Shown here in pieces: positions 1-64,000 of a stretch of 64,000 nt of DNA. The notes beneath the pieces are model-generated. The model was not told where the DNA came from, did not search any database, and saw only the letters and a list, made by a program, of their open reading frames with translations. Position 1 is the first letter of the stretch, and each line of letters begins with the position of its first letter. The translations under genes were made by a program, and so were the position numbers. The stretch is from contig JAJDVZ010000157.1 of NCBI GenBank assembly GCA_022825835.1, forward strand, positions 50,322 to 114,321, given 5' to 3'. This DNA is from Candidatus Latescibacterota bacterium (GTDB lineage Bacteria > Latescibacterota > UBA2968 > UBA8231).

Positions 1-697
1 CCACGTTGGGATGCAGCCGGTCGCCGTGCGCCATAACCTCCCCGCAAAACCCCTCGCCGTGGTCGCCGCAGATAAAGACCGCCCATTCGTCGAGGTCGAT
101 GCGCTTGAGCAGTTCGACGAGGGAAAATTCCAGCACGTGGGTCACAGCCGCTTGGTAGTAGCGCAGAGCTTCTTCTACCTGACCAGATGCCACCAACTGA
201 CCCAAATCGGGCCGATGGGGTATGTCGCCCAAGCCGTAACCGCCGTGCGTGTACCAAAAGTGGAGGAACTTGAACTGCGGCCCGCTCGGCTCGATCAGTT
301 CGGCGCACAGGCGTTCGAGTGACCCCAAATGCTGCTGGGTAGCCGCTGGATCAACTGGCCCGATAAAAGGCGCGAAGTCGAGGAAGCGGAATACGTCTGG
401 CCGCTCGGAAAACCCCCGAACGCTGTATCCGGCTGCGGCAAAAAGGTCGAATAGGTTGACCACGCCCGCGAACATCTTCAGGTAGGTCTGCCCAAGAAGC
501 CCGTGCTCAAAGGGATACTGCCCAGTAAACAGCGAGGTGTGCGAAGGGCGGGTCGCCGGCGCGGTGACAAAGTAGCGCTCGGCAAAGGCGTAATCCCGCG
601 TCAGTAGATCGAATTTGGGCGTGTTAATCCTCGGGTTGGTCCGGCTCAACGCGTCGTAGCGCCAGCAGTCGATGGAGACGATTAGGAATTTTGACAT
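1..697 (-). CDS. sulfatase-like hydrolase/transferase (alkaline-phosphatase superfamily), N-terminal 232 codons; gene runs off the left edge
   Basis: Hand translation of the minus strand from ATG (695-697) stays open to position 1: MSKFLIVSIDCWRYDALS...TAPATRPSHTSLFTGQYPFEHG. This is the metal-site and nucleophile-loop layout of sulfatase-like enzymes. It is absent from the ORF track because it has no stop in the window. The + ORFs 11..322 and 249..485 are antisense shadows. Confidence 0.6.
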   Translation of the reverse strand, partial: MSKFLIVSIDCWRYDALSRTNPRINTPKFDLLTRDYAFAERYFVTAPATRPSHTSLFTGQYPFEHGLLGQTYLKMFAGVVNLFDLFAAAGYSVRGFSERPDVFRFLDFAPFIGPVDPAATQQHLGSLERLCAELIEPSGPQFKFLHFWYTHGGYGLGDIPHRPDLGQLVASGQVEEALRYYQAAVTHVLEFSLVELLKRIDLDEWAVFICGDHGEGFCGEVMAHGDRLHPNV

Positions 698-770
698 GGA
701 TTTATGGGATGAATGGGATGGGGGTAGGGGAACAGGATTTATGGGATTTATGGGATGGACAGGATTCATG
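698..770 (-). repeat. intergenic cluster of short direct repeats (GGATTTATGGGAT on +, ATCCCATAAATCC on -) directly upstream of the sulfatase-like start codon
   Basis: ggatttatgggat occurs at 698-710 and 735-747. An overlapping gatttatgggat lies at 745-756, with degenerate copies gaatgggat (711-719) and ggattcatg (762-770). Confidence 0.6.
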
Positions 771-783
771 TTAAATCAACTCG

Positions 784-2148
784 TCAGTCGAGCAGCCGTG
801 CGTTGTACTGGCGCGGGCCGTGATGGTAGCGGTCAAACCGGCTCTCGTCGAGTGGCGCGGGTGTGTAGATGTACACGGCATCGCCATAAGGATCGTAGAG
901 CACCACTTCCTCGCGCTCGTCGCCGCAGACATCGGCCGGGAAGCAGTGATACCATCCCATCTTGCCGCCGGTTGGCGGTGGCAACTCCGGGAAGGTTGCG
1001 ACCTTGTTGCCGTGCCCGTCAAAGAGGGCCGCCGGGCTATACAGCAGATCTCCGTGCTCCGGCCCGTTCCAGCGCACGATTTCCATGCCTGTGTTATTGG
1101 GCGACTTATCTACTTGGAAGCGGTTGAGCACAACACCGTCTTGCGCGACGATCATCACGTCCGCGTGGTGTCCGTTGTAGCGGATGGCCAATTCGCGGCC
1201 GGGTAGTTCGGGTCGCAAGTTGCCGCAGCGCACCTCCTGCCCGTGCGGCACCACGTCCGCCCCCAAGTGCAGCACGCGGCGACCGCTGCCGTCGAGTACT
1301 TGGCCGCCGCCCGAGACAATGGCCGCTGGCTCCGTGCCCCATTGATCGACCAATACGCTGTCTGCATGGTCGCCCAAAAAGGTTTCCCACAAAACGCGTC
1401 CGTCGTGGTCGAGGCCAAAGTGCCCGCCGTTGACCTCGTCGCGCCCATCGCCGTCCAAGTCACCGACGGCCGGAATGTACGCCGCGTGTTCCGGGTAGCG
1501 ATGCCACTTGCTGCGATAGTGCCACAGCACTTCGAGCCGGTCGTTGAATGCGAGGACATCGCAGCCTAGCTTGACGACAAAATCGCACGGCTGGTCGTGC
1601 CCGGAGAAATTCGCAATCAGCAGCCGCTGATGCACGTAGTTGGGGACGTGCATTTCCCCGTCTGCGTAGGCGTTGCAACGCGCCAGTTCCTCGGGCGCGG
1701 CGCAGTGTTTAACCGCACCCGTGCGCCCGTCGAGGATGGCGATGTGCACATCTGCGAGGTTCCATTTGCTGGTGCGCTTCACGTGGGGATCGACGAGGAA
1801 ACAGAGGACCTCTTGCCGCCCGTCTTGGTCAATGTCGCAGATGGCTACCGGCCCCGGGCGGTCGGGAGAAATGGTCGTGAGGCGTTCGGGACCGTCCGCG
1901 TCGAGCGCGGTAAAATCCCGATCCCCCACTGCCCAAAGCGGCTCGCCAGCGAGCGAAAAGGCTCCTAGAAAGCAGGGCTTGATGCCTCCGAGAGCATTGT
2001 ACACGAGGAAATCGACCTGTCCGTCGCCAGTCAGGTCGCCGATGCGAATGTCCCCGCCGGTGCGCTCGCGGACGAACTCGTCGGGCAAGGGAATTTTTTT
2101 GTAGAGTAAGGCCGCTGCGGCGCATGTTGGGTTTTTCACGGGATGCAA
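784..2148 (-). CDS. FG-GAP/VCBS-repeat beta-propeller protein
   Basis: 454-aa ORF with repeated Ca-loop-like motifs GDLTGDGQVD, CDIDQDGRQE and GDLDGDGRDE, typical of FG-GAP blades. The overlapping + ORFs are high-GC shadows. Confidence 0.7.
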   Translation of the reverse strand: MHPVKNPTCAAAALLYKKIPLPDEFVRERTGGDIRIGDLTGDGQVDFLVYNALGGIKPCFLGAFSLAGEPLWAVGDRDFTALDADGPERLTTISPDRPGPVAICDIDQDGRQEVLCFLVDPHVKRTSKWNLADVHIAILDGRTGAVKHCAAPEELARCNAYADGEMHVPNYVHQRLLIANFSGHDQPCDFVVKLGCDVLAFNDRLEVLWHYRSKWHRYPEHAAYIPAVGDLDGDGRDEVNGGHFGLDHDGRVLWETFLGDHADSVLVDQWGTEPAAIVSGGGQVLDGSGRRVLHLGADVVPHGQEVRCGNLRPELPGRELAIRYNGHHADVMIVAQDGVVLNRFQVDKSPNNTGMEIVRWNGPEHGDLLYSPAALFDGHGNKVATFPELPPPTGGKMGWYHCFPADVCGDEREEVVLYDPYGDAVYIYTPAPLDESRFDRYHHGPRQYNARLLD

Positions 2149-2182
2149 AACCTTTTCGCCCCACCGCGGCCAGAGGGGCGCG

Positions 2183-2671
2183 TTAGTCGGCGTCGGCCAA
2201 TCCTGCGAGAAAGTCGATAAAGACCGCCAGTTCGCCCTTGACTTGGGCGAAGTCGCCAGCTAGCGCTTTGACCAGCGGCCTCATCCGCTGCGGATCAAAC
2301 TCAAAGGCATAGACGTTGCGTACCACGTGGCGGAAGCGCAGATATTCGTCCAAACGCTTGATGGTCTCGTTAGAAAATACGGCCGGCCGTATTTGCGGTA
2401 GCGGGGTGGCCATTTGCCGCAGCAACTCTTGATGCCATTCGGCACCTGCGGGTACATGTCCATCTACTTCAGTGGCGATATAGCGCAAAACGCGCTCCAG
2501 GCCGGTGTAGAAATCGTGTAGGTTGAGCGCGATCGCGTCCCAATAGAGGTCGCTATTCACCGAGTCTCCTTCGCTGGCCTCCGCTGCTCTGCGGACCCGA
2601 GTGACGACCTCCTCTATGTTTTCCAATTCGCTGCGGATGCGCTCGGCACTGACGATGTGGCGAGAGATCAT
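2183..2671 (-). CDS. HepT-like (HEPN-superfamily) toxin partner of an MNT nucleotidyltransferase
   Basis: 162-aa helical protein with LRFRHVVRNVYAFEF (an R/H-rich HepT-like motif). Its ATG overlaps the stop of the upstream NTase gene as ATGA (2668-2671). Confidence 0.55.
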   Translation of the reverse strand: MISRHIVSAERIRSELENIEEVVTRVRRAAEASEGDSVNSDLYWDAIALNLHDFYTGLERVLRYIATEVDGHVPAGAEWHQELLRQMATPLPQIRPAVFSNETIKRLDEYLRFRHVVRNVYAFEFDPQRMRPLVKALAGDFAQVKGELAVFIDFLAGLADAD

Positions 2672-3048
2672 AGATCAATTCCTTCGCGCTCGATAACCGC
2701 TCTTAGCGCGGGACGGCAACAGGCCATATCGACCAAGTTTACTTCGATATCCGGGTCGAGGTCCATGACCGCTCCGAGTGCTCGCCAAGTGTCCTCTGGC
2801 CGGAGGCCCCAAGCGGCGATATCCACGTCGGACCAAGGGTTGAATCGGTCCTCGTGCGCCAGTGAGCCGAAGAGCACCACCCGCTTGGCGTTGAAGCGTT
2901 CCTCTAGTAGGCGGGCGGCTTGCCGCGCCAGATCCCAAGCGCGCTGACGGCGTTCGCGCTGACGCTCCTTTTCGGCACTGTGGCGTTGGCGAGCCGCCTC
3001 GCGGTAGGCATCCATTTCAGCGGGTGTTATTGGGAAATAGGTAGGCAT
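2668..3048 (-). CDS. MNT-type nucleotidyltransferase-domain antitoxin
   Basis: Internal ATG at 3046-3048 gives 126 aa with VVLFGSLAHEDRFNPWSDVDIAAWG (the GS...DxD minimal NTase motif). The longer 258-aa track ORF (to 3444) has an implausible N-terminus antisense to the next gene. Confidence 0.7.
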   Translation of the reverse strand: MPTYFPITPAEMDAYREAARQRHSAEKERQRERRQRAWDLARQAARLLEERFNAKRVVLFGSLAHEDRFNPWSDVDIAAWGLRPEDTWRALGAVMDLDPDIEVNLVDMACCRPALRAVIEREGIDL

Positions 3049-3226
3049 GGCCAAAGCCGTTGATCGAGGGTCTAGTAGCGATGCTGCGTCTAGCGAGAAA
3101 TATACGCATGATGCCGACAAAAGTGAACGGTTTGGCAGGAGCGGGAGAGATTGCGTCTCAGGTGTCTTGCGATATATTCCTCGCCAGAGTTGCCCTAGCA
3201 CTGTGCAAATTAGCGAAAGGAACGCC

Positions 3227-4183
3227 ATGTCCTTTAAGTTCGTCTTTCTGTCACCCGCCCGCGAGCTAGCCGCAGCAATGTCTGAAGCGGTCCCCGCGAT
3301 GGAGATCGTCCAATGCGAAAGCCGCGCCGAAGCCCTAGCCGCTCTGCCCACAGCGCAAGCCTGTTTTGGCACCTTGGATTCAGAGCTGTTGGCCGCGGCC
3401 GTCCAGCTCAAGTGGTTGGCCGCCCCAGCCGCTGGCCCGGCCAAGGGGTATTACTTCCCAGAACTCATCGCCAGCGACGTGGTGGTGACCAATTTTCGCG
3501 GCATCTTCAACGACCACATCTCGGCCCACATCATGGCCTTTGTGCTGGCGCTCTCGCGCGGCATGCACCGCTACTTCCGCTACCAGTTCGACAGCCAATG
3601 GCGCAGCGGAGGGGAAGCGAGTCCCTCGACCTATCTGCCCGAGGCCACCGCGCTGATCGTCGGCGTCGGCGGGATTGGCGCAGAGACTGCGCGCCAGTGC
3701 AAGAACTGGGGCATGACGACTGTTGGCATCGATCCTCGCGTTGAGTCGCCGCCTGCGGGGGTTGACGAATTATATCGCCCGGACAAGCTCGACCAACTTT
3801 TGCCGAGAGCGGATTTCGTCATTCTCACCGTGCCGCAGACGCCGCAGACCGAGGGTTTTTTCACCAGCGCCCGGTTCGAGCAGATGAAGAATAGTGCGTA
3901 CTTCGTCAACATTGGTCGCGGGGCGAACGTCAAGTTGGCCGACCTCGACCAAGCCCTGCGCGAGGGCCAAATCGCCGGTGCTGCCCTAGATGTGTTTGAG
4001 CAGGAGCCGCTGCCGCCGGAGCACCCGCTGTGGACGGCCCCGAACTTCCTGATGACCCCGCACGTGGCCGCGGCCGGTCCTTATCTGAGCGAGCGCCGGC
4101 GCGACCTGATGGTGGAAAATTGCAAGCGCTTTGCTCGTGGTGATGAGCTGGTGAACGTGGTGGATAAGGAGAGCTGGTTCTGA
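3227..4183 (+). CDS. D-isomer-specific 2-hydroxyacid dehydrogenase family, NAD-binding
   Basis: ATG at 3227 preceded by AAAGGAA. Motifs LIVGVGGIGAETAR (GxGxxG), FVNIGRG and MTPHVA are typical of this family. Confidence 0.8.
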   Translation: MSFKFVFLSPARELAAAMSEAVPAMEIVQCESRAEALAALPTAQACFGTLDSELLAAAVQLKWLAAPAAGPAKGYYFPELIASDVVVTNFRGIFNDHISAHIMAFVLALSRGMHRYFRYQFDSQWRSGGEASPSTYLPEATALIVGVGGIGAETARQCKNWGMTTVGIDPRVESPPAGVDELYRPDKLDQLLPRADFVILTVPQTPQTEGFFTSARFEQMKNSAYFVNIGRGANVKLADLDQALREGQIAGAALDVFEQEPLPPEHPLWTAPNFLMTPHVAAAGPYLSERRRDLMVENCKRFARGDELVNVVDKESWF

Positions 4184-4268
4184 GAAAGGGTTGCAAAGCC
4201 CTATCGGCTGTCGCACGACGGCAAGGTATCCGCAGATGAACGCAGATGCGAAATGACGTTGGTAAGCG

Positions 4269-4892
4269 CTAGGGCAGCGTGCCTGTGATAAGCAGGTACG
4301 CGTCGGCTTTGACCTCGCCGTTGATTTCCCACTCCTTGAGTTCGCCGCCGAGCTTCCCGATGACCTTTTCGCTCAGCTCGTGAAAGGGCGGGCGGCCCGG
4401 GTCGGCGATGATGATCTGCCCGACTTCGACCTCGACCGCCTTTTTGATCAGCTTGTAGAGCGGCTTGACCATGTCGTCCCAGAAGCAAATATCGGCTCCG
4501 ATGATCAGGTTGGTTTGGCGTAGGTCTTTCTTTTTCACCTTCTCGAACTTGCAGCGCCAGGTCTCTATTTCGACATCGTTGATCTCAGCGTGTAGCTGCA
4601 GGTAGGGAAAGACCGCCGCGTCCGCGTCCATGCCCGTGACGCGGGCACCGTGGTTTTTGGCGCAGTATATCCCGGCGAGGCCCCAACCGCAGCCTATATC
4701 CAAGACCCGCGCCTTTGGCGGCAGACCTTGGTGCGAGAGGAAGTCCATCACGCACCAGCTCGAGTTCCAGAATTTGTTGCCGTGGATGCAGGGCTCGTGC
4801 TTCTTTTTTTTGGCGCGCACTTGAGGGTGAGCGGCTTTGAGTACCGTGATGCCATACGCTTGGCGCGAGGTTTTCTTTTTTTCTTTGGCCAT
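4269..4892 (-). CDS. class I SAM-dependent methyltransferase
   Basis: 207 aa with motif I VLDIGCGWGLAGI and a post-I acidic residue (VTGMDAD). Confidence 0.7.
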   Translation of the reverse strand: MAKEKKKTSRQAYGITVLKAAHPQVRAKKKKHEPCIHGNKFWNSSWCVMDFLSHQGLPPKARVLDIGCGWGLAGIYCAKNHGARVTGMDADAAVFPYLQLHAEINDVEIETWRCKFEKVKKKDLRQTNLIIGADICFWDDMVKPLYKLIKKAVEVEVGQIIIADPGRPPFHELSEKVIGKLGGELKEWEINGEVKADAYLLITGTLP

Positions 4893-4931
4893 GTCGCTCT
4901 GTTATTTCCCACCGGGAAGTTAGTTTTCTCG

Positions 4932-5711
4932 TTAGAATCCCCACACGCGCGCCGCGGTCTTCCCCATGACCCACTCGATATCATCGCCGTCGGCAAAGGC
5001 TGGATGCTCGATGACGGCGCGTAGCGTATTGGCGTAGCCCTCTCTGCCGGCGCTGGGCGGGAAGTCGCTGCCCCACATCATGCGTTGCACGCCGAATGCG
5101 TCCTTGGCCATCTCGAACAGTGGTGGTACGTGGCCGAATTCGAGTTCGGGGAGCAGGCGCGGCGGGCGGGCGCAGATTTCGCCTAAGCCGGGGACTTTGA
5201 TGCTGGTGTTGTCGCGCTCGCCGTGTTGCAGGGCTTTGGCGTAATCGGCGTAGGGCGGCTCGGCAATGCCCACGCCTGCGAGGTGTTCGAGGATGACGTG
5301 TGTGTCGGGGCACGCATCGAGCACGCGCGAGAAGTCGCCGGCAGCGAACTGGGGTGCATTGCCGATGCTGGAGACTACGAGGCCGAGTTCGCCGGCTCTG
5401 CGCCACATGTCGTAAGGGCCTGCGTTGGCGAACTGTCCACCGGGGGCGATGCGAACACCGGCGGCCCCTTGCTCTGCGAGTTGCGCAAGATCGCCGAGTG
5501 GATCGCAGGACTCGGGATCGACGAGGACTGCAATTTTGAAACGGTCTGGTCGCTTGGCGGCCTCTTGGAGGAGGTAGGTGTTGTCGTAGGTGCCGCCGTG
5601 TTGGATGAGGGCGGCCTTGTCAACGCCGTTGCGATCCATCTCGAATTCGAGCGTCTCGATAGGCTCGAACCAGTTGTTCCCGGCGTGGCAGTGCGTGTCG
5701 ATTATCAGCAT
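4932..5711 (-). CDS. amidohydrolase-family (TIM-barrel metal-dependent hydrolase) protein
   Basis: 259 aa with N-terminal MLIIDTHCHAG (HxH metal motif) and a C-terminal WGSDFP motif. Confidence 0.75.
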   Translation of the reverse strand: MLIIDTHCHAGNNWFEPIETLEFEMDRNGVDKAALIQHGGTYDNTYLLQEAAKRPDRFKIAVLVDPESCDPLGDLAQLAEQGAAGVRIAPGGQFANAGPYDMWRRAGELGLVVSSIGNAPQFAAGDFSRVLDACPDTHVILEHLAGVGIAEPPYADYAKALQHGERDNTSIKVPGLGEICARPPRLLPELEFGHVPPLFEMAKDAFGVQRMMWGSDFPPSAGREGYANTLRAVIEHPAFADGDDIEWVMGKTAARVWGF

Positions 5712-5840
5712 TTGAAGCGGCCTTTCAAAGAGGTGTTTGTTAATCGCACTTCGTTATTTTCGCACAGAAAGTGGACGTACTACGCGGCTGTTTCAGCACT
5801 GAAACAAGCGAAAGGGCAAGGGATTTGCAAGCTGGCAGGA

Positions 5841-6260
5841 TCACCCTACGAATGACTCCTCGCCTCTTTCCTTCTGTTTCTGCCTTATCTCGGCGATTTC
5901 TTCGCCTGTCAGACGTTCTTCGTCCGTTACAATAGTTTGTTCGATGAGTTCCAACTTCAATTCCCGGTTAGTCAGCCACTCCCAGCGATCGGCATTTGCC
6001 GGGTGGGGATGGGGATACACATCCTCAGGCCCAATGTCATCGGAGACGACATAGAGATAACCGGGCGTGACGCCGTTGTGCTTAATTCTGAGTTTGTCAG
6101 ATAGAGACTCCCCTTCGTCAGACATAGAAACAATTGATGGTCTATGCGAGAACGCTTTCGCCACATTTCTATTCTGTGTGATCGAACTCCCGACCCGCAG
6201 TTTCGTCAGCTCTTCCTGAGAGCCGTGATACCACGTAAGGCTGTAATCGCAGTTTGGCAT
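5841..6260 (-). CDS. hypothetical protein (139 aa), first gene of the A/T-richer patch
   Basis: Clean ORF. Its ATG overlaps (TAATG) the stop of the relic FMN-reductase 3' end. It has an N-terminal WYHGS motif but belongs to no family I can name. Confidence 0.55.
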   Translation of the reverse strand: MPNCDYSLTWYHGSQEELTKLRVGSSITQNRNVAKAFSHRPSIVSMSDEGESLSDKLRIKHNGVTPGYLYVVSDDIGPEDVYPHPHPANADRWEWLTNRELKLELIEQTIVTDEERLTGEEIAEIRQKQKERGEESFVG

Positions 6261-6372
6261 TAGATTTCCCAGTCCGATCCATAGGACCGGTTCTTGAGTC
6301 GCTCCGCAAGTTCGGTCAGTGCAGCTAGAGGCCTGTTTAATCTTGCCGTCGTTGCGTCGTCGAGTTCGCCTT
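6260..6372 (-). repeat. relic copy of the 3' end (36 codons plus stop) of the FMN-reductase gene; direct repeat of 9967-10079
   Basis: Hand alignment to 9967-10079 is ungapped over 113 bp with 9 mismatches. It encodes GELDDATTARLNRPLAALTELAERLKNRSYGSDWEI* and is closed upstream by an in-frame TAA (6371-6373). Confidence 0.85.
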
Positions 6373-6420
6373 ACTTAATCCAATTGCCGTCATCAAGATA
6401 TCCCTGCTCATACTAATGGG

Positions 6421-7473
6421 TTACGAATACCCCAACATATATAGGGATTCAATGAGTAGCTGCACCCGGTGTTCATCACTAACACCATCCCATGTGGAGC
6501 AAAGTACCTCGAACGCCTTCATGGATACTTGGATTGGCACTGCAATGTCGTCCTCGATTTTATTATCCGTCAGTCCTTTGAATAGGTCTCTGCTTATCTC
6601 AAGGATTACATCGCTTACGGCCTCCTTCGTAAGGTTCCCGAGAATTCGCTCAAGTGACCGAGCCGTTGCGGACGAAACCCAGAGATTCACGGTATCTGAA
6701 TCTACTGGCTCACTTTGAACTCGAAAGTAGTATAGATTAGGATCAGTTGGTGAAGGAACATCGAAATACGGCTGGATCTTTATCCCAGCAGAGGTTGTAA
6801 CTGAATATCTCTTTTGATGGGTATCGCGTTCATAGATCCATAGACTCTTACTTCCTTTTCGGGCACCTCGCGGGGGCGTCTCGTTCCATTCAGCATAGAA
6901 GTCGGTGACATTCAACTTGCTGAGCCGTTGCTCAAAATACATGAACTCCCTCAATGTATTTTCCCACAAGAGCCACCCGATTCTCATATCCGGTTTCACC
7001 TCTGGTGCGCTCTTTCGCACATTCTCCGTCCTCTCATCAATGAGCGAGTTGTACTGCTCAAGCACATCCTGCATGACGGTATCCGCAGATTGGTCAACAT
7101 CTTCAATACGTATAGACCTTGTAGCAGACGGATGCATAAGTGTAGTACCACAAAAAGTTCTTATGGAACGTCCTCTTAGATTGCTACAGCGGAGCAATTT
7201 CTGTTCTACTCCAAGTCCCGAATGTATGACATCTATATTGAGATTGCTCCAACCGGTCTCAGGGATACCCTTCGCAAGACAGTAGACAGAGGTCCAATCT
7301 CCTTCCTCCATCTTTCGACCCATCATCGAAGCCACTTGCGTGGCAAGCCGTATTTTTGCATTGAGGGCTTCTTCGTCAGTGAAAGCCGGCAAGGTTGCAT
7401 TATGGTTAAGGTGAATCACTATCTCTGCACTCCAGTACTTCAAATGCGATCTCACGAAATGTAGAGAAGTCAC
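6421..7473 (-). CDS. candidate type II restriction endonuclease (PD-(D/E)xK)
   Basis: 350-aa ORF directly downstream of the DNA MTase. It contains NIDVIHSGLGVEQK (D-x8-E-x-K). The start is uncertain: GTG 7473 overlaps the MTase by 68 nt, with alternatives GTG 7419 and ATG 7326. Confidence 0.5.
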   Translation of the reverse strand: MTSLHFVRSHLKYWSAEIVIHLNHNATLPAFTDEEALNAKIRLATQVASMMGRKMEEGDWTSVYCLAKGIPETGWSNLNIDVIHSGLGVEQKLLRCSNLRGRSIRTFCGTTLMHPSATRSIRIEDVDQSADTVMQDVLEQYNSLIDERTENVRKSAPEVKPDMRIGWLLWENTLREFMYFEQRLSKLNVTDFYAEWNETPPRGARKGSKSLWIYERDTHQKRYSVTTSAGIKIQPYFDVPSPTDPNLYYFRVQSEPVDSDTVNLWVSSATARSLERILGNLTKEAVSDVILEISRDLFKGLTDNKIEDDIAVPIQVSMKAFEVLCSTWDGVSDEHRVQLLIESLYMLGYS

Positions 7474-9553
7474 TAAGTTCGTGATCCCTCACAAGAGCGT
7501 AACTCATCCACTCACTATAAAGAAATTTGTAATCAATCTCCTCTGACCGTGAAACATGAAGGTAAACTGTAGTAGGTACTCTTCCTCGATAATCCTGAAG
7601 GAAGTCACGTATCGATTCATTGAGTGAGAGACTAGGTGGCTGATGAGTAGTTTCGACAATGTCTCTTGTCTTTTTACAATGAATTACGAGGTCACAGCCG
7701 GCAGTGTTAGGACTGACGAACTGCTTAAATGTCGAATGCTGTTTGTCAAAGATGTCTGCTCGCTCTAAGGTAAATCCTGCTGCACGAATGGCTCTCTTTA
7801 GCTCTTCCCACACTTTGGCCGAGCTATTCATGAATATGAGCAGCATCCAATGCTCTTTGCGTAGAACTCGATGACATTCTGTTAAACTTCTCTGCATCAG
7901 CTCGCCATATTCATCTATGCCTTTTCCTTGAACTCGGTTGATGATTGCTTCATCACTCGGATCTGTAAACTCCCCAAGCCAAGATTCCCACAAGATGTTC
8001 ATCTCCGAGTAGTTGATATTTGCACCGAACGGCGGGTCTGTGAATACAAAATCTACTGATTCATCTGGGATACAACTCATTTCAGTCGCCGATCCACATA
8101 CAACAGCCTTCTTGGCCGTGTATTGGGTCGCCGTTGTTTCGATATGGTCGAGTATGTTTTCGGCTTTTCTACGAAAGGTCATAAACACATTTGCTTCGTT
8201 AAAAATAAAGGGTACGTTGAAGCGGGCCATGTTACCACTTCCACCCCAAAACCTGTACTCAGAGAGACGTGAAACCCTTTGATAAAGAGAGGTAAAAACA
8301 AAGGCCATTGCCGATGCAACTTCGATATCATCGATGCAATGGATTGCCCGCCATATCTGGCTTAGAGCAGCCAGATTTCTAGTTGTGTAAAAGGAGTCAA
8401 TAGAGGTTAATCCATGACGTTTCGGCTGATTCAGATTGACACCATCAGGCAACTCCGTGGTCGGAATATAACCAGTGGCGAAAGGCGCTTCTGCCTCAAT
8501 CTCAGCGATTCTACCAATATCCGCGTCGCTCGGTGGATGCTCGCGAATTTCATTCCTACAGCATTTGTAGCCGACTATAACAGGTTCTGCGTAGGTACGC
8601 GGGAGCTTCTTTTTTTGTAAAAGCTCTCCACATATAGGGCAATGAAAAGCAGCTAGAATCTTGTGTTCTCGAACGGTACGACCGTACTTGCGACTGTGAT
8701 CCCAAAGGATAAACTCAGCATCACAGCAGTAGCAATTCACCCTATAAGACCAAACGAAATAACTAGCTTCCACCGGACGTCCACATTCGCGGCAGTCAGT
8801 ACTGTATAGCCATTGTCTTAGATCAGCCAAGGAGTCCATGATTTCGTTTAGAGCCCCAACGAAGAGATCGGGATCCACTATTTCAGTGAAGTTGTGAGCG
8901 ATGAAGCATGCTGCAGGCGACAACTCATTTAGGATCACGTCGTGGCCGCTGATTCTAGTAGCTACGCCCGTCATGCCACTACCCGCAAATGGGTCCAACA
9001 CCAAGCCACCGTCGGGCAGATAGTGGTTGAGAAATTCCACGATACCTTGCGGTGGAACCTTAGTATGGTAAGTGTGGGCGTCATAGGTGTAGGTATTTTT
9101 TCCAGCACTAGCCCCAGTTGCCACTGGTTTTGCTGGAGTCTGAGCCGGCTGCAGATTACTAAGCAGCACGGACTGAAGAGATTCGGGCGAGCCGATCACG
9201 TCGCCGTTTCTCAGTCGTTTGAGTATTGGAGGATTTGGCGTTGAAAGTCGGCAGACCTTAGGTGTCTTCAAGAACAAATTCATCTGAGAGGTCTTAAGTG
9301 CTCGACGAGTAGCTCCTTTTGAGAGGAAGGCTTTCGACACGTCGGTTGGTCTCCGGTTAGCAGAGGAAAGAAGGTCTTTTATATGCTTCGACTGCTCTAT
9401 TGAGGGTTGGCCAACGCCGCGAGCCCACCGATCAATGGTTACAAGAGAGACCCCAAGCACCTGTGCGAGATGGGCAGGACTCATTGAGAGCGAGTCCTGT
9501 ATCGTCTGGAGTTGCTCCGCAAGTTCTTGGGGCGAGTTATTTGTGTTCTTCAC
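7406..9553 (-). CDS. site-specific DNA methyltransferase (N6-adenine or N4-cytosine) with N-terminal HTH domain and Cys-rich insert
   Basis: Motif I-like LVLDPFAGSGMTG lies upstream of motif IV FTDPPFG (I-before-IV order). N-terminal HTH: MSPAHLAQVLGVSLVTIDRWARG. Cys clusters: CRECG..CYCC and CPICG..CC. The likely start is GTG 9553, preceded by AAGAGGA; the track ORF extends to 9694. Confidence 0.8.
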   Translation of the reverse strand: MKNTNNSPQELAEQLQTIQDSLSMSPAHLAQVLGVSLVTIDRWARGVGQPSIEQSKHIKDLLSSANRRPTDVSKAFLSKGATRRALKTSQMNLFLKTPKVCRLSTPNPPILKRLRNGDVIGSPESLQSVLLSNLQPAQTPAKPVATGASAGKNTYTYDAHTYHTKVPPQGIVEFLNHYLPDGGLVLDPFAGSGMTGVATRISGHDVILNELSPAACFIAHNFTEIVDPDLFVGALNEIMDSLADLRQWLYSTDCRECGRPVEASYFVWSYRVNCYCCDAEFILWDHSRKYGRTVREHKILAAFHCPICGELLQKKKLPRTYAEPVIVGYKCCRNEIREHPPSDADIGRIAEIEAEAPFATGYIPTTELPDGVNLNQPKRHGLTSIDSFYTTRNLAALSQIWRAIHCIDDIEVASAMAFVFTSLYQRVSRLSEYRFWGGSGNMARFNVPFIFNEANVFMTFRRKAENILDHIETTATQYTAKKAVVCGSATEMSCIPDESVDFVFTDPPFGANINYSEMNILWESWLGEFTDPSDEAIINRVQGKGIDEYGELMQRSLTECHRVLRKEHWMLLIFMNSSAKVWEELKRAIRAAGFTLERADIFDKQHSTFKQFVSPNTAGCDLVIHCKKTRDIVETTHQPPSLSLNESIRDFLQDYRGRVPTTVYLHVSRSEEIDYKFLYSEWMSYALVRDHELSDFSTFREIAFEVLECRDSDSP

Positions 9554-9709
9554 GTCGCGTCCTCTTCGTCGTTCAGATCGAGTACCCAGCAGTCGGTCGG
9601 CGGCCAGCCGATGCAGATGCGGTCGTCCGCCAGCTCGGCACTGTGCCCGATAATCTTGGCGATCTTGGCGATGAAATCCAAGCACGCACAACACGATTAG
9701 GCATAGAAA

Positions 9710-9738
9710 AACATCAGAGACAGAGCTACTCTGATGTT
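9710..9738 (-). terminator. candidate intrinsic terminator downstream of the FMN-reductase gene and upstream of the MTase
   Basis: Perfect 10-bp inverted repeat aacatcagag / ctctgatgtt with a 9-nt loop. On the minus strand it is followed by a TTTTTC run. Confidence 0.4.
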
Positions 9739-9966
9739 AGGAACGTACTCGCTCGCTGATTTTTCAATAACGCTTTTTTTTGCGGAGGACGCAATAGCTT
9801 CTCTAGGTAGCTATACGTCTTTTGACACGCTGTCCTCAGTACATGACAGTAGTCTAAGTTGAGGTGCAGCCTTGATTTAGGTTTATTTATCATTACTCAG
9901 CTACAAATAAAGTTGGTTATGGATCGTACCCATTGGCAATTTGGTCACACCGATCAGAATGTGAAA

Positions 9967-10542
9967 TCAAATTTCCCAATCCGATCCATAGGACCGGCTC
10001 TTGAGCCGCTCCGCAAGTTCGGTCAGTACAGCTAGAGACCTGTTTAATCTTGCCGTCGTTACGTCGTCGAGTTTGCCTTCCGCCCAACTGTCGCCGTGGG
10101 CATACACGTTATACGGGCTGATAATGCACTTGAAATCCAGCATGAGGGATGTTGCCAGCGACGTAAACGCCATATAGCTGTGTGGCAGCCCGCCCGCATT
10201 GACGAACATCACTATTTTGTCGTAGAAAGCTCCTTTGAGCGACCCGTCTGGTGGCGTAGAGCCTATATATTCGACAAACTTCTTGAGTTCAGCGCAACAC
10301 GCCCAGTTGTACACTGGGCTCGCCAAGATGACGGCATCAGAGGCCGCAATGATTCTGTGGCACGATTGATACGCCTCGGATGAATAGATCTCGTCGTTGT
10401 CGAAATTTGGCGGATCGAGTTGTCGAAGATCGATGAAGCCAACAGAGATGCCCTTGTCCTCCAGAGCGGTCCGACACATGATAGCAAGCACCCTACTGTG
10501 ACTGTCGGGATCGAGACTACTGCTGACGACTGAAATTCTCAT
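9967..10542 (-). CDS. NADPH-dependent FMN reductase family protein
   Basis: 191 aa with a flavodoxin-like N-terminus MRISVVSSS and ILASPVYNW. Its last 36 codons (9967-10079) are duplicated at 6260-6372. Confidence 0.75.
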   Translation of the reverse strand: MRISVVSSSLDPDSHSRVLAIMCRTALEDKGISVGFIDLRQLDPPNFDNDEIYSSEAYQSCHRIIAASDAVILASPVYNWACCAELKKFVEYIGSTPPDGSLKGAFYDKIVMFVNAGGLPHSYMAFTSLATSLMLDFKCIISPYNVYAHGDSWAEGKLDDVTTARLNRSLAVLTELAERLKSRSYGSDWEI

Positions 10543-10551
10543 CTGAATTTC

Positions 10552-10973
10552 CTAAAGTGTGCCGGGTTGCGAACTTCCCCACGTCGAAGAGCGGGGAAAT
10601 TTATCTAGGCCATCGGGAATCTTGGACCACGGGACTGCCATTTCGGTCCAGATCTCGCGAGTGGGGCGCAGATCTTCGGAGTGGTCTAGGGTGCCGGCCT
10701 TGATGAATATCGTGTCGGGGTAGCGTGTGAACAATTGCGAGCCACACTCTGGGCAGAATTCACGAACCTTTGTGCGGCCCTCGTCATTCGTAGATTCGTA
10801 TCCCTTGGTTTTACCGCTTAGTTGAAATGTGGAAGCTGGTACGCCAACTCCAACATTGAAAGCACTGCCCGTGCCCTACGGCAGTCGTCACAGTGGCAAT
10901 ATATCACGGATTGTGGTTCTGAGTCGCTTGTATAGCTGACCGCCCCGCAAAGACATCGACCTGTTAGCGGCAT
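10552..10973 (-). pseudogene. GFA-family (CENP-V-like, glutathione-dependent formaldehyde-activating) gene with a 1-nt frameshift
   Basis: MPLTGRCLCGAVSY...CHCDDCRR in one frame continues as GTGSAFNVGV...EFCPECGSQLF... in another. The break maps to a G3 run (C-run 10874-10876 on +); one extra G would restore CRRGTGSAF. Confidence 0.7.
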
Positions 10974-11042
10974 TGGTAATCCTTTCCAGATAAACGAGTG
11001 TGCCGATTGTGGCGATGCGTTCAATTCACAGCGTTTGCTGAT

Positions 11043-11705
11043 CTACAAGCCTTCTCTTTTGACGGCGAAGAAAAATGGGTGAATCTCCTCTAGTGCATCA
11101 ACACTTTCGTATCCTCCTCCTACGACACCTTCCTGTTCAACCTGAAACCCAGTCTCAGTAAGAAACTTCTCGTAGGTCGAAGGGCCAAAGTTGCTCCAGT
11201 ACATGGTCTCGCCGAAGAAGTCATCTTCAGTATATCCAGGACCGTCGTCTTGCCTAGCAATCGTAAATAGAAGAAGGCCACCGGGTCGAAGCCACTGTGC
11301 AAATCGACGGAAGAGATTTAGATGCTCTTGTCTTGGGATGTGGAAGATGGCGTAAAAGCTGACAATTGCATCGAAGCTAGATGCAGGGAATTTGGTCTCC
11401 ATTACGTCGGCGATGACGAATTTGGCGGTGGGGGCGTTTTTCTTCGCTAGAGCTATCATGTTTGAGGAGATGTCGATTCCAGTGAGGCTGAACGTCTCTG
11501 CAAGATGTCGGGCGACGGGGATACCGGCACCACAGCCAACGTCGAGGACTTTTGAATTAGGTGACAGACGCTCAGTTATCAGGTTGAGCTCCGCTCCAGG
11601 CGTAGTACGTTTTTGTCCCGCGTAATTCATCGCACACCGGTTATAGGCGGTTCTTACCAGTTCCCGATAATCGGCGTCTGGATCGTCAGCAATTTTGAAT
11701 GGCAT
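11043..11705 (-). CDS. class I SAM-dependent methyltransferase
   Basis: 220 aa with motif I VLDVGCGAGIPVA. Confidence 0.75.
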   Translation of the reverse strand: MPFKIADDPDADYRELVRTAYNRCAMNYAGQKRTTPGAELNLITERLSPNSKVLDVGCGAGIPVARHLAETFSLTGIDISSNMIALAKKNAPTAKFVIADVMETKFPASSFDAIVSFYAIFHIPRQEHLNLFRRFAQWLRPGGLLLFTIARQDDGPGYTEDDFFGETMYWSNFGPSTYEKFLTETGFQVEQEGVVGGGYESVDALEEIHPFFFAVKREGL

Positions 11706-11716
11706 GTGTCCCTTTC

Positions 11717-12076
11717 CTAGATCACTTCACATGTTACGGACGATTCGAAAAATCGCTCTTGGAATTCCGTTAAAGCGAAGATCTGCTCGTCAGAGTAGTC
11801 CTTGCCGTCAGGTGCGACAACGAGTTTGTCATCATCGTCATCAGATCGTTGAATGACGGCGATACATCTGCCTGTGAACGTCTCTAGCGGTTTGAAAATG
11901 CCGAGGATATAGGCGTCCATATCTTCTCCGTCAGGTGCCGGTACATTCGGGAGAAATCCGTAGTTGACCGGATAGATGAAGCCCGCTTCAGGATGTTTGG
12001 AGCCGAGGGGTCGATCTATGGTAACATCGACGGTTTTGCCGATGAACGTCCTTGCATCTACAAAGTCACTTGTCAT
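11717..12076 (-). CDS. inorganic-pyrophosphatase-like small protein
   Basis: 119 aa. DRPLGSKHPEAGFIYPVNYGFLP..DGEDMDAYILG resembles the family I PPase core. Confidence 0.5.
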   Translation of the reverse strand: MTSDFVDARTFIGKTVDVTIDRPLGSKHPEAGFIYPVNYGFLPNVPAPDGEDMDAYILGIFKPLETFTGRCIAVIQRSDDDDDKLVVAPDGKDYSDEQIFALTEFQERFFESSVTCEVI

Positions 12077-12313
12077 GGTCGTTTAGTTAGTGGCCGTTGT
12101 CTGACGCGAAGGTACTTATTCGTGTTGACAGTCGCAATCGGTACCACGGGGCTGAAATATTCTGTGTTTGCTCACCCAGCGGCAAAGGTCTAGGATAGAC
12201 GCATCAGATTGCCCCGCGACCCGTCTCAAAGCGGTCTGGCGCATGAGTTCCTTTTTTCTTTTCTTGCCCATTCCGCTCCGCTGTATAAAAGCTATCAACA
12301 AAGGATTCTCCTT

Positions 12314-13333
12314 ATGCCCGCAAACAATCGCCCGGTGCGCGTTGGCATCTACGGCACCGGCCATTTTGCCAACCAAACGCACCTGCCCAACCTGAGCAAG
12401 CTAGACAGCGTCGAGTTGGTCGCCGCGAGTGATCCCAGCCCGGACAACCTCGCCGCCACCGCGCAAAAGTATTCTATCGCTCGCACCTATGCAGACCCCC
12501 ATCAAATGCTCGCGGAAGAGCAGTTCGATGCACTCTATTCGGTCGTGCCGGCCTTTGCGCGCACTGATGTGGAAGCCACGGCTGCAGCACAGGGTATCCA
12601 CCTCTTCAGCGAGAAACCGCAAGCGACCACCATGGCTGTTGCTCGGCGCATTGCCGGTGCGGTCGCCGAGGGCGGTGCGATCTCAACAGTTTGTTTCCGC
12701 GAGCGCTATCGCCCGCTCTTTCAGGAGGCCCGCCGCCTGCTTGCGGATAAGGCCGTCTCCCACATCCGCTTCCAGAGCACGGCCGGTCTGCCGCTGCTCG
12801 AAGCCGAGATCCCCGACCCGGATAGTTGGCACTATCAGATGGACAAGAGCGGCGGCTCGGCCTTTGACTGGGGGGTGCACGCCGTTGACTACGCGCGCTT
12901 TATGAGCGGCCTCGATATTACCCAAGCCCAAGCTTTTTACCACCATCCTCCTCAGTACAACACGCCGCTGTCGTGTTCGTTTAACTTTTTGTTGGCAAAC
13001 GGGGCGACCATGACCTCGACATTCCTCGCCACCACGCCCGCCGCTCCGGGCGACGAGCCGCGCTTTACTGTTTTTTACGAGGGAGGATACTTGGCGCTGT
13101 GGATGTACGACCGGATTGAGGTCAACGGCGAGGTGGTGTACGCACCGGAGGAGTTCGATCCGTGGTTTGAGCAAGATCGCGTCTTCATTGAGGCCGTGCG
13201 CACCGGCAACCGCGCCCTGCTGCTCAACGACTATGCCGACGGCCTTTATTCGCTGGCTCCAGTGCTGGCGGGGTGGGAGTCGGCGCGGCGCGGTGGAGAA
13301 TTGATTGCTGTGGCCGAATTTATGGCGAGCTGA
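12314..13333 (+). CDS. Gfo/Idh/MocA-family oxidoreductase
   Basis: ATG 12314 gives MPANNRPVRVGIYGTGHFA (N-terminal Rossmann fold). The track ORF starts at an upstream TTG (12209). Confidence 0.75.
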   Translation: MPANNRPVRVGIYGTGHFANQTHLPNLSKLDSVELVAASDPSPDNLAATAQKYSIARTYADPHQMLAEEQFDALYSVVPAFARTDVEATAAAQGIHLFSEKPQATTMAVARRIAGAVAEGGAISTVCFRERYRPLFQEARRLLADKAVSHIRFQSTAGLPLLEAEIPDPDSWHYQMDKSGGSAFDWGVHAVDYARFMSGLDITQAQAFYHHPPQYNTPLSCSFNFLLANGATMTSTFLATTPAAPGDEPRFTVFYEGGYLALWMYDRIEVNGEVVYAPEEFDPWFEQDRVFIEAVRTGNRALLLNDYADGLYSLAPVLAGWESARRGGELIAVAEFMAS

Positions 13334-13335
13334 GC

Positions 13336-14730
13336 GTGGGTCGCATCGCGAGGAGGTGGGGGGCCGCAGGCGGGTACCGGGAGTTTTTGGGGCTTGCCCT
13401 GCCGCTGATTCTGAGCACGGCTAGCTGGAGCATCCAGCACTTTGTCGATCGGGTCTTTCTCTCTTGGTATTCCACTGAGGCGTTGGCGGCTGCGCTGCCG
13501 GCGGGCATGGCCAACTTCACTTTCATCAGCCTCTTCATGGGCACGGCCCAATACGCCAATACGTTTGTCGCCCAATACATGGGGGCGCGGCGGTTGACTC
13601 GGGTGGGGCCGGCCGTGTGGCAAGGGGCGTACGTGGCCTTGTTCAGCGGCCTGTTGGCCTTGTTGCCGGCCGCCTTTGCCGGCGAACTTTTCGCGTTCAT
13701 TGGCCACGATCCGGGCATCCGCGCCGCTGAGACCCAGTACTTCCGCATCCTTTGCTACGGCACCGGGCCGCAGGTCTTGTCCACGGCCTTCTCGTGCTTT
13801 TTCAGTGGGCGGGGGCAAACGTGGGTGGTGTTGGCGGTCAACGTCGTGGCCATCAGCGTCAACATCATTTGCGACTACGCCTTGATATTCGGGCACTGGG
13901 GACTGCCCGAGCTGGGGATCGTCGGGGCGGCGTGGGCCACCAATATTGGCTTGGTGGTCTCGGCCCTGTGTTTCGCGGTGCTGTTTTTGGGGCCGCGGTA
14001 TCGCAGTGAATACGCCACCTTGCGCGGATGGAAGCCGGACCTCAAACTGCTGCTGCGTCTGTTGCGCTTTGGCGGTCCCAACGGCGTCAACTTCATGCTC
14101 GACATCATGGCCTTTACCTTCTTTTTATTTATCGTGGGCCGCTTGGGGCCGATCCCGCTGGCGGCGACGAATTTGGCCTTTCACATCAACAGCCTCGCCT
14201 TTATGCCGCTCATTGGTTGCGGCATTGCCGTCTCGACGATGGTCGGCCAGCGTTTGGGGCGCGATCAGCCCGAAGCCGCTGAGTACTGCACGTGGTCGGG
14301 TTTGCACTTGGCCATGCTGTACATGGGGACGATGTCCTTGGGCTATGTGTTGGTGCCGGAGTTTTTCCTTGCGCCTTTTGGCGAGGAGAAAGACGCCAAC
14401 TTTGCGGTCGCGCATCAGATCGCCGTGGTCTTGCTGCGCTTCGTAGCTCTGTACTGCGTCTTCGATGCCGCCTATATGGTCTTCGCGGCGGCCCTGAAGG
14501 GCGCGGGCGACACCCGCTTCGTCATGTGGATTTCGATCTTGCTGGCTTGGGCGATCATGGTTGTGCCGTCTTTCGCCGCCCTAACTTATTTCGACGGGGG
14601 GCTGTATCTGATATGGATCTTTTGCTGCGCGTATATATGCGTCTTGGGCGTGGCTCTCTACTTGCGCTTTCGCACGGGTCGCTGGAAGAGTATGCGGGTT
14701 ATTGAGCGGGCCGATGAGGATAGTGGGTGA
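13336..14730 (+). CDS. MATE-family efflux transporter
   Basis: Polytopic membrane protein with LALPLILSTASWSIQHFVDRVFL and a 12-TM-like layout. The start is uncertain: GTG 13336 just after the upstream stop, or 13273. Confidence 0.75.
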   Translation: MGRIARRWGAAGGYREFLGLALPLILSTASWSIQHFVDRVFLSWYSTEALAAALPAGMANFTFISLFMGTAQYANTFVAQYMGARRLTRVGPAVWQGAYVALFSGLLALLPAAFAGELFAFIGHDPGIRAAETQYFRILCYGTGPQVLSTAFSCFFSGRGQTWVVLAVNVVAISVNIICDYALIFGHWGLPELGIVGAAWATNIGLVVSALCFAVLFLGPRYRSEYATLRGWKPDLKLLLRLLRFGGPNGVNFMLDIMAFTFFLFIVGRLGPIPLAATNLAFHINSLAFMPLIGCGIAVSTMVGQRLGRDQPEAAEYCTWSGLHLAMLYMGTMSLGYVLVPEFFLAPFGEEKDANFAVAHQIAVVLLRFVALYCVFDAAYMVFAAALKGAGDTRFVMWISILLAWAIMVVPSFAALTYFDGGLYLIWIFCCAYICVLGVALYLRFRTGRWKSMRVIERADEDSG

Positions 14731-14733
14731 GCC

Positions 14734-15720
14734 CTACAGCGGCTTGGCCACGGCTAAGCCCGTGCCGACTGCTGACACGCGATTCCATCCCGACCCTCTG
14801 AGACCGGCGTAGATCATGTAATAGGTCCCATTGATCGCGAACACCTGTGGGGTCAGGAGGCCGTCGCAATCCCAGGCATCGGCATTGGCCGCAGGTGTGA
14901 AGATTGGGTTGTGTGGGTTGGGTTCGAAGGTGCGGAAGTCGCGCGTGCGGACGTGCCCAATGGTCCAGACCTTGCCGTCGTAGCCGCCGTAGAACAGATG
15001 GAAGTAGCTTGGCCCTTTGAGGATTTCTGCTTCGCGCACGCCATAGCGGTCCCACGCCTGCCCTGAGCCGGAAAATACGGGATTGGCGGGATTTTTGGTG
15101 ACTTGCGCCGGGTCGCTGGTCGGTGCGGTGGCATGGCAGATGGTCGGCACGTTGTAGAGAATATCGCGCCGTTCAGGAGGAGCTGGCGACTCGCCGGTAT
15201 AGACCATGTGAATCACATCGCCCGACACGGCTACGGATGGATGGGAAGAGCCGTGTTGCTCGTGCGCGCCGCCGACGGCAACTACTGGTGCATTGCTAAC
15301 CCGCGTCCACGCTCCGAAATCGCCGTCGCTGACTAGCAGGCCGGTCTGTTTGCGGCGGGGCTTGTCCTTGCCTTGGGTGCCGAGATAATAGGCGTAGTAG
15401 CGCTGGTCGGCGGGATTCCAGAACGGGAATGGGTATTCCACGCCGTGATTGTCGAATCCGTCGGCGGAAGGTAGCAGTATGGGATTGCGTTGGTCGTGCG
15501 TTACCGCCGTAGGGTCGGCGACCGGCGCGGAGCTGTGCATGTGTACCCAGCTACCATCTCCTCCTTTTTTGGCCCACAGATAATGCACAGTATCGTCCAC
15601 GACGATGGCGTGACTGGCAGCGGCCCACGCGGGTGGCGCGCAGTACAGCAGCGGCTTCTCGGCGGTGAGCCGCTCGAAGCGGGCGAATGCTGCGAATGGG
15701 ATTGGGGCGTTGGGATTCAT
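14734..15720 (-). CDS. beta-propeller glycoside-hydrolase-like protein (GH43/GH32/GH130-type fold; family not resolved)
   Basis: 328-aa ORF. Its first ~27 codons (PIPFAAFARFERLTAEKPLL) are repeated at 20011-20063 and 21251-21336. Confidence 0.55.
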   Translation of the reverse strand: MNPNAPIPFAAFARFERLTAEKPLLYCAPPAWAAASHAIVVDDTVHYLWAKKGGDGSWVHMHSSAPVADPTAVTHDQRNPILLPSADGFDNHGVEYPFPFWNPADQRYYAYYLGTQGKDKPRRKQTGLLVSDGDFGAWTRVSNAPVVAVGGAHEQHGSSHPSVAVSGDVIHMVYTGESPAPPERRDILYNVPTICHATAPTSDPAQVTKNPANPVFSGSGQAWDRYGVREAEILKGPSYFHLFYGGYDGKVWTIGHVRTRDFRTFEPNPHNPIFTPAANADAWDCDGLLTPQVFAINGTYYMIYAGLRGSGWNRVSAVGTGLAVAKPL

Positions 15721-15740
15721 AGCGGTTTGCTAGGTGATTA

Positions 15741-16940
15741 TCAACTCGTCATCAAGTTGACGTAGTCCAGTACCCCCGAAAAGCCTCTGCTTCCATAGGG
15801 CACCAGGGCACCCGGCAAGTCTCCCTCTGCGACAAGAGCGCGCAGCAGTTCGCTGTCGGACGCTCGGCGTACGGTTGTGAATCCGTCTTTCTTAACCAGC
15901 CAGAAGCTCTCGTCGAGTTCTGCTCCGTTTAGAAAATCGGGAGAGTGGGTCGAAACGAATACTTGGCCGCCACGTCGAGCGTAGTCCCGAAATTCCTCGG
16001 CCAATTCTATTAGCAATTCGGGATAGAGCTGGTTTTCGGGTTCTTCGACTGCCAGCAACGGATGGGGTTTTGGGTCATACAGCAAGACGAGATAGGCGAA
16101 CATCTTGATCGTACCATCGGAGACATAGCGGGCAATGAATGGGTCCTTGAAGCTGCCATCCTGAAAGCGCAGGACGAGACGCCCGTCCTCTGTTGATTTG
16201 GATTCAACGCCGCTCACGCCTGGGACTCGCTGGCTCATAGCTTTCAGCACTTGATCGAAGCACTCGCGGTGATTCTCGTAGAGGTACTGGGCCACTTGGG
16301 CGACGTTATCGCCACGGTTAGACAGATGCTCGGCATAGCCGGCCTCACTGCTTGGTCGGGCGTCGGCAATGTGGAAGTCCGAGACGTGCCAGTTCTCGAT
16401 CAGGCTGCGGAATTCCGAGACGACTTGGAACTCGCGGAACTGGCCCAAGCCTTTGATCGCGAGGACGCTCGGGTCGTCGAGCTTGTACTCCGCTCTCTTT
16501 TCTTTTACTTGTTCCTGACCATAGACTGATTCATTTGTGATTGCAGTTCCGATTCCGCCTGAGAAATCAACGAAATGCCAAGGGCGTCCAGACTGCTCTT
16601 TACGGTAGTGCAGTACTTCGCGTTCAACCGAGACTCGGCCATCCTTCGCTGCTATTTCGAGTTCGTAGATGGCTAGACGGCCGCCGCTCTCACGGAATTT
16701 GATGGTGATCCCAATGGGCCCATTTTCGCCTCGACTGACCAGTTCGCGGAACCCGCCGCGTTGCGCCACCGCTGTGGTGACGTTCTGGGTCAGCGCGTCC
16801 TTGAGAAAGCTAAACACGTCGAGTAGAGTTGACTTGCCCGTGCCGTTCGCGCCCACGACTACGACCATTGGGGGTAAATCATCAAACACGACGTGGCGGA
16901 AGGAACGGTAGTTTTTGATTTCAATCTGCTCAATCCGCAT
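15741..16940 (-). CDS. ABC-type AAA_15/AAA_21-like ATPase (OLD/PtuA/AriA-like ATPase module, no nuclease domain)
   Basis: 399 aa with Walker A GANGTGKST, Walker B LLAVEEPENQLYP and H-loop VSTHSPDFL. A GGAGAA SD sits upstream. Its last 7 codons lie in the repeat shared with copy B. Confidence 0.85.
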   Translation of the reverse strand: MRIEQIEIKNYRSFRHVVFDDLPPMVVVVGANGTGKSTLLDVFSFLKDALTQNVTTAVAQRGGFRELVSRGENGPIGITIKFRESGGRLAIYELEIAAKDGRVSVEREVLHYRKEQSGRPWHFVDFSGGIGTAITNESVYGQEQVKEKRAEYKLDDPSVLAIKGLGQFREFQVVSEFRSLIENWHVSDFHIADARPSSEAGYAEHLSNRGDNVAQVAQYLYENHRECFDQVLKAMSQRVPGVSGVESKSTEDGRLVLRFQDGSFKDPFIARYVSDGTIKMFAYLVLLYDPKPHPLLAVEEPENQLYPELLIELAEEFRDYARRGGQVFVSTHSPDFLNGAELDESFWLVKKDGFTTVRRASDSELLRALVAEGDLPGALVPYGSRGFSGVLDYVNLMTS

Positions 16941-17004
16941 AGGTTATTTCTCCGTATTGTCGAACATTACCGTTGAGCTGGACCGGCTGCTCCGTTGGCG
17001 GCTA

Positions 17005-17709
17005 TCACGATTCATCGAGTGACCGGCGAAGGGTCGCGGTCAATTTCTGACGGAAATCGTCGTCATTATCCCTAGACTTAGACCAAATAACGGTCGTGCA
17101 GTGATTCGTATCGAAGTGGGTTCCATCTTTGCTCTCAAATTTTTCCTTTTCGCAAATATAGATGACAGGCTTGCCTAGACCCTCTGCGTAACCAGCCTCC
17201 CAGTACGCGCCATTGTTGCCGTGAGTAAGATCGGCAATGACGAACTTCGCGTCTCTGATTCGGACGCGCATGATATTGTCGATGATACCCGCCTTTGGGA
17301 CATCACGCATATCAACTAGACTGCAGCCAATATCCTCTTTCACCGCCGGTTTCACAACCTCCCGAACAAAGGATTCGAGATCGTCATCGTTGAACTGCAT
17401 GGCGAGGAAACCGTAATTTCCAGCGAACTCACCTCGTTTTTCCGCTTCGTACTGTTTCCATCCGGCAAGGGTAAGGTTTACATTCGGAAATCTCGGCCCG
17501 AGTGTCTCTTTGCTAGGTTCTCCCATTATTATGAGGTCGTGTTCATACAACTCTTTAATGAGTTGCTTGGCCAATTCCTCACTCGGAGCACCAATCTTCT
17601 TGCTGATTCTGTCAATATGGGGGATTGGTTTGCCTGATTCCGATACTTGGTCTCCAATATATCGAATGAGATTCATCGCCTGCACCGCAGGACTTGTGAA
17701 TTCGCTCAT
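17005..17709 (-). CDS. wHTH-like N-terminal domain fused to a nucleoside 2-deoxyribosyltransferase/TIR-like (SLOG-superfamily) domain
   Basis: FLAMQFNDDD...KFVIADLTHGNNGAYWEAGYAEGLGKPVIYI matches the NDT-family signature. ATG 17709 has an AAGGAA SD; the alternative ATG 17748 overlaps the MTase gene end. Confidence 0.65.
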   Translation of the reverse strand: MSEFTSPAVQAMNLIRYIGDQVSESGKPIPHIDRISKKIGAPSEELAKQLIKELYEHDLIIMGEPSKETLGPRFPNVNLTLAGWKQYEAEKRGEFAGNYGFLAMQFNDDDLESFVREVVKPAVKEDIGCSLVDMRDVPKAGIIDNIMRVRIRDAKFVIADLTHGNNGAYWEAGYAEGLGKPVIYICEKEKFESKDGTHFDTNHCTTVIWSKSRDNDDDFRQKLTATLRRSLDES

Positions 17710-17734
17710 GTCGGTTCCTTTTGCTAAGAGTGGC

Positions 17735-19995
17735 TTATTCGCATCCATTCGCTAGGTTAAGTGCCAGCAGTTTTCCTAACGACTCGTCCTCCGAAATACC
17801 TGCATCCCATCCATAAGCCGACGCCACAGCCGCGTCGAGAGTCGCGTGTGCATCCTTGAGCCATTGAGGGCGGGCGTTGTACAGATTGGTCAGCGTCCGC
17901 TTCTTGAGTTCCTTTGCCACCGCTTCGTCTCGTGGAACCGGACACTTGGGATAGCCGGGCACCGGCTCGTCCACCCATTCCACCCATTCGGGCGGGTTGA
18001 GCCAGCGGTCGCGCAGTTCGACTAGTCGCCGTGCTGCTTCGGCGATGGCAACGGCACGCGGATCACTCGCGTAATCCGAAGCCGGAATGTCGGGCGACAA
18101 CCCTTCTGGGAAGGGGAAGGTCTCGAAGGTGGTGGTCGGCGTGTAGCGCGGATCGTTGCCCTTGCCGAGCCATGTGCAGAGCCGCAGCGACCATGCCTCG
18201 TGGAAGCGACTGTGCAGGATGCCGAAGGTGGTGTCGTCGTCGCGGGCGATGACGATCAGTTGGCAGTCGGGATAAATCCGGGCATCAAGCCACGCGAACA
18301 GTCTGTGCTTGGCAACGCGCGGCGTGGCGATGTAACGGGGCAACACGCCAATATTTTTGAACATGTTCTGTCCTGACCGGTCGTGTCTCCACCATAGGTC
18401 CCGCAAGTCCTCGCGATTGTTCTCGTCCCTTGTAGGCTTCACGTGTTCGAGGATGTGCGCGAACGGTGTCTCGTAAAGTGCGGCGTCAGCTTCGCTTGTC
18501 TTATGTCCAAAATCGACAATCCATTTGCCAGCAGGCCGACGAGTCACATCCATACCGTTGAACCATGGTCTCAGAACATCGGCGTTGGGACGCCCGTTTG
18601 GATTCGCGGGCAGACATAGCCATTCTCTAGCCAGATCTCCCGGGACGTCGAAACGCCCCTTCTTATAACCACCGATAAATGCCGTACGTCGGTTCCGTGG
18701 CAACTTACCCGCTTTCGTAAGATCGGCAGGCTCAGCGGTAAGATCAGCGTTGATCTGGAACACGTCGCCTCCGTCCAGACGCGCCGATAATCCGGCTTCC
18801 TCAGACGCGAAACATATCAACGAGACCCTCACGTCGGCACCATCAACTACCCAGGGTTCATCGGACCAAGCATCGAAAATCGCTGCCTGTTCAACTATCC
18901 GGTCAAGTACTGTTCGATTCTTCCCTCCTCTAATCGAATTCGTGGCGACGAGACCGGCGCGAGAGATCTTTCCCCGATCTACTAGTTTGCCTCCCTTATG
19001 GAACCAGTAGCAGACGAGGTCGGCGGAGGCTGGAATGGCGTTGGTGTAGCACCGGCGCAACTTATCAGTATAGTCGCCGCCGAGGACTTCACGCATGGGC
19101 GAATAGCCTAAGAACGGCGGGTTTCCGATCACCACGTCGGCTGCCGGCCATTCCGGTTCTTCGCCGTCTGGGGTCAGGATCGCATCGCGGCATTCGATGG
19201 TGTCGAGCGGCTTGAGGACTGGATTGTTCGTCCCAGGATAGCCGTTGCGTCGCATCCACTGGATATGTCCGATCCACACTGACACGCGCGCTAATTCGGC
19301 GGCGTAGGCGTTGAGCGAGCCATGGCGGCGAACTCCTCCGGCTGCTGCCGCGCCTGCTCCAACATCCGCGTGAACATATTGTTCGGCAAAAGGCCCACGT
19401 CTTCGGCGAACATGCAGAACACCAGCCGATTGATGAAATGCGCCACCGCCTGCGGGTCATGGCCGCGTTCTCGCAAGGCTTGTGCCAGCAACGCAAAGGC
19501 CGAGGCCGCCCGCTCGGTGAGCGCCTGCCGGGTCTCGTCTGGCCGCAGCCGCTCAGGGTCGGATAGTGCCCACTTGAGCTTGTCGCGGACAGCGGCATCG
19601 GCTAAATCGTCGATCTCGAATTCGTGGGTCTTGCTGACGCTGTTGGTCCAATTGGTGCGGATGCGGAACTGCCGCATGTCGGAGACGATCAAAAGCGGCG
19701 GGTTTTCCAAAGCCAGCGCGTATTGCCTAAGTTGGTCAAAGGCCGCGTCTAAGTTGGCACGCGGGCCCTTGTACTCCCAAGCGAAGCAGTGTCGCTTCCA
19801 CACGTCGGCCCAACCATCGCCGCCGGTTTCCTTGCGAGCACCCTTCTCAAAGCAGTACGTATCGCCGGTAGGGTCGGCCTCGGCCGGGGTTGGCTCGCCG
19901 AGCAGCCGGCACAAGTCGATGAAGTGCTCCTGAGCAGCCGAGCTTTCCTTGAGTTCGACGGCACGCCACTTGGTAATGAATATCTCTGGAGTCAT
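17735..19995 (-). pseudogene. MmeI-family (type IIL-like) restriction/N6-adenine methyltransferase gene, split by an internal out-of-frame deletion
   Basis: The N-terminal ORF (19291-19995) has DVWKRHCFAWEYKG (PD-ExK-like) plus a helical connector. The C-terminal ORF (17735-19285, different frame) starts at NAYAAELARVSVWIGHIQW and has motif IV VIGNPPFLG. No AdoMet motif I (DPxxGxGxF) occurs in either ORF. Confidence 0.7.
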
Positions 19996-20010
19996 GGTGC
20001 TACGGTCACT

Positions 20011-20103
20011 AGCCGCTTGAAGCGGGCGAATGCTGCAAATGGGATTGGGGTGTCGGTCTGCATAGCGGCTACTAGGTGATCATCATCTCGCCACCAAGCT
20101 GAA
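20011..20103 (-). repeat. copy B of the hydrolase-gene 5' end plus ~40 bp of its upstream region
   Basis: Hand alignment to 15668-15761 shows one 1-bp indel and about 15 mismatches. It encodes the relic MQTDTPIPFAAFARFKRLV. Confidence 0.8.
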
Positions 20104-20109
20104 TGACAG

Positions 20110-20640
20110 TTACCTATTCAGCACCTTTTCCTGAAACTGCTCGTACGCCTCATATACGTCTTCTGGATCGGGAACAACCGGCATTGTGCGAATCCGACCG
20201 TGTGCATACCAATTCCGAAACCCGAAGTATCCCTTGGTCACCGAGCAAACCCGCCGAAACGCCTCGTCGATGTCTCGGAAACATTCTCGTAACTTGTCGA
20301 AGATCCGCTCAAGGGGAATCCGCCTACACGCCTGAGTAGCCTGTTTGCCAACTTGACGGGTCTCACGGCGATATTCCGCACACAGATCGCGATACGCTCT
20401 GCTTACTCTATCGCGCTTTTTTCGTTATAGAGATACGAGAAAATCCTCTCGGATACCTGCCTCCAAGAGCGTAAGGAGCTTGAACGCGTAGTCCTTGCGT
20501 ATCTCCTCAAGCAGGTCGGCACGAAACTCATCGCGCTCAGTCGGTGTGAAAGATTCGAAATGCTCGTCGCCGAGGTCGCGCACATTTTGTTGGAGCAAGA
20601 CGTACCATTCGAGGAGCGAATCACAAGTGAACTCGCTCAT
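20110..20640 (-). pseudogene. HEPN-like (R-N-W-Y-A-H) protein gene interrupted by one in-frame TAA (20425-20427)
   Basis: The frame from ATG 20640 reads 71 codons to a TAA, then stays open for 104 more codons to TAA 20110-20112. The second half contains GYFGFRNWYAHGR (an Rx4H motif) and no internal ATG. Confidence 0.65.
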
Positions 20641-20642
20641 TT

Positions 20643-21107
20643 TTACTCTTCTAGGAACTCAGCTAGAAATTCCTCTAAGGTGCTTTTATTGAATTCCCAC
20701 CGTGTAGGTTTCCCGTATCTACCCTCTCTCTTCGCAAAGTCCCACTCGTCATTTCCTTTATGCAGCAGCATTGCGAGCAGGGTGCTGCCCGAGATCACAT
20801 CGACTCGCCCTTGAGTACCTATAATAAAACGTCCGACTGGTCTGAGGGTGAGTATCTGGCTATCTAAAAAGATAAGTCGTAGAGATTGGGCTTCGTAATC
20901 TCCAAGCTGGTCTTCCCGAATCGGAATATTCTCTGACTGGATTTCCAGCCAGTTTTTGTCTTTAAGAGGCTGTAACCACTCAGCTATCTTCGACATGAGC
21001 TTTTCGCAGTTGGCTATCCATTCCTGACGAACTGCTACATGTTCAAATTCCGACGCTTCCTGTTGTTCTTGTTTCTGCTTCAGTATGTCCTCAAGTAGTT
21101 TGGCCAT
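20643..21107 (-). CDS. hypothetical protein (154 aa), upstream operon partner of the HEPN-like gene
   Basis: Strong SD (AAAGGAGAG) before ATG 21107. Its stop lies 2 nt before the HEPN-like ATG. I recognise no family. Confidence 0.65.
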   Translation of the reverse strand: MAKLLEDILKQKQEQQEASEFEHVAVRQEWIANCEKLMSKIAEWLQPLKDKNWLEIQSENIPIREDQLGDYEAQSLRLIFLDSQILTLRPVGRFIIGTQGRVDVISGSTLLAMLLHKGNDEWDFAKREGRYGKPTRWEFNKSTLEEFLAEFLEE

Positions 21108-21250
21108 TTATATCTCTCCTTTGCTGCAATTTGAACGAGATATTGTCTGCCGTCCAAGACCGAGACCGCACGGTTAGCGGTAAGGCAGTACGCTTTCTCA
21201 ATATCCGACCGATTGGATTGCTTCGCAATGGTCGGACCGCCCCCCAGCTC

Positions 21251-21336
21251 GCAGTGCAGCAGCGGCTTCTCGGAGGTGAGTCGCTCAAAGCGGGCGAATG
21301 CTGCAAATGGGATTGGATAGTTGATCGTCATAGCGG
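21251..21336 (-). repeat. copy C of the hydrolase-gene 5' end (27 codons)
   Basis: Ungapped hand alignment to 15640-15725 with about 12 mismatches in 86 bp. It encodes MTINYPIPFAAFARFERLTSEKPLLHC and then diverges. Confidence 0.8.
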
Positions 21337-21445
21337 CCTGCTTGAAGCGAGATTGGCGACTGGGTAGATTGACTGAATGAGGTTGTCCAACATATCACGC
21401 GCCCCGCACTCGTTCAAGCCACCTAAAAACCCAAGGAACCCTCCA

Positions 21446-22786
21446 ATGCCTCGTCCCAATATCCTCTTCATCATGGATGATCAGCACCGCCACGACTATC
21501 TCGGCGTTGCCGGTGCCGACTTCCTGCGGACGCCCAACCTCGACCGCCTTGCCGCCGCTGGCGTCCGCTTCACCCAATGCACCACCAACGCTCCCGTCTG
21601 CGCACCGGCGCGGATCGGCTTGGCCTCTGGCCTGCAATCGAGCCGTCTCGGCTGCTTGGACAATTCGGGGCGGCTGCCCTCGGGCACCACCACCTACTAT
21701 CAGCGGCTACGCGACGCCGGCTATCGCGTCGGTTGCGTTGGCAAGCTCGACCTGCGCAAATCCGATGGCTACAATGGCCGCTACGGCGACCGGCCCTACG
21801 CCTATAGCTGGGGCTTCACCCATCCAGAGGAATGCGAGGGCAAAATGCACGCCGGCTCCTCGTCCACGCCGATTGGTCCCTACACGCACTACCTAGCCGA
21901 CGAAGGGAAGTTGGCGACATTTCACCAGGACTATCGACAACGGGCTGCCACCAGTTGGATTACCGACTGCCGCGATTCGCCGCTGGACAGCGCGGACTTT
22001 GAGGATGCCTATATCGGTCGCCGCGCTGCCGAATGGATCGCCAATGTACCCGACGACTTCCCTTGGCACTATTTCGTCAGTTTCGTCGGCCCGCACGATC
22101 CCTTTGACCCGCCGACCGAATACGGCGACCGCTACCGCGACGCGGCAATGCCCCCAGCCATCGACGACTCCCTCGCTGGCAAACCCGAGTGGATCAAAAA
22201 ACGCGCCGCATACTTCGCGCGCGACCAAATCGCCCAAACCCGCCGCCAATACTGCGCCGCCATAGAACTCATCGACGACCAGATCGGCCAGATCCTCGAC
22301 GCGCTCGAGAAACGCGGCCAGCTCGACAACACCTATATCATCTTCTCCTCCGACCACGGCGAGCTGCTCGGCGACCATGGGCTGTACACCAAGAGCGCCG
22401 CGTACGAGGCCAGTCTGCGCGTACCGCTGATCATCGCCGGACCGGATATCGCCGGAGGCCGCGTCTGTGACGCGCTGTGCGAACTTATCGACCTCAATGC
22501 CACGATATGCGACTTCGCTCAGCTCGCGCCGCAGCAAGATATTGACGCCCGCTCGCTGCAACCGATCCTCGACGGCCAGACCGACACCCACCGCCAAGAG
22601 ACAGTCGCTGCTCTGCGCAACTTCCGCTGCATTCGCACGGGTACGCACAAATACATCCAGAATTACAACGACTGCGACGAACTCTACGACCTTGAACAGG
22701 ATCCCGACGAGTTGGACAACATCGCCGCTACTGCCCCTGATGTGGTTGGCGATCTCGCGCGTCGCTTACGTCGTCGTTTGGGCTAA
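21446..22786 (+). CDS. arylsulfatase-family sulfatase (formylglycine type)
   Basis: MPRPNILFIMDDQHRHD and the CAPAR (CxPxR) nucleophile motif. ATG 21446 follows AAGGAA; the track ORF starts upstream at 21377. Confidence 0.85.
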   Translation: MPRPNILFIMDDQHRHDYLGVAGADFLRTPNLDRLAAAGVRFTQCTTNAPVCAPARIGLASGLQSSRLGCLDNSGRLPSGTTTYYQRLRDAGYRVGCVGKLDLRKSDGYNGRYGDRPYAYSWGFTHPEECEGKMHAGSSSTPIGPYTHYLADEGKLATFHQDYRQRAATSWITDCRDSPLDSADFEDAYIGRRAAEWIANVPDDFPWHYFVSFVGPHDPFDPPTEYGDRYRDAAMPPAIDDSLAGKPEWIKKRAAYFARDQIAQTRRQYCAAIELIDDQIGQILDALEKRGQLDNTYIIFSSDHGELLGDHGLYTKSAAYEASLRVPLIIAGPDIAGGRVCDALCELIDLNATICDFAQLAPQQDIDARSLQPILDGQTDTHRQETVAALRNFRCIRTGTHKYIQNYNDCDELYDLEQDPDELDNIAATAPDVVGDLARRLRRRLG

Positions 22787-22828
22787 AGCGGCCACAAGGG
22801 GGAAACCCCACAATTTTCCTAGGATTTG

Positions 22829-22856
22829 GTAGGGGCGATTCGCGAATCGCCCCTAC
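22829..22856. repeat. perfect 28-bp palindrome GTAGGGGCGATTCG/CGAATCGCCCCTAC between convergent genes (REP-like or bidirectional terminator-like)
   Basis: The 14-bp arms are exact reverse complements. The right arm contains the TAG stop of the RraA-like gene. A second copy lies at 46167-46195. Confidence 0.7.
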
Positions 22857-23554
22857 GATTGGTTTGCTTTCCAGGCTTGGTACTCGGCCAAGGTCTGCTC
22901 GTCGGGGGGATAGGTGCCGACGATGCTGGCTCCGGCGCGGATCTTCTCGGTGATGAAGCGCTCCTTTTGCTCCATCTCCTCGGCTTCGACGGCGACCTCC
23001 TCGGCCAGATGCGCGGGTATGACTACGACCCCTTCTCCGTCGCCGACGAGGATGTCGCCGGGGAATACCGCCACGCCGCCGCAGGCGATAGGCACTTGGA
23101 TTTCGCTGGGGTGGTGGATGGTTTTGTTGGTGTGGGCGTTCATGGCCGCGGCGTAGGCGGGTAATCCCGATGCGACGATAGTCGGCGAGTCGCGGTAGGC
23201 CCCATCGGTGACGATCCCCGCGCAGCCCCGCACTTGTAGCCGCGCCGCTAGGATGGATCCCATAGTCCCGGCGCGGGTGTCGCCGCGTGCATCAATGACG
23301 AACACGTCGCCTGCGGTTACTTGCTCAATGCCGATCCGCTGCACGTCCTTCAAATTGTCCAGTGGAACCTCGTCGAGGTCTTCGCGCGCGGGGATGTAGC
23401 GCAGGGTAAAGGCCCGGCCGACCATCTGCATGTCGGGCGCGAGGGGCGCGACTTGGTGCATAAACGTGTTGTGCAGTCCCTTGTTGCGGAGCACGGACGT
23501 CAAGGTCGCCGTGCTAGCCGCCTTTAGTTTTTCGCTCAATTCGGCAAAATCCAC
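22853..23554 (-). CDS. RraA-family protein (RNase E regulator / HMG-aldolase-like fold)
   Basis: 233 aa with VFVIDARGDTRAGTMGSILAARLQVRGCAGIVTDGAYRD, typical of RraA/DlpA-family proteins. Confidence 0.7.
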   Translation of the reverse strand: MDFAELSEKLKAASTATLTSVLRNKGLHNTFMHQVAPLAPDMQMVGRAFTLRYIPAREDLDEVPLDNLKDVQRIGIEQVTAGDVFVIDARGDTRAGTMGSILAARLQVRGCAGIVTDGAYRDSPTIVASGLPAYAAAMNAHTNKTIHHPSEIQVPIACGGVAVFPGDILVGDGEGVVVIPAHLAEEVAVEAEEMEQKERFITEKIRAGASIVGTYPPDEQTLAEYQAWKANQS

Positions 23555-23566
23555 AATTCGCTCCTT

Positions 23567-24625
23567 TCAGCGTATCTGCCCGCGGGCGTCAACCGGCCAG
23601 ACGGCTTCCACGCGGTCGCGGCGTACGGCAAAGATCTGGTCGTGTTCGTTGAAACAGGGGCAGGGATGAACCGGCAAGACCTGCACCTGCTCCCCGATTT
23701 GGGGTTTGTCGTCGCAGGCCGACAGATCGACATGTCCGTGTTCTTCCGAGGCTCCGGAGAACACGGCTTGGGGGTACTCGACGATATGGCCCATGATGGA
23801 CGCGCCATCCTCCTGACGGTGGACCGCGGCGCTGAGCGACTTGCTGCCCCCGTCGAGGATGGCGCGGTCCGCGGTCGGTCGGCTGACCACGGTCATCAGC
23901 ACCCGACCTGCACATTGTTCGACGCTGTGGGTTCCCCGGCGGAGATGGCCGACGCCGCCGACAGGGTACTCGCCGGCCCGGTACTCGGTCAGTTCGGGAA
24001 TCTCGTGCGCCATAAACGCGCCCGGAGTGCTACCGCCGCTGACGATGGGATGCGGCAGGCCCTTGCGGTCGAAGTGCGCGAGCGTCTCTTGGATTAGCGG
24101 CCGCATGTCTGGAGTCGCTGGCATGGACATGATGCCCCGGAGTTCGATGTTGGGGGCTTGATCGATTTTTTCGCCGAGGGCTGCCGCCGCCCCAGGCGAG
24201 CCTACGCCCGTGCGGCCGCGGTCGAGTTCGACGACCACGCCCACGGTGACATCCGCTGCCGCAGCGGCATCGGCTAGCCCCTGCACGGTGTACTCGGAAT
24301 CGGCCGCCACGGTCAGCCGGGTGTCCCGAGCCAGCGCGACCAGCCGCGCCAGTTTTTGCGCGCCGATGATGTTGTAGGGAATCAGGATGTCGCGACCGAC
24401 CCCGCCCTCGGCCATGACCTCGGCTTCCCCTAACTTCTGGCAGGTGATGCCGATTGCCCCGCGCCGCATTTGCATATGGGCGATGGCCACGCACTTGTGC
24501 GTCTTGATGTGGGGCCGCAGGCCAATGCCGTGCTCGTCAAAGTAGCGTTGGTAGCGGTCGAGGTTGTCCTCCAAGCCGTCGAGATCGACGAGGAGAGCGG
24601 GCGTGTCGAGGTCTTCTATGCGCAT
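23567..24625 (-). CDS. D-TA-family / alanine-racemase-N-domain PLP-dependent enzyme (D-threonine aldolase / D-serine dehydratase-like)
   Basis: GLRPHIKTHK carries the PLP lysine motif. ATG 24625 follows AGGAAAGG; the track ORF starts at 24676. Confidence 0.7.
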   Translation of the reverse strand: MRIEDLDTPALLVDLDGLEDNLDRYQRYFDEHGIGLRPHIKTHKCVAIAHMQMRRGAIGITCQKLGEAEVMAEGGVGRDILIPYNIIGAQKLARLVALARDTRLTVAADSEYTVQGLADAAAAADVTVGVVVELDRGRTGVGSPGAAAALGEKIDQAPNIELRGIMSMPATPDMRPLIQETLAHFDRKGLPHPIVSGGSTPGAFMAHEIPELTEYRAGEYPVGGVGHLRRGTHSVEQCAGRVLMTVVSRPTADRAILDGGSKSLSAAVHRQEDGASIMGHIVEYPQAVFSGASEEHGHVDLSACDDKPQIGEQVQVLPVHPCPCFNEHDQIFAVRRDRVEAVWPVDARGQIR

Positions 24626-24903
24626 GGTGGCCTTTCCTGATGGTAATTTCTGGTGATCAATGTCTAGGATTTGCATCGTAAACGCAACGAGTACAAGCTG
24701 CAGGAAAGCTGGAACACGGAGACCATACAGCTAATTTGCCGATTTGACTATGTTCAAAAGGAATTATATTACTTGACTAACGGACCAAAACTCCCTATTC
24801 AATGACTTTTGCTGTACCCAAGGACACTGCAGCGGGCGAAACTATCGCCAATCAATCATCTGACCAAAGAGGCAACCGAGTGATCCACTATCTGGATTGG
24901 TAA

Positions 24904-25416
24904 ATGCTGGATTTGAACGAATTGGACACTGACGACATCCCCGGTATCTCACGAGCAAAGGGTAACGAGTTGGCCGAAGCTGGAGCCGTTTGCCTAGAAT
25001 CTCAGGGTCATACACCAGGTACTTGTCTCACTATTCGTAATGACGCTAACAACAGTTATCGGCTAGATTGGCCGCAGGTCACTGACCAAGTCCGCCGGAC
25101 TTGGAATGACGATGAGGAAGCTACCGAAGACGGTGCTGCCGGCATTGCTGTCCTACTGGCAAGTCGGGAAATCGGTTACACGGTTGTATTGCGTTCACGA
25201 AAGGGTACTGGATTCGATTATTGGCTCGGGGACGATGCACTAGACTTTAAAGCAAGGATGGAAGTGTCCGGCATCCGAAATGGTAATGATGGCCAAATCA
25301 AGACAAGAGTGAAACAGAAATTGCGCCAGATGAATCGGTCGGATGATCAGGAATTACCGGCTTACGCAATCGTAGTTGAATTCGGGCGGCCACTTACCGA
25401 AATAAAAAAGAAATGA
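24904..25416 (+). CDS. hypothetical 170-aa protein with a PD-(D/E)xK-nuclease-like motif pattern
   Basis: E75 (ATEDGAAGIAVLL), D105 (GTGFDYWL) and E120-V-S (ARMEVSGI), followed by a K/Q-rich helix. Codon usage looks A/T-richer. The ORF is ATGA-coupled to the next ORF. Confidence 0.6.
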   Translation: MLDLNELDTDDIPGISRAKGNELAEAGAVCLESQGHTPGTCLTIRNDANNSYRLDWPQVTDQVRRTWNDDEEATEDGAAGIAVLLASREIGYTVVLRSRKGTGFDYWLGDDALDFKARMEVSGIRNGNDGQIKTRVKQKLRQMNRSDDQELPAYAIVVEFGRPLTEIKKK

Positions 25417-26543
25417 ACTCAGTTAATGATCTCCACAAAAAAGCTATGGAATTCGCAGACCTCGGTCTCAGAAGAAGGGCGCGTGGCAATGCGGAAGAAT
25501 CCATAGAGTATTTTGAGCAGGCACTTCACTATGAATTGGCTGCCATTGACGAGCTTGACAAAACAGAGGCGTTGGCTTGGTCAGTGTTGCATCGCAGCGC
25601 TGGTACCTTGGCCTTAGATTGCAGGGACTTTCTCCAAGCCGAGAAAATAGTAGCCACTGCTCTGGCGCAGGAACCGCATCCAGAGGTTGCGGAGGAGTTG
25701 CGCGACCTTTTGGAGCAGATTTACTTCCAAAGGCACCTCGATCTGAAAGGCATTACTTTGCAGGAGGATGAGATTCAGTTGAGTCTCTCAGGTCAAGAAG
25801 TGGGGAATGGTTTTGTCAACGTGGAGGAAATATATGAGCGTATCAGCAACTCGTCGAAACTGATTCACCGTACCATTGAGCGAAAGCAAGACCGGCCTTT
25901 TCGGGAGAGAGGGCCTGCACTAAAAGCAATACGGGAAAATTACCAGACGCTGGTTTCTGTGCCTAGGACCGGGAGTTTCTCAGTGACGCTTAAATTCAGC
26001 AGGCCACAACTATCTTTTTCGGGAATGCTCGAGACGACTGCTATCATCGATGAGTTCATGGACTTACTTACATTGATCAACAGCTCCCACATCATCGAAA
26101 TACAGAAGCGCATTCCTGACCCTGCTTATCTGCGGAACTTCTTTGGTTTGGCAAAAAGAATTGCGCCCGATGGCGAACGAATCAGTCAGGTGGGTTTTAC
26201 CGCAATTCGTGACGGAGTACAACGTTCTGTAGGGCTTACCAAGCCAGCGGAGGAACTTCCATCACTGCCGCCAGAAATGTTATCGTCGCCGCAAGTCGCG
26301 CTGAAGCAGACTCCAAGCGAACCTATAGAAATACGCGGGGTATTACGCCACGCGGATGCGATGCGCGAAGATAGCAATGTCATACAAGTTATTGATGGCA
26401 AGAAAAAACACATCGTACAGGTACCAAAGGGCATGATGAATGACATCGTGCGCCCCATGTGGGATTCGCACGTGATAATACAAGGTGTAGATACTGGCGA
26501 ACATATCATGCTGGAGGACATCCGGCTAGACGACTCAGCTTGA
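25413..26543 (+). CDS. hypothetical 376-aa protein (helical TPR-like N-terminus, beta-rich C-terminus)
   Basis: Clean ORF overlapping the upstream stop by 4 nt. I recognise no family. Confidence 0.6.
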   Translation: MNSVNDLHKKAMEFADLGLRRRARGNAEESIEYFEQALHYELAAIDELDKTEALAWSVLHRSAGTLALDCRDFLQAEKIVATALAQEPHPEVAEELRDLLEQIYFQRHLDLKGITLQEDEIQLSLSGQEVGNGFVNVEEIYERISNSSKLIHRTIERKQDRPFRERGPALKAIRENYQTLVSVPRTGSFSVTLKFSRPQLSFSGMLETTAIIDEFMDLLTLINSSHIIEIQKRIPDPAYLRNFFGLAKRIAPDGERISQVGFTAIRDGVQRSVGLTKPAEELPSLPPEMLSSPQVALKQTPSEPIEIRGVLRHADAMREDSNVIQVIDGKKKHIVQVPKGMMNDIVRPMWDSHVIIQGVDTGEHIMLEDIRLDDSA

Positions 26544-26631
26544 GACCGCTGGCTTACCTCACGTCCTTTACTACCTTCCCAATCCCGCCACAGAAATTGA
26601 CGCGATTCGGTCCCTTGCCTTTTGTTGCAAG

Positions 26632-27156
26632 ATGCCCATCGATCTCCAGCCCTCCACACCCGTCGCACTAGTCTGCGCGGTATTGGCCGATTCCACAGAG
26701 ACGCTCTCCGACGCCAAAGAACGCCTCGCCGAATGCTTCGGCCCCCTGCGCGCGGCCAGTGAGACCTATGATTTTGATTTTACCTCGTACTACGAAGCGG
26801 AAATGGGCGCGGAGCTGCGCAAACAACTCGTGTGCTTTGCCGAGCGGATCGACCCCGCCGAGCTGGCGACCGTCAAGATGCAGACTATGGCGCTGGAGCG
26901 GGCGATGAGCCGAGGAGGGTGCCGCCGCGCCAACATCGACCCAGGACTGCTGTCGATCGAGAGCTTGGTGTTGGCCACGACTAAGTGCGCTGGCCACCGG
27001 GTATGCATTGCCCCTCAGCTCTACGCCGAAGTGACCCTGCTCTATCAGCGGGGACGCTATCGGCCTTTGGAGTGGACGTATCCCGACTACCAAGGCGATG
27101 CAATGCAGCGTTTCTTGCTCGATATGCGGTCTTGGTTGCTAAGAGTGCGCGGCTGA
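26632..27156 (+). CDS. DUF4416-family protein
   Basis: FDFTSYYEAEMG...NIDPGLL...LATTK...EWTYPDY matches my recollection of DUF4416. Confidence 0.6.
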   Translation: MPIDLQPSTPVALVCAVLADSTETLSDAKERLAECFGPLRAASETYDFDFTSYYEAEMGAELRKQLVCFAERIDPAELATVKMQTMALERAMSRGGCRRANIDPGLLSIESLVLATTKCAGHRVCIAPQLYAEVTLLYQRGRYRPLEWTYPDYQGDAMQRFLLDMRSWLLRVRG

Positions 27157-27158
27157 GG

Positions 27159-28289
27159 TCAGCCCCGCTCGCCGAGCGGCACAAACGGGCGATGCTCCGG
27201 CCCGGTGTAGATGTGGTTGGGGCGGATGAGCCGGTTGGCGTCGTGCTGTTCGATCACGTGCGCTGCCCAGCCCACCACGCGGCTGGCCACGAAGATGGGG
27301 GTGTAGAGCGGGATCGGGATGCCCATCATGTAGTAGGTGTACGCGCAGGGAAAATCGACGTTGGGGAAGATGCCTTTTTCGCGCATCATCGTCGCTTCGA
27401 CCACGTCGGCTAGATCCGGCCACTTGGTGTCACCGATGGCGGCGGCGATCTGACGGCCAACCTTCTTCATCGTCGGCACCCGCGAGTCGCCGCTTTTGTA
27501 TTCCCGATGTCCAAAGCCCATGATCTTCTTCTTTTGCGCCAGCGCGTCGAGGACCCACTGCTCGGCTGCCTCGGGCGAATCTACCTCTAAGAGCATGTGC
27601 ATGGCCGCCTCGTTGGCACCGCCGTGCAAGGGGCCGTGCAGAGCGCCGATGGCCGCGGTTATGGCCGCGTACATGTCGGCGAGGGTTGAGGCTACGACTC
27701 GTGCGGTAAACGTGGAGGCGTTGTATCCGTGCTCGGCGTAGAGGATCAGCGAAGTGTTCATGGCCTCTACCTCGTACGCGGGCGGTTTTTCGCCGCGCAG
27801 CATGAAGAGCAGATTGGCCACGTGGTCTAGCTCGGCGTCGGGAGCTACCGGCGCTAGGCCCTGCGAGAAGCGATAGCCATAGGCGAGTGCGGTGGGAATT
27901 TTGGCCAGCAAGCGCACGGATTTGCGCACATTGGCATCGTGGCTGTTGTCGGGGGTCTCGGCGTCGAAAAACGCCAGGGATGATACGGCTGTGCGCAACA
28001 GGTCCATGGGGTGGGCGTCCGCCGGAGCGGAGCGCAATAGATCGACGACCGGGCCGGGCAGGTCGCGCTGGGAGCGCAGTTGTTGGTTGAATTTTGCCAA
28101 CTCGGCAACCGTCGGCAACTCGCCGTAGAGTAGCAAGTAGGCGACCTCTTCGTAGCTGGCGTTTTCGGTCAGTTCGACTAAGTCGTAGCCGTGCAGGATC
28201 AGGCGGTTGATATCGATATCGATGCGCGAAAGGGCGGACTCGCCGGCGATGACGCCTTCGAGGCCGGGACTGTAGGATTTGTCGGTCAT
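27159..28289 (-). CDS. prpC: 2-methylcitrate synthase / citrate synthase family
   Basis: 376 aa with GLEGV, GPLHGGANE and GFGHREYK motifs. It lies immediately downstream of prpB. Confidence 0.8.
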   Translation of the reverse strand: MTDKSYSPGLEGVIAGESALSRIDIDINRLILHGYDLVELTENASYEEVAYLLLYGELPTVAELAKFNQQLRSQRDLPGPVVDLLRSAPADAHPMDLLRTAVSSLAFFDAETPDNSHDANVRKSVRLLAKIPTALAYGYRFSQGLAPVAPDAELDHVANLLFMLRGEKPPAYEVEAMNTSLILYAEHGYNASTFTARVVASTLADMYAAITAAIGALHGPLHGGANEAAMHMLLEVDSPEAAEQWVLDALAQKKKIMGFGHREYKSGDSRVPTMKKVGRQIAAAIGDTKWPDLADVVEATMMREKGIFPNVDFPCAYTYYMMGIPIPLYTPIFVASRVVGWAAHVIEQHDANRLIRPNHIYTGPEHRPFVPLGERG

Positions 28290-28333
28290 TCTGTAGATCT
28301 CTCTATGGAAAGTGTGAATTTGGGGCTAATAAT

Positions 28334-29245
28334 TCAGCGGGTTTCTCCGTTCGCTGGAAAGCGGGCGGCCAATGCTGCGTCTAGTTTGGTGTACTCGTCG
28401 TAGCCGAGTAGTTCGTAGAGTTCGTCTCGCGTCTGCATCTGTCCGAGGGCACCTTCTAAAGTGCCCTTTTCCTTCAGTTCGCGGAACAGCCCTTCGACGG
28501 CCTTCATCATGGTGCGAAAGGCGCTCATCGGAAAAATCACGAGGCGGTATCCCATGGCGGCGAACTCCGCGACCGATAGGTACGGCGATTTGCCGAATTC
28601 GGTCATGTTGGCGAGAAGCGGGCCTTTGACTTGCTCGGCGTAGCGGGCGAATTCCTCGGGGCTCTGCATGGCTTCGGGAAAGACGGCGTCCGCGCCGGCT
28701 GCTAAGTAGCGTTGGCCGCGCTCAACGCTCTGCTCAAAGCCCTCGACGGCGCGGGCGTCGCAGCGGGCGATGATGACAAAGTCCGGGTCTTGCCGCGCCG
28801 CGCAGGCCGCGGCGATCTTGCGCTCCATTTCTTCGACCCCGATCAGGGCCTTGCCGTCGAGGTGGCCGCAGCGCTTGGGCATGACTTGGTCCTCTAAGTG
28901 CAACCCGGCCAAGCCCTCGCGCTCGTACGCGCGCACTGTGCGCATTACCTGCCAGATCTCGCCAAACCCGGTGTCCGCATCGCAAATGCAGGGCACTTGC
29001 ACTGCGTTGGCAATGTAGCCGGCTTGGCGCGCCATTTCGTCCATGCCCAACAGGCCGACGTCTGGGTAGCCAGCCGTGCCGTTGGCTAGACCAGCCCCGG
29101 AAATGTACACGGCCTCAAACCCGGTGCGCTCGGCCAGCATGGCCACGGGCGCGTTGAAGGCCCCGGGCAAGGTCAGGGTTTTCTCGGCCATCAGGCGGCG
29201 CAAGGCGTGCGGCTTGGACTCGGCGGGCGCGGGGTTGAGTAGCAT
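28334..29245 (-). CDS. prpB: methylisocitrate lyase (isocitrate lyase/PEP mutase family)
   Basis: 303 aa with CDADTGFG, HLEDQV..KRCGH and a PrpB-like length. Confidence 0.8.
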   Translation of the reverse strand: MLLNPAPAESKPHALRRLMAEKTLTLPGAFNAPVAMLAERTGFEAVYISGAGLANGTAGYPDVGLLGMDEMARQAGYIANAVQVPCICDADTGFGEIWQVMRTVRAYEREGLAGLHLEDQVMPKRCGHLDGKALIGVEEMERKIAAACAARQDPDFVIIARCDARAVEGFEQSVERGQRYLAAGADAVFPEAMQSPEEFARYAEQVKGPLLANMTEFGKSPYLSVAEFAAMGYRLVIFPMSAFRTMMKAVEGLFRELKEKGTLEGALGQMQTRDELYELLGYDEYTKLDAALAARFPANGETR

Positions 29246-29248
29246 GGC

Positions 29249-30529
29249 TCAGGCGAGAGAGATGGTGGCTTCGCGCTCCGGTCCTACGGAAATCAGGGAG
29301 ACCGGCGCTCGGCTCAACTCGGCGACTCGCTCCACGTAAGCCTGCGCTTGCGGCGGCAGGTCGTCAAAACTACGGGCGGCGGTAGTCGGAGCACACCAGC
29401 CGGCCATTTCTTCGTAAATCGGCTCGCATTGGTCGAGTACTTGCGGGTCGGCGGGGAATTCTTCCAGCACTTGGTCGCCGCAGCGATAGCCAATGCCCAG
29501 TTTGAGGTGCTCGCATTGGTCGAGTACATCGAGCCGGGTTAGGGCGATGCTGGTCAGACCGTTGATGCGCGTTGAAACCCGCAAGATGGCGGCGTCGAAC
29601 CAGCCGCAGCGCCGCGGCCGACCGGTAGTGGCTCCGAACTCGCGGCCCAAGGCGCGCAGGCGCTCGCCTTCTTCCCCTAGTAACTCGGTGGGGAAAGGCC
29701 CGTTGCCCACCCGCGTGGTGTACGCTTTGGTCACGCCTACTACCTCGGCGATCCGCGTGGGACCGATACCAGCACCCGTGCAGGCTCCACCCGCCGTGGT
29801 GTTCGAGGAGGTGACGTAGGGATAGGTGCCGTGGTCGATGTCGAGTAAGGTTCCTTGCGCCCCCTCGCAGAGGACTGTTTGGCCTTGGTCGAGGGCTTGG
29901 TTGAGCAGGAGCGAGGTGTCGGCGACATAAGGGGCGAGGCGCTCGCCATAGCCGATGTACGCGTCGATGATGGGACCGGCCTCTAGCGGCTCTTGGCCAA
30001 AGACCTTGGTCAGGATTTCGTTTTTGGCGCAGATGCTGGCGCGGAGTTTGTCGCGCAAACGCGTTGGGTCGCACAAATCCATGACGCGCACCCCGTGGCT
30101 GCGCTCGACTTTGTCGCGGTACGCCGGGCCGATGCCGCGGCCAGTCGTGCCGATGGCGACGCTGTTTTCGCTCTCTTCCCCGGCCTTTTCCAAGACCTTG
30201 TGATAGGGCATTACGACGTGGGCAACTTGGCTGAGGAAGAAGCGGTCGGCCACTGAAAAGCCTTTGGCCTCCAGCTCGGCGATCTCATCGAGCATGACGG
30301 CTGGATCGACGACCACCCCATTGCCCACCACGCAGATTTTGCCCTCGTGCATGATGCCCGAGGGAATGGCGTGGAAGATGAACTTCGCGTCGCCGGTGAC
30401 GACCGTGTGGCCGGCATTGGCCCCTCCCTGATAGCGCACCACCACGTCGGCGGCGGACGTGAGGTAATCGACGACCTTGGCCTTGCCCTCGTCGCCCCAC
30501 TGCGCTCCTAATACTATTTTCGCGGGCAT
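29249..30529 (-). CDS. purA: adenylosuccinate synthase
   Basis: N-terminus MPAKIVLGAQWGDEGKAKVVDYL plus GTTGRGIGPAY. Confidence 0.95.
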   Translation of the reverse strand: MPAKIVLGAQWGDEGKAKVVDYLTSAADVVVRYQGGANAGHTVVTGDAKFIFHAIPSGIMHEGKICVVGNGVVVDPAVMLDEIAELEAKGFSVADRFFLSQVAHVVMPYHKVLEKAGEESENSVAIGTTGRGIGPAYRDKVERSHGVRVMDLCDPTRLRDKLRASICAKNEILTKVFGQEPLEAGPIIDAYIGYGERLAPYVADTSLLLNQALDQGQTVLCEGAQGTLLDIDHGTYPYVTSSNTTAGGACTGAGIGPTRIAEVVGVTKAYTTRVGNGPFPTELLGEEGERLRALGREFGATTGRPRRCGWFDAAILRVSTRINGLTSIALTRLDVLDQCEHLKLGIGYRCGDQVLEEFPADPQVLDQCEPIYEEMAGWCAPTTAARSFDDLPPQAQAYVERVAELSRAPVSLISVGPEREATISLA

Positions 30530-30541
30530 TGCGTACTCCCG

Positions 30542-32122
30542 TTAAAGACTGACTTGTTTGGCCCAGGAGATGTACTCCCGAGAGAGAATATCGTCAACTA
30601 CGTCGGTGGTGATCGGGTCATCAACGTTGAGGATGGTCAGGGCTTGGCCGCCCATTTGGCGACGCCCGCACGACATTTGGGCGATGTTGACATTGTGGCT
30701 GCCCATGACCGTGCCGATTTGGCCGATGATGCCTGGGACATCGTCGTTGATGTAAAAGAGCATGTGGCCCTCTGGAAGGGCGTCGAAAATGTACTCGTCG
30801 AGGTGTACGAGGCGCGGGTCGCTCTTGCCGAAGATCGTGCCCGCGAGCAGGCGCTGCCCTTTGCTGGTGTGATACACCACGGTGATGAGGCTGGCGTAGT
30901 CCTCGTGCTCGCTGCTGAGCCGCTCATCGACTTGCACGCCGCGCTCCTGCGCGAAAAGCAGCGCATTGACTACATTGACCGCCGCGTCCGAGACGGTCTC
31001 CATAATGCCCTTGAGTACGGCCGAGGTCAACGGCGAGGTCGGATAGGCGGTGATGTCGCCTTGGTATTCGATGGTGATGCGCTCTAGCTGTCCTTCGCCG
31101 AGTTGGGCTTGCAGGCGACCTAACCGCTCGGCCAGCACGAGATAGGGCTGGAGCTTGCCGTGGATCTCGGGATCGACCGAAGGGGCGTTGACTGCGTTGC
31201 GAATGACGCGGCCCATCAGCACGTCGCCGACCTGCTCGGCCACCTGCAAGGCGACGTTGGCTTGGGCTTCCTTGGTGGAGGCGGCCAAGTGCGGCGTGCA
31301 GATCACGCGGTCATCAACCAAGAGGTCCACAAGGGTCGGCGGCTCCTCCTCAAAGACGTCTAAGGCGGCACCAGCGATCTTGCCCGAGTTCAAGCCGCGC
31401 AGGAGGGCTTCCTCGTCCATGATGCCGCCGCGGGCGCAGTTGATTAGATAAACCCCGTCTTTGCACTGCGCGATCTCGGCGTCGGAAATCAGGTGCCGGG
31501 TCTGGTCGCTAAGATGGGTGTGGACCGTGATGAAATCAGCGGTAGCGTAAATTTCGTCGAGGGATGTTAGATGTGCGCCGTAGGAGAGGGCCATCTCTTG
31601 GCCGATATAGGGATCGTAGCCGAGGACCTTCATGCGAAAGGCTGTGGCGCGCGCGGCCACCTCCCTCCCCACGCGACCCAAGCCGATCACGGCGAGGGTC
31701 TTGCCAGCCAGCTCGACGCCGACGAATTGGCTCCGTTCCCACAGCCCCTTTTTAAGCGAGGCCGTCGCCTGCGGGATGTGCCGCGCAAGGGAGGCTATGA
31801 GCGCAAAGGTGTGCTCGGCGGTTGATAGGGAATTGCCGCCCGGAGTGTTCATGACGATGACACCGTGGCGGGTTGCCGCCTCTACGTCGATGTTGTCGAA
31901 GCCCGTGCCGGCGCGGCCAATGACCCGGAGGCGTGGCGCGGCGGCGAGCACCTCGGCCGTCACTTTGGTCGCGCTGCGCACGACTAGTCCCTCGTAGTCG
32001 CCGATGCAGTCTAGGAGCGCACTCGGCGACAATCCACTGCGCACATCTACTGCGACCCCGTCGTTGGCTTCGAGGATCTCGACGCAGCGGGGGTCCATCT
32101 TGTCGCTGATCAGTACTTTCAT
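30542..32122 (-). CDS. serA: D-3-phosphoglycerate dehydrogenase (long form with ASB/ACT domains)
   Basis: MKVLISDKMD..., GLGRVGREVA, and a ~526-aa length. ATG 32122 follows AAGAGGA. Confidence 0.9.
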   Translation of the reverse strand: MKVLISDKMDPRCVEILEANDGVAVDVRSGLSPSALLDCIGDYEGLVVRSATKVTAEVLAAAPRLRVIGRAGTGFDNIDVEAATRHGVIVMNTPGGNSLSTAEHTFALIASLARHIPQATASLKKGLWERSQFVGVELAGKTLAVIGLGRVGREVAARATAFRMKVLGYDPYIGQEMALSYGAHLTSLDEIYATADFITVHTHLSDQTRHLISDAEIAQCKDGVYLINCARGGIMDEEALLRGLNSGKIAGAALDVFEEEPPTLVDLLVDDRVICTPHLAASTKEAQANVALQVAEQVGDVLMGRVIRNAVNAPSVDPEIHGKLQPYLVLAERLGRLQAQLGEGQLERITIEYQGDITAYPTSPLTSAVLKGIMETVSDAAVNVVNALLFAQERGVQVDERLSSEHEDYASLITVVYHTSKGQRLLAGTIFGKSDPRLVHLDEYIFDALPEGHMLFYINDDVPGIIGQIGTVMGSHNVNIAQMSCGRRQMGGQALTILNVDDPITTDVVDDILSREYISWAKQVSL

Positions 32123-32130
32123 GGTCCTCT

Positions 32131-32724
32131 TTAGGTTGCGTTGCCAGCTAGCGCCTCGGCGATCCACCCGGTAATGTCGTCCTGCCCGCGGCCATCGACT
32201 GCCGAGAACGGCACAAAGGAAAGGCCGGCGAGCGATCCTTGGGCATCGAGTTGGTCGAATAAGTGTTGCAGCTTGTTGCGCGACAGTTTATCCGCTTTGG
32301 TAAAGACCAGCAGAAGAGGCTTATCAAGGGCGCGCAAACGGTCGATCATCTGCCGGTCCAAGTCGGTGGGGCCGTGCCGGGCATCGATGAGCTGCAACAC
32401 CGCGCACAAGGCAACGCGATTGGCCATGTAGTTGCGGATGAGCTGGCCGAGTTGCAAGCGCAAGCCCACGCCGCCGCGCACATACCCGTAGCCAGGCAGA
32501 TCAACCAAGTAGAACTGCTCGTTGGCTAGGTAGTAGTTCAACTGTTGGGTCTTGCCGGGTACGGTGCTAGTGCGCGCCAGCTTCTTGCGCCGTACCAACC
32601 TGTTGATCAGCGAGGACTTGCCGACGTTGGAGCGCCCCACTAAGGCGATTTCAGGCAAGCCGTCCACGGGTAAATCGGCCGTGCGGACCGCGCCAATTAT
32701 GAATTCGATCGAGGAAAAGCGCAT
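32131..32724 (-). CDS. engB: ribosome-biogenesis GTPase YihA/EngB
   Basis: GRSNVGKSSLIN (G1), DLPGYG (G3) and TKADK (G4). The start is taken at ATG 32724. Confidence 0.85.
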   Translation of the reverse strand: MRFSSIEFIIGAVRTADLPVDGLPEIALVGRSNVGKSSLINRLVRRKKLARTSTVPGKTQQLNYYLANEQFYLVDLPGYGYVRGGVGLRLQLGQLIRNYMANRVALCAVLQLIDARHGPTDLDRQMIDRLRALDKPLLLVFTKADKLSRNKLQHLFDQLDAQGSLAGLSFVPFSAVDGRGQDDITGWIAEALAGNAT

Positions 32725-32740
32725 CGCTGGGGCTTGAAAA

Positions 32741-33991
32741 TTAGGCGCGTTTGCGCCGCATCTCTTCGTCTTCGCTGCTGTACTGTTCAATCCCGCGCTC
32801 GATCATTTCGCCCGTAACTTGCAGACGCGTCACACCCTCTTGAGAGGGGGTATCGAACATGATATCCATCGTGGCCTGCTCTAGGACGGAGCGCAGGCCG
32901 CGGGCCCCAGTGCCCTTGTGAACGGTCAAGGCCACTATCTTGCGCAGGGCTTCCTCGGTGAACTCGACCTCGACTCCGTCCATGGCGAAGAGCCGCTGCG
33001 ACTGCTTGATAATGGCGTCGTGCGGCTCGGTGAGGATGCGGAGCAAGTCGTCCTCGGCGAGCTCGTCCATGGTGGTGATTACTGGTACGCGGCCGACAAA
33101 TTCGGGGATCATGCCGTAGGCGAGCAGATCTTCGGGCTGCACCAGCGGCAGTACGTCTGGAGGGTCGGAGTTTTGTTCGTCGTCGCTGTCGGCCCCGAAG
33201 CCCATGGTGCGCTTGCCGACTCGTTGGCTGATGACCTTGTCCAGCCCCTCGAAGGCTCCGCCGCAGACGAAGAGGATGTTGCGGGTATCCATCTGGATCA
33301 TCGGCTGTTCAGGATGCTTGCGACCCCCCTTGGGCGGGATATTGGCGGTGGTACCCTCTAAAATTTTGAGCAGTGCTTGCTGCACGCCCTCGCCCGACAC
33401 GTCGCGGCCCACCGAAGGCGTGGCACTCTTGCGGGCAATTTTGTCAACCTCGTCGAGATAGAGGATGCCTTTTTCGGCGCGGGGCACGTCGTAATCGGCC
33501 GCTTGTAAAAGGCTCACGAGGATGTTTTCCACGTCCTCGCCTACGTAGCCGGCTTCGGTGAGAATGGTGGCGTCGGCAATGGAGAAAGGGACTTGGAGGA
33601 ATTTTGCGAGGGTTTTGGCCAGTTCGGTCTTGCCGGTGCCGGTGGGGCCGATGAGCATTACGTTGCTTTTTTCGAGCTCCACCTCGTCTAAGTCAACTTT
33701 GGTGCGAATGCGCTTGTAGTGATTGTACACGGCGACCGCGAGGATTTTCTTGGCCCGCTCTTGGGCGATGACGTATTCGTCGAGAAAATCCTTGATTTGG
33801 CCCGGCTTGGGCATCTCCTCGGTCTCCCAAGGGAGGGTCTTTTGCCGCTCTTCGACTAGTACGTCGTTGCACAGCTTGACGCACTCGTTGCAGATGTGGA
33901 CCTGGGGGCCGGTTATGATCTTGTCAACTTGGTTGTGGCTGCGCCCGCAGAACGAGCAGCGCGGATCGCTTTGGGGGGGCCGACGGCGCAA
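32741..33991 (-). CDS. clpX: ATP-dependent Clp protease ATP-binding subunit ClpX
   Basis: N-terminal zinc ribbon CSFCGR...CNEC and Walker A GPTGTGKT, within clpP-clpX synteny. Confidence 0.97.
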
Positions 33992-34000
33992 AACAAGCTC

Positions 34001-34609
34001 CTAGATTGGGGAAGGGGCTACCTCGACGTGCGATGGAGCGATGATCTCGTCGATGATGCCGTATTCGACGGCTTCTGCGGCCGACATGAAAAAGTCGCGC
34101 TCGGTGTCGCGCTCAATGCGCTCCAGCGGCTGCCCAGTACACTCGACTAGGACCTCGTTGATCTGCTGGCGCATGGCGATGATCTCGCGAGCGTGGATTT
34201 CCATGTCGGCTGCTTGGCCGCCAATGCCGCCCATGGGCTGGTGCAGCAAGACGCGAGCGTTGGGCAGGGCTTGGCGCTTGCCCTTGGTGCCGCCAGCCAA
34301 TAGCACGGCTCCCATGCTGGATGCTTGGCCGATGCAGATCGTGGAGATGTCGGCGGCTACGTATTGCATGGTGTCGTAGATGGCCATGCCCGCCGAAATC
34401 AGCCCGCCAGGGGTATTGAGATAGAGCGCGATGTCCTTTTTGGGATCTTCAGACGCGAGAAAGAGCATTTGGGCGATGATGAGATTGGCGATCGCGTCAT
34501 TGATGGGAGTGCCGGCGAAGATGATGCGGTCCTTGAGCAGCCGCGAGTAGATGTCGTATGAGCGCTCTCCGCGGCCGGTCTGTTCGATGACCATTGGAAT
34601 CAGCGACAT
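34001..34609 (-). CDS. clpP: ATP-dependent Clp protease proteolytic subunit
   Basis: [17 protein letters not shown] and GQASSMGA (catalytic Ser). Confidence 0.97.
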
Positions 34610-34612
34610 GAT

Positions 34613-35839
34613 TTATACCTTTTCCTCTTTGATTTCAGCTTTGGCGATGAGCAACTCGATGACCTTTTGATCTTCCAACTCGCGTCGCAACCCTTCTGTG
34701 TTCTGCAAATCGGCAGGTTGGATGCCAGCGCGTTCGGCGGCGAATTGGGCAAACTCCTCGTCCGTCACTTCGACCCCGGCTTGTTGGCGCACGCTTTCGA
34801 GCAGTAGATAGCTTTTGAGCTGGTGCGTGGCTTGGGCGCGCTCTTCGTCGCTGTGGTCGCGGTCGTGGTCTTGACTGGCCTGCTCTCGCTCAAGCGATTC
34901 GAGGTAGTTATCGACCATGCTCTCGGGCAGTTCAAAGTCGTTTTTTAGGATGAGCTGGCTGATCAACTCGCTGCGCAGGCGCTGTTGGGCCATGTATTCC
35001 CAGCGCTGTTGGATCTGTTCGCTGAGGTGTTGGCGCAAATCGTCGAGGGTCTGGAACTGTTCGCCGAGGTCTTTGGCGAACTCGTCGTCGAGCTCGGGCA
35101 GAGTGCGCTCGCGCACCTCGTGGGCTGCCACCGCGAAATGCGCGGTTTGGCCGGCGAGCTGTTCGTTGGGCAGGTCCTCGCGGTAGGCGAAGCGGACCTT
35201 GCGCTCTTCGCCAGCGCTCATGCCGACGAGGGCCTCTTCAAACTCGGGGCTGAGGGCATTCTCGTCGCCGATGAGGATTTGGCGCTTCTCGTACTTGTCG
35301 CCAATGACGGGCAGGCCGCTGTCGTCGAGGCGCTGCAAATCCGCGACGAGCACGTCGCTGTTGGCCAACGGTCGCTCGACGACTTGTTCGGTGGCGTGGC
35401 GGCGGCGCAACTCTTCTAGATGCTCGCTGATTTCCTCGTCGGCCACCTCGTGCACCATGCGGGTGGCGGCGAGATTTTCGTAGTGCTCGGCTTCGATTTC
35501 GGGCCAGATGTCGAGATCTGCGGTGAACGTTAGGCTTCCCCCCGGCTCGTGGTCGAGTTGGGAGATTTTGGGGGGTGCGGCCGGCCGCAGGCCCGCTTCG
35601 CGCGCGGCTTCTTCTAGTAGCGAGGGGAGGAGGTCGCCGAGGACTTCGCCGCGGATGGAGCTGCCGAAGCGCGCCTCGACGATCCTGAGCGGCACTTTGC
35701 CCTTGCGGAAGCCCGGGAGTTCCAGCCGCTTTTGGTAGCGGCGCAGGGCCTTATTGACGGCGTCGTCGATGCGCGCAGCTTCGACTTCAACGGCCAGCTC
35801 GCGTGCCCACTGCCCCTTTTCTGTGACCTGTGTCTTCAC
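34613..35839 (-). CDS. tig: trigger factor
   Basis: GFRKGKVP motif and a position upstream of clpP. The start is probably GTG 35839; the track gives TTG 35848. Confidence 0.9.
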   Translation of the reverse strand: MKTQVTEKGQWARELAVEVEAARIDDAVNKALRRYQKRLELPGFRKGKVPLRIVEARFGSSIRGEVLGDLLPSLLEEAAREAGLRPAAPPKISQLDHEPGGSLTFTADLDIWPEIEAEHYENLAATRMVHEVADEEISEHLEELRRRHATEQVVERPLANSDVLVADLQRLDDSGLPVIGDKYEKRQILIGDENALSPEFEEALVGMSAGEERKVRFAYREDLPNEQLAGQTAHFAVAAHEVRERTLPELDDEFAKDLGEQFQTLDDLRQHLSEQIQQRWEYMAQQRLRSELISQLILKNDFELPESMVDNYLESLEREQASQDHDRDHSDEERAQATHQLKSYLLLESVRQQAGVEVTDEEFAQFAAERAGIQPADLQNTEGLRRELEDQKVIELLIAKAEIKEEKV

Positions 35840-35901
35840 GAAACGCAACCTTTACAAGGCTAGGACGCACCGCCAAATCGCCGGCCGTGCGCTCGTTTTC
35901 A

Positions 35902-35988
35902 TGGTGCGAAAGGGGGGACTCGAACCCCCATGCCCTTTCGGGCACTAGATCCTAAATCTAGCGCGTCTACCAGTTCCGCCACTTTCGC
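35902..35988 (-). tRNA. tRNA-Leu (anticodon UAG), CCA encoded
   Basis: Folded by hand from the minus strand. 7-bp acceptor stem GCGAAAG/CTTTCGC. Anticodon stem CTAGA/TCTAG with loop TTTAGGA. Long variable arm TGCCC-GAAA-GGGCA. T arm GGGGG-TTCGAGT-CCCCC. The 3' end is ACCA. Confidence 0.9.
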
Positions 35989-36037
35989 TGTACCGGATAA
36001 ATCTGCGCCTGAGGAGCTTATAACCCAAGCGCGAAGG

Positions 36038-36067
36038 ATAATATCAGGATTTATACTATTGGGTCAA
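36038..36067 (-). promoter_or_regulatory. candidate sigma70-type promoter for tRNA-Leu
   Basis: On the minus strand: TTGACC, 18 nt, TATTAT, about 45 nt upstream of the tRNA 5' end. The -35 overlaps the glyQS stop codon. Confidence 0.35.
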
Positions 36068-37437
36068 GGGATTTGCCAAGCGTCCATGCCACTCTCAAGG
36101 TGGGTGCGCAACTCAGCTATGGGCACCCGCTCTTGGGTCATGGTGTCGCGGGCGCGCACGGTGACGGTCTGGTCCGCTAGGGTGTCTGAATCGACCGTTA
36201 GGCAGAACGGCGTCCCCACCTCGTCCATGCGCCGGTAGCGGCGGCCGATCGCGCCGCCTTCGTCGTAAAAAACTCGCATGTAGGGTCGGATATCCTCGGT
36301 GATTTGCCGGGCGATGTCGGGCATGCCGTCGCGCTTGACGAGGGGCAATACCGCCGCTTTGATCGGCGCGATGCGCGGGTGAAAGCGCATTACCACCCGC
36401 GTCTCACCCCGGACCTCTTCCTCGTGGTATGCCTCGACTAAGCAGGCCATTAGCGTGCGGCTGGCCCCTATGGAGGTTTCTACGACGTAGGGCACGAACT
36501 TGGTGCGCTGTTCCTCGTCGAAGTACTTGAGCTGTTTGCCCGAGAATTTTTCGTGCTGCGACAGGTCGTAGTCGCCGCGATTGTGGATGCCTTCGATCTC
36601 GCCTGGGCCAAAGGGGAACTCGTACTGGATGTCGAAGGCGGCGCGGGCATAGTGGGCCAGTTCGTCTCCTTGGTGTTCGTGCCAGCTCAGCTTGCGCTCG
36701 GGCAGGCCAATTTGCGCGAACCACTTCCAGCGCTCCTCGCGCCAATAGTCAAACCACTCGTCTTGAGTGCCGGGCGCGACGAAGTACTGCATCTCCATCT
36801 GCTCGAATTCGCGAGTGCGAAAGAGAAAGTTCTTGGTGTTGATCTCGTTGCGGAATGCCTTGCCGATCTGGGCTATGCCGAAAGGCAGCTTCTGGCGCGT
36901 CGCCGCCTGCACGTTGAGGTAGTTGACGAAGATGCCTTGGGCCGTCTCTGGGCGGAGAAAGACGCGTGCACTGTCGTCTTCGAGCGGGCCGACGAAGGTC
37001 TTGAACATCAGGTTGAATTGCCGCGGGTCGCTTAGTTCGTTGCCCTTGGGGCTTTTGATGTTGCGCTCGCGGAGTAGCACGCCCATCTCCTCGGCGCTCA
37101 GGCCCGCTACGTCGAGGCCGTTTTCTTCGAGGAGTTGGTCGAGCCGAAAGCGCTCGTTGGTCTTGCGATCTTCGACCATGGGATCGGTAAAGCTATCGAC
37201 GTGGCCCGATGCTTCCCACACCCGCTGATTCATGAGGATGCTGGCGTCAATGCCCTCCACGTCCTCTCGGTAGGTCATGGCCTTCCACCAGACCTCTTTG
37301 ATGTTGCGCAACAGCTCGACGCCCAGAGGGCCGTAATCCCAGCAGCCGTTGAGGCCGCCGTAGATTTCCGAACTTTGGAAGATGAAGCCTTTGCGTTTGC
37401 ACAGGGATACTAGTTTTTCCATTGCGTCGTCGGACAT
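36064..37437 (-). CDS. glyQS: glycine--tRNA ligase (dimeric class II type)
   Basis: MSDDAMEKLVSLCKRKGFIFQSSEIYGG... ATG 37437 follows GGAG. Confidence 0.9.
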   Translation of the reverse strand: MSDDAMEKLVSLCKRKGFIFQSSEIYGGLNGCWDYGPLGVELLRNIKEVWWKAMTYREDVEGIDASILMNQRVWEASGHVDSFTDPMVEDRKTNERFRLDQLLEENGLDVAGLSAEEMGVLLRERNIKSPKGNELSDPRQFNLMFKTFVGPLEDDSARVFLRPETAQGIFVNYLNVQAATRQKLPFGIAQIGKAFRNEINTKNFLFRTREFEQMEMQYFVAPGTQDEWFDYWREERWKWFAQIGLPERKLSWHEHQGDELAHYARAAFDIQYEFPFGPGEIEGIHNRGDYDLSQHEKFSGKQLKYFDEEQRTKFVPYVVETSIGASRTLMACLVEAYHEEEVRGETRVVMRFHPRIAPIKAAVLPLVKRDGMPDIARQITEDIRPYMRVFYDEGGAIGRRYRRMDEVGTPFCLTVDSDTLADQTVTVRARDTMTQERVPIAELRTHLESGMDAWQIP

Positions 37438-37453
37438 GAAAATCTCCAGTAAG

Positions 37454-38233
37454 TTAGACGGGTAAAGCGGCCTTGTTGAGGCCATCGAGAAAGTCGAGCG
37501 ATTTGAGCCGGCTGTGCTCGCCCCCGTGGTACTCTAGAAAGCTGCGCAAAGCTATGCGGATCTCGCCGCGCTGAGCAGGGGCTTGGGGGAGGGCCTCCTT
37601 GGTGTAGGTCCTAAGACCTTGGAGGACGGCGAGAAAGTGCAAGCTATGCTGGGCTAAGCGCACTCCGTTTCCGGGTCCGCAAGCGGAGCACAGGCCGCCT
37701 CCTAGGGCTGCACTGAACCACGACGAGGGACCGGCCAATTCGCGTTGGCAGGTAATGCACTGGTGCAGCTCTGGGCGGTAGCCGAGGGCCGCGGCGGCGC
37801 GGAGCTGGAAGTACCAGAACAGCGACTCGACCTGCTCTGGCTCCACTTCGGCGAGTCCGTGCAACACCCCGGCTAGGCACTGATAGAGTCGAGGATTGCC
37901 CTCGCCTTCGATCGTCAGGCGGTCAACCAGTTCGCAGGCGGCGCTGCCAAAGGAAAGTCGCTCTAGGCTTTGCGATAGGTCGGGTGCTGGTTTGAGCAGG
38001 GTGCATTCGCTCAGGGTTTGCAGGTCGCGGGTCTCTTTGACGTAGCAGACGGCTTGGACCTCACTCATTAAGCCGAGCGCGGCACCGAACCGGCTCTTGG
38101 GCTTGCGGGCACCCCGGGCCATGGTCTTGAGTTTGCCGCACTCCTGAGCGTACAACGTCACTAGGCTGCTGGTTTCGCCCATGCGCATGGTGCGCAGTAC
38201 GATGGCGCGCGTTTTGACGATAGTGCGTGGCAT
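37454..38233 (-). CDS. recO: DNA repair protein RecO
   Basis: OB-fold N-terminus RAIVLRTMRMGETSSLVTLY and a C-x2-C ... C-x2-C zinc motif (CITCQRE...CSAC). Confidence 0.8.
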   Translation of the reverse strand: MPRTIVKTRAIVLRTMRMGETSSLVTLYAQECGKLKTMARGARKPKSRFGAALGLMSEVQAVCYVKETRDLQTLSECTLLKPAPDLSQSLERLSFGSAACELVDRLTIEGEGNPRLYQCLAGVLHGLAEVEPEQVESLFWYFQLRAAAALGYRPELHQCITCQRELAGPSSWFSAALGGGLCSACGPGNGVRLAQHSLHFLAVLQGLRTYTKEALPQAPAQRGEIRIALRSFLEYHGGEHSRLKSLDFLDGLNKAALPV

Positions 38234-38237
38234 GGCG

Positions 38238-38519
38238 TCACTCGCCTTCTTTGGTAGGTAGGGGGATGACCACCTCGCCCGGCTTGACCAAGCCGAGATC
38301 TTCGCGCGCAACTCTCTCGATAAAATCTATGTCGCTTTCGAGCAATTTTAGCACTTGGCGCAAGCTGTCATTTTCGGCCTCTAGTCGGTCTCGCTGCGCT
38401 TCCAACTTGGTTAGGGTTTTCTCCTCTTGCCACACCTTGTAGAACAGCCTGTTGCCAAAGGCCACGTAAGCCACCAGAGCGAAGAAGGCGATCAGCAAAA
38501 TTTTGGCTGTCTTAGTCAC
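38238..38519 (-). CDS. ftsB: septum formation initiator (FtsB/DivIC family)
   Basis: 93 aa with an N-terminal TM segment, a coiled coil and ARE-LGLVKPGE. Confidence 0.7.
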   Translation of the reverse strand: MTKTAKILLIAFFALVAYVAFGNRLFYKVWQEEKTLTKLEAQRDRLEAENDSLRQVLKLLESDIDFIERVAREDLGLVKPGEVVIPLPTKEGE

Positions 38520-38526
38520 GGCGATT

Positions 38527-39636
38527 TTAGAATAAGACGAGGTCGTCGCGGTGAATGACTTCGCGGGCGGGACGGCCCAGTGCGCTTGTGACTTCGGGCG
38601 AGCTCATGCCCAATATGCGGCGCAGCTCAGAGGCTGAATAACGGCACAAGCCCCGCCCCAACTTCTCGCCGCGCTCGCCAAGCACCTGCACTACATCGCC
38701 CGCATCAAACTCGCCCTCGCAGGAGACGACTCCCACCGGGAGCAGACTCTTGTCCTGCTCGGCGATGGCGCGTTGGGCACCGCGGTCAATCACTGCGCTG
38801 CCGCGACACTGGCTGGCAAAACCGATCCAGCGATGCCGGCTGTTGAGCTTGCGGCCGGTCGGCAGAAAGAGCGTCCCTTGCTCGCGGCCAGCGAGGATGT
38901 GGCGCAAGCGGTGTTTGCGCCCGTGCGCGATGACCGCCATTTCGCCGCAGGCCATCAAGAGCCGAGCGGCCCGTAATTTGGTTGCCATGCCGCCACTGCC
39001 GCGACCATCGAGCGAGCGGCCGATCATCCCCTCTAGGTCGGCGCTGTCTTGGCTCACTTGACTCACTAGTTTGCCTTCGGGGCCGCTCGGCCCGAAGGCG
39101 TGGTAAAGTCCCTCGACATCCGAAAACATGACCAGCATATCCGCCCGGATCAGGTTCGTCACATAAGCAGCGAGCATGTCGTTTTCTCCGAGTTGACGCC
39201 GGAGTTCAACAACGGCGACGCTGTCGTTTTCGTTGATTAGGGGCACGGCTCCATAGGCGAAGAGGTTGCGAAAGGTGTTTTCGAGATTTACGTAGCGATA
39301 GCGGTCGCCGAGGATATCCTCGGCGGTTAAGAGTACTTGGCCGATGGGCACGCCGCGGCGGTGGAATTTGTCCTTGTAGATATCCATCAACAGGACTTGG
39401 CCGATGGCTGCGAGAGCTTGCAGTTGGGCGATGTTGTCTGGGCGTCTATCCAACTCCATCCGCCCCATGCCCGCGGCCACCGCTCCTGAGGTGACGATCG
39501 CAACTTCCAACCCCTGTGAGCGCAGTTCGATTACGTCCTCGACGAGTTGGCTGACGACCTCGTCGTCGAGCTTGTGGCACTGAGTGGTCAGGGCGCTGCT
39601 GCCAATTTTGACTACCAGCCGCTGCACCTCGCTCAT
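38527..39636 (-). CDS. proB: glutamate 5-kinase (with PUA domain)
   Basis: MSEVQRLVVKIGSSALT from ATG 39636 (369 aa). The 515-aa track ORF extends into hisF in an Arg-rich shadow frame. Confidence 0.9.
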   Translation of the reverse strand: MSEVQRLVVKIGSSALTTQCHKLDDEVVSQLVEDVIELRSQGLEVAIVTSGAVAAGMGRMELDRRPDNIAQLQALAAIGQVLLMDIYKDKFHRRGVPIGQVLLTAEDILGDRYRYVNLENTFRNLFAYGAVPLINENDSVAVVELRRQLGENDMLAAYVTNLIRADMLVMFSDVEGLYHAFGPSGPEGKLVSQVSQDSADLEGMIGRSLDGRGSGGMATKLRAARLLMACGEMAVIAHGRKHRLRHILAGREQGTLFLPTGRKLNSRHRWIGFASQCRGSAVIDRGAQRAIAEQDKSLLPVGVVSCEGEFDAGDVVQVLGERGEKLGRGLCRYSASELRRILGMSSPEVTSALGRPAREVIHRDDLVLF

Positions 39637-39668
39637 CAGTGCCTGCCGCGACACTTGGCTAGCCTCGG

Positions 39669-40442
39669 TCACTGGCGCACCGTGACCCCGCGCTCGCGCA
39701 GAAAGCTCTTGACTTCGGGGATCGAGTAATGCTGGAAGTGGAAGATGGAAGCCGCCAGCGCGGCGCTGGCTTCGCCTTCGGTTAGCACCTCGTGGATGTG
39801 GTCGAGATTGCCGGCACCGCCCGAGGCGACGATGGGTACATCCACAATGCGCGCCACGGCTTGGTTTAGCTCGAGGTCGTACCCAGCACGCGTCCCGTCG
39901 GCGTCGATGCTGTTGAGCACTAACTCGCCCGCTCCGCGATCGACGAGGGCCTCCACCCACTCTAGGGCGTCGATGCCGGTGGCCTTGCGGCCGCCGTTGA
40001 TGTACAGCTCCCACGACGGCGGCTCGCCGGGCGCGGTTGGCCGCCTGAGTGCGTCGATAGCTGCGACAATGCACTGCGAGCCGAAGCTCTCCGCGCTTTG
40101 GTCGATGATTTCCGGCGAATACACATGGGCCGAGTTGATCGAGACCTTGTCGGCACCGGTCTTGAGAATGTGGCGCACGTCCGCGAAGGTGCGAATGCCG
40201 CCGCCGACCATTAAGGGAATGAAGACCCGCTCGGATACTTGGCGCACGAGGTCCATGACGATGGCGCGGCCATCGGCTGAAGCCGTGATGTCGTAGAAGA
40301 CGAGTTCGTCTGCACCCTCGGCGTCGTAGCGCTCGGCGAGTTCAACGGGGTCGCCAGCATCGCGGTCGGCTGAAAAGCGCACCCCGCGCACGTTGCGGCC
40401 ATTTTTCACATCTAGACAGGGAATGATTCGCTTGGCGAGCAT
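39669..40442 (-). CDS. hisF: imidazole glycerol phosphate synthase cyclase subunit
   Basis: [16 protein letters not shown]... Confidence 0.95.
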
Positions 40443-40450
40443 AATCTCTA

Positions 40451-41068
40451 TCAGCGCAGGCGCGCACAGCGCAGGCGCGCGAAATTGTCGAGAAGGCGCA
40501 AGCCGTGGACTTGGCTCTTTTCTGGGTGAAATTGCACGCCAAAGACGCGACCGTTGCCGGCGACTGAGGTATAGTCAATCCCGTAGTCGGTCGTGGCGAC
40601 GCAATCGTCTTTGTTTTCGTTTACTACATAGTACGAATGGACAAAATAAAAAAAACTTCCTTCAGGTACGCCCTCTAAGAGCGATACCTTGCGCTTGATG
40701 GCGATTTGGTTCCAGCCGATCTGTGGCACTCGCTCGGTAGGAGGGAAACGCACGCATTTGCCCGGCAGGATTCCGAGGCCGCGATGGGTCCCCATTTCCT
40801 CACTTTCCTCGAACATGAGTTGTAGCCCCACGCAGATGCCCAAGAAGGGCTTATCGGCCGCGAGACCCTCGGCGATGGCCGCGTCCCAACCGGCGGCCTG
40901 CAAGTTGTGCATGGCATCACCAAAGGCCGCGTCACCGGGCAATACGAGATGCGTGGCCGCGCTGAGGCGCTCGGGAGCTTCGACGATCTCGGCTTCGTAG
41001 CCAAGGAATTCGAAGGCTTTCTGCACGCTGCGCAGATTGCCCATGCCGTAGTCGATGACTGCAATCAC
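40451..41068 (-). CDS. hisH: imidazole glycerol phosphate synthase glutamine amidotransferase subunit
   Basis: [21 protein letters not shown] and FVHSY motifs, with a GTG start. Confidence 0.93.
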
Positions 41069-41874
41069 GATTGCCCCAACTCAGCGGAGCGTTCGGCTGC
41101 GGCTAGCACGGCGCTGATCAGAGCGTCGCGCAGGCCCTTTTCTTCTAGCTTGTGCAGCCCAGCGGCCGTAGTCCCGCCCGGCGAAGTAACTTGGTCTCTG
41201 AGCACGGCCGGATGCTCGCCGCTTTCGAGCATGAGGTGCGCGGCACCGAGCAGGGTTTGCGCGGCAAGTGTTAGTGCAGTCTCGCGCGGCAGCCCGGCGC
41301 GTACGCCGCCGTCGGCGAGAGCTTCAACAACGGTGTAAGCCCAAGCCGGGCCGCTACCGGAAAGCCCCGTAACGGCGTCCATGAGACTTTCGGCGACTTC
41401 GACCGTCGTGCCGACTAAGTCGAAGAGAGAACGCACTTGCGCCATCTGTTCTGCGCTAACAGCGCGACCAGCGCAGAGAGCGCAAGCCGCACCTCGCACC
41501 CTCACCAGCGTCTGCGGCATGACGCGCACCACGGACATTTGCGCGGGCAGTAGGTCTTCGAGCCGGGTGGTCGATACGCCGGCCATGAGCGAGACGACAA
41601 TCTGCTGGGTGCTAAAATGCGCGGCTAGCGTCTTCAATACGGGAGCGGCTACTTGTGGCTTGAGCACCAAAATCACCAAGTCCTGATCGCGGACCGCATC
41701 TGCGGAGTCGGTACTGGTGTGGACGCCCAACGCCGACAAGCCTTCGAGCGCTTCCGGCCTGATGTCGGCTGCGGTTATCTGACCCGCAGGAAGCTGACCA
41801 ACCAAACCTTCAATCAGCGCCCGACCCATGTTGCCGGTACCCACAAATCCCAATTTGCTTTTTTCGATCATCAA
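41065..41874 (-). CDS. proC: pyrroline-5-carboxylate reductase
   Basis: LGFVGTGNMGRAL and VTSPGGTT motifs. Confidence 0.9.
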   Translation of the reverse strand: MMIEKSKLGFVGTGNMGRALIEGLVGQLPAGQITAADIRPEALEGLSALGVHTSTDSADAVRDQDLVILVLKPQVAAPVLKTLAAHFSTQQIVVSLMAGVSTTRLEDLLPAQMSVVRVMPQTLVRVRGAACALCAGRAVSAEQMAQVRSLFDLVGTTVEVAESLMDAVTGLSGSGPAWAYTVVEALADGGVRAGLPRETALTLAAQTLLGAAHLMLESGEHPAVLRDQVTSPGGTTAAGLHKLEEKGLRDALISAVLAAAERSAELGQS

Positions 41875-41992
41875 TTTTTAGACCTCAAAATACGACAAAT
41901 CCCAAGTACAAAATTAAAATGCCCGTTTTTGCAAATTATGTCAAACGTCCATCGTGAGCGCGTTTTCCCCTATGAAAAAGCTACATTTTTGC

Positions 41993-42020
41993 TTGACTTA
42001 TACTGCCCTCGTACTATATT
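41993..42020 (+). promoter_or_regulatory. candidate sigma70-type promoter of the SWIB gene
   Basis: TTGACT (41993-41998), 16 nt, TATATT (42015-42020). It sits in an A/T-rich 280-bp intergenic region about 135 nt upstream of the ATG. Confidence 0.45.
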
Positions 42021-42156
42021 GGAAAGATAATGTTGTAACTGCACAAAACGGGTAGAATCGGCCTTAAACTTCACGAGGCGAAAGAGGCCGAGAAACCCAA
42101 TTTTAAACAACCCCCTTTCGTGGGTTTTACCCCTACAGCCAAAGGAGAATTTTGTT

Positions 42157-42786
42157 ATGGCGAAGAAGAAACCTGTTGCCAAGAAGAAGGCTGCTAAGAA
42201 AAAAGCGGCTGCTAAGAAAAAGGCCGCTCCGAAGAAAGCTAAGAAGGCTGCCGCCAAGAAGAAGGCCGCTCCGAAGGCTAAGAAGGCCGCTCCGAAGAAG
42301 GCTAAGAAAGCTGCTGCCAAGAAGAAGGCTGCTCCTAAGAAGAAGGCTGCCGCCAAGAAAAAGGCCGCCCCTAAGAAGGCTAAGAAGGCTGCCGCTAAGA
42401 AGAAGGCCGCTCCGAAGAAGAAGGCTGCCGCTAAGAAGAAGGCCGCTCCGAAGAAAGCTAAGAAGGCCGCCGCCAAGAAGGCCGTCTCTAAGAAGGCCGC
42501 CAAGAAAAAACCCGTCGCAAAGAAAAAGGCGAAGCGCAAGCCCAATCCTGCTTTTATGAGGCCCTTGCAGCCCGACGCCGCCCTTGGGGCCATAGTCGGC
42601 AACAAGCCATTGCCGCGTACTCAGATCACCAAGAAAATCTGGGCGTATATCAGGAAGAATGGTCTGCAAGACCAAGAGGATAAGCGCATGATCAATGCCG
42701 ACGATAAGCTGCGGGCCGTCGTAGGCGGCGCGAAGAAAGTGAGCATGTTTGACCTGACCAAGCATGTTAGTGAGCACGTGGAATAG
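42157..42786 (+). CDS. histone-H1-like Lys/Ala-repeat tail fused to a SWIB/MDM2 domain
   Basis: The N-terminal ~125 aa are AAKKKAAPKKAKK-type repeats. The C-terminus PLPRTQITKKIWAYIRKNGLQD...INADDKLRAV is a SWIB-domain signature. An AAGGAG SD is present. Confidence 0.85.
   Translation: MAKKKPVAKKKAAKKKAAAKKKAAPKKAKKAAAKKKAAPKAKKAAPKKAKKAAAKKKAAPKKKAAAKKKAAPKKAKKAAAKKKAAPKKKAAAKKKAAPKKAKKAAAKKAVSKKAAKKKPVAKKKAKRKPNPAFMRPLQPDAALGAIVGNKPLPRTQITKKIWAYIRKNGLQDQEDKRMINADDKLRAVVGGAKKVSMFDLTKHVSEHVE
42166..42540 (+). repeat. coding low-complexity tandem repeat (GCN/AAG codons, about 78-nt super-period)
   Basis: AAAKKKAAPKKAKKAAAKKKAAPKKK recurs about three times. It creates long artefactual ORFs in other frames and on the opposite strand. 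Confidence 0.85.
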
Positions 42787-42823
42787 CTACTCCCGAGTAA
42801 GACATCGTAGCCCAGTGCCATTG

Positions 42824-42859
42824 GAGAGGGATTCCCAGCGGGGAGTCCCTCTCTTTGTT
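42824..42859 (+). terminator. candidate intrinsic terminator of the SWIB gene
   Basis: GAGAGGGA (42824-42831) pairs with TCCCTCTC (42846-42853), with extra inner CCC/GGG pairs. TTTGTT follows. Confidence 0.5.
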
Positions 42860-42876
42860 AAATTACTCCCACGTCT

Positions 42877-43929
42877 ATGACCCCTGAATTGCTTGAGCTA
42901 GTCCTATCCGTCAGCGTCGTCCTCGTCGTATCCTGTGTTTGTTCGCTCTTGGAAGCTGCGCTCTACTCACTGCCCGCCAGTCAGATCGAAATGCTGGCCG
43001 ACCAAGGGCGCACTTCGGGTAAGATCCTCAAGAGCTTGCACGCGGATATCCAGCGCCCTATCTCAGCCATCCTCACGCTCAATACCTTGGCCCATACTGG
43101 CGGTGCTGCCATCGCCGGTGCCGCCTTTGTCGGAGTATTTCCGCGGACTTGGGAGACGTACTTTATCATCGCCTTCTCGCTGGCGGTGCTCATCTTTACG
43201 GAGATTCTTCCCAAGACGGTGGGGGTGGTGCATGCCCGCGTTCTCGCTCGGTTTATAGCTCGCCCGATCCAATGGCTGGTATGGCTGTTCGCGCCCTTTA
43301 TCTGGCTCAACAAATTCATCGTTCGGCTCATCACCGCTGGGGCACCCGACGTGCCGGAGGTCGTTCCGGAAGAGATTGAGATTATCGCGCGGATGAGCCG
43401 CCGATCTGGTGCCATTTCTCACGACCAAGAGCGCGTCATCCAAAACATCCTCAAGCTCGACGAATTGCGGGCGCGCGATATAATGACCCCGCGCACAGTA
43501 GTCCACTGCCTCGACCGCGACTTGACCTTGGCCGAGGCCCGCGAGCAGTCCGGTAGCTGGGACCACAGCCGGGTGCCCCTCTATCAGGGCGAGCGAGAAA
43601 ACATTGTCGGCTTGGTGCTGCGGCGCGATGCGTTCAGCGCCTTGGCTGATGGCCGCGATCAAGCTAAACTCTCTGAGGTGAGCCGCTCTATCTATTCGGT
43701 GCCCGAGTCGGCGCGGGCTAGTCGCCTGCTCGAAGAATTCATCCAGCGGCGCGAGCACCTTTTTGCCGTCGTCGATGAATACGGTGGCTTTGCTGGCATT
43801 GTTACCTTGGAAGACGTGATTGAAGAAATCGTCGGCCAGGAAATCGTCGGCGAATTCGATCCGGCCGTCGATATGCAGGAGCGCGCACGGCAGGAGCGCC
43901 AAGACCTGACGGATCCAGCGCCGGAATGA
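42877..43929 (+). CDS. CNNM/HlyC/CorC-family transporter (DUF21 TM domain plus CBS pair)
   Basis: N-terminal 4-TM DUF21-like region, then IMTPR...CBS...VVDEYGGFAGIVTLEDV. Confidence 0.8.
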   Translation: MTPELLELVLSVSVVLVVSCVCSLLEAALYSLPASQIEMLADQGRTSGKILKSLHADIQRPISAILTLNTLAHTGGAAIAGAAFVGVFPRTWETYFIIAFSLAVLIFTEILPKTVGVVHARVLARFIARPIQWLVWLFAPFIWLNKFIVRLITAGAPDVPEVVPEEIEIIARMSRRSGAISHDQERVIQNILKLDELRARDIMTPRTVVHCLDRDLTLAEAREQSGSWDHSRVPLYQGERENIVGLVLRRDAFSALADGRDQAKLSEVSRSIYSVPESARASRLLEEFIQRREHLFAVVDEYGGFAGIVTLEDVIEEIVGQEIVGEFDPAVDMQERARQERQDLTDPAPE

Positions 43930-44009
43930 GCCGCCTGTTCACCTCGTCTTTTTTTGCCTAAGTTTTTACTCGCTGTTAAAACCCTCTCAAAAAGGAGTAT
44001 CTACGGAAG

Positions 44010-45092
44010 ATGAAAGCGCTCGTTGCGCTCGCGGATGGCACTGTCTTTGAGGGCCGTGCCCTTGGCCGTGGGGGTGAGTGCCTCGGCGAAATGGTCTTCA
44101 ATACCAGCATGACCGGCTATCAGGAAATTCTCACAGACCCCTCCTATGCCGGCCAGATCGTCACCATGACGTACCCACTCATAGGCAATTACGGGGTCAC
44201 GCCTGAAGACGACGAATCGGCGCGGCCTCAAGTTCGTGGCTTCCTGATGAAAGAGTGCTCTCGCCTGCCGAGTAGCTGGCGTGCGCGTCAGAGCTTACCC
44301 GAGTATCTCGAAGAACACGGCGTGCTCGGCATCGAAGGGATCGACACCCGCGAGTTGACTCGCAGAGTGCGCATTGAGGGCGTGATGGACGCCGCCATTT
44401 CCACTACCGATCTCGACCCGGACAGCTTAGTTGAAAAGGCGCGCGCATGGCCTGGGCTTGTCGGTGTCGATATGGTCGCCGCTGTTAGCTGCTCTGCGCC
44501 CTATGTCGAAAGCCCCGAAGCCCCGCGCTTCCACGTCGTCGCCTTAGACTACGGGATCAAGCGCAATATCGTCCGCTGCTTGGTTGCCGCAGGATGCAAG
44601 GTGACGGTCGTGCCGGCCAAAACTACGGCCGACGAGGTCTTGGCCTTGGAGCCGGACGGCGTTTTTCTTTCCAACGGTCCGGGCGACCCCCGGCCTCTCG
44701 ACTACGCGATTGCGACTTGTAAGGGCCTCATCGGCAAGAAGCCAATTTTCGGTATCTGCTTGGGCCACGAGATTCTCGGCTTGGCCTTTGGCGCGGAAAT
44801 TTACCGCCTCAAATTCGGGCACCGAGGAGCCAATCAGCCGATCAAGGAACGCGCCAGCGAACGGATTCTAATCACCTCTGAAAACCACGGCTGGGGCATT
44901 GCAGCCGACTCGTTGCCCGACTGCCTCGAAATCACTCGCCTCAACCTCAACGATAATTGCGTCGAGGGCCTGCACCACCGAGAACTGCCCATTTTTTCCA
45001 TCCAGTGCCACCCGGAGGCCTCGCCAGGCCCGCACGACAGCTTCCATCTGTTTAGCTATTTCGCCGAGTTGATGGAAGCGCACGCCTCCTAG
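44010..45092 (+). CDS. carA: carbamoyl-phosphate synthase small (glutaminase) subunit
   Basis: FNTSMTGYQEILTDPSY, GICLGHE and QCHPE. Confidence 0.95.
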   Translation: MKALVALADGTVFEGRALGRGGECLGEMVFNTSMTGYQEILTDPSYAGQIVTMTYPLIGNYGVTPEDDESARPQVRGFLMKECSRLPSSWRARQSLPEYLEEHGVLGIEGIDTRELTRRVRIEGVMDAAISTTDLDPDSLVEKARAWPGLVGVDMVAAVSCSAPYVESPEAPRFHVVALDYGIKRNIVRCLVAAGCKVTVVPAKTTADEVLALEPDGVFLSNGPGDPRPLDYAIATCKGLIGKKPIFGICLGHEILGLAFGAEIYRLKFGHRGANQPIKERASERILITSENHGWGIAADSLPDCLEITRLNLNDNCVEGLHHRELPIFSIQCHPEASPGPHDSFHLFSYFAELMEAHAS

Positions 45093-45119
45093 GAAGCACA
45101 CCCATCCAAAGGACCTTTC

Positions 45120-46166
45120 ATGCCCGTAGTCCAACACGACGTCCTCAAAGATCTCTGCTATCGCATTTTTGCCGCTACAGGCATTCCCGCAGATGACGCC
45201 CTTATCGTCGCCGACCACGTCGTTGAAAGCCACCTGCACGGCCACGACTCCCACGGCACTTGGCTCGTCTCCGGCTATGCCCGCGGAATGCAAAACAACT
45301 ACGTCCGCTGGGAAGAGACCGAAGTCGTGCGCGATACCCCTGTGCTCAGAGTCATAAACGGCAAGGGGGCCAACGGCATCGTCGCCGTCAATCGCGCCCT
45401 CGACATTGCCGTTGAAAAAGCCCAAAACTCCACCTTCGGCTTTGTTGGTCTCAACCACATCTCCCATATCTGCCGCCTCGGCGACTATCCGCCGCGGATC
45501 GCCGAAAGGGGCATGATCGGCATGGTTTGGCTCAATGGCGGCGGCCTCTTCCTCGCGCCCTTTGGCTCGGCGGACCGCCGCCTGCGTCCTGAGCCTATTG
45601 CCTTTTCCGCCCCGCGCCAAAATGGCCCGCCTTTCATGCTCGATATGACCATGACCGTCGTGGCCGGTGGCAAAATCGTGCAGAAAAACATCCGCCAGGA
45701 GCCGATGCCCGAGGGGTGGGTTATAGATCAGGAAGGTCAGCCCGTCACCGAGGCCCAGCGCTATTTAGACGACGCCGAGGGTACAGGCGTCTTGCCGTTG
45801 GGCGGCCAGCAGTTTGGCCACAAGGGCAGTGGACTGGCGATGATGGTGGAAATGTTGGTGGGACCGCTCTCTCATGCTGGTTGTACCAAAGAAGGCGGCA
45901 AAGGTGGTAACGGGACCATGGTCCTAGCGATCAATATTGAGGACTTTATCGATTTGGACTCGTACGAGCGCGAAGTCGAAGAGATGGCCAAGTGGGTGTG
46001 CTCGGCGCGCCCCTTGCCCGGATTTGAGCAAGTCTATGCGCCCGGCGAAATCGAACAGAAGACGAGGGCGCGGCTACTGCTCGAAGGCATTGATTTGCCC
46101 CAACCCACTTGGGATGAACTCGGCAAAGTGGCGGCGGAACTGAGCGTAGAAATACCCGCGCTGTAA
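45120..46166 (+). CDS. Ldh_2-family (malate/L-lactate/sulfolactate dehydrogenase-like) oxidoreductase
   Basis: GHDSHG and GGQQFGHKGSGLAMMVE motifs. Confidence 0.75.
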   Translation: MPVVQHDVLKDLCYRIFAATGIPADDALIVADHVVESHLHGHDSHGTWLVSGYARGMQNNYVRWEETEVVRDTPVLRVINGKGANGIVAVNRALDIAVEKAQNSTFGFVGLNHISHICRLGDYPPRIAERGMIGMVWLNGGGLFLAPFGSADRRLRPEPIAFSAPRQNGPPFMLDMTMTVVAGGKIVQKNIRQEPMPEGWVIDQEGQPVTEAQRYLDDAEGTGVLPLGGQQFGHKGSGLAMMVEMLVGPLSHAGCTKEGGKGGNGTMVLAINIEDFIDLDSYEREVEEMAKWVCSARPLPGFEQVYAPGEIEQKTRARLLLEGIDLPQPTWDELGKVAAELSVEIPAL

Positions 46167-46195
46167 GTAGGGGGCGGTTCGCGAACCGCCCCTAC
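46167..46195. repeat. second copy of the GTAGGGG-CG-TTCGCGAA-CG-CCCCTAC palindrome between convergent genes
   Basis: gtagggggcggttcg/cgaaccgcccctac has one bulged G. Relative to the copy at 22829-22856, the A:T arm pair is replaced by G:C on both arms, which is compensatory. Confidence 0.7.
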
Positions 46196-46253
46196 GGATG
46201 GCGAACCGCCGACGGACGCACCTAGACCACGATCAATCTGCCAACACCATTCG

Positions 46254-47504
46254 TTAATGGAACAGTTTGAAATTTTCCGCATCCATGCAGCGCGCTTGGT
46301 GCATGAGCACGGCGTTCATCAGCTCGATGGCCAGCCGCGACTCTAGGGTCGCGCCAGCGCGCACGCCTACGCAGGGATCGTGGCGGCCCTTGGCGAGCTG
46401 GAACTCAATTTCTTCTAGATCCTTGCGCACGGAATTTTGGGGTCGGGCGATGGTGGCCGTGGGTTTGAAACTCAAGCGGCATACGAGCGGCATACCCGTG
46501 GTCACGCCGCCGAGCAGGCCGCCGTGGCTGTTGCTCTGGTACCCACTGGTGCGGATGGGATCGTTGTGCTCGCTGCCTCGGCGCGCCGACGAAGCGCTAC
46601 CCACGCCTATTTCGCAGGCCTGCACAGCGTGCAGGCCGCCGAGGCTGCCCATCAGGCGCAACTTCAGGCTTTGGTACAGCGGTTCGCCGACGAGCGGGGG
46701 CACGTTGACGGCCACTACTTCGAGCGCCGCGCCGATCGAGTCCTGCTCTTTGCGGGTCTTGGCAATCAGCTCGGCTGCTTGATGAGCGAAATCCGCATCC
46801 ACTGCGCGGAGCGGTCCGCGCTCTAGATCACTTTCGAGGGCGGCACACGTTGCGGGCGACAAGCGCTGTTCGTCGGCTTCGGCTAGTTCGGCGACTCGTG
46901 CCGCGAGGGAAATGCCCGTCTCTAACGGCCCGACTTGGCAGATCGAAGAAAAAATGGCCGTGCCGAAGTGCTCGGCTAGATAGAGGCGGGCGATGGTGCC
47001 GCCGATGACGTCGGAGATGGTCGAGCGATAGCTGGAACGCCCGCCACCGCGCACATCGACAAAGCCCCGCGACTTGTAGTGCTTGACGAGGTCCGTATGT
47101 CCGGGGCGGACGTGGCCCTGCGGCCCGGTGAACTGCTTGTAATCGCCCGAGCGCTTGGCGGCCGAAAGCACGGCTGCGGCGATCGGCTCGCCCGTAGTGA
47201 AGCCCGCTTCATAGGTATGCACTGGCTTTGCGTCTTCGTCTAGGTGCAAGTGCAGCGCCGGACCGGATAGGAGCTGGTCGAGATCCTCTGAGTAGAGGCC
47301 GGACAGCAGGGCGACTTGGTCGTCTTCCCGCCGGGGAGTGCCTAGCTTGTTGCTGCCGGGGCGGCGGCGGTCGAGATAGTGCTGGATTTGGGCGCGCTCC
47401 ACCCATAAGCCGGGGGGACAGCCGAAGATTGTGGTGACAATTGCCGGCCCGTGCGATTCTCCTGCTCCGGCAACGCCAAAAAGCGGGCCGCCGAGTACTT
47501 CCAT
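46254..47504 (-). CDS. aroC: chorismate synthase
   Basis: GESHGPAI..., RRPGSNKLGTPRRE, GGRSSYR and a C-terminal RHDPCV motif. Confidence 0.88.
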   Translation of the reverse strand: MEVLGGPLFGVAGAGESHGPAIVTTIFGCPPGLWVERAQIQHYLDRRRPGSNKLGTPRREDDQVALLSGLYSEDLDQLLSGPALHLHLDEDAKPVHTYEAGFTTGEPIAAAVLSAAKRSGDYKQFTGPQGHVRPGHTDLVKHYKSRGFVDVRGGGRSSYRSTISDVIGGTIARLYLAEHFGTAIFSSICQVGPLETGISLAARVAELAEADEQRLSPATCAALESDLERGPLRAVDADFAHQAAELIAKTRKEQDSIGAALEVVAVNVPPLVGEPLYQSLKLRLMGSLGGLHAVQACEIGVGSASSARRGSEHNDPIRTSGYQSNSHGGLLGGVTTGMPLVCRLSFKPTATIARPQNSVRKDLEEIEFQLAKGRHDPCVGVRAGATLESRLAIELMNAVLMHQARCMDAENFKLFH

Positions 47505-47639
47505 GCCAAAGGCTCCTTTGCCAAGGGATGCAAAAATCTACGGCTTTGCCCCGTGATCGGCAATTGGTGCGTTGCGGATTGCCGACTGGACATCTGCGAC
47601 AAATTTTTTACTATTTTTAGTAAGGGAGAGAGGCGATCA

Positions 47640-49106
47640 ATGGCAACCAACGAGAAGGAGCGCGGCGTTCCGAATGGCCGATACAAGAAGCTCGAATCCG
47701 AGCTGCGCACGGAACTGATCGCGGCTCAAGAGCGGTTGCAGCACGCTCAGTTCCCAACGCTCATCGTCTTGGGTGGTTTTGCTGGCGCAGGTCTGAACGC
47801 GGCGAGCAACGCGCTCAGACAGTGGATGGACTCGCACGGCATCGAGGTCTGCGCTTTTGAGCCGCCGTCCGCAGAGGAGCGCGAGCGTCCAGAGTACTGG
47901 CGCTATTGGCTTTCCCTGCCGCCGAAGGGAACCATCGGCATCTACTTGAACGGCTGGTACGATCGCCCGTTGCGCGACTTGGCTCATGGGCGCAGCGATG
48001 AGGCGACGTTTAAGCGCGACTTTGACCACATCGCGGCCTTTGAAAACGCGCTCGTCGTCGATGGTGCGCTGCTGATCAAGCTGTGGATCCACTTGGACAA
48101 AGAGGCGCGGCAGCAACGCATTGCGGACTTGGAGCAAAACCCGCTGACCCGCTGGCGGGTGAACGCGGACGAGAGAGAGGGCTTGAAGTACTACGACGAG
48201 TTCAAACGAGCCGGTGATCGCTTACTGCAAAAGACCGATAACCGAGGCGCTCGTTGGCAGGTTGTCGAAGGCAGCGATCCTCACTACACATTGGCGGTAG
48301 GCCATGCCGTGCGCGACGCCATCCGCCAGCGTCTAGGCGAAAAGAAGAGCCATCCCAAACTCGTCGAATCAGACTGGCCGTCCGCGCCCAACGTGTTGAC
48401 TCCGTTGGACATGGAACAGCGGGTAGCCAAGAAGGAGTACCAAGCCCTGCTCGAGCGATACCAAGGCCGGCTTTATCGCTTGACGCAGCAGGCGCGCCGC
48501 AAGGGCCTTTCGACCGTCTTGGTTTTCGAGGGGGCCGATGCTGCGGGCAAAGGCGGGATCATCCAGCGCCTGACTGCCGCCCTCGATCCCAGTGTCTATC
48601 AGATCATCCAAGTCGCCGCCCCCACGGAAGAGGAACATGCCCAACACTACCTCTGGCGTTTTTGGCGTCCCCTGCCGCGCGCGGGTCGGATGGTGATTTT
48701 CGACCGCAGTTGGTATGGCCGGGTGCTCGTCGAGCGCGTCGAGGGCTTTGCCGACGAAGCAGCTTGGCAGCGGGCATACGGCGAAATCAACGATTTTGAG
48801 CAGCAGCTAACAGACCGCGGCATGGTGGTGGCCAAGTACTGGATTCACATCGACAAGGACGAGCAATTGCGGCGCTTCAAGGCGCGGCAGGTGACGCCGC
48901 ACAAGCGCTGGAAGATCACCGACGAAGACTGGCGCAACCGCGAGAAATGGGACGAGTACGAGGCCGCTGTTGACGACATGGTAGCGCGCACCCACACGAC
49001 CGTTGCTCCTTGGACTTTGGTGGAGGGCAACGACAAACGCTTCGCCCGCCTCAAGGTCATCGAGACGTTTTGCCAGCAGCTAGAGCAAGCGCTGGCTAGT
49101 GGTTAG
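47640..49106 (+). CDS. ppk2: two-domain polyphosphate kinase 2 (polyphosphate:AMP/nucleotide phosphotransferase type)
   Basis: Two PPK2 modules, the second with FEGADAAGKGG and a lid motif. ATG 47640 follows GGGAGAGAGG. Confidence 0.85.
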   Translation: MATNEKERGVPNGRYKKLESELRTELIAAQERLQHAQFPTLIVLGGFAGAGLNAASNALRQWMDSHGIEVCAFEPPSAEERERPEYWRYWLSLPPKGTIGIYLNGWYDRPLRDLAHGRSDEATFKRDFDHIAAFENALVVDGALLIKLWIHLDKEARQQRIADLEQNPLTRWRVNADEREGLKYYDEFKRAGDRLLQKTDNRGARWQVVEGSDPHYTLAVGHAVRDAIRQRLGEKKSHPKLVESDWPSAPNVLTPLDMEQRVAKKEYQALLERYQGRLYRLTQQARRKGLSTVLVFEGADAAGKGGIIQRLTAALDPSVYQIIQVAAPTEEEHAQHYLWRFWRPLPRAGRMVIFDRSWYGRVLVERVEGFADEAAWQRAYGEINDFEQQLTDRGMVVAKYWIHIDKDEQLRRFKARQVTPHKRWKITDEDWRNREKWDEYEAAVDDMVARTHTTVAPWTLVEGNDKRFARLKVIETFCQQLEQALASG

Positions 49107-49180
49107 TGGGTTTGGCCGTGGATTGCCGGAAGGTCAGCGCAACAAACGCATTTCCGGCCCGGTGAGCGAGAGTTGAAGAC

Positions 49181-50509
49181 TTGCGCGTTCAATCGAACTA
49201 TTGCCAGAGCGCATCCGCAACTGTTCATGCCGCGTTCGATTCAAGATCGGGGAATTACCGCTATCTAGGGCAGGTCCTCGAAGTTCCCAGGGATCAGTAC
49301 GAAGCCTGCGTGCAGCAGATGCGCGACCGCATCGCACGGGGCAAGGTTCCGGGGGTTGCGAATCCCGCGGCCGCGCTGGTCAAGCAGGGCACGGTGACCT
49401 ATGTACAGGCGCGGAACATAGCTCGTGCGGGGAATGTTGATTGCTTGGTCTTTGATGCAAAAACGCAACGCGTGACCGCTACGGGTGCGTCGTCGGTCTC
49501 GTCTATTATTACCTATGCCCAAGACTTCCACGGCGGCACGAGTAGCCCAGCAGCGGTCAGAGCGGCGTTCCGATCCGCACTCGATCCTCGAAATAATGGC
49601 AGCAATGCGGTCATAAAAAGCATTGTTAACGCCCAGTGGTTGCCTCCTTTCGCTAGCATCCAGTTGTTGCGGTCTAAGAATGTTGCCATCGGAGTGGCAG
49701 CAGTGCGTAATGGGGTAAGGGCCCTATGGCGCACCTTAAATACGGAGGGCGGGCGCGAGATTATCCAGCGCATTCCCGTCTTGCTCAAGGTGAGCAGCAC
49801 CGCCCGCTTGGCCGCTGACAGTGGGCGCGAGGCGGTCCAGCGCATCGCCGCTGGGTCCCTTGGGAGAGCGGTCTCTGGGGCTGGCGCATTCAGTAACGTA
49901 TCCAGACTCCTCCGTTCCAATGCTATAACCGCGGTCATAACAACCGTGGTGACAAGTGCTCCAGACTTCTACCGAGCTGCTTTCGTCGGTTCCATTTCTT
50001 GGCGGCAGTTTGCCAAGAACACCACAGTGAATGCGGCCGCGGTTGCCGGGGGGGTTGGCGGCTGGATGGGCGGCATGATCGCCGGCGACGCCGTTGGTAG
50101 TGCAGTGCCTTTTATCAGCACGACTATAGGCAGTTTTATCGGTGGCGTCGTAGGTGGGTTGGCAGGTGGCACTGGGGCGCAGTTTGCGGCCAAGGCTGTT
50201 GCCGATCGCTTGGTTGACGACGACGCAAAGGATCTGATTGCAGCAATGGAAGATGAGGTACAGTTGCTGGCCAGCGAGTACATGCTCACGGAAAACGAGG
50301 TTGAACAAATCGCGGCGGCAGTTGGAGAGACCGTGAATCCGAAGTGGCTGCGCAGCATGTACAAGGCGACGAACAAACCCGCTAAGGATTATGCCCGTCG
50401 CAGCTTTGTCCGCACTAGGTTTGAACCAAAATTTGCCGCAATCATTCAAAAGCGGCCAAGAATTGCGCCGCCTTCAGTTGAAGAAGTAGGTTTAGACGAT
50501 GTCGACTAG
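49181..50509 (+). CDS. hypothetical protein with central glycine-zipper membrane segment(s)
   Basis: 442-aa ORF with a TTG start (uncertain). It contains GGVGGWMGGMIAGDAVGSAV...GGVVGGLAGGTGAQ. I recognise no family. Confidence 0.5.
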   Translation: MRVQSNYCQSASATVHAAFDSRSGNYRYLGQVLEVPRDQYEACVQQMRDRIARGKVPGVANPAAALVKQGTVTYVQARNIARAGNVDCLVFDAKTQRVTATGASSVSSIITYAQDFHGGTSSPAAVRAAFRSALDPRNNGSNAVIKSIVNAQWLPPFASIQLLRSKNVAIGVAAVRNGVRALWRTLNTEGGREIIQRIPVLLKVSSTARLAADSGREAVQRIAAGSLGRAVSGAGAFSNVSRLLRSNAITAVITTVVTSAPDFYRAAFVGSISWRQFAKNTTVNAAAVAGGVGGWMGGMIAGDAVGSAVPFISTTIGSFIGGVVGGLAGGTGAQFAAKAVADRLVDDDAKDLIAAMEDEVQLLASEYMLTENEVEQIAAAVGETVNPKWLRSMYKATNKPAKDYARRSFVRTRFEPKFAAIIQKRPRIAPPSVEEVGLDDVD

Positions 50510-50519
50510 GGCGTCGTCC

Positions 50520-52874
50520 CTACTTCTCCTGCATCCGCACCGGCGACGCGGCTAGCCCGTCGGTCTTTATTACCTCGTCGTTTTTATCAACCTGACCAAA
50601 TTCCAGCACGCCTGTGGGGCAAGACTGCACGCATGCGCTACAGCGCACGCACTCCGGGTCGGCCATGGGCAGCCCCTTGTTGGCGAAGTTCATAATGTCG
50701 ATGCCTTGGTGGCACACTGAGGTGCAGACATTGCAGGAGATGCACTTTTTCTTGTCGGCGAGGATGCGGAAGCGGCTGAAGCGCGCGTACACGTGCATCA
50801 GGGCCGCCAGCGGACAGGCGAAGCGGCACCACATCCGGCCGCTGAAATGCCAGTACAGCCCGACGCCTAAGATGCCGGCCAGCAGCAGATCGACCGACCA
50901 CACGTAGTTGAGAAAAGTCAGCGGGAAGGGCAGGTTGCCCCAGTTCGTGCCCTTGCCCATAAACAGCCCCATGTAGGCCCCGTTGATCCAGTGATCGTGC
51001 GGCAAAGCCCAGCCCACTAGACGCAATATGAGCAGCACGCTGGCCAATAGCAGCGCGACCTGCCCCACGATGTTCACCTTGTTCCACACCATGCCGTGCG
51101 GCATCTTGTGCCGGTGCGCGTCGCCCATGGTTTCGGCTAGGGCACCGCACGAGCAAATCCAGCCGCAGTAGGCCCCTTTGCCCCAGAAAAAGATGATCAG
51201 CGGGATGATGACGAAGGTCTGCACGAGGCTAATGGCCAGCCACCACCACAGCGGCTCGCTGGTGAAGACGTTCCAAAAGAACAGCGGCCAAGCGAGAATC
51301 AGCCCCAGAGATCGCCAGTATTCGCGCCCGTGTTCGGCCCATTCCGACTCGGGAAACAGGCCATCGGCCAGCGGCTTGAGCCAGGCACCCTCGTCGAACC
51401 ATCCGTTGTAGCCAGCCCAAGGCAAAAACACATAGGGCAGCAGAAAGAGCGGAATGCACTGGACCGCCATCAGCGTCAGCGTCTGCACTTTGATGTACGG
51501 CGTGCGCCGTCGCTTTATGCGCTGCAAGCCGAAGAGGACGACGCACAGGCAATAGGCCAGCGAGTAGTAGAAACTCGGCTGGGTCATCGATACCTGTATT
51601 GTATCCCACAGGGTATGGGCTGTCGGTGGTGCTGCTAGGTTGAAGGGGAAGAGATCGGCTTGGTCGAACCACTTCTTGACCGGAATGCCCGCGTCGGTCT
51701 TCCAGTGATAGACGAAAACCGCCGCCAGTAGGATGAGCCCCAAGGACAGCCACCGCTTAGGGCTCCATTCGCCGTTGATCTCCACGCCGCTGCGTCTGAA
51801 AAAGTCGAGTGGGGCCTCGCGCCCAATCATGGAGAACACTGCGTCGTTGGGCAGGCTCACTTCTTGGCCTTCGGCATCTTTGAGCGCGACTGCGTCGTCC
51901 TCGATGCGCAGCACTTGGCTGGCCATCAGCAGGCGGATCGATCCCGCTTGGCGGCCCTGCTCCATAAAGGCGCCGCTGCTGGTCGTCACCCGCTCGGAAG
52001 AAGGGGTGTCCACGGCCACATCGGCCATTGGATCGGCCTCAAGCATGTTCAGCTTTTCGACGTTTTCGGGCTTGGGGCGAGAAAATTCGGGTTTGCGGTA
52101 GGAGACGGTCACGCGCCCTCCGCATTGGGCGATGGCAATGGCCGCCTCTAAGGCGCTGTCGCCGCCGCCAACGACCAGCACGTCTTTGTCGCAGAAGTCA
52201 ACGGGATCGTGCAAGCGGTTGAAGACCTTGTCCAATTGTTCGCCCGGCACCCCTAACTTGCGAAAGTTGCCCGAGCGCCCAATTCCGACGATCACGCGGC
52301 GGGCCGTGATATTCTCCCCGCGCGGGATCTCCAGTTCAAAGAGGTCTCCCCGCTTTTTCACCTGCTCGACCCGCGCCATAGTCGGCTCGATGCCTTGGGC
52401 GAGCGTCTGCTCGTGCAACTCCTCGATCAGCGGCTCCTTGACCTCGGCACCAAAGCGGATCTGCCCGGCCGGCTCCATCTCGGTGGGATAGGTGTAAATG
52501 GGCTTTCCCTTGGGGAAATTGACCAGCGTGGAAAACGGCTCGGTCGCCTCCAAAAGCACAAACGACAATCCGGCCTCCCGCGCCTCCAAGGCCGCGGACA
52601 TGCCGGAAACGCCCGCGCCGATAATCGCCAAGTCCAAGACATCCTCCTGCCCCTTGCTGCGCTGGAATGCCTCGTCGGCTGCGATGTGCTGCACGGCCCG
52701 CGCGCCTGTATCGGCTGAAAACTTCAACAGCGGAATTCCGGTCAAGTCGCCGACGATGTACAGCCCGGAGACATTGCTCTGCCCGTGCTCATCCACCCGC
52801 GGCAACTTCTCCACCACGCCGGCTGGCCACCGCAGGTGCAACCAGTTTAGATAGCGACTGAGAAAATTGCTCAT
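50520..52874 (-). CDS. fusion of an FAD/NAD(P)-binding pyridine-nucleotide-disulfide-oxidoreductase-like domain, a polytopic NapH-like membrane domain and a 2x[4Fe-4S] ferredoxin
   Basis: IIGAGVSGMSAA and VVGGGDSALEAA dinucleotide motifs. These are followed by multiple TM helices, CGWICSCGALAE, and CISCNVCTSVC / CVRCSACVQSCP clusters. Confidence 0.75.
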   Translation of the reverse strand: MSNFLSRYLNWLHLRWPAGVVEKLPRVDEHGQSNVSGLYIVGDLTGIPLLKFSADTGARAVQHIAADEAFQRSKGQEDVLDLAIIGAGVSGMSAALEAREAGLSFVLLEATEPFSTLVNFPKGKPIYTYPTEMEPAGQIRFGAEVKEPLIEELHEQTLAQGIEPTMARVEQVKKRGDLFELEIPRGENITARRVIVGIGRSGNFRKLGVPGEQLDKVFNRLHDPVDFCDKDVLVVGGGDSALEAAIAIAQCGGRVTVSYRKPEFSRPKPENVEKLNMLEADPMADVAVDTPSSERVTTSSGAFMEQGRQAGSIRLLMASQVLRIEDDAVALKDAEGQEVSLPNDAVFSMIGREAPLDFFRRSGVEINGEWSPKRWLSLGLILLAAVFVYHWKTDAGIPVKKWFDQADLFPFNLAAPPTAHTLWDTIQVSMTQPSFYYSLAYCLCVVLFGLQRIKRRRTPYIKVQTLTLMAVQCIPLFLLPYVFLPWAGYNGWFDEGAWLKPLADGLFPESEWAEHGREYWRSLGLILAWPLFFWNVFTSEPLWWWLAISLVQTFVIIPLIIFFWGKGAYCGWICSCGALAETMGDAHRHKMPHGMVWNKVNIVGQVALLLASVLLILRLVGWALPHDHWINGAYMGLFMGKGTNWGNLPFPLTFLNYVWSVDLLLAGILGVGLYWHFSGRMWCRFACPLAALMHVYARFSRFRILADKKKCISCNVCTSVCHQGIDIMNFANKGLPMADPECVRCSACVQSCPTGVLEFGQVDKNDEVIKTDGLAASPVRMQEK

Positions 52875-52898
52875 GATCTCCTCCCTAAGTTTGGTTCG

Positions 52899-54350
52899 TC
52901 AGCGCACCAACATCATCATCCGCGCTTGGACAAATCCCGATGTTTCCAATCGGTATAGGTACGCGCCGCTGGCTACCGGCTGCCCGGCGTCGTCGCGCCC
53001 GTCCCAAGGTTGCAAGTATAGCCCGGCCGTTTGGTGTCCGTCCACCAGCGAGCGCACCCGCTGCCCAGCCGCGTTGAACACTCCCAGTTGCACCGGCCCG
53101 GCTACAGACAACTCGTACTGGATCAGCGTCTGGGCGTTGAACGGGTTGGGGAAGTTCTGGTTCAATGCGAAACTCGTTGGCGTCGAGTCAAACACCTCTT
53201 CGACGACCGTTGCGGTTTGTTCGATCTGCTCGATGTCCTCTTGGCTGAGAATTCCCTCACCCGGCTGCCAGACCTCAGTATCGGGCCAGTAGGCGGTCCA
53301 GGCAAACCACATGGCGTTGTAGGCCGGGACTTGCGCCAACCGCCGCCCCGCGAGCGGCCCGGCGACGGCTTCTCCGAGCATGTTCCAGCGCGACCCCGTC
53401 TCCGCATCCATGAATTCCACTGGTAGCAGTCCCTCGGACTCTACTCCGTAAAAGCTCAACGGCTCGTCGTCGAGCTGGCTGAAATAGGCCAAGGCCGTGA
53501 GCGACGCGGCGTCGAATAGGATGACTACGGGATCGCCGCCGACGAGATTGTTGATTACCACCCCGTCGGGCATCAGCGCGAAGGGAAAGGCTTTGGTCTG
53601 GTCACCGCGGCACAATCCCAACACTAAATCCTTGGTCTCAAAGCGATGGTCGAATGCGCCGCCGTTGGTCGAAGGGGGGAAGAGCAAGGCATTATGGTTG
53701 GTGCGGTAATCGCCGTAAGGATAGAAGGTGTATTGGTTTTCGTTGTAAGCGGGTCGCGAGTTGTAGTACTCCCAGCCCGTAGCGGCTTGTACCACGGTGG
53801 TGCTTGGGTACATCCGCTGCCAAAGCGCCCAAGTCGTCTCCACCACAGGCATCAGTTCTAGGCGATCGCCGGCTCGATCGCCGTTGATGGCCGTGTAAAT
53901 CATCTGCGGGTAGAGCGTTTCGCCGTCGCGCCGGTCGTACATGACCAAGTTGCTGTTGATCAGCAGCCCGGAAACCCCGAACTCGATTTGCGAGCCGTCG
54001 CCATCGGTGGCGTTGAAGACTTGGCCGGTACCTGTAAGCGGACACAAAGACACGACGACCGACTGATCGCCAACGCGGTCGTTGATGATCTCGTTCCACC
54101 AGCCGATGTTGTGCGGGTACGCTCGCGGTTCGCCGTTGATGACAATCCCCATAACTACGTCGTTTTCCTGTACGTAGTTTACTTCGTTCGGTGCCACGAA
54201 AGTGGGGTTTGTCAGGGCCGGAATGCCGTCTTTGGCCACTCCACCGGAGACGAGATGGCTGGTGAGAAAGCTCGGATCGTCGTAGCGGCCAGCTTCAGCC
54301 GGATAGATCGCCACCAGCAGCAGCAAAACGGACAAATAACCATGTCGCAT
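52899..54350 (-). CDS. secreted DUF3179-domain protein with C-terminal FlgD-Ig/T9SS-type sorting domain
   Basis: Signal peptide MRHGYLSVLLLLVAIYPAEA after AAAGGAG. DGIPALTNPTFV is DUF3179-like. The C-terminus reads LNQNFPNPFNAQT...YLYRLETSGFVQARMMMLVR. Confidence 0.75.
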   Translation of the reverse strand: MRHGYLSVLLLLVAIYPAEAGRYDDPSFLTSHLVSGGVAKDGIPALTNPTFVAPNEVNYVQENDVVMGIVINGEPRAYPHNIGWWNEIINDRVGDQSVVVSLCPLTGTGQVFNATDGDGSQIEFGVSGLLINSNLVMYDRRDGETLYPQMIYTAINGDRAGDRLELMPVVETTWALWQRMYPSTTVVQAATGWEYYNSRPAYNENQYTFYPYGDYRTNHNALLFPPSTNGGAFDHRFETKDLVLGLCRGDQTKAFPFALMPDGVVINNLVGGDPVVILFDAASLTALAYFSQLDDEPLSFYGVESEGLLPVEFMDAETGSRWNMLGEAVAGPLAGRRLAQVPAYNAMWFAWTAYWPDTEVWQPGEGILSQEDIEQIEQTATVVEEVFDSTPTSFALNQNFPNPFNAQTLIQYELSVAGPVQLGVFNAAGQRVRSLVDGHQTAGLYLQPWDGRDDAGQPVASGAYLYRLETSGFVQARMMMLVR

Positions 54351-54372
54351 CGGATGCTCCTTTCGCTCAATT

Positions 54373-56424
54373 CTACGAGCCTGCGCGTTGATGTTCACGC
54401 GGTTGCTTTCCGTAGCGCTCCCGCAAAACCCGCCGCATCACCTTGTTCGACGCAGTCCGCGGCAGCGATTCCACTACTACTACTTCGTGAATCTTGAAGA
54501 GGGGATTGAGTTCCCGGCGGATCGTCTGCTGCATCGCGTCCCTTCGACTTCGCTCAGGACAGGCTTGCAAGTGGTCGCCAGCTTCCTCCAGCACCGCGAA
54601 GATCACCAGCAGGCTCGGTCCGCCCCCCGGTGGCGGCACTGCAATCGCCGCGGTCTCGGCCACGCCCGGCATTGTATTCAAGGCTCGCTCGATCTCCGCG
54701 GAACTCACCATAATTCCGCCTAGGTTCATCACGTCGTCGGCTCGACCGTGGACCCGGTAGATACCCGGGGCTAGTCGCTCGACTTGGTCGCCGTGGCGGC
54801 GCAGTGGCACCCCACCTCGTTTGGGCACGCCCGCATAGTACACTTCGCGGTGGTCGCGGTTGAGCACCCGAGTTGACATGCCAATGGCGGGCGGCACCAG
54901 AAAGACCTCGCCGCTTGCGCACTCCTGCCCGTCTTCGTCCAAAATCGCCAAATCCGTTCCCAGCGCTGCCGAATTAAAGGTCGCGGGTGCGACCGGCTCG
55001 ACTAGCGTGCTGAGCAAATAGCCACCCGCTAACTCGGTGCCGCCGCAGTATTCGAGTATGGGCCGATACCCGGCCAGCGCCATCAGATAGTGCATATCCT
55101 CGGGATTGGAGCACTCGCCGGTGGTACTGAAAGCTCGAATCGCCGAGAAGTCGATTCCCTCCATACAGCCCGTGCTACGCCAAGTCCGCACCATGCTCGG
55201 AATGACGCCGAGCATGGTAATACCAGCCGCTTGCACAAACTCCCCAAAGTCTCGCTCCGTCGCCTTGCCATAGTAGAGCGCCATGGTCGCCCGGTTCAAA
55301 AAGGCGGCGTAGATCAGCCACGGCCCCATCATCCAGCCTAGATTGGTCGGCCAAGCGACCACATCGCCGGGGTGGACATCTTGGTGATAATGCGAGTCTG
55401 CGCCGCACTTGATCGGGTTGACATGAGTCCAAGGCAGGGCCTTGGGGTCGCCGGTGGTTCCCGATGAAAACAGGACATTGGTCGTCTGGTCGGGATGGCA
55501 AGCCACGGCCGCTGACATAGCGTCGGCCTGCAAGAAGTCGTCCCAGTGCAGATCTTCGGGGCGCAGCGCCTCCGTCAACCCTTCCACGCGCCCCGGCAAT
55601 ACAATCGCCAATGGGGCCTCTGCGGCGACCAAGCGCGGGTACAGCGGCAACTCGCGCCCACCGCGCAAAATTACGTCTTGGGTAAAAACGGCCTTGGCCT
55701 CCCCGATCCGTAGCCGGGCGGCGATCTGGGGGGCAGCGAAACTATCGGCAATGGCCACCACCGCGCAACCGGCCTTGACGATCCCCAGATAGATCGCCAC
55801 CGATTCAGCCGTCATCGGCATGGCCACGGCAATCCGGTCGCCGGAACCAAATCCCAACGCGCACAACCCGCCGGCGACCTGGTCGCACAGGGCTTCTAGG
55901 GTGCCGAAACTCATCCGCTCAAGCTGGCCACCCTCGCGCTGGAAGACAATGGCCGTCTGATCGGCAGGGGCCTGAAAGCAACTCTCGGCGATATTCATCT
56001 CGGCCCCGACAAGCCACTTGGGTGCTTCGACGCCTTGGGACAGGTCGAGCAACTGCTTGTATGGCTTGCGAAAGCGGATTTTCAAGCGGGCGACCGTCCG
56101 CTCCCAAAACGCCTCCCGTTCTGCAACCGACCACGCAAAGAGGTCGGCGTGCGAATCCAGCCCAAGCTCGCGTCGCAGCGCCGTCATATGCGCGTGTTCA
56201 ATATCTGCTGGTTCGGGAAAAAACACCGGACCCCCCGCGCTGCCGTAGATTGCCCGATAGAGCAACTGATGCAGCGCGAAGGGATGATCCGGCCTCAGAA
56301 TGGAGCGGGCCGCCTCCCGCCAGCGCACTTCCGGCGTGCCGGAGAGGGCTTCGATTTGGGCGAGGAGCTTGGCGGCCTCTGGCTCGCCTACCCCGCAGCC
56401 GATGATGTCTGCGCGTTGAATCAT
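54373..56424 (-). CDS. AMP-forming acyl/acetyl-CoA synthetase family protein
   Basis: [11 protein letters not shown] (AMP-binding motif) and a ~683-aa length. The ATG overlaps the upstream stop as ATGA. Confidence 0.8.
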
Positions 56425-58793
56425 GGTGCCACGGCCACCAGCACGCTCTGGCTCAATTCCGTCGGCGGGAGGCAACGGACCTCGTCACAGGCTTGATACT
56501 GGACCAAGAAGCGCAAATGGCCCGCCGTCCCAGCCGCTGCTGGAGGCAGCGACAAATCCGCCCACAGTGCGACCTGATCCTCGTACACCGAGAGCGTCTC
56601 CGCTAGGGCCGGAAAGGCCTGCGAGCGGCCTGTGGGATAGCGCACGCGAGCAAAGTCCAGCGGCCAGTCCGCATTGAGCGTCAGCGAGGTGGGAATGAGC
56701 AAGTCGCCCGAGGGCGGGTTGGCGTTGATGTGCCAGCCCGGGCGAATGTCTAGATGCACGGCCACGGCAAAAGCCTCGCCCGCCACGGGCGGCTGAGCGG
56801 GCAGTTCGACCCGCATGGAGACCAGCGAATCCGCTGGCGCGTCCGCTAATGCGGCCGCGGATAGCGACGCTTGCAGATGGCGCTCGACTGCGGCGGTCAA
56901 ATGCACCGAGGCCGTAGGTTGTGCCCACATGGCCCCGCCGAAAGCGGAGAGGATCTGTGCCGCCCGGCTGCGATAGGCTTCGGCGAGCGTTTCGGCTGAG
57001 CTCAACGTCGAAGCCTCAGCCGAGCCGTGCGCTTGGTCCGTCAACTCGGCCAAGTCTAGCAGCGCGTGGGCAGCCACTGCATTGCCCGAAGGCAGGGCCG
57101 AGTCTTGGGCGAATTTGCTGCGCACGATGAGCGCGTTGCTAGCTTCCGTAAAGAAAAATCCCCCGACCTCTGCGTCCCAAAACCGCGCCACCATCTCGGC
57201 GCTTAGCTCGCGCGCGACCTGCAACCAGCGCGTCTCGCCGGTGGCCCGGTACAATGCCGTCAGTCCGCGTGCCAAAAACGCATAGTCGTCTAGGTACGCT
57301 TCTTGCCGCGAAATCCCCAGCCGATGGACCCGCCACAAGCCCCCGTCCTCGCGCCGCAGGTGCTGCAGAGCGAAATCGGCGGCGCACTCGGCTGCCCGGC
57401 GATATGCGGGATCGCCCAAGACCGCAAAACCCCGTGCGTACGCCTCGATCATCATCCCGTTCCAAGCGGCTAGCACCTTGTCGTCTAGGAGGGGATAGAG
57501 CCGCTCGGTTCGCGCCGCAAGCAAGCGCTGCCGCAAGGGTTCCATCCGATCCCGTAGCTCAGCTTCGGCAGACGGCGTTTTCACATAGAGGACGCCCCCC
57601 CCGCCCTCGGGCACGGAGGCCGACCCATAGACGCTCCAGAACAATTCTATCTCGTGCCCCAACACGTTCTCCAGATCTCTCGCAGTCCACAGGTAGTACT
57701 TGCCTTCTTCGGCCTCGGTTTCGGCGTCCAAGGCCGAGTAAAAAGCCCCCTCCGGCCCGGTCATCTCCCGCGCGACAAAGCGAAAAATATCCTCTGCCAC
57801 CCACCGCCAGCGGTCGTCTCTGGTCAGTTCGTAAGCGCGCAGATACAGCCGCGCCAAATGCGCTTGGTTGTAGAGCATTTTCTCGAAATGCGGCACGCGC
57901 CACTCGGCGTCCGTGGCGTAGCGGTGAAAGCCGCCGCCGATTTGGTCGTAGATGCCGCCGGCCGCCATCCGCTCCAGCGAGTGCAAAACGATGCGCTGTA
58001 CTTGGGGATCGGCAAAGCGCTCGGGCGTGGCCATCAGCATCTCCAAGCGCAGGCTCGGAGGAAATTTGGGCGCACCGCCGAAGCCGCCGTTAATGGCGTC
58101 GTAGCGGACCTGAATAGCCGCTAGCACCCGCGCTACTAGCAGAGAATCTGGGGGCACGGCTGCCATCTGTTGCCCGGATTCTAGGTCGCGGATGGCCGTG
58201 GTCAAGCGGGCCGCGATTTGGAGCACCTGTTCGCGCTTATCTTGCCAGCGCTGGCGGATAAAATCTAGGACTTGGGGAAAGGAAGGCCGCCCGGGCAAGG
58301 ACTCGGGCGGAAAGTACGTGCCAGCGAAAAACGGCTCTTGGTCTGGCGTCAAAAACACCGAGTTAGGCCAACCCCCGTGCCGGGTAGTTAGCTGGGTCGC
58401 CAGCATGTAAATGCGGTCAATGTCGGGCCGTTCCTCGCGATCGACTTTGATGTTGATAAAGCTATCATTCATCTGCTCGGATATCTCGGGATCGGAGAAG
58501 ACCAGCCGCTCCATTACGTGGCACCAATAGCAGGTCGAGTAGCCGACTGACAAAAAGATCGGCTTATCTTCGGCCTTGGCTCGCGCTAGTGCTTCCTCTC
58601 CCCAGGGGTACCACTCGACCGGATTGTGGGCGTGCAGCAATAAATACGGACTGGTCTCCCCCACCAGATGATTGCTGTACTTCCACGAGCCATCCGCGTT
58701 TTTGAGCGCATCCCCTCCGGCAGTTCCTGCGCCAAAGGCTGCGGCAAAGAAGCCACGCCAAAAGCACCGGGATATGGACGAAAGATGCGCCAA
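56421..58793 (-). CDS. thioredoxin-domain (DUF255/YyaL-type) protein with six-hairpin-glycosidase-like middle and an extra C-terminal domain
   Basis: [17 protein letters not shown] thioredoxin-like motif, 790 aa, TTG start. Confidence 0.75.
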
Positions 58794-58802
58794 GTAAGCC
58801 CC

Positions 58803-59840
58803 CTACCCGATCATTTCCCGGGTCGCCTCCACCACGTACTTGACGTCCGCTAACTCCACGTGCCGATTCGCCACCAGCCGCGCCCCGTGCGGCGGACGCG
58901 GATTGCACAGCACCCCCCGCGCCTTCCACTTGGCCACTAGATCGGCAGCCGACCAGCCCAAGGCCGCAAAATCCACCTTGAGGATATTAGTCGGTCGCGG
59001 CGGAAAAATCACCTCGACGCCCTCGATTGCTCCCAGCCCCTCGGCCAGTTCCTGCGCTACCGCGTGATCCTCGGCCAGCCGATCTACCATCTGCTCCAAG
59101 GCTACGACCCCGGCTGCGGCCACTATTCCAGCTTGGCGCATGGCACCGCCGAGCCGCTTGCGCATCCGATAGGCCCGCTCGACAAAGTCCCTGCTCCCGC
59201 ACAGCAGTGAGCCGACCGGCGCGCTCAGCCCCTTGGAGATGCAGAACATCACCGAGTCAACGTGCTGAGTGTATTCTGGAACCGTCGTCCCGGTGGCGAT
59301 GGCGGCGTTAAAAATGCGCGCTCCATCTACGTGTAGTTTTAGCCCGTGTTCGCGGCAGGCGGCGCTCACCGCGGCCACCTCGGTGACGGACCAAGCGTGG
59401 CCGGCGTGGTTGTTGTGGGTGTTCTCGATGCAGACGACCTTGAGCGGGGCAAAGTGCGGGTTGTCGGCGCGGACCGTCTCGCGGACCTGATCGGCGGTGA
59501 GGACGCCGTGCTCGCCAGCCGCGATGCGTGCCGACAGCCCGGCGAGCGAGGCGTAGGTTCCGGCCTCCCAGTAATACATGTGCGCCTGCTCCTCAAAGAG
59601 CACCTCGTCTCCCCAGTTGGTGTGGGTCATCAAGGCGCAGGCGTTGCCCATCGTGCCCGAAGGCACGTAGAGCGCGGCTTCCATGCCCACTTTTTCGGCG
59701 GCCACTTCTTGTAGGCGATTGACCGATGGGTCTTCGCCGTACACATCGTCGCCCAACGGCGCGCCGGCCATGGCCTCTCGCATGGCCTCGGTCGGCAGGG
59801 TAATCGTGTCGCTGCGCAGGTCTATTGTTTTGTCGCTCAT
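58803..59840 (-). CDS. ltaE: low-specificity L-threonine aldolase (GntG/LtaE family, PLP)
   Basis: [12 protein letters not shown]...[10 protein letters not shown] and FCISKGL (PLP lysine). Confidence 0.85.
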
Positions 59841-59927
59841 CTAGGTAGGCTCCTTGATTGACGCTGTAATTTGCTCGCCCTATTTTAGGCGGTCGCAAAA
59901 TCTACAAATCACAAGGAGTTGCGTCCA

Positions 59928-61562
59928 ATGGCCTTTTCTTCTAAGGGCATCACCCACCGCAGCACTGCCACGGGCCGTCGCGGCATGATCGCCTCGGCGC
60001 ATCCGCTCGCTTCTCTCGCTGGTATGCGCATCCTGATCGAGGGCGGCAATGCCATTGACGCGGCCATTGCCACGGCCGCGGCGCTCAACGTGGTCGAGCC
60101 GTACATGTCGGGCATTGGCGGCGTCGGCTATCTGCACATCTACAGCGCTCGCGAAAAAGAACACAAGATCGTCGATTACGTCGGCCTTACCCCGCGTGCG
60201 GCTACGCTGAGCCTGTACGACAATGACGACAAACAGGGGTTTGGTCCTCTCACGCCGTTGGTGCCGGGTGCTTGCGGCGGCTGGTTGGCCGCGCTAGGGC
60301 GCTACGGCTCAATGGACGCTGCCCGCGTTTTCGCTCCGGCCATTGAGTACGCCGAGCAGGGCTATGCTCTCACGGTCAAGAACGCCTTTTTCTACGCGGG
60401 CGCGGCCCCAAGCCTGCGCCGCTTCAAGACCGGTGCCGACACCTATCTGCTCGACGGCGCGGCTCCCGAGCCTGGCGAAGTGGTGGTGCAAAAGGCCCTT
60501 GCCGAGACCTTCCGCCAAGTTGCGGCCGAGGGCGCGGACGTCTTCTACCAAGGCGCGATTGCCGACCGCATCGTCCGCTATATGGAGGAAACCGGCGGCC
60601 TGATTACAAAAGAAGACCTCGCCGACTTTGCCCCGACATTCATTGACCCAGTCTCCATCAACTATCGCGGCTATGAGGTCTTTGCGCCGCCGCCGCCCTG
60701 CCAAGCCGTTCAGTACTTGGAGACGCTGGCCATCATGGAGGGCTTTGACGTGGCTGGCCTCGGCCACAACACGACCGAGACCTTGCACCGCTTTATCGAG
60801 ACAACCAAGCTGGCCATGGCCGACCGCATTGCCTATGCGGCCATCGACGATCCACCGACAGCGGGTCTGCTCTCGAAGGAATACGCAGCCGAGCGGCGCG
60901 CGCTCATCGGCGACAAAGCCCAGTTTACCGCGGGCGATCACCTCGTGCCCGGCGGCCCGGCTGGAGAGGTCACAGCGGGTGACCCGCGCATGTGGATGAA
61001 CGAATGCACGACCCACTTCGACACCATCGATGCCGATGGCAACGCCGTCGCCTGCACCCAGAGCTTGGGCGGTGCTTTTGGTTCGTCCATGGTGGTGCCG
61101 GAGACTGGCATTGCGCTCAACAACTTCATGCGCTGGTTCGACCGCGAGCCTACTAGCCCCAATGTCATTGGCCCGGCCAAGAAAAACGAGATGTGCGTGT
61201 CGCCGGCCCAGATTTGGGACGCCGACGGCCTGCGCCTGCTCATCGGCACCCCAGGGAGCTATGGCATTCTCCAGACTACTCCGCAGATGATTATGAATAT
61301 CCTCGATCACCAGATGAACGTCCAAGCCGCCATTGAGGCTCCCCGCGTCAAGACCGGAAGCCCCGGCTTCGTCGTCGATGCTGAAAACCGCATTGACCGC
61401 GAGGTATTGGCCGAGTTGGAGCGCCGCGGCCATCAGTTCAATTTCCTCGGCGACTGGTCACCCGGAGTCGGCGGTGGCCAAGGCATCATGATCGATGCCG
61501 ACACGGGATCCTTTATGGGCGGGGCCGACCCGCGCCGCGACGGCTATGCCCTCGGTTGGTAA
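59928..61562 (+). CDS. ggt: gamma-glutamyltransferase family protein
   Basis: GGNAIDAAIA and an autoprocessing Thr context (NECTTHF). ATG 59928 follows AAGGAG. Confidence 0.85.
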   Translation: MAFSSKGITHRSTATGRRGMIASAHPLASLAGMRILIEGGNAIDAAIATAAALNVVEPYMSGIGGVGYLHIYSAREKEHKIVDYVGLTPRAATLSLYDNDDKQGFGPLTPLVPGACGGWLAALGRYGSMDAARVFAPAIEYAEQGYALTVKNAFFYAGAAPSLRRFKTGADTYLLDGAAPEPGEVVVQKALAETFRQVAAEGADVFYQGAIADRIVRYMEETGGLITKEDLADFAPTFIDPVSINYRGYEVFAPPPPCQAVQYLETLAIMEGFDVAGLGHNTTETLHRFIETTKLAMADRIAYAAIDDPPTAGLLSKEYAAERRALIGDKAQFTAGDHLVPGGPAGEVTAGDPRMWMNECTTHFDTIDADGNAVACTQSLGGAFGSSMVVPETGIALNNFMRWFDREPTSPNVIGPAKKNEMCVSPAQIWDADGLRLLIGTPGSYGILQTTPQMIMNILDHQMNVQAAIEAPRVKTGSPGFVVDAENRIDREVLAELERRGHQFNFLGDWSPGVGGGQGIMIDADTGSFMGGADPRRDGYALGW

Positions 61563-62681
61563 GTGGTGAGCACCGACCACACCCCCCACGTCGAATTCTC
61601 CGGCGTTAGCAAAAGCTACGACGGCCGCAATTGGGTCGTGCGCGACCTCGACCTTGCGGTACACAAGGGCGAATTCCTCACCATGCTCGGGCCGTCTGGC
61701 TCCGGCAAGACGACCTGCTTGATGATGCTCGCTGGGTTTGAGACGCCCGCTGCCGGGACCATCCACATCAATGGCGTGCCGGTCGGCGATGTGCCCCCCC
61801 ACAAGCGCGACATCGGCGTCGTGTTTCAAAATTACGCGCTCTTTCCACACATGACGGTCGGCCGCAACTTGGCGTTTCCACTCGAAGTGCGGGGCATGGA
61901 CCCCAGCGAGCAGCGAGAGCGAGTAGCTCGCACCCTGCGTCTCGTGCGCCTCGAAGGTTTGGCGGATCGCCGCCCAGGGCAGCTATCCGGTGGCCAGCAA
62001 CAGCGCGTGGCGATTGCCCGCGCTTTGGTCTTCGACCCGGAGCTCGTGTTGATGGACGAGCCGCTCGGTGCGCTCGACCGCCGCCTGCGCGAGGAGATGC
62101 AATACGAAATCCGCCGCATTCAGCGCACCTTGGGCATAACGGTCGTCTATGTCACGCACGATCAGCAGGAGGCCATGGTCATGTCGGATCGGGTCGCTGT
62201 CTTTCGCGGCGGCGCGATCGAGCAGGTCGCTTCCCCAGAGGTGCTCTACGAAGAGCCGGAGCGCGCTTTCGTAGCCCATTTCATCGGCGAGAACAACCGC
62301 CTAAACGGCGTGGTGCGCACGGTCGGCGACGGCGTGTGCGAAGTGGAGGTCGGCGATGCGCTCATCAAGGCCGTGAGCTTGGGGCAATGCCCGCCGGGGG
62401 CTGCCGCGACGGTCGTCGTTCGCCCGGAGCGAGTGAAGCTATCGCCGAGTAAGAGGGAACACTCGTACGCCAACGAGTTTGACGCCGATGTCGAGGATAT
62501 AGCATTTCTCGGCGATCACATACGTCTGCGCTTAAAGCTGTGCGGGCACTCGGGCTTCATCGTCAAGATCCCCAACGTCGTGGGTCAGGGGGGGGTGTTG
62601 GAGGGAGATCGGATCCGCGTCGGCTGGACTGCGCTGGACTGCCGCGCACTGCAACCCGATGCCGCGGACGACGAGGACTAG
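61563..62681 (+). CDS. ABC transporter ATP-binding protein (spermidine/putrescine PotA-like)
   Basis: GPSGSGKTT, LSGGQQQRVAIARAL and a C-terminal TOBE-like region. Confidence 0.88.
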   Translation: MVSTDHTPHVEFSGVSKSYDGRNWVVRDLDLAVHKGEFLTMLGPSGSGKTTCLMMLAGFETPAAGTIHINGVPVGDVPPHKRDIGVVFQNYALFPHMTVGRNLAFPLEVRGMDPSEQRERVARTLRLVRLEGLADRRPGQLSGGQQQRVAIARALVFDPELVLMDEPLGALDRRLREEMQYEIRRIQRTLGITVVYVTHDQQEAMVMSDRVAVFRGGAIEQVASPEVLYEEPERAFVAHFIGENNRLNGVVRTVGDGVCEVEVGDALIKAVSLGQCPPGAAATVVVRPERVKLSPSKREHSYANEFDADVEDIAFLGDHIRLRLKLCGHSGFIVKIPNVVGQGGVLEGDRIRVGWTALDCRALQPDAADDED

Positions 62682-62809
62682 AATCGTGGTTTACAAACCG
62701 ATGTTACGCACGGGCTCCTTAGAAATGAGATACTTCGTTTCGCTCAGTATGACAGGTGCTAGCCTTTGGCTTGAGGGAAGTGAAGCGGAGTTAGCCCACA
62801 GGCCGGACG

Positions 62810-64000
62810 ATGCGTAACGCCCAGACGGGTTTAGACGCGTCCAAGCAGCAGGCGCAGCAGCGGCGGCGCGCGATCGGATTGGCCCTACCGCTGATCGCCT
62901 TTGTCCTAGCGAGCTTTGTCGCGCCGCTCGGGACCTTACTGGTGCGCAGCGCGTACGATCCTCTAGTCGCGGATGCGTTGCCGGAAACGCTCGCCCTATT
63001 GCGCGCATGGGACGGGACCCGCGCCTTGGAGGAGCCGGTGTACGCAACGGCTGCACGCGAGTTGCTACAGGCGCGGGAGGAGCGCACCCTCGGCCAAATT
63101 GCCACGCGCGTCAACCGCATCACAAGCGGCTTGCGCAGCGTTGTCACGCGCAGTGTGCGCAAGATGCGCAACGCCAGCGGCGACTCTTGGCGCGAGACCA
63201 TGATCGGCATCAATGCCGCTTGGGGTGAGCCGGAAGTGTGGCTGGCGATTCGCAGCGCTGGGGAGCGGTTCACGTTCCGCCACTATATCAATGCGCTCGA
63301 CTTCATGCGCCAACCCGATGGTAGCATCGCCCGACAGCCAGAGGAACGGCGCATCTATCTGCCGCTTTTGTGGCGCACGCTGGCCATTAGCTTGGGCATT
63401 TCCGCGCTGTGCTTGGCCATTGGCTACCCGATTGCCCATCTGATCGCCCACGCGCCGCCGCGCCGCGCCAATCTGCTGTTGTTGCTGGTATTGGTGCCGT
63501 TTTGGACCTCCCTGCTGGTGCGGACAACGGCTTGGATCGTGCTGCTCCAGACCCAAGGCGTAATCAACAGCTTGCTGGTGGCGGTCGGACTGGTCGCGGA
63601 CGATGGCCGCATCGCCATGATATACAACATGACCGGCACGTTTGTGGCGATGACCCACGTGCTGCTGCCCTTCATGGTGCTGCCGCTGTATTCGGTGATG
63701 CGCTCGATTCCGCCGTCGCATGTGCGGGCTGCGGCTTCTCTCGGCGCGACGCCCTTTCAGGCGTTCTGGCGCGTCTATTGGCCGCAGACTCTGCCCGGCG
63801 TTGGCGCTGGATCGCTGATGGTGTTCATCCTCGCTATTGGCTACTACATCACGCCAGCGCTGGTCGGCGGGAGCAAAGGCCAGCTTATCTCCAACATGAT
63901 CGCCTATCACATGCAGACCTCGCTCAACTGGGGACTCGCCGCCGCACTTGCCGCCATTCTGCTCGTGGGTATCATCGCGCTGTACGTGCTCTACGACCGC
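62810..64000 (+). CDS. ABC transporter permease (PotB-like with long periplasmic insert), 3' partial at the window edge
   Basis: Hand translation from ATG 62810 stays open to 64000: MRNAQTGLDAS...LLLVLVPFWTSLLVRTTAWIVLL...ASLGATPFQAFWRVYWPQTLPG (EAA-loop-like). It is absent from the track because it has no stop. The minus ORFs 62791..63273 and 63065..63910 are shadows. Confidence 0.8.
   Translation, partial: MRNAQTGLDASKQQAQQRRRAIGLALPLIAFVLASFVAPLGTLLVRSAYDPLVADALPETLALLRAWDGTRALEEPVYATAARELLQAREERTLGQIATRVNRITSGLRSVVTRSVRKMRNASGDSWRETMIGINAAWGEPEVWLAIRSAGERFTFRHYINALDFMRQPDGSIARQPEERRIYLPLLWRTLAISLGISALCLAIGYPIAHLIAHAPPRRANLLLLLVLVPFWTSLLVRTTAWIVLLQTQGVINSLLVAVGLVADDGRIAMIYNMTGTFVAMTHVLLPFMVLPLYSVMRSIPPSHVRAAASLGATPFQAFWRVYWPQTLPGVGAGSLMVFILAIGYYITPALVGGSKGQLISNMIAYHMQTSLNWGLAAALAAILLVGIIALYVLYDR

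Follow-up and report, generated by a model that had tools for sequence, protein, structure and literature searches.

How does the beginning of one gene come to stand three times in the same stretch of DNA, always in one orientation and with genes of other kinds in between? The question is raised by 64,000 nt from a Candidatus Latescibacterota bacterium (GCA_022825835.1, JAJDVZ010000157.1:50322-114321; this whole stretch is called the window below), in which an initial annotation had noticed three diverged direct copies of the 5′ end of a beta-propeller hydrolase gene and had read them as an att-like, integron-like site holding two stacked cassettes. The copies and the repeated insertion hold up, and the integron does not. 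The locus is a well-documented stacked example of long target duplication, not a new mobile element. The process was described for restriction-modification (R-M) genes as ‘insertion with long target duplication’ (Nobusato et al. 2000, Gene 259:99; Furuta, Abe & Kobayashi 2010, NAR 38:2428, PMC2853133), and its repeats often span start or stop codons, by which the target gene is spared (PMC2853133).

Three copies of the hydrolase gene start

The target gene, which is intact, encodes a GH130/GH43-like beta-propeller hydrolase on the minus strand (14734..15720; Pfam Glyco_hydro_130, 5.9e-08). A repeat search of the window places the three copies, all on the minus strand, in a single family of direct repeats. 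Copy A (15636..15760) holds the functional hydrolase start, with its ATG at 15720-15718, and about 40 upstream nt homologous to those of copy B. Copy B (20011..20102) consists of these ~40 nt, an ATG (20063) and 53 nt of hydrolase start. Copy C (21247..21342) is the original gene start, truncated past +86, and is the only one with native upstream DNA, as had been claimed: its 45 nt upstream are those of five related genomes in which the site is empty. Pairwise local alignment gives 81/96 identical positions (84.4%) and no gaps for A and C (15731-15636 versus 21342-21247), 78/92 (84.8%) with a single 1-nt gap for A and B (15760-15668 versus 20102-20011) and 49/59 for B and C (20069-20011 versus 21337-21279).

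The alignment of A with B extends over the ~40 nt before the ATG that had been reported as common to both, and it is indeed the DNA upstream of copy A that encodes the final codons and stop of the neighbouring ATPase reading frame; the peptide sequences given at the time were also correct. A 29-nt core, CCAATCCCATTYGCAGCATTCGCCCGCTT, has exactly three minus-strand occurrences in the window and none in 100 dinucleotide shuffles, and CCGCTATG is near-invariant across all copies. The conservation of the core is accounted for by a conserved protein motif, PIPF..F..F, which is also seen in distant homologues. The 40-nt motif upstream of the ATG was confined to the hydrolase locus when all DNA examined was searched with nhmmer.

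A defence hotspot between sulfatase and hydrolase

On the far side of copy C lies a divergent sulfatase gene (21377..22786, plus strand; Pfam Sulfatase, 4.2e-43), which is conserved in relatives and forms the conserved left flank of the hotspot, the hydrolase being the other flank, with orthologues at 89-98% amino acid identity in about 20 Latescibacterota genomes. These relatives were examined over about 8-21 kb per locus. The empty site that had been predicted, at which hydrolase and sulfatase are direct divergent neighbours, exists in five of them (L006, L008, L009, L011 and L013) and supports repeated insertion at the hydrolase 5′ end; an intact gene start remains after each event, again as proposed. 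In the other relatives the same gap is filled with differing mixes of shared defence modules, namely a two-gene unit (c2), an MmeI-like type IIG R-M gene, a TIR/NDT-like gene, a HEC-01 ATPase with or without its DUF4276 partner, and a NERD/UvrD helicase, giving at least 10 occupancy states between one and the same pair of flanking genes. Two genomes have sulfatase and hydrolase 81 and 98 kb apart. Conserved flanks and variable, defence-enriched content across related genomes are what is expected of a defence-island hotspot.

The cassette genes of the window share a single orientation, and one array gene of L003 lies on the opposite strand. In L030, which is one of the two genomes with the wide gap, the 10 kb adjoining the hydrolase contain ordinary metabolic genes, a second HEC-01 pair and RmuC and no integrase, and on the content of these 10 kb a giant mobile element between the copies was rejected. 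A metagenome scan for further copies of the core returned one additional locus only, of a type already seen.

Inserted units and their decay

Next to copy C stands the c2 unit (20110..21107, minus strand), two genes for which Pfam and PADLOC searches gave no match and hence no assigned function. The first encodes 154 aa (20643-21107), and the second (20110-20640) is interrupted by an in-frame TAA at 20425-20427; its homologue in L108 has the full 176 aa, and seven relatives have AAA or CAA at this codon. Between copies B and A, likewise on the minus strand, follow the MmeI-like type IIG R-M gene (17735..19995; Pfam MmeI_N/hel/Mtase/TRD/C, PADLOC REase_MTase_IIG), a gene for a nucleoside-deoxyribosyltransferase/TIR-like protein (17005..17748; PADLOC TIR effector, 5.8e-10, and Pfam Nuc_deoxyrib_tr at 4.3e-05, which is under the curated cut-off) and a HEC-01-type ABC ATPase with an aberrant C-terminus (15741..16940; PADLOC HEC-01, 573 bits; Pfam AAA_21/AAA_15). 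An MmeI-like gene is common to many phyla at 70-80% protein identity, in communities that, going by MAG names alone, appear to be sponge-associated.

Much of this content is in decay. The MmeI-like gene, intact at 945 aa in L003, has in the window an internal deletion of ~590 bp at 19314/19315, where L003, L004, L014 and L094 carry ~587 additional bp; this leaves two reading frames (17735-19285 and 19291-19995), and the gene is to all appearances inactivated. The ATPase differs in reading frame from its L004 orthologue across the final ~20 codons, and its DUF4276/TOPRIM-like partner gene, present in L003, L004, L007, L010, L102 and L105, is missing. With the MmeI deletion, the nonsense codon in c2 and HEC-01 deprived of its partner, three of the four defence units are broken or incomplete.

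The cassettes had also been described as two precisely delimited, A/T-richer blocks. Low G+C is confirmed in cassette 2 and in the NDT-like gene (46-51%), and the MmeI part does not have it (57-64%); a third low-G+C island (24640-26629) was searched for flanking repeats and had none. As for delimitation, the blocks are not discrete units, and ‘cassette 1’ is a composite whose parts are found separately in relatives. Constant ends across genomes, as a discrete element would have, are not seen: the MmeI block combines a constant left end with variable right ends, and the c2 unit appears in four different left contexts.

Junctions and breakpoints

The fragments left at the junctions are equally variable. 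Orphan hydrolase starts end at +17 (copy D, in L105), +53 (copy B) or +86 (copy C), and L106 has a deletion in the hydrolase itself that begins at about +50. A left-hand copy is missing from most occupied relatives, which have a junction at -11 and a single copy per site. The junction between copy C and c2 recurs in L080/L102 and in OZ244790.1, and the right-hand junction between copy B and the MmeI-like gene recurs in L003, L004, L014 and L094, where the DNA to its left is of three different kinds. Units have also been joined within other genes, at microhomologies: c2 within the ATPase gene at a shared GAGC (L014/L074), a helicase unit inside c2, again at microhomology (L102), and an internal stretch of the ATPase gene to the hydrolase ATG through 8 shared bases, ATGAATCC (L030).

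Copy B, moreover, can be a hybrid. Its left half, codons 2-4 included, is always of the type of the preceding unit, and in L014 and L094 an ATPase-type left half is followed by an MmeI-type right half; since the halves match different units, recombination occurred inside the copies. The identical right-hand junction of copy B in five genomes implies either repeated crossovers within ~60 nt or repeated precise insertion, the latter of which, if it took place, would favour a site-specific activity.

A second case at the 3′ end of an FMN-reductase gene

Elsewhere in the window, a 3.6-kb R-M unit lies between 127-nt repeats of another gene end, all on the minus strand. Repeat 1 (9953..10079; repeat search, 88%) is the 3′ end and stop of an FMN-reductase gene (9967-10542), and repeat 2 (6246..6372) is an orphan FMN-reductase 3′ end whose stop overlaps the start of a 139-aa reading frame (5841-6260). 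The insert between them (6421..9694; G+C 45-50%) comprises an N6/N4 methyltransferase (7406-9694; Pfam N6_N4_Mtase, 3e-14) and a putative restriction gene of 350 aa (6421-7473), and in L015 and L106 FMN_red and the 139-aa frame have no such unit between them. The repeats are 89.0% identical to each other versus 83.5-85.4% to orthologues, which indicates duplication in place. Paralogous MmeI-like genes at other sites are flanked by repeats in the same manner, namely a 178-nt repeat (96%) spanning a stop codon in L149 and a 72-nt repeat in L186.

Proposed explanation

On balance, the copies are probably scars: foreign defence genes would have entered the hotspot by recombinase-independent illegitimate joining with target duplication, and homologous recombination would later have reshuffled them. 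Each joining would duplicate 28-180 nt of the target. As the start codon falls within the duplicated interval, the hydrolase remains intact, and the insert has a truncated orphan start on its upstream side. For the window we infer an initially empty site, into which c2 would have entered with duplication of about -11..+86, leaving copy C. The MmeI-NDT-ATPase block, its ATPase truncated, would then have entered the c2-hydrolase junction with duplication of about -40..+53, leaving copy B. A match between A and B over 40 upstream nt as well as the coding part is expected if one interval was duplicated, and the entry of the block at that junction would account for the likeness between the c2 end and the DNA upstream of copy A. 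When the 40-nt motif at the cassette end was compared with a distant c2 locus (L108), as a sign of whether it is native to c2, 101 of 500 shuffles scored equally well.

Subsequently, the duplicated pieces may have provided short stretches of homology, 50-100 nt long, at which the arrays of related strains underwent ordinary homologous recombination; permuted orders, hybrid copies and deletions would be the result. With no more than 83-85% identity between the copies, the events must be old unless one copy stems from a diverged donor. The recurrence of breakpoints at -11 lies outside what target duplication explains.

Alternative explanations

The second of these origins, a diverged donor, is central to the alternative that survives best, homology-facilitated illegitimate recombination, which we regard as possible though rather unlikely. 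DNA from a related strain would bring in a cassette together with the cassette end and the donor's hydrolase start; it would be anchored by homology in the hydrolase gene, while its other end would be joined illegitimately inside the recipient's own start, making the orphan copy the recipient's and the working copy the donor's. The 15% divergence between copies would then call for no great age, the same mechanism has been put forward for stacked orphan arrays at T6SS, Rhs and CDI loci (PMC5361080), and the junctions do cluster, with microhomology, where inter-strain homology ends. Identity of the hydrolase gene to relatives is also uneven between successive 100-nt windows, but a sliding comparison along the gene finds no donor tract tied to cassette type. 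Furthermore, the resemblance of the 40 nt upstream of copy A to the end of c2 receives no simple account from a donor start, and the two FMN-reductase copies are closer to one another than to any orthologue compared.

Site-specific recombination is improbable. It would call for a recombinase gene at some other place, for instance that of a host Xer-like enzyme or of a helper element's integrase, and for an att site in the hydrolase start as the target. The cassettes would in that case be non-autonomous elements stacked by accretion and comparable to cis-mobilisable elements (CIMEs), IMEX elements or pdif modules. Such a process would sit well with three direct copies of an exact 29-nt core, the near-constant CCGCTATG, the single gene orientation in the window, the recurrent -11 breakpoints and the shared copy-B junction with its differing left neighbours. 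The conservation of the core is already explained by the protein motif, however, and one core with a fixed crossover is not what the junctions display: copy D barely reaches into the 29-nt core, so that no core longer than ~28 nt is common to all of them, most occupied sites have one copy only, and units are joined inside unrelated genes too. Nor was an enzyme found. The initial annotation had noted the lack of a recombinase, and no integrase or transposase is present among the ~50 reading frames of the window or the larger array reading frames scanned in relatives (six in L030, four in L003); intI, Phage_integrase and other recombinases had no match in the window or in the relatives' arrays that were read, the sole transposase seen being an IS1-like insertion inside c2 of L102.

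The integron or attC reading was rejected for want of a recombinase and of a conserved fold. Both strands of copies A, B and C gave z scores of +0.3 to -2.2 for an attC-like fold, with no structure common to the three, and neither attC-like nor dif-like symmetry was found at the copies; with the variable fragment ends, the -11 junctions that have no copy and the fusions in other genes, the att-like framing finds no support. A related idea, that the hydrolase start is a dedicated capture site where an activity encoded elsewhere, or unrecognised, inserts defence genes with precision behind a resident start codon for expression from the host promoter and ribosome-binding site by translational coupling, appears very unlikely. 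If true, it would amount to an integron-like cassette system with neither an integron integrase nor attC sites. The only sign that hints at read-through expression from a displaced hydrolase promoter is the mini-ORF of copy B (19992-20063), whose TGA stop overlaps the ATG of the MmeI-like gene (ATGA) in five of five genomes; a scan for promoter and terminator consensus sequences gave no more sites than shuffled sequence.

Decay of tandem hydrolase paralogues or an assembly artefact, suggested by the repeated gene starts themselves and nothing further, can be dismissed, as each relative carries at most one full-length hydrolase here, defence genes make up the DNA between the copies, and mis-assembly is excluded because each type of junction is seen again in independent assemblies that had been produced by different methods.

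Comparison with known systems

To recognise long target duplication, Furuta et al. (2010) required homologues of R and M genes, an insert below 20 kb, direct repeats above 30 bp, an empty site with a single repeat and the absence of a mobility gene. R-M genes are present in the block between B and A (the MmeI-like fused R-M) and in the FMN-reductase insert (methyltransferase and putative restriction gene); the c2 unit between C and B has no recognisable R-M and hence lies outside the strict published definition. The inserts measure 1.2 kb, 4.3 kb and 3.6 kb and the repeats 92, 96 and 127 nt, empty sites are known for both the hydrolase and the FMN reductase, and no mobility gene lies in or beside the inserts. 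Short R-M inserts, long variable direct repeats that span a start or stop codon, empty sites and missing mobility genes are therefore shared with the published cases. In contrast to these, two events are stacked here on one gene start, one insert lacks recognisable R-M and another combines R-M with other defence genes, the repeats are 83-89% rather than nearly identical, and the host is an uncultured Latescibacterota lineage.

Defence hotspots between core genes, as far as they are described in the parts of the E. coli (PMC10121019) and P. aeruginosa cDHS (PMC10250203) reports consulted, share the fixed core flanks, fast turnover of defence genes and some empty sites, with exchange presumably through homologous recombination in the flanks; unlike the hotspots in those parts, the present junctions leave duplicated gene-end fragments within the array. 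Displacement of Rhs/CDI C-termini and the T6SS immunity arrays of V. cholerae (PMC5361080) are similar in their recombinase-free stacking, with a fragment of a constant gene before each module, in a proposed homology-anchored illegitimate origin and in fragments that later permit homologous recombination. There, however, the repeated fragment comes from a toxin gene that the modules complete, whereas here it comes from the start of a housekeeping-type hydrolase gene unrelated to the modules, each of which is self-contained. Integron arrays and tandem accretion (CIMEs) likewise have units in one orientation, repeated sites, an adjoining resident promoter and non-autonomous units that can lack a recombinase, but intI, attC hairpins, a fixed crossover and discrete unit boundaries are all missing here.

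Significance

The locus offers a natural series for a process described 25 years ago. Some 20 genomes, closed or nearly so, contain five or more independent events with duplications of about 28, 92, 96, 127 and 178 nt, together with empty sites, hybrid copies and later decay. It is material from which the rules of joining may be inferred, such as the use of microhomology and where the joints lie with respect to start and stop codons, and with which one may ask whether restriction enzymes promote their own insertion. Defence genes other than R-M can enter by the route of long target duplication too.

Copies of the hydrolase gene start

The initial annotation had described three direct copies of the start of a GH130/GH43-like hydrolase gene (14734-15720, minus strand), and these are real: copies A (15636-15760), B (20011-20102) and C (21247-21342) were returned as a single repeat family by a repeat search of the window, and local alignments agree. 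Specifically, A and C are identical at 81 of 96 positions without gaps (15731-15636 versus 21342-21247), A and B at 78 of 92 positions with one 1-nt gap (15760-15668 versus 20102-20011), with about 40 nt 5′ of the ATG included, and B and C at 49 of 59. All three share an exact 29-nt core, CCAATCCCATTYGCAGCATTCGCCCGCTT, which is absent from 100 shuffles of the window. This core encodes the peptide PIPFAAFARF, a motif kept in hydrolase homologues from other phyla, so that no recombination function is needed to explain why the working gene copy keeps it. The upstream motif of copies A and B (about 40 nt) was seen at the hydrolase locus only, and the ends of c2 (the two-gene unit between copies B and C) show more variation in it than the ends of the ATPase gene that adjoins copy A. 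Copy B also forms a mini-ORF of 23 codons (19992-20063), whose terminal TGA overlaps the ATG of the MmeI-like gene (ATGA). The overlap is kept in all five genomes with this copy B-MmeI junction, an arrangement compatible with translational coupling of MmeI to the captured gene start.

Gene content and decay

The ORFs and peptides of the locus are as initially annotated. Between copies A and B, on the minus strand, lie an ABC ATPase gene (PADLOC HEC-01, 573 bits), a gene for a TIR/nucleoside-deoxyribosyltransferase-like protein (NDT; a weak match) and an MmeI-like type IIG restriction-modification (R-M) gene that reads as two ORFs. The two c2 genes, also on the minus strand, had no family match in Pfam or PADLOC, and to the right of copy C a sulfatase gene is divergent from the hydrolase. 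The candidate system HEC-01 pairs two genes, one for an ABC ATPase and one for a TOPRIM-like DUF4276 protein, and gave no protection in the sole published assay (bioRxiv 10.1101/2024.01.29.577857).

The MmeI-like gene of the window lacks about 590 bp found in four relatives (an internal deletion, with the break at 19314/19315), a TAA nonsense codon interrupts the second c2 gene at 20425-20427, a position with the sense codon AAA or CAA in seven relatives, and the C-terminus of the HEC-01 ATPase is shifted (15741-15800), with its DUF4276 partner missing. Thus, three of the four units are broken or incomplete, and the island is decaying.

Occupancy of the site in related genomes

With the hydrolase protein as query, the orthologous locus was retrieved from some 20 MAGs of Candidatus Latescibacterota, of which many are closed chromosomes, and the content of the sulfatase/hydrolase gap was read by mapping the window proteins onto these loci (L-numbers are handles for fetched loci). 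The gap is a hotspot with conserved flanks. The empty site that had been predicted exists in L006, L008, L009, L011 and L013, in which the sulfatase is directly divergent from the hydrolase; copy C has the same upstream DNA as these sites. Other gaps hold the ATPase (L005), ATPase-DUF4276 (L007), NDT-ATPase (L001, L002, L110), NDT-ATPase-DUF4276 (L010) or c2 variants (L015, L039, L012). The order c2-B-MmeI-NDT-ATPase-DUF4276 in L004 is that of the window plus the partner gene, which appears frameshifted in its assembly. Permuted arrays are ATPase-B-MmeI-(ATPase fragment)-c2 in L014, c2-helicase-NDT-ATPase-DUF4276-B-MmeI-(556-aa ORF, opposite strand)-(ATPase fragment) in L003/L105, and ATPase-(partial DUF4276)-c2 in L106, where the hydrolase itself is deleted from about +50 relative to its ATG. 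With conserved flanks, varied content and empty sites in relatives, the initial reading of a repeated-insertion hotspot that regenerates the gene start was right.

In two chromosomes the flanks are far apart, namely 81 kb in OZ244790.1 (L030, L080/L102), with copy C-c2 at the sulfatase end, and 98 kb in OZ253462.1 (L074, L094), with copy B-MmeI at that end. Both have array parts at the two ends of the interval, which may reflect a large insertion or a rearrangement. The target gene can also be damaged: the hydrolase start is joined to the end of a MatE gene in L106 (7045-7110), and about 1.2 kb interrupts the hydrolase in L074 (10531-11720).

Junctions

A left-hand copy is absent from most occupied loci, where the insert starts 11 nt before the former ATG. 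Orphan hydrolase starts extend to +17 where the helicase unit follows (L105), to +53 where MmeI follows (copy B, in five genomes) and to +86 where c2 follows (copy C, in two genomes). Within each copy, the left half, codons 2-4 included, matches the preceding unit and the right half the following unit. Copy B of L014 and L094 is a hybrid whose left half is of the A type and whose right half is of the B type, and thus the copies have recombined among themselves. Further junctions have no copy at all: a GAGC microhomology joins c2 to the interior of the ATPase gene (L014/L074), 49 nt of the ATPase gene interior are joined to the hydrolase ATG via the common bases ATGAATCC (L030), and the helicase unit is joined inside the second c2 gene, beside an IS1-like insertion (L102).

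Relatives of the MmeI-like gene

Proteins 70-80% identical to the intact MmeI-like protein of L003 (4458-7295) are encoded on no fewer than 579 MAG stretches across many phyla, including Binatia, Gemmatimonadota, Acidobacteriota, Chloroflexota, Alphaproteobacteria, Entotheonella and Poriferisodalis. Around these relatives (L111-L190) the upstream DNA is unrelated as far as the start codon, which suggests that the gene has moved between phyla as a single-gene unit. Judging by the taxon names, the setting may be sponge microbiomes. Flanking direct repeats occur at 5 of about 75 such loci; L149 has a 178-nt repeat (96%; 3504-3681 and 7716-7893) across the stop codon of a 676-aa ORF, and in L186 a 72-nt repeat (93%; 3824-3895 and 7064-7135) flanks the MmeI-like insert. 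In L178 (about 3931-4000), two degenerate partial MmeI-like 5′ ends are stacked directly upstream of the ATG, as if they were displaced earlier alleles.

Other repeats and islands in the window

A second, independent instance of the phenomenon is found at 6246-10079. Specifically, a 127-nt direct repeat with 88% identity (6246-6372 and 9953-10079) of the FMN-reductase 3′ end, stop codon included, encloses a low-G+C 3.6-kb methyltransferase and restriction unit, and L015 and L106 represent the empty site, with the reductase followed directly by a 139-aa ORF. Identity between the two window copies is 89.0%, and between each of them and the L015/L106 orthologues 83.5-85.4%; on this comparison, the higher mutual identity indicates duplication in place and speaks against import of one copy.

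A third low-G+C island (24640-26629), with two ORFs (170 and 376 aa) without family match, is present in L005, L039, L094 and L106 and absent in L080 and L012; no flanking direct repeats were found around it. A tandem array of units of about 60-63 nt (42181-42521) lies inside a gene for a SWIB/MDM2-domain protein (42157-42786).

Origin of the locus

Insertion with long target duplication was first known from Helicobacter R-M genes and was later seen, across many bacteria, with R-M genes of every type. It is recognized by an insert of <20 kb with R-M genes, repeats of >30 bp, a relative with an empty site and no mobility genes, and the repeats often cross start or stop codons, sparing the target gene (Furuta et al. 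2010; PMC2853133). The MmeI block has all of these features, and so does the FMN-reductase case. We therefore consider it reasonably probable that the locus arose by recombinase-independent insertions of this type, followed by homologous reshuffling. In the order of events and joining chemistry that we infer for the window, c2 would have entered an empty site, duplicating about -11 to +86 and leaving copy C, and MmeI-NDT-truncated ATPase would then have entered the c2-hydrolase junction, duplicating about -40 to +53 and leaving copy B. This second entry would explain both the likeness of the DNA upstream of copy A to the end of c2 and the loss by the ATPase of its own C-terminus and partner gene. 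Later homologous recombination, among the duplicated pieces and between the arrays of related strains, would have given the permutations in relatives.

Alternatively, the donor may have supplied the gene start through the homology-anchored illegitimate recombination suggested for orphan arrays of T6SS, Rhs and CDI loci (PMC5361080). This would account for the 15% divergence between copies, but the 40-nt upstream stretch common to A and B and the FMN-reductase copies, closer to each other than to their orthologues, fit it less well, and we regard it as rather unlikely. Still less credible is a recombinase acting in trans on the hydrolase start; the copy-B junction is strikingly constant, but a fixed att site is at odds with the varying end points of the orphan copies, with single-copy arrays and with junctions inside unrelated genes. 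The initial remark that no recombinase was in sight holds, with no integrase or transposase among the approximately 50 window ORFs scanned (ordinary metabolic and housekeeping genes) or among the larger array ORFs scanned in L003 (n=4) and L030 (n=6). Single-strand folds of copies A, B and C have neither unusual stability nor a common fold, and the att-like or integron-like framing of the initial annotation is not supported. Decay of hydrolase paralogues is excluded, as no relative has more than one full-length hydrolase at the locus, and so is mis-assembly, as the same junction types occur in independent assemblies.

Read as insertion with long target duplication, the locus is a new and unusually well-documented case of a known type of event.

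Follow-up and report, generated by a model that had tools for sequence, protein, structure and literature searches.

Adjacent ATPase and NDT-like genes in a Latescibacterota island: probable neighbours from two different defence modules

Do two co-directional genes that lie side by side in a bacterial island form a defence system of their own? The question arises from a sponge-type Latescibacterota genome, in which a gene for an ABC-type ATPase and a gene for a nucleoside 2-deoxyribosyltransferase (NDT)-like protein occupy a chromosomal hotspot, with a sulfatase gene on one side and a GH130-like gene on the other. The original prediction was of a new pairing, with the ATPase as sensor and its neighbour as an N-glycosidase effector. 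Comparison of the window (the whole 64,000-nt stretch of DNA that was analysed) with homologous loci, numbered here with the prefix L, indicates instead that the two genes are probably neighbours in a decaying island, each from a defence module of its own, and not a pair. The features of the island are:

15636 to 15731, no strand: 96-nt direct repeat, copy 1 (repeat family D1); overlaps the 5' end of the resident GH130-like gene
15726 to 15772, minus strand: deletion scar at the expected site of DUF4276/TOPRIM, the HEC-01 nuclease (comparison with L005; tblastn negative)
15741 to 16940, minus strand: ABC ATPase, HEC-01 family (AAA_21/AAA_15), intact apart from its frameshifted C-terminal tail
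15797 to 15812, minus strand: 8-nt tandem duplication (GGTGCCCT x2), which puts the ATPase tail out of frame (seen on aligning the nucleotides of L003, L004, L013, L005, L001 and L076)
17005 to 17709, minus strand: 234-aa protein with a wHTH-like N-terminal and an NDT/DNPH1/TIR-like C-terminal domain, intact
17735 to 19285, minus strand: type IIG C-terminal fragment (part of the MTase domain, TRD, C domain), a pseudogene (Pfam MmeI_Mtase, MmeI_TRD, MmeI_C)
19291 to 19995, minus strand: type IIG N-terminal fragment (MmeI_N nuclease domain and start of the helicase spacer; Pfam MmeI_N, MmeI_hel)
19979 to 20074, no strand: 96-nt direct repeat, copy 2 (64% identity); separates the u154/u71 module from the type IIG-NDT-ATPase module
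20425 to 21107, minus strand: two small genes of 154 aa and 71 aa; second cassette of the island
21247 to 21342, no strand: 96-nt direct repeat, copy 3 (84% identity); far island boundary, encoding a duplicate GH130 N-terminus

The gene layout is as first described. The two ORFs (15741..16940, minus strand, 399 aa, and 17005..17748, minus strand, 247 aa) are separated by 64 nt, with the Shine-Dalgarno sequences AAGGAA before the ATG at 17709 and GGAGAA before the ATG at 16940. Both starts proposed for the partner exist, 17709 being an internal ATG of the 247-aa ORF; an alignment of 38 homologues identifies this internal ATG (MSEF) as the true start, giving a product of 234 aa. The insert is also repeat-flanked, as claimed, by a 96-nt repeat of which a repeat search finds three copies in the window rather than two. 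Short segments homologous to copy 2 border modules in L004, L005, and L013. The 154-aa and 71-aa genes, which have no match in Pfam, PADLOC or NCBIfam, are kept in L005 and L076 with 91-97% identity. GC content is 0.48-0.50 in the NDT-like gene, 0.545 in the ATPase gene, and 0.60-0.64 in the flanks. The defence setting of the locus is confirmed. Three lesions absent from the original description are present (the frameshifted ATPase tail, a broken type IIG gene upstream, and a deleted TOPRIM gene), and the locus is likely to be a defence island in decay.

The ATPase and its nuclease partner

The ATPase contains a Walker A motif (GANGTGKST), a Walker B motif (LLAVEEPENQLYP), and the sequence VSTHSPDFL, and it matches Pfam AAA_21 (2.4e-32) and AAA_15 (6.7e-24), in keeping with its earlier description as an ABC-type ATPase of the OLD/PARIS/Septu kind. 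PADLOC model PDLC04144 (HEC-01 ATPase) matches residues 1-380 of the 399-aa protein with E = 6.9e-173, and a second HEC-01 ATPase profile, PDLC04182, gives 2.8e-125; by these profile matches, the protein is the already catalogued HEC-01 ATPase. HEC-01 is PADLOC's 'Hma-embedded candidate 01', an ABC ATPase together with a DUF4276/TOPRIM protein (Payne et al., bioRxiv 10.1101/2024.01.29.577857), and its representative in the one published test gave no protection against the phages used. Two other identities were considered and rejected: MADS Mad3, for which NCBIfam NF047739 (MAD3) scores 123.6 bits against an equivalog cut-off of 420, and PARIS AriA, whose match (6.1e-31) is far below that of HEC-01. 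No ORF for an AriB-like or DUF4435 TOPRIM protein was found beside the window ATPase.

Canonical homologues of the ATPase (~80% identity) are 391 aa long, and the start codon of the DUF4276 gene behind them overlaps their stop codon; in one case the pair sits within an Hma system. In a survey of the best 80 of at least 559 ATPase loci, a DUF4276/TOPRIM gene lies directly 3' of the HEC-01-type ATPase in 74 of 75 metagenomic loci, making this gene the cognate of the ATPase. The window has lost it. As originally observed, there is no nuclease gene beside the ATPase, and tblastn of the window with four DUF4276 proteins yields no match at E <= 10. The segment of L005 that contains DUF4276 (9929-10514) is without counterpart in the window, and the window, L003, L004, and L013 lack DUF4276 at one common junction. 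At other loci of this hotspot, the gene survives whole in L001 and L076, whose DUF4276 proteins match the paired PADLOC model PDLC04143 (~1e-58); L005 has a frameshifted copy, and L002 keeps an 81-aa stub. Judged from these alignments, the window ATPase has no Toprim neighbour because this genome has deleted the gene.

The ATPase itself is altered by the 8-nt duplication. Its canonical C-terminus (...LPGALWKQRLFEG...) is replaced, starting one residue past ...LPGAL. The alignment with PDLC04144 ends at profile position 384 of 395, and that of the L001 orthologue covers positions 1-395; the last 11 positions have thus been lost through the frameshift. The dN/dS of the ATPase relative to its orthologues is 0.07-0.15, and omega is about 0.09 even among loci without DUF4276. 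This purifying selection between DUF4276-less loci suggests that an orphan ATPase may still be functional in some way.

Linkage of the NDT-like gene to the ATPase and to restriction genes

If the two genes were a pair, the relevant measure is how often they occur together, a check for which the original prediction had called and which has come out against it. Among the best 80 of 466 NDT-like loci, the ATPase is found 3' of the NDT-like gene in seven genome loci, all syntenic, and no other AAA_15/21 protein adjoins the gene in the remaining 73. From the ATPase side, an NDT-like gene lies 5' of an HEC-01-type ATPase in 1 of 55 metagenomic loci. Within the loci surveyed, the adjacency is restricted to one Latescibacterota hotspot lineage. 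With co-occurrence in a sole lineage and an ATPase already catalogued as HEC-01, two of the findings that the original prediction had itself named as refuting it have essentially been made.

Within this lineage, the NDT-like protein could have been recruited to the HEC-01 ATPase, as a third component (NDT-ATPase-DUF4276) or as a replacement effector after the loss of TOPRIM, so that the ATPase senses and the N-glycosidase executes. Nine Latescibacterota loci keep the genes adjacent and co-directional amid changing cargo, with a spacing of 59-68 nt where neither ORF is broken; L002, L004, and L013 retain the two genes without any type IIG gene; and dN/dS is well below 1 for both genes, with the ATPase retained past the loss of DUF4276. 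Nevertheless, we consider recruitment unlikely. Because the insertion site is common to all nine loci, they count as one evolutionary event, and the partner counts given above reveal the pairing in no other lineage. In addition, the divergence histories of the two genes disagree. Between the window and L076, dS is 0.36 for the ATPase and 1.0 for the NDT-like gene; between the window and L005, the values are 0.29 and 0.05. Beside ATPases that are 92-94% identical (82% in the exceptional L002), identity of the NDT-like protein ranges from 58 to 100%. Finally, in L013 the NDT-like gene has an internal stop next to an intact ATPase, and in the window it is the ATPase whose tail is frameshifted.

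The recurrent partner of the NDT-like gene is instead a restriction-modification (R-M) gene; at least 32 of the 80 genome loci have one within 1.5 kb. In 27 of the 80, this gene is an MmeI-like type IIG gene, nearly always upstream and on the same strand, as in the window. At two loci the NDT-like gene lies within a type I operon (HsdM-HsdS-NDT-HsdR), and at others N6_N4 methyltransferases are nearby. The type IIG gene of the window, 25 nt upstream of the NDT-like gene, is broken into two ORFs that are out of frame with each other, of 234 aa and 516 aa. Relative to L005, the window is missing 586 nt (5813-6398), corresponding to aa 228-422 of the intact 947-aa type IIG protein; the deletion, with its junction at 19314/19315, removes SAM-binding motif I (DPACGSGNF) and shifts the frame. 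The 17735..19285 fragment matches PADLOC REase_MTase_IIG (5e-150) at profile positions 557-1022 and MmeI_Mtase at positions 138-247 only.

Two separate modules probably account for this arrangement. The first would be an MmeI-like type IIG restriction-methyltransferase with a wHTH-NDT-like accessory gene, in an order that recurs in many phyla; in the window its restriction gene is dead and its NDT-like gene intact. The second would be the HEC-01 ABC ATPase with its DUF4276/TOPRIM nuclease, kin to Mad3/Mad4, AbiL, and PARIS; with the nuclease gene deleted and the ATPase tail frameshifted, the lone ATPase would be non-functional or at best an orphaned sensor.

The NDT-like protein

The partner was described as a wHTH-like N-terminal region joined to an NDT/TIR-like fold, and both parts are recovered in an AF2 model (pLDDT 86.8), whose N-terminal domain is wHTH-like, and in Foldseek searches. 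The latter find a viral CMP/hmCMP hydrolase (2.4e-7) and NDT (2e-6); among PDB entries, the SARM1 TIR domain is top (6.2e-4), with DNPH1 (8e-4) and NDT (~1e-3) about equal. In the model, the protein carries a flavodoxin-like NDT fold. The HMM checks first proposed for the two proteins confirm AAA_15/AAA_21 for the ATPase, place the partner below threshold for Nuc_deoxyrib_tr (PF05014; 4.3e-5, 24.1 bits, gathering score 28.8), and give no match to a Pfam TIR or TIR-like family. Among homologues at 65-89% identity, many have a precomputed PF05014 match. PADLOC returns the CBASS 'Effector TIR' model (5.8e-10) and ThsB (0.0019). The reported motif KFVIADLTHGNNGAYWEAGYAEGLGKPVIYI is present, and sequence motif and viral fold matches together favour the NDT branch rather than TIR.

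Residues E171, D160, D144, H198, N202, and H203 vary little or not at all among 57 diverse members. E171, within GAYWEAGYA, is identical in 57 of 57 and is the putative nucleophile. The D160-x10-E171 spacing and the GKPV motif are what we take to be DNPH1/NDT-like features, and a motif [DE]-x10-E-x-G-x-A-x3-GKP is presumably common to this protein and the DNPH1/MilB/NDT enzymes. Most homologues also have a Zn-ribbon, and an invariant HFDTNHCT motif is present. From these residues, the protein is predicted to be an N-glycosidase. The family is large (4935 homologues; 6348 cluster representatives, or ~6300 clusters at 50% identity) and is not represented by a separate family in Pfam, NCBIfam or PADLOC.

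A housekeeping enzyme of nucleoside or nucleotide salvage (NDT, DNPH1 or LOG-like), placed here by chance, would fit the weak Pfam match and the PGAP name of distant plasmid homologues, 'nucleoside 2-deoxyribosyltransferase'. This is very improbable for a gene that is low-GC island cargo, is patchily distributed, at 50-80% identity, in many phyla, encodes added wHTH and Zn-ribbon domains, is strongly linked to R-M genes, and on plasmids adjoins integrase, recombinase or NACHT genes. Somewhat less improbable, and still doubtful, is a regulator or addiction factor of R-M cassettes (controller-like and DNA-binding, or antitoxin-like and nucleotide-binding) with no role as immune effector. PsyrA, an NDT-like protein, has been described as an antitoxin. 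The wHTH-like domain and the position of the gene directly 3' of, or within, restriction operons would suit such a role, as would its survival past type IIG decay, both in the window, with its internal deletion, and in L014, L022, and L040, where only type IIG C-terminal stubs remain upstream. However, the residues conserved among the 57 members point to catalysis, beyond DNA binding alone, and in about 60% of the 80 loci no R-M gene is detectable nearby.

The lead left over from the two-module reading is that the NDT-like family may be a restriction-associated accessory missing from the catalogues. Tentatively, the wHTH(+/-Zn-ribbon)-NDT-like family may be an accessory or second-line module of R-M systems (MmeI-type IIG, type I, type II), an N-glycosidase striking nucleotides or the bases of DNA once restriction has failed or been evaded. 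The wHTH domain, with the Zn-ribbon of most homologues, would bind nucleic acid or a phage cue, and the enzyme, as second-line partner of restriction enzymes, would cleave nucleotides (dNMP, modified dNMP, or NAD+/ATP as with the retron-Eco1 effector) or DNA bases. If so, hydroxymethylated dNMP precursors, a phage means of escaping restriction, would be a candidate substrate; the family would be akin to the retron-Eco1 effector, though tied to restriction enzymes; and in the Latescibacterota lineage there may be an extra coupling to the HEC-01 ATPase.

Comparison with known systems

The window ATPase matches the HEC-01 model nearly end to end, and its same-hotspot orthologues have the matching DUF4276; unlike HEC-01, the window module lacks the TOPRIM gene and the ATPase tail and is not Hma-embedded. 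MADS Mad3/Mad4, PARIS AriA/AriB, and AbiLi/AbiLii share the ABC ATPase clade and the logic of TOPRIM pairing, and the MmeI-like methyltransferase next door is of the mad2 type. However, MAD3 is below its cut-off, the AriA and AbiLi matches are far weaker than HEC-01, and there is no AriB/DUF4435 gene. As in MmeI type IIG/IIL enzymes, all five of the five MmeI Pfam domains occur in order, but over two fragments rather than one continuous polypeptide, the 586-nt loss having made a pseudogene.

For the NDT-like protein, the best fold matches are DNPH1/Rcl, the MilB-type CMP/hmCMP hydrolases, and classical NDT (PF05014), from which it differs by its sub-threshold Pfam score and its extra wHTH and Zn-ribbon domains and HFDTNHCT motif. 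TIR NADase effectors (Thoeris ThsB, CBASS TIR, SARM1) resemble it in the top PDB fold match and the CBASS TIR model, but there is no Pfam TIR match and no ThsA, cyclase or other signalling partner in the window. The type II-A effector of retron-Eco1 (Ec86) differs in domain order, the wHTH being N-terminal in the window protein, and in its partner, which in the window is a restriction enzyme and not a retron: no reverse transcriptase ORF was found in the neighbourhood of the NDT-like gene, Rfam gives no msr/msd match at 12-24 kb of the window (E <= 0.1), and the PADLOC retron effector models have no detectable sequence match to the protein. What the retron-Eco1 effector and the window protein have in common is the joining of an NDT-like domain, an N-glycosidase in the retron effector, and a wHTH in one polypeptide, anti-phage in the retron, and an NDT-like active-site Glu, putative in the window protein.

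Two adjacent genes and a missing partner

Two co-directional ORFs, 64 nt apart, had been proposed to encode a new defence system in which an ATPase is paired with a nucleoside deoxyribosyltransferase-like (NDT-like) effector:

15741..16940, minus strand, ATPase ORF, 399 aa
17005..17748, minus strand, NDT-like ORF in its longest form, 247 aa; 234 aa with the start at 17709

Both ORFs, their spacing, and the Shine-Dalgarno-like sequences and motifs quoted for them are present in the sequence, and an alignment with 37 homologues identifies the MSEF start at 17709 as the true one. The idea of a new ATPase-NDT system is unsupported; the ATPase belongs to HEC-01, a candidate system already catalogued, and has decayed. 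Pfam assigns it to AAA_21 (2.4e-32) and AAA_15 (6.7e-24), and in PADLOC it is matched over nearly its full length by the HEC-01 models PDLC04144 (E = 6.9e-173) and PDLC04182 (2.8e-125). The PADLOC AriA, AbiLi, NsnB, and mad3 models are far weaker, and NCBIfam MAD3 scores 123.6 bits vs a cut-off of 420; identities as MAD3, AriA, or AbiLi were dropped on score.

HEC-01, a "Hma-embedded candidate" composed of an ABC ATPase and a TOPRIM protein, was not protective in the assay of its authors (Payne et al., bioRxiv 10.1101/2024.01.29.577857). Its ATPase family is very large and highly conserved (>8000 matches, ~80% identity across phyla), with a canonical length of 391 aa. In 3/3 contexts of ATPase homologues, the next gene encodes DUF4276 (~175-190 aa), a TOPRIM nuclease domain and Mad4 homologue, and begins at the ATPase stop codon or immediately behind it; one such pair sits in an Hma system (SNF2 helicase, DUF1156 methylase, [ATPase, DUF4276], DUF499). 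The same arrangement emerged when metagenome contigs were searched with the ATPase of the window: among the 80 loci analysed (the best 80 of at least 559), DUF4276 lies directly 3' of the ATPase in 74 of the 75 whose downstream sequence is 500 nt or longer. An NDT-like gene lies 5' of the ATPase in only 1 of the 55 with enough room, and this locus, L090, belongs to the window's own lineage (ATPase 93% identical). The DUF4276 proteins of L001 and L076, two loci of other genomes, match PDLC04143, the model paired with PDLC04144, at ~1e-58. In PADLOC-DB v2.0.0 the labels of these two models (PDLC04144, "HEC-01B", the ATPase; PDLC04143, "HEC-01A", DUF4276) are reversed relative to the rest of HEC-01 and to the paper, as is evident from the match of "HEC-01A" to DUF4276.

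When four DUF4276 proteins were used as tblastn queries, DUF4276 was not found in the window and turned up right behind the ATPase orthologue at related loci in Latescibacterota, in various states of preservation.

DUF4276 behind the ATPase in the window and in related loci
L001, L076: intact
L005: 9941-10494, frameshifted (two HSPs in different frames)
L002: 81-aa stub
Window, L003, L004, L013: absent, with the same junction in all four

Nucleotide alignment reveals one DUF4276-removing deletion junction common to the last four. The original observation that no Toprim gene accompanies the ATPase holds for the window, but since DUF4276 follows the orthologous ATPase in relatives and the junction is shared, this lack is, as judged from the alignments, a secondary loss. 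A second lesion, seen by nucleotide alignment in the window only, is an 8-nt tandem duplication (GGTGCCCT twice, 15797-15812) that frameshifts the C-terminal tail of the ATPase and replaces the conserved ...LWKQRLFEG... after LPGA. Consistent with this, the HEC-01 profile match ends at 384 of 395 in the window ATPase vs 1-395 in L001. Pseudogenisation of defence cargo appears to be common in these symbiont genomes, given the decay in L005, L002, and L013, where the NDT-like gene (8001-8669) has an internal stop. In L002 the ATPase ORF (8774-10297) extends to 507 aa through the DUF4276 stub. Had the proposal held, a new ATPase-effector architecture would have joined the catalogue of defence systems; what the locus shows instead is that the loss of genes from a defence island can give the appearance of a new pairing, a point that screens based on guilt by association would do well to heed.

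The hotspot and its cargo

The island is organised by a 96-nt direct repeat, whose source is the 5' end of a GH130-like gene and whose three copies bound two cassettes:

15636-15731, 19979-20074 and 21247-21342, copies of the 96-nt direct repeat
First cassette, an MmeI-like type IIG restriction-methyltransferase gene, the NDT-like gene and the ATPase gene
Second cassette, the two small genes below
20425-20640, minus strand, small gene, 71 aa
20643-21107, minus strand, small gene, 154 aa, co-directional with the 71-aa gene

The small genes have no match in Pfam, PADLOC, or NCBIfam; they are 91-97% identical in L005 and L076, form a repeat-bounded cassette of their own with a low GC content (0.48), and could make up a small defence or toxin-antitoxin module of a kind not yet known. 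No integrase was seen near the island, and a promoter and terminator scan across it gave signals at or below chance. Integration linked to a tRNA was rejected, as the only tRNA, a tRNA-Leu at 35902, lies 14 kb away, and a retron-effector reading was likewise set aside, with no Rfam family matched within 12-24 kb, no retron RNA, and no RT gene. Six kb from the island, a 762-aa protein (7406-9694, minus strand) combines an XRE-like HTH at its N-terminus with a split N6_N4 DNA methyltransferase domain (Pfam 3e-14); it may act as an orphan methyltransferase or belong to a further restriction-modification system.

In the window, the type IIG gene precedes the NDT-like gene, the canonical order. Relative to the intact 947-aa orthologue of L005, it has suffered a 586-nt deletion (junction 19314/19315) that takes out residues 228-422, motif I (DPACGSGNF) among them, and puts the remainder out of frame. 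The N-terminal 227 aa are 99% identical between the window (17735-19995) and L005 (5132-7975), and the C-terminal 516 aa (methyltransferase end, TRD, and C domain) only 73%, a contrast that suggests, at the sequence level, recombination or specificity-domain swapping within the gene besides the deletion.

With one genome scanned per GTDB species, 466 NDT-like loci were detected in many phyla, many of them in MAGs of sponge symbionts, and partners were counted in the best 80 of these. A window-type ATPase lies 3' of the NDT-like gene in only 7 of the 80 (L001-L005, L013, and L076), and other AAA_15/21 proteins are immediate neighbours in none of the remaining loci. All seven have the same flanks, a sulfatase on one side and a GH130-like gene followed by c6 and c5 on the other, and therefore represent one hotspot in one lineage. 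Between these sulfatase and GH130 flanks the order of the cargo varies in the related Latescibacterota genomes (L002-L005, L013, L076); in L003, for example, the type IIG gene comes after the ATPase.

The adjacency of the NDT-like gene and the ATPase is read as module stacking in this hotspot. That the two proteins are instead functionally coupled in the Latescibacterota lineage is improbable. Nine loci, L090 among them, retain the adjacency, with a spacing of 59-68 nt wherever both ORFs are intact, but a single insertion site lies behind all nine. L002, L004, and L013 have the two genes without the type IIG gene; in L013, however, an intact ATPase accompanies the interrupted NDT-like gene. 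The dN/dS of the ATPase is 0.07-0.15, even between loci without DUF4276, yet the histories of the two genes are discordant: dS between the window and L005 is 0.29 (ATPase) vs 0.05 (NDT-like gene), and between the window and L076 it is 0.36 vs 1.0. NDT-like proteins of 58%-100% identity stand beside ATPases that are 92-94% identical (with the exception of L002, 82%), and the GC contents are unequal (0.48-0.50 for the NDT-like gene, 0.545 for the ATPase, 0.60-0.64 for the flanks). The ancestral intact state would have been a type IIG enzyme with an NDT-like accessory, next to a HEC-01 ATPase-TOPRIM module, of which the NDT-like gene alone would now be clearly intact in the window.

The NDT-like family and restriction-modification

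Among the same best 80 of 466 loci, 27 have an MmeI-like type IIG enzyme in the vicinity of the NDT-like gene. The enzyme is nearly always encoded upstream and on the same strand; the gap is typically 10-40 nt, or ~300 nt when a Zn-ribbon extension is present. Other restriction-modification neighbours are also found. The NDT-like gene is inside a type I operon (HsdM-HsdS-NDT-HsdR) in L068 and L069, follows an N6_N4 methyltransferase in L009 and L012, and lies between two large N6_N4 methyltransferase proteins in L027. Altogether, a restriction-modification gene is present within 1.5 kb in at least 32 of the 80 loci (at least 40%, a lower bound from seed-based tblastn). In L068 (4935-11914) the NDT-like stop codon and the HsdR start share a 4-nt overlap, and the layout of L069 is similar. 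In L014, L022, and L040 the type IIG gene upstream of the NDT-like gene is reduced to a C-terminal stub, and thus the NDT-like gene outlives its neighbour. In two unrelated replicons, those of L011 (8001-13754) and the Hymenobacter plasmid NZ_CP043647.1 (L171, 5710-9284), the NDT-like member is followed by a large NACHT-domain protein on the same strand, with a recombinase gene between the two on the plasmid. Plasmid homologues were discarded as a guide to context, being only 26-33% identical and inconsistent in their surroundings.

PADLOC v2, Pfam, NCBIfam, and the searchable literature yielded no link between the NDT-like family and restriction-modification systems. In that literature, "MmeI" and "deoxyribosyltransferase" did not occur together in one paper, and everything found on NDT-like proteins in defence against phages concerned retrons. 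This linkage is the only potentially new element of the locus.

Fold and putative function of the NDT-like protein

The family is large, highly conserved, and unnamed (4935 matches in 90% clusters and 6348 50%-cluster representatives at E <= 1e-3). Most members are ~320-335 aa, owing to an additional N-terminal CxxC...CxxC Zn-ribbon, which the window protein does not have. Pfam detects only Nuc_deoxyrib_tr (4.3e-5, residues 157-203), at 24.1 bits vs a gathering score of 28.8. PADLOC yields only the CBASS "Effector TIR" (5.8e-10) and a marginal ThsB match, and none of its candidate-system models fits. Sequence searches of the PDB with profiles A1 and A5 gave nothing meaningful (best E = 0.1, unrelated proteins), the Zn-ribbon protein L37a (E about 0.5) being among these matches.

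In an AlphaFold2 model (57-sequence alignment, mean pLDDT 86.8), residues ~1-95 form an N-terminal domain of three helices plus a wing, which is followed by a C-terminal alpha/beta domain. The topology of the former is predicted to be wHTH-like; its only supporting match, to a LexA DNA-binding domain, is not significant (E = 1.1). By Foldseek, the modelled C-terminal domain belongs to the NDT/DNPH1/TIR fold group, with matches in the PDB to SARM1 TIR (6.2e-4), a cyanobacterial NDT (7.9e-4), and human DNPH1 (8.3e-4), and in BFVD to a viral CMP/hydroxymethyl-CMP hydrolase (2.4e-7) and a viral NDT (2.0e-6). In 57 diverse members, E171 (in GAYWEAGYA), G173, G177, D200, and F199 are invariant, and D144, D160, H198, N202, H203, and K180 are nearly so. 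The pattern [DE]-x10-E-x-G-x-A-x3-GKP presumably resembles the nucleophile region of DNPH1/Rcl and NDT.

Most likely, the NDT-like protein is an N-glycosidase, and the wHTH and Zn-ribbon domains of the family would recognise nucleic acid or a phage cue. If it is a restriction-coupled N-glycosidase, NDT-type effectors would reach beyond retrons, and restriction backed up by an attack on nucleotides would constitute a testable layered system. The NDT-like family is the part worth pursuing. Two published cases support the N-glycosidase reading, by analogy only: the retron-Eco1 effector, which contains an NDT-like domain and a wHTH domain and for which a preprint proposes defence by the depletion of adenine and its derivatives, and NDT domains fused to Abi N-terminal domains, predicted in an earlier comparative-genomics study to be toxins acting on DNA.

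Follow-up and report, generated by a model that had tools for sequence, protein, structure and literature searches.

A large, widespread and undescribed protein family pair in an accessory cassette of Latescibacterota, with a possible toxin-antitoxin-like role

The cassette and its site in the genome

The window, meaning the whole stretch of 64,000 nucleotides from a Candidatus Latescibacterota genome that was analysed, contains two plus-strand genes which are here called A and B (Table 1). Both open reading frames and the ATGA overlap that couples them are present as described in an earlier note on this DNA. The domain matches of the flanking genes also confirm the neighbours named there. Upstream, on the minus strand, lies the gene for a D-TA-type PLP enzyme (Ala_racemase_N and D-ser_dehydrat), while the other flank encodes DUF4416 (E 1.3e-51), a prpC-like citrate synthase and a prpB-like PEP_mutase/ICL protein. 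A and B each have a GC content of 0.493, with a GC3 of 0.46 and 0.52, respectively, and thus form a trough of 0.49 between flanking genes with a GC of 0.61-0.65 and a GC3 of 0.74-0.80. The leader upstream of A has a GC of 0.445 (24677-24903), and the pair is indeed A/T-richer than both flanks, as had been noticed. In high-GC hosts the GC of the pair is 0.06-0.14 lower than that of its flanks.

Table 1. Positions of the cassette, its genes and the domains of protein B in the window.
Feature	Position	Strand	Description
Accessory cassette	24641..26578	+	1,938 bp; delimited by blastn against empty-site loci and by the GC trough
Low-GC leader	24641..24903	+	Presumed A-B promoter region, which also precedes the divergent D-TA gene
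Gene A	24904..25416	+	170 aa; N-terminal domain of ~66 aa and RE-like core; predicted metal-dependent nuclease (toxin/effector)
Start/stop overlap of A and B	25413..25416	+	ATGA; translational coupling, judged from the sequence
Gene B	25413..26543	+	376 aa
BN (B residues 1-112)	25413..25748	+	TPR-like helical repeat; predicted A-binding neutraliser
BM (B residues 118-290)	25764..26282	+	α/β middle domain (AF2)
BOB (B residues 300-376 and stop codon)	26310..26543	+	OB-like five-strand β-barrel, possibly nucleic-acid binding

The extent of the foreign segment, first placed at 24677-26631, was corrected by comparison with loci that lack it. When empty-site loci (L206, L193, and L199) are aligned using blastn, homology to the window ends at 24640 and restarts at 26579, and in the carriers the cassette stands in place of about 34 bp that are present in the empty allele. 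The ends of the cassette display no terminal inverted or direct repeats, no target-site duplication and no integrase. Since the first 17 codons of the D-TA reading frame as listed are cassette DNA, the true start of this gene is placed at the Met codon beginning at 24625 (MRIEDLD).

Among 25 closely related genomes of Latescibacterota, that of the window included, the cassette is present in six and the site is empty in 19. Filled and empty sites have the same flanks, which are 90-97% identical, and the carriers lie scattered on the tree of these flanks. The cassette is an accessory element that is exchanged horizontally. The horizontal acquisition suggested in the earlier note is borne out by the 19 empty sites, the scattered carriers and the shift in GC, and also by the occurrence of the family in at least 12 phyla and on plasmids. 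Four species with the cassette show the same synteny; a reading in which the pair simply keeps the same neighbours across relatives is overturned by the 19 relatives with an empty site.

In the scattered carrier lineages the cassette is found at exactly one site and with the same boundaries, and the empty sites have one filler sequence in common. Such a pattern could arise if empty alleles were converted by a selfish homing-type element, where A would be a site-specific homing endonuclease of the RE fold that spreads the cassette. We find this hardly credible, since homologous recombination through the nearly identical flanks explains the scatter equally well, and elsewhere members of the family occupy many unrelated sites that share no target. 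There is also no intron or intein context, terminal repeats are lacking, and a homing endonuclease would have no need for the obligatory partner described below.

The leader is 88% conserved across the four syntenic species and holds a conserved TTGACT-N17-TATTCA. Searches of the leader found no consensus sigma-70 site, Rfam family, operator-like palindrome or stable RNA fold.

Predicted structures of the two proteins

Protein A is modelled by AF2 with a pLDDT of 96.6 and displays an α-β-β-β-α-β restriction-endonuclease-like core (helices 70-90 and 129-149; strands 93-97, 106-111, 114-124, and 153-159). The core is the one guessed from the sequence, but the Foldseek matches in PDB and BFVD are weak. 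The best has E = 4.9e-3 and a TM-score of at most 0.44, nothing reaches E <=1e-3, and no match is individually significant. The top matches are nevertheless almost all RE-fold nucleases, and include tRNA-splicing endonuclease, the SPARDA nuclease domain, CinB, Cas4-like proteins, lambda exonuclease, RecU and HJ resolvases. A nuclease fold of A, as predicted from the model, is thus weakly supported.

The conservation pattern was determined from 110 divergent homologues. Four residues (D105, E120, G123, and R135) are invariant, and C30, H36, D69, E75, Y106, W107, S122, K139, Q142, and E159 are at least 90% conserved. The residues singled out in advance, E75, D105, E120-V-S122 and a K/Q-rich helix, were given at their correct positions, and all belong to these two classes. 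The N-terminal domain of about 66 aa is conserved too (C30, H36, and W56). Both A and B are under purifying selection, with a dN/dS of 0.30. Neither A nor any of the 110 homologues has a match in Pfam. Searches of PDB sequences using three profiles for A and B gave chance matches (trehalase, xylanase) and single CTPR repeats only.

The position of the canonical (D/E)xK lysine is occupied by the near-invariant Ser122 in the strand-3 motif E-V-S, and the canonical catalytic motif is not found. A could thus have another catalytic mechanism or be inactive. Two basic residues of the next helix in the model, K139 and R135, may stand in for the lysine, and a relocated Lys or Glu is known from other RE-fold enzymes, e.g., Cfr10I and BamHI. 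If A were dead, it would belong to a non-toxic regulatory or nucleic-acid-binding complex or be a housekeeping repair factor, and the serine at this position would be explained, as would the lack of significant similarity to any characterised nuclease. However, invariant D105, E120, and R135 together with near-invariant E75, K139, Q142, and E159, in homologues that are only 38-52% identical, are what an active site looks like. The presence/absence polymorphism, the multiple copies, the pseudogenes and the plasmid carriage of the genes exclude a housekeeping role. A dead A is for these reasons distinctly improbable.

Protein B was earlier described as starting with TPR-like paired helices and ending in a β-rich region of about 90 aa. 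The AF2 model agrees with this layout, with five helices at residues 3-111 and a β-rich part at 304-372, except that the tail is only about 70 aa. When it comes to BN, the matches to Pfam TPR families are sub-threshold (E 0.1 in the window and 1.2e-5 in the homologous locus L073), its profile aligns with one repeat of designed CTPR proteins in the PDB sequence search, and the TPR proteins matched by Foldseek reach E 1.6e-3 at best. The middle domain has no match in Pfam, PDB or Foldseek. For the C-terminal barrel, Foldseek gives the OB domains of CusF/SilF, RMI, PolD, and LysRS (E ~1e-2, target TM 0.56-0.67), and Pfam a weak match to OB_HELZ2 (E 0.039). A Foldseek search of PDB with B found nothing at E <=1e-3.

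Distribution, partner linkage and genomic neighbours

The pair had been regarded as an orphan, and this is contradicted by the 1,194 clusters of A and 831 clusters of B that are found at 90% identity. At 50% identity the A family comprises about 2,000 clusters (2,005). At least 479 loci are present in species-representative genomes, distributed over at least 12 phyla. A genome may contain up to two or three copies, and tandem arrays occur (L026, L051, and L160). Homologues are encoded by cultured Nostocales (Anabaena, Nostoc, and Trichormus), and the module is also found on plasmids, including a conjugative Anabaena plasmid. In Anabaena cylindrica, A is WP_015217606.1 and its partner WP_015217607.1. 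No match was found in 50,697 INPHARED phage records, and IMG/VR contains two loci only, one of which is an island with RM genes and AbiV that is not clearly viral.

Both proteins are labelled hypothetical in every source. The profiles of Pfam, NCBIfam, PADLOC, and PHROGs give nothing significant for either of them, in keeping with the first impression that neither belongs to a named family. In PADLOC-DB v2.0.0, which covers systems described up to 2023, the two proteins of the window have no family match up to E = 1. Eight of nine homologues or variants are without a match at E up to 0.1, and the ninth gives a chance-level match to PDC-S20 (E 0.016). Neither the family nor its accession numbers are described in the literature searched. 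Judged from these sequence comparisons, A and B are a large, widespread and undescribed protein family pair.

A gene for BN directly follows A in all of the 90 unique A-anchored loci, so that homologous pairs do co-occur. The most common arrangement is a 4-nt overlap, found at 55 of 93 junctions. The distance matrices of A and BN are correlated (Mantel r = 0.61; permutation maximum 0.15). The rest of B is far less constant: BM is absent or replaced in about half of the family loci, and in about one quarter BN, of 110-145 aa, stands alone with no OB or other nucleic-acid-binding part. Elsewhere the non-BN part of B is replaced by an HTH-like stretch, by an unrelated 250-aa protein X, or by nothing. 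The partner in L040 gives a match to an XRE-type HTH (HTH_3, E 2e-4), which at 21.8 bits is below the cut-off of 23. Protein X is encoded by a separate third gene (L025 and L027); that it is a diverged C-terminus of B was considered and rejected, as hhalign gives a probability of 0.4%. The constant partner of A is thus BN only, and the middle and OB-like parts can be swapped or left out. The large partner of A proposed earlier therefore stands as an obligatory partner, but one consisting only of the N-terminal TPR-like part of about 110 aa.

The module is also found in decayed forms. A full BN is accompanied by a frameshifted, truncated or deleted A in 27 modules, although some of these A genes may be called broken because of frameshift errors in MAGs built from long reads. 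An intact A that lacks BN occurs in no module, and BN is frameshifted in one. That BN outlives A in this way (27 against 0) is the pattern expected of a toxin and its neutraliser.

Most neighbours of the module are ordinary metabolic genes. Among 115 immediate neighbours the commonest class is nevertheless of RM type (raw counts: N6_Mtase 5, DUF499 3, Methylase_S 2, MmeI 2, and Uma2 2), and N6_Mtase is a joint-top family. In one locus GmrSD overlaps A, and in another a type I RM system, PIN/MazE and IS elements are found near the pair. The RM-AbiV island contains a D12 methylase, a SacI-like enzyme and AbiV beside the module. In its linkage of A and BN, the asymmetry of its decay and its neighbours, the pair behaves, at the genomic level, in the way a toxin-antitoxin or defence module does, as had been proposed.

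That RM, GmrSD and AbiV genes adjoin the pair in several lineages would also fit an anti-phage restriction-like complex. B would then be a positive adaptor that recruits A to invading nucleic acid by means of its OB-like barrel, and A alone would be harmless; the variable C-terminal modules recall the swappable sensor and specificity domains of defence systems. A harmless A, however, predicts remnants with A only to be about as common as those with BN only, which is not what the decayed modules display. Neither do the loci with BN only, about one quarter, contain any OB or nucleic-acid-binding part, and there is no PADLOC match. We consider such a complex rather unlikely.

The same asymmetry can be read in another way, since orphan BN genes that outlast A resemble orphan immunity genes. 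A would then be the nuclease domain of a polymorphic interbacterial toxin that has become detached, and BN its immunity protein. The order of the genes, in which a small helical-repeat protein comes after an RE-fold toxin, and the tandem arrays fit this explanation. On the other hand, A nearly always stands alone as a protein of 170-200 aa, as is seen in almost all of the best 150 hits among the 2,005 clusters, with no N-terminal region of the trafficking, PAAR, Rhs, CDI or LXG kind. No secretion-system family is found among the 25 commonest neighbour families, and there is no match to a Tox-REase or Imm family in Pfam. An orphan toxin-immunity pair thus seems very improbable.

Proposed function and comparison with known systems

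The function that we somewhat favour is a toxin-antitoxin-like module, possibly acting by abortive infection, with A as the nuclease toxin. E75, D105, and E120 together with R135, K139, and Q142 on the next helix would form a metal-dependent nuclease site, and such a site would make A a growth-inhibiting effector. B is translationally coupled to A, and BN would bind A and neutralise it stoichiometrically. The remaining part of B might bind nucleic acid, either for autoregulation or for sensing a trigger such as phage infection. When B is released or lost, A would be set free, resulting in addiction or abortive infection.

Several observations count against a toxin-antitoxin-like module. The minimal BN has no DNA-binding domain, and the leader contains no operator-like palindrome. 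There is no match to a PADLOC or Pfam toxin or antitoxin, the neighbours are mostly metabolic, the Foldseek matches are weak, and the canonical lysine is replaced by a serine.

A more far-reaching version of this model, which we put forward only tentatively, is that A and BN are the core of a widespread new abortive-infection family. The TPR-like protein would be a clamp that keeps a non-canonical RE-fold nuclease, its lysine relocated away from strand 3, inactive. The exchangeable modules (the middle domain with the OB barrel, the HTH, protein X, and even a sugar transferase) would be alternative sensors that release the nuclease upon different invader cues.

If the toxin-antitoxin-like reading is correct, a sizeable new family would be added to the toxin-antitoxin and defence repertoire. 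It would be unusual both in having an RE-fold toxin that lacks the canonical lysine and in having a TPR-like neutraliser that bears varied grafted C-terminal modules. If it is wrong, the genes are ordinary hypothetical accessory genes. As both families are invisible to Pfam, NCBIfam, PADLOC, and PHROGs, they are missed by genome annotation and by censuses of defence systems, especially in sponge-associated and other uncultured lineages. The homologues in Anabaena, Nostoc, and Trichormus make the family experimentally tractable.

The module has much in common with the toxin-first type II toxin-antitoxin systems of the higBA, hicAB, and mqsRA type. In both, two small genes run in the same direction and overlap at the stop and start codons, and both display a patchy spread over many phyla, occurrence on plasmids, several copies per genome and frequent decay in which the second gene outlasts the first. 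The L040 variant of the second protein has the sub-threshold match to an XRE-type HTH, a domain that classical antitoxins carry. They differ in that the module has no sequence or profile kinship to the toxin-antitoxin families of Pfam, NCBIfam, and PADLOC, and in that A is predicted to have an RE-like fold, while the known toxins have RelE, PIN, MazF or HicA folds. The core of the putative antitoxin is TPR-like and lacks a DNA-binding domain, and the leader revealed no autoregulatory operator.

The predicted α-β-β-β-α-β core of A is shared with the PD-(D/E)xK nucleases, such as Hjc, RecU, tRNA-splicing endonuclease, SPARDA DREN, Cas4/ACE1, and lambda exonuclease. The canonical metal-ligand positions hold conserved acidic residues, namely a Glu in the first helix, an Asp where strand 2 begins and, in strand 3, a second Glu. 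In contrast to these enzymes, A has no profile match, its motif is E-V-S and not (D/E)-x-K, the candidate basic residues R135 and K139 are located on the next helix, and it contains the additional conserved N-terminal domain.

The CI factors CinA and CinB of Wolbachia, where a PD-(D/E)xK nuclease toxin is neutralised by a tight-binding cognate partner, follow the logic proposed here of a nuclease toxin and a co-encoded binding antidote, and CinB is among the structural matches of A. However, CinB, with its two nuclease domains, is about four times larger, the first gene of that pair encodes the antidote, and the system acts on eukaryotic targets. There is no sequence similarity.

Small genes from defence islands that act in abortive infection or defence (AbiV, GmrSD and type I/II RM neighbours) adjoin the module in several lineages, and like them the module is compact, low in GC and variably present. 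It differs from them in having no homology to the PADLOC v2 models and in that most of its copies lie outside islands, among metabolic genes.

Composition and segregation of the cassette

Genes A and B are joined by an ATGA overlap, and the earlier note was right on their coordinates, on their A/T-richness and on the D-TA-family PLP enzyme and DUF4416/prpCB block that it had placed on either side. GC is 0.493 in each gene (GC3 0.46 in A and 0.52 in B) and 0.445 in the leader, as against 0.61-0.65 (GC3 0.74-0.80) in the flanking genes. The minus-strand flank encodes a PLP enzyme with Ala_racemase_N and D-ser_dehydrat domains, while the other flanking genes encode DUF4416, a prpC-like citrate synthase, a prpB-like PEP-mutase/ICL and adenylosuccinate synthetase. 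An operator was searched for in the leader and none was found.

A search from the downstream DUF4416 gene yielded 23 close Latescibacterota relatives, with 78-99% protein identity in the flanks. Only four of these have A-B in the interval from the PLP-enzyme gene to DUF4416; in the other 19 the two genes adjoin directly, with a spacing of about 81 bp in most. Counting the window and a further carrier, L003 (L-numbers denote homologous or related loci fetched from other genomes), there are thus six carriers and 19 empty sites. Alignment of empty and occupied alleles gives the exact boundaries of the low-GC cassette, which stands in place of a filler of about 34 bp; no terminal repeats, target-site duplication or integrase were found at its ends. 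In a neighbour-joining tree built from the flanks the carriers are dispersed, and the nearest neighbour of each of the six is an empty-site genome. The cassette thus segregates as an accessory allele and does not mark a clade, in support of the horizontal acquisition proposed earlier, and recombination in the conserved flanks has probably carried it from one lineage to another. Purifying selection acts on A and B among the carriers (dN/dS 0.30), though less strictly than on the neighbouring genes (0.08-0.11) at similar dS. Since the cassette-free relatives start the PLP enzyme at an internal Met codon, the first 17 codons listed for this ORF are spurious.

Two of the empty-site relatives, L199 and L204, have a third allele at this site, with an extra ~105 nt just upstream of DUF4416 containing a duplicated 'CTTTTGTTGCAAG' motif, which suggests that the site is a small insertion hotspot. 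A second low-GC orphan ORF of the window, encoding 154 aa (GC 0.458, GC3 0.48) and without a Pfam match, is also variably present in these relatives. It was found in L003, L192, L199, L200, L204 and L214 and as a fragment in L202; it was undetected in the remaining close relatives, in some of which it may fall outside the fetched range. It is probably another accessory gene.

Coordinates of the features discussed (nucleotides of the window or of the fetched locus; residues for parts of B)
Feature	Locus	Position	Strand	Remarks
Gene A	window	24904-25416	+	170 aa
Gene B	window	25413-26543	+	376 aa
Leader	window	24677-24903
Cassette	window	24641-26578		1,938 bp
Listed start of PLP-enzyme ORF	window	24676	-	within cassette
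PLP-enzyme start in cassette-free relatives	window	24625	-	Met codon, MRIEDLD
BN	protein B	residues 3-111		TPR-like helical domain
BM	protein B	residues ~118-290		middle alpha/beta domain, no match found
BOB	protein B	residues 304-372		C-terminal OB-like barrel
154-aa ORF	window	20643-21107	-
GC trough around 154-aa ORF	window	20250-21250
Third allele	L199	~5812-6000
Third allele	L204	~5816-6000
X	L025	8923-9681
X	L027	9094-9843
BN-sugar transferase fusion	L112	7519-8424		WP_133271090.1
trp-operon insert	L021-L023	4575-5310		two genes
Genes beside orphan BN	L156	1599-2888, 3596-5302
Gene beside orphan BN	L164	4124-5272

Distribution and architecture of the module

No match to A or B was found in Pfam, NCBIfam, PADLOC v2 or PHROGs; individual scans of 110 divergent A homologues, and a comparison of nine homologues or variants with PADLOC, gave no significant match either. 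All database sources label the homologues 'hypothetical' or 'uncharacterized', consistent with the claim that neither protein belongs to a named family, and a literature search found no description. At 90% identity A forms 1,194 clusters and B 831, and an exhaustive profile search gave 2,005 clusters of A at 50% identity, nearly all of them stand-alone proteins of 170-200 aa. There are at least 479 loci in species-representative genomes, from Latescibacterota, Chloroflexota/Dehalococcoidia, Nitrospirota, Nitrospinota, Gemmatimonadota, Thermodesulfobacteriota, Planctomycetota, Binatota, Acidobacteriota, Omnitrophota, Armatimonadota, Chlorobiota and others. Cultured Nostocales with homologues include Nostoc, Trichormus, Dolichospermum, Aphanizomenon and Anabaena cylindrica PCC 7122, where the homologue lies on a conjugative plasmid; plasmid-borne homologues are also found in Hymenobacter and Leptolyngbya. 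Among sequenced phages the module hardly occurs.

Domain HMMs for A, for the three parts of B (BN, BM and BOB) and for X, a separate conserved 250-aa protein, were run over all fetched loci. A BN-containing gene directly follows A in 90 of the 90 unique A-anchored loci, most commonly with a 4-nt overlap, and the distance matrix of A is correlated with that of BN (Mantel r = 0.61 for 105 pairs; permutation maximum 0.15). What follows BN varies. The window's type, with BN, BM and BOB, is found in 44 loci, BN alone (110-145 aa) in 21, and BN followed by X in eight, while the other 17 have fragmented genes, tandem arrays, a second copy of BN, BN joined to other C-termini, or BN and BOB with no BM between them. 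Arrays of the form A-BN-A-BN are seen in L026, L051 and L160. Because variable parts follow a constant A-BN, the functional core is A plus BN, and the rest of B is an exchangeable accessory. It is this accessory that had been taken for a large sensor.

X is also the third gene in L041, L047, L048, L052, L054 and L065. It is 63% identical between Latescibacterota and a lineage of another phylum, and has no Pfam or PADLOC match; a relationship to the C-terminus of B was ruled out (hhalign probability 0.4%). In L040 BN is fused to an XRE-type HTH (sub-threshold match), and on a Hymenobacter radiodurans plasmid (L112) it is in frame with a complete PglC-like sugar transferase (Bac_transf, E 2.8e-52), a fusion that may have arisen by chance read-through or may supply an output module of a truly different kind.

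Predicted structures of A and B

The AF2 model of A (pLDDT 96.6, pTM 0.92) has an N-terminal domain of ~66 aa ahead of a core consisting of a helix (70-90), three strands (93-97, 106-111, 114-124), a helix (129-149) and two further strands (153-159, 164-169). The order alpha-beta-beta-beta-alpha-beta is that of the core of restriction-endonuclease-like nucleases. This fold also dominates the Foldseek lists (PDB, BFVD), which include tRNA-splicing endonuclease, the SPARDA nuclease domain, CinB, Cas4-like ACE1, lambda exonuclease, RecU, HincII, phage endonucleases and Holliday-junction resolvases. None of these matches is significant (best E 4.9e-3, TM <=0.44), and the nuclease-like fold claimed for A is therefore graded as probable. 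The residues singled out earlier (E75, D105, E120-V-S122 and the K/Q helix) were correctly positioned, and few columns of the family are better conserved; the first helix of the core carries E75, strand 2 opens with D105 and strand 3 contains E120. The canonical lysine position is occupied by an invariant Ser122. In the helix after strand 3, R135 is invariant and K139 and Q142 are near-invariant, making these three residues candidates, from conservation, for completing the putative active site. The model of B (pLDDT 79) has three parts, of which BOB matches OB domains of CusF/SilF, RMI, PolD and LysRS (E ~1e-2, target TM ~0.6).

Decay of the module and its proposed function

Integrity of A and BN was scored at the domain level in 139 unique modules, the A-anchored sample being the best 80 of the at least 479 loci. 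Both were intact in 103 modules; full BN was accompanied by a broken A in 18 and by no A in nine, while intact A without BN was found in none and intact A with a frameshifted BN at one locus; some of the frameshifts may be long-read assembly errors, which deletions cannot be. Seven entries had a partial BN with A broken or absent. In a scan that started from BN instead, A lay upstream in 64/77 loci, and in most of the other 13 a C-terminal piece of A survives right before an intact BN. If A is harmful on its own and BN neutralises it, the first gene should be lost and the second kept, as is the case here. In L010/L061/L128, L084, L168 and L113 frameshifts or an in-frame stop interrupt A next to an intact BN; many of these loci are from long-read MAG assemblies, and some may reflect sequencing errors and not true pseudogenes.

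A toxin-antitoxin-like module is the best-supported reading, and the genomic behaviour (strict A-BN linkage, decay asymmetry and accessory status) agrees with the two-gene toxin-antitoxin or defence system suggested earlier. On this view the restriction-endonuclease fold of A would hold a non-canonical, metal-dependent nuclease site, and translational coupling would supply BN, which would bind A and keep it inactive. BM and the OB-like part of B, elsewhere the HTH or X, may add nucleic-acid binding for autoregulation or trigger sensing. Against this reading stand the weak fold evidence, the missing lysine, the leader without an operator and the lack of a match to known toxin-antitoxin or defence models. 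An activating-adaptor defence complex, an orphan interbacterial toxin-immunity pair, an inactive regulator with the same fold and a homing-type selfish nuclease each fit fewer of the observations, and accommodate the decay asymmetry and the strict linkage of A to BN less well.

A toxin-antitoxin-like module could serve either in addiction, of a plasmid or of a locus, or in defence by abortive infection. In several lineages it has defence or addiction genes next to it. In L027/L028 the start of A overlaps with GmrSD; a type I RM system, PIN/MazE and IS elements lie beside the module in L020, BglII/MT-A70, Uma2 and HicB in L024, and Uma2 and baeRF in L026, while a D12 methylase, a SacI-like enzyme and AbiV are directly upstream in L109/L064. 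Among 115 immediate neighbours from ~58 loci, N6_Mtase is a joint-commonest Pfam family (5), followed by DUF499 (3) and by Methylase_S, MmeI, Eco57I and Uma2 (2 each); most neighbours are metabolic genes, as in the window, L021-L023 and L025. An association with defence islands is suggestive only, these being raw counts.

L021-L023, from a Dehalococcoidia-type genome, have a small insert within the trp operon; its two genes, for a 160-aa protein (weak DUF2283 match) and an 87-aa protein, look like another toxin-antitoxin-like cassette among core genes. Neighbours of orphan BN genes in L156 and L164 include a 429-aa XRE-HTH protein, a 568-aa protein resembling reverse transcriptase and an AAA-type ATPase with an OLD/Gabija-like look, as judged from N-terminal sequence only.

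A-BN is a solid and experimentally tractable candidate family that holds no conceptual surprise. It is best filed with the two-gene toxin-antitoxin and abortive-infection modules, among which it is unusual in its putative TPR-like neutraliser with swappable C-terminal modules, and in the strand-3 motif of A that is devoid of lysine.
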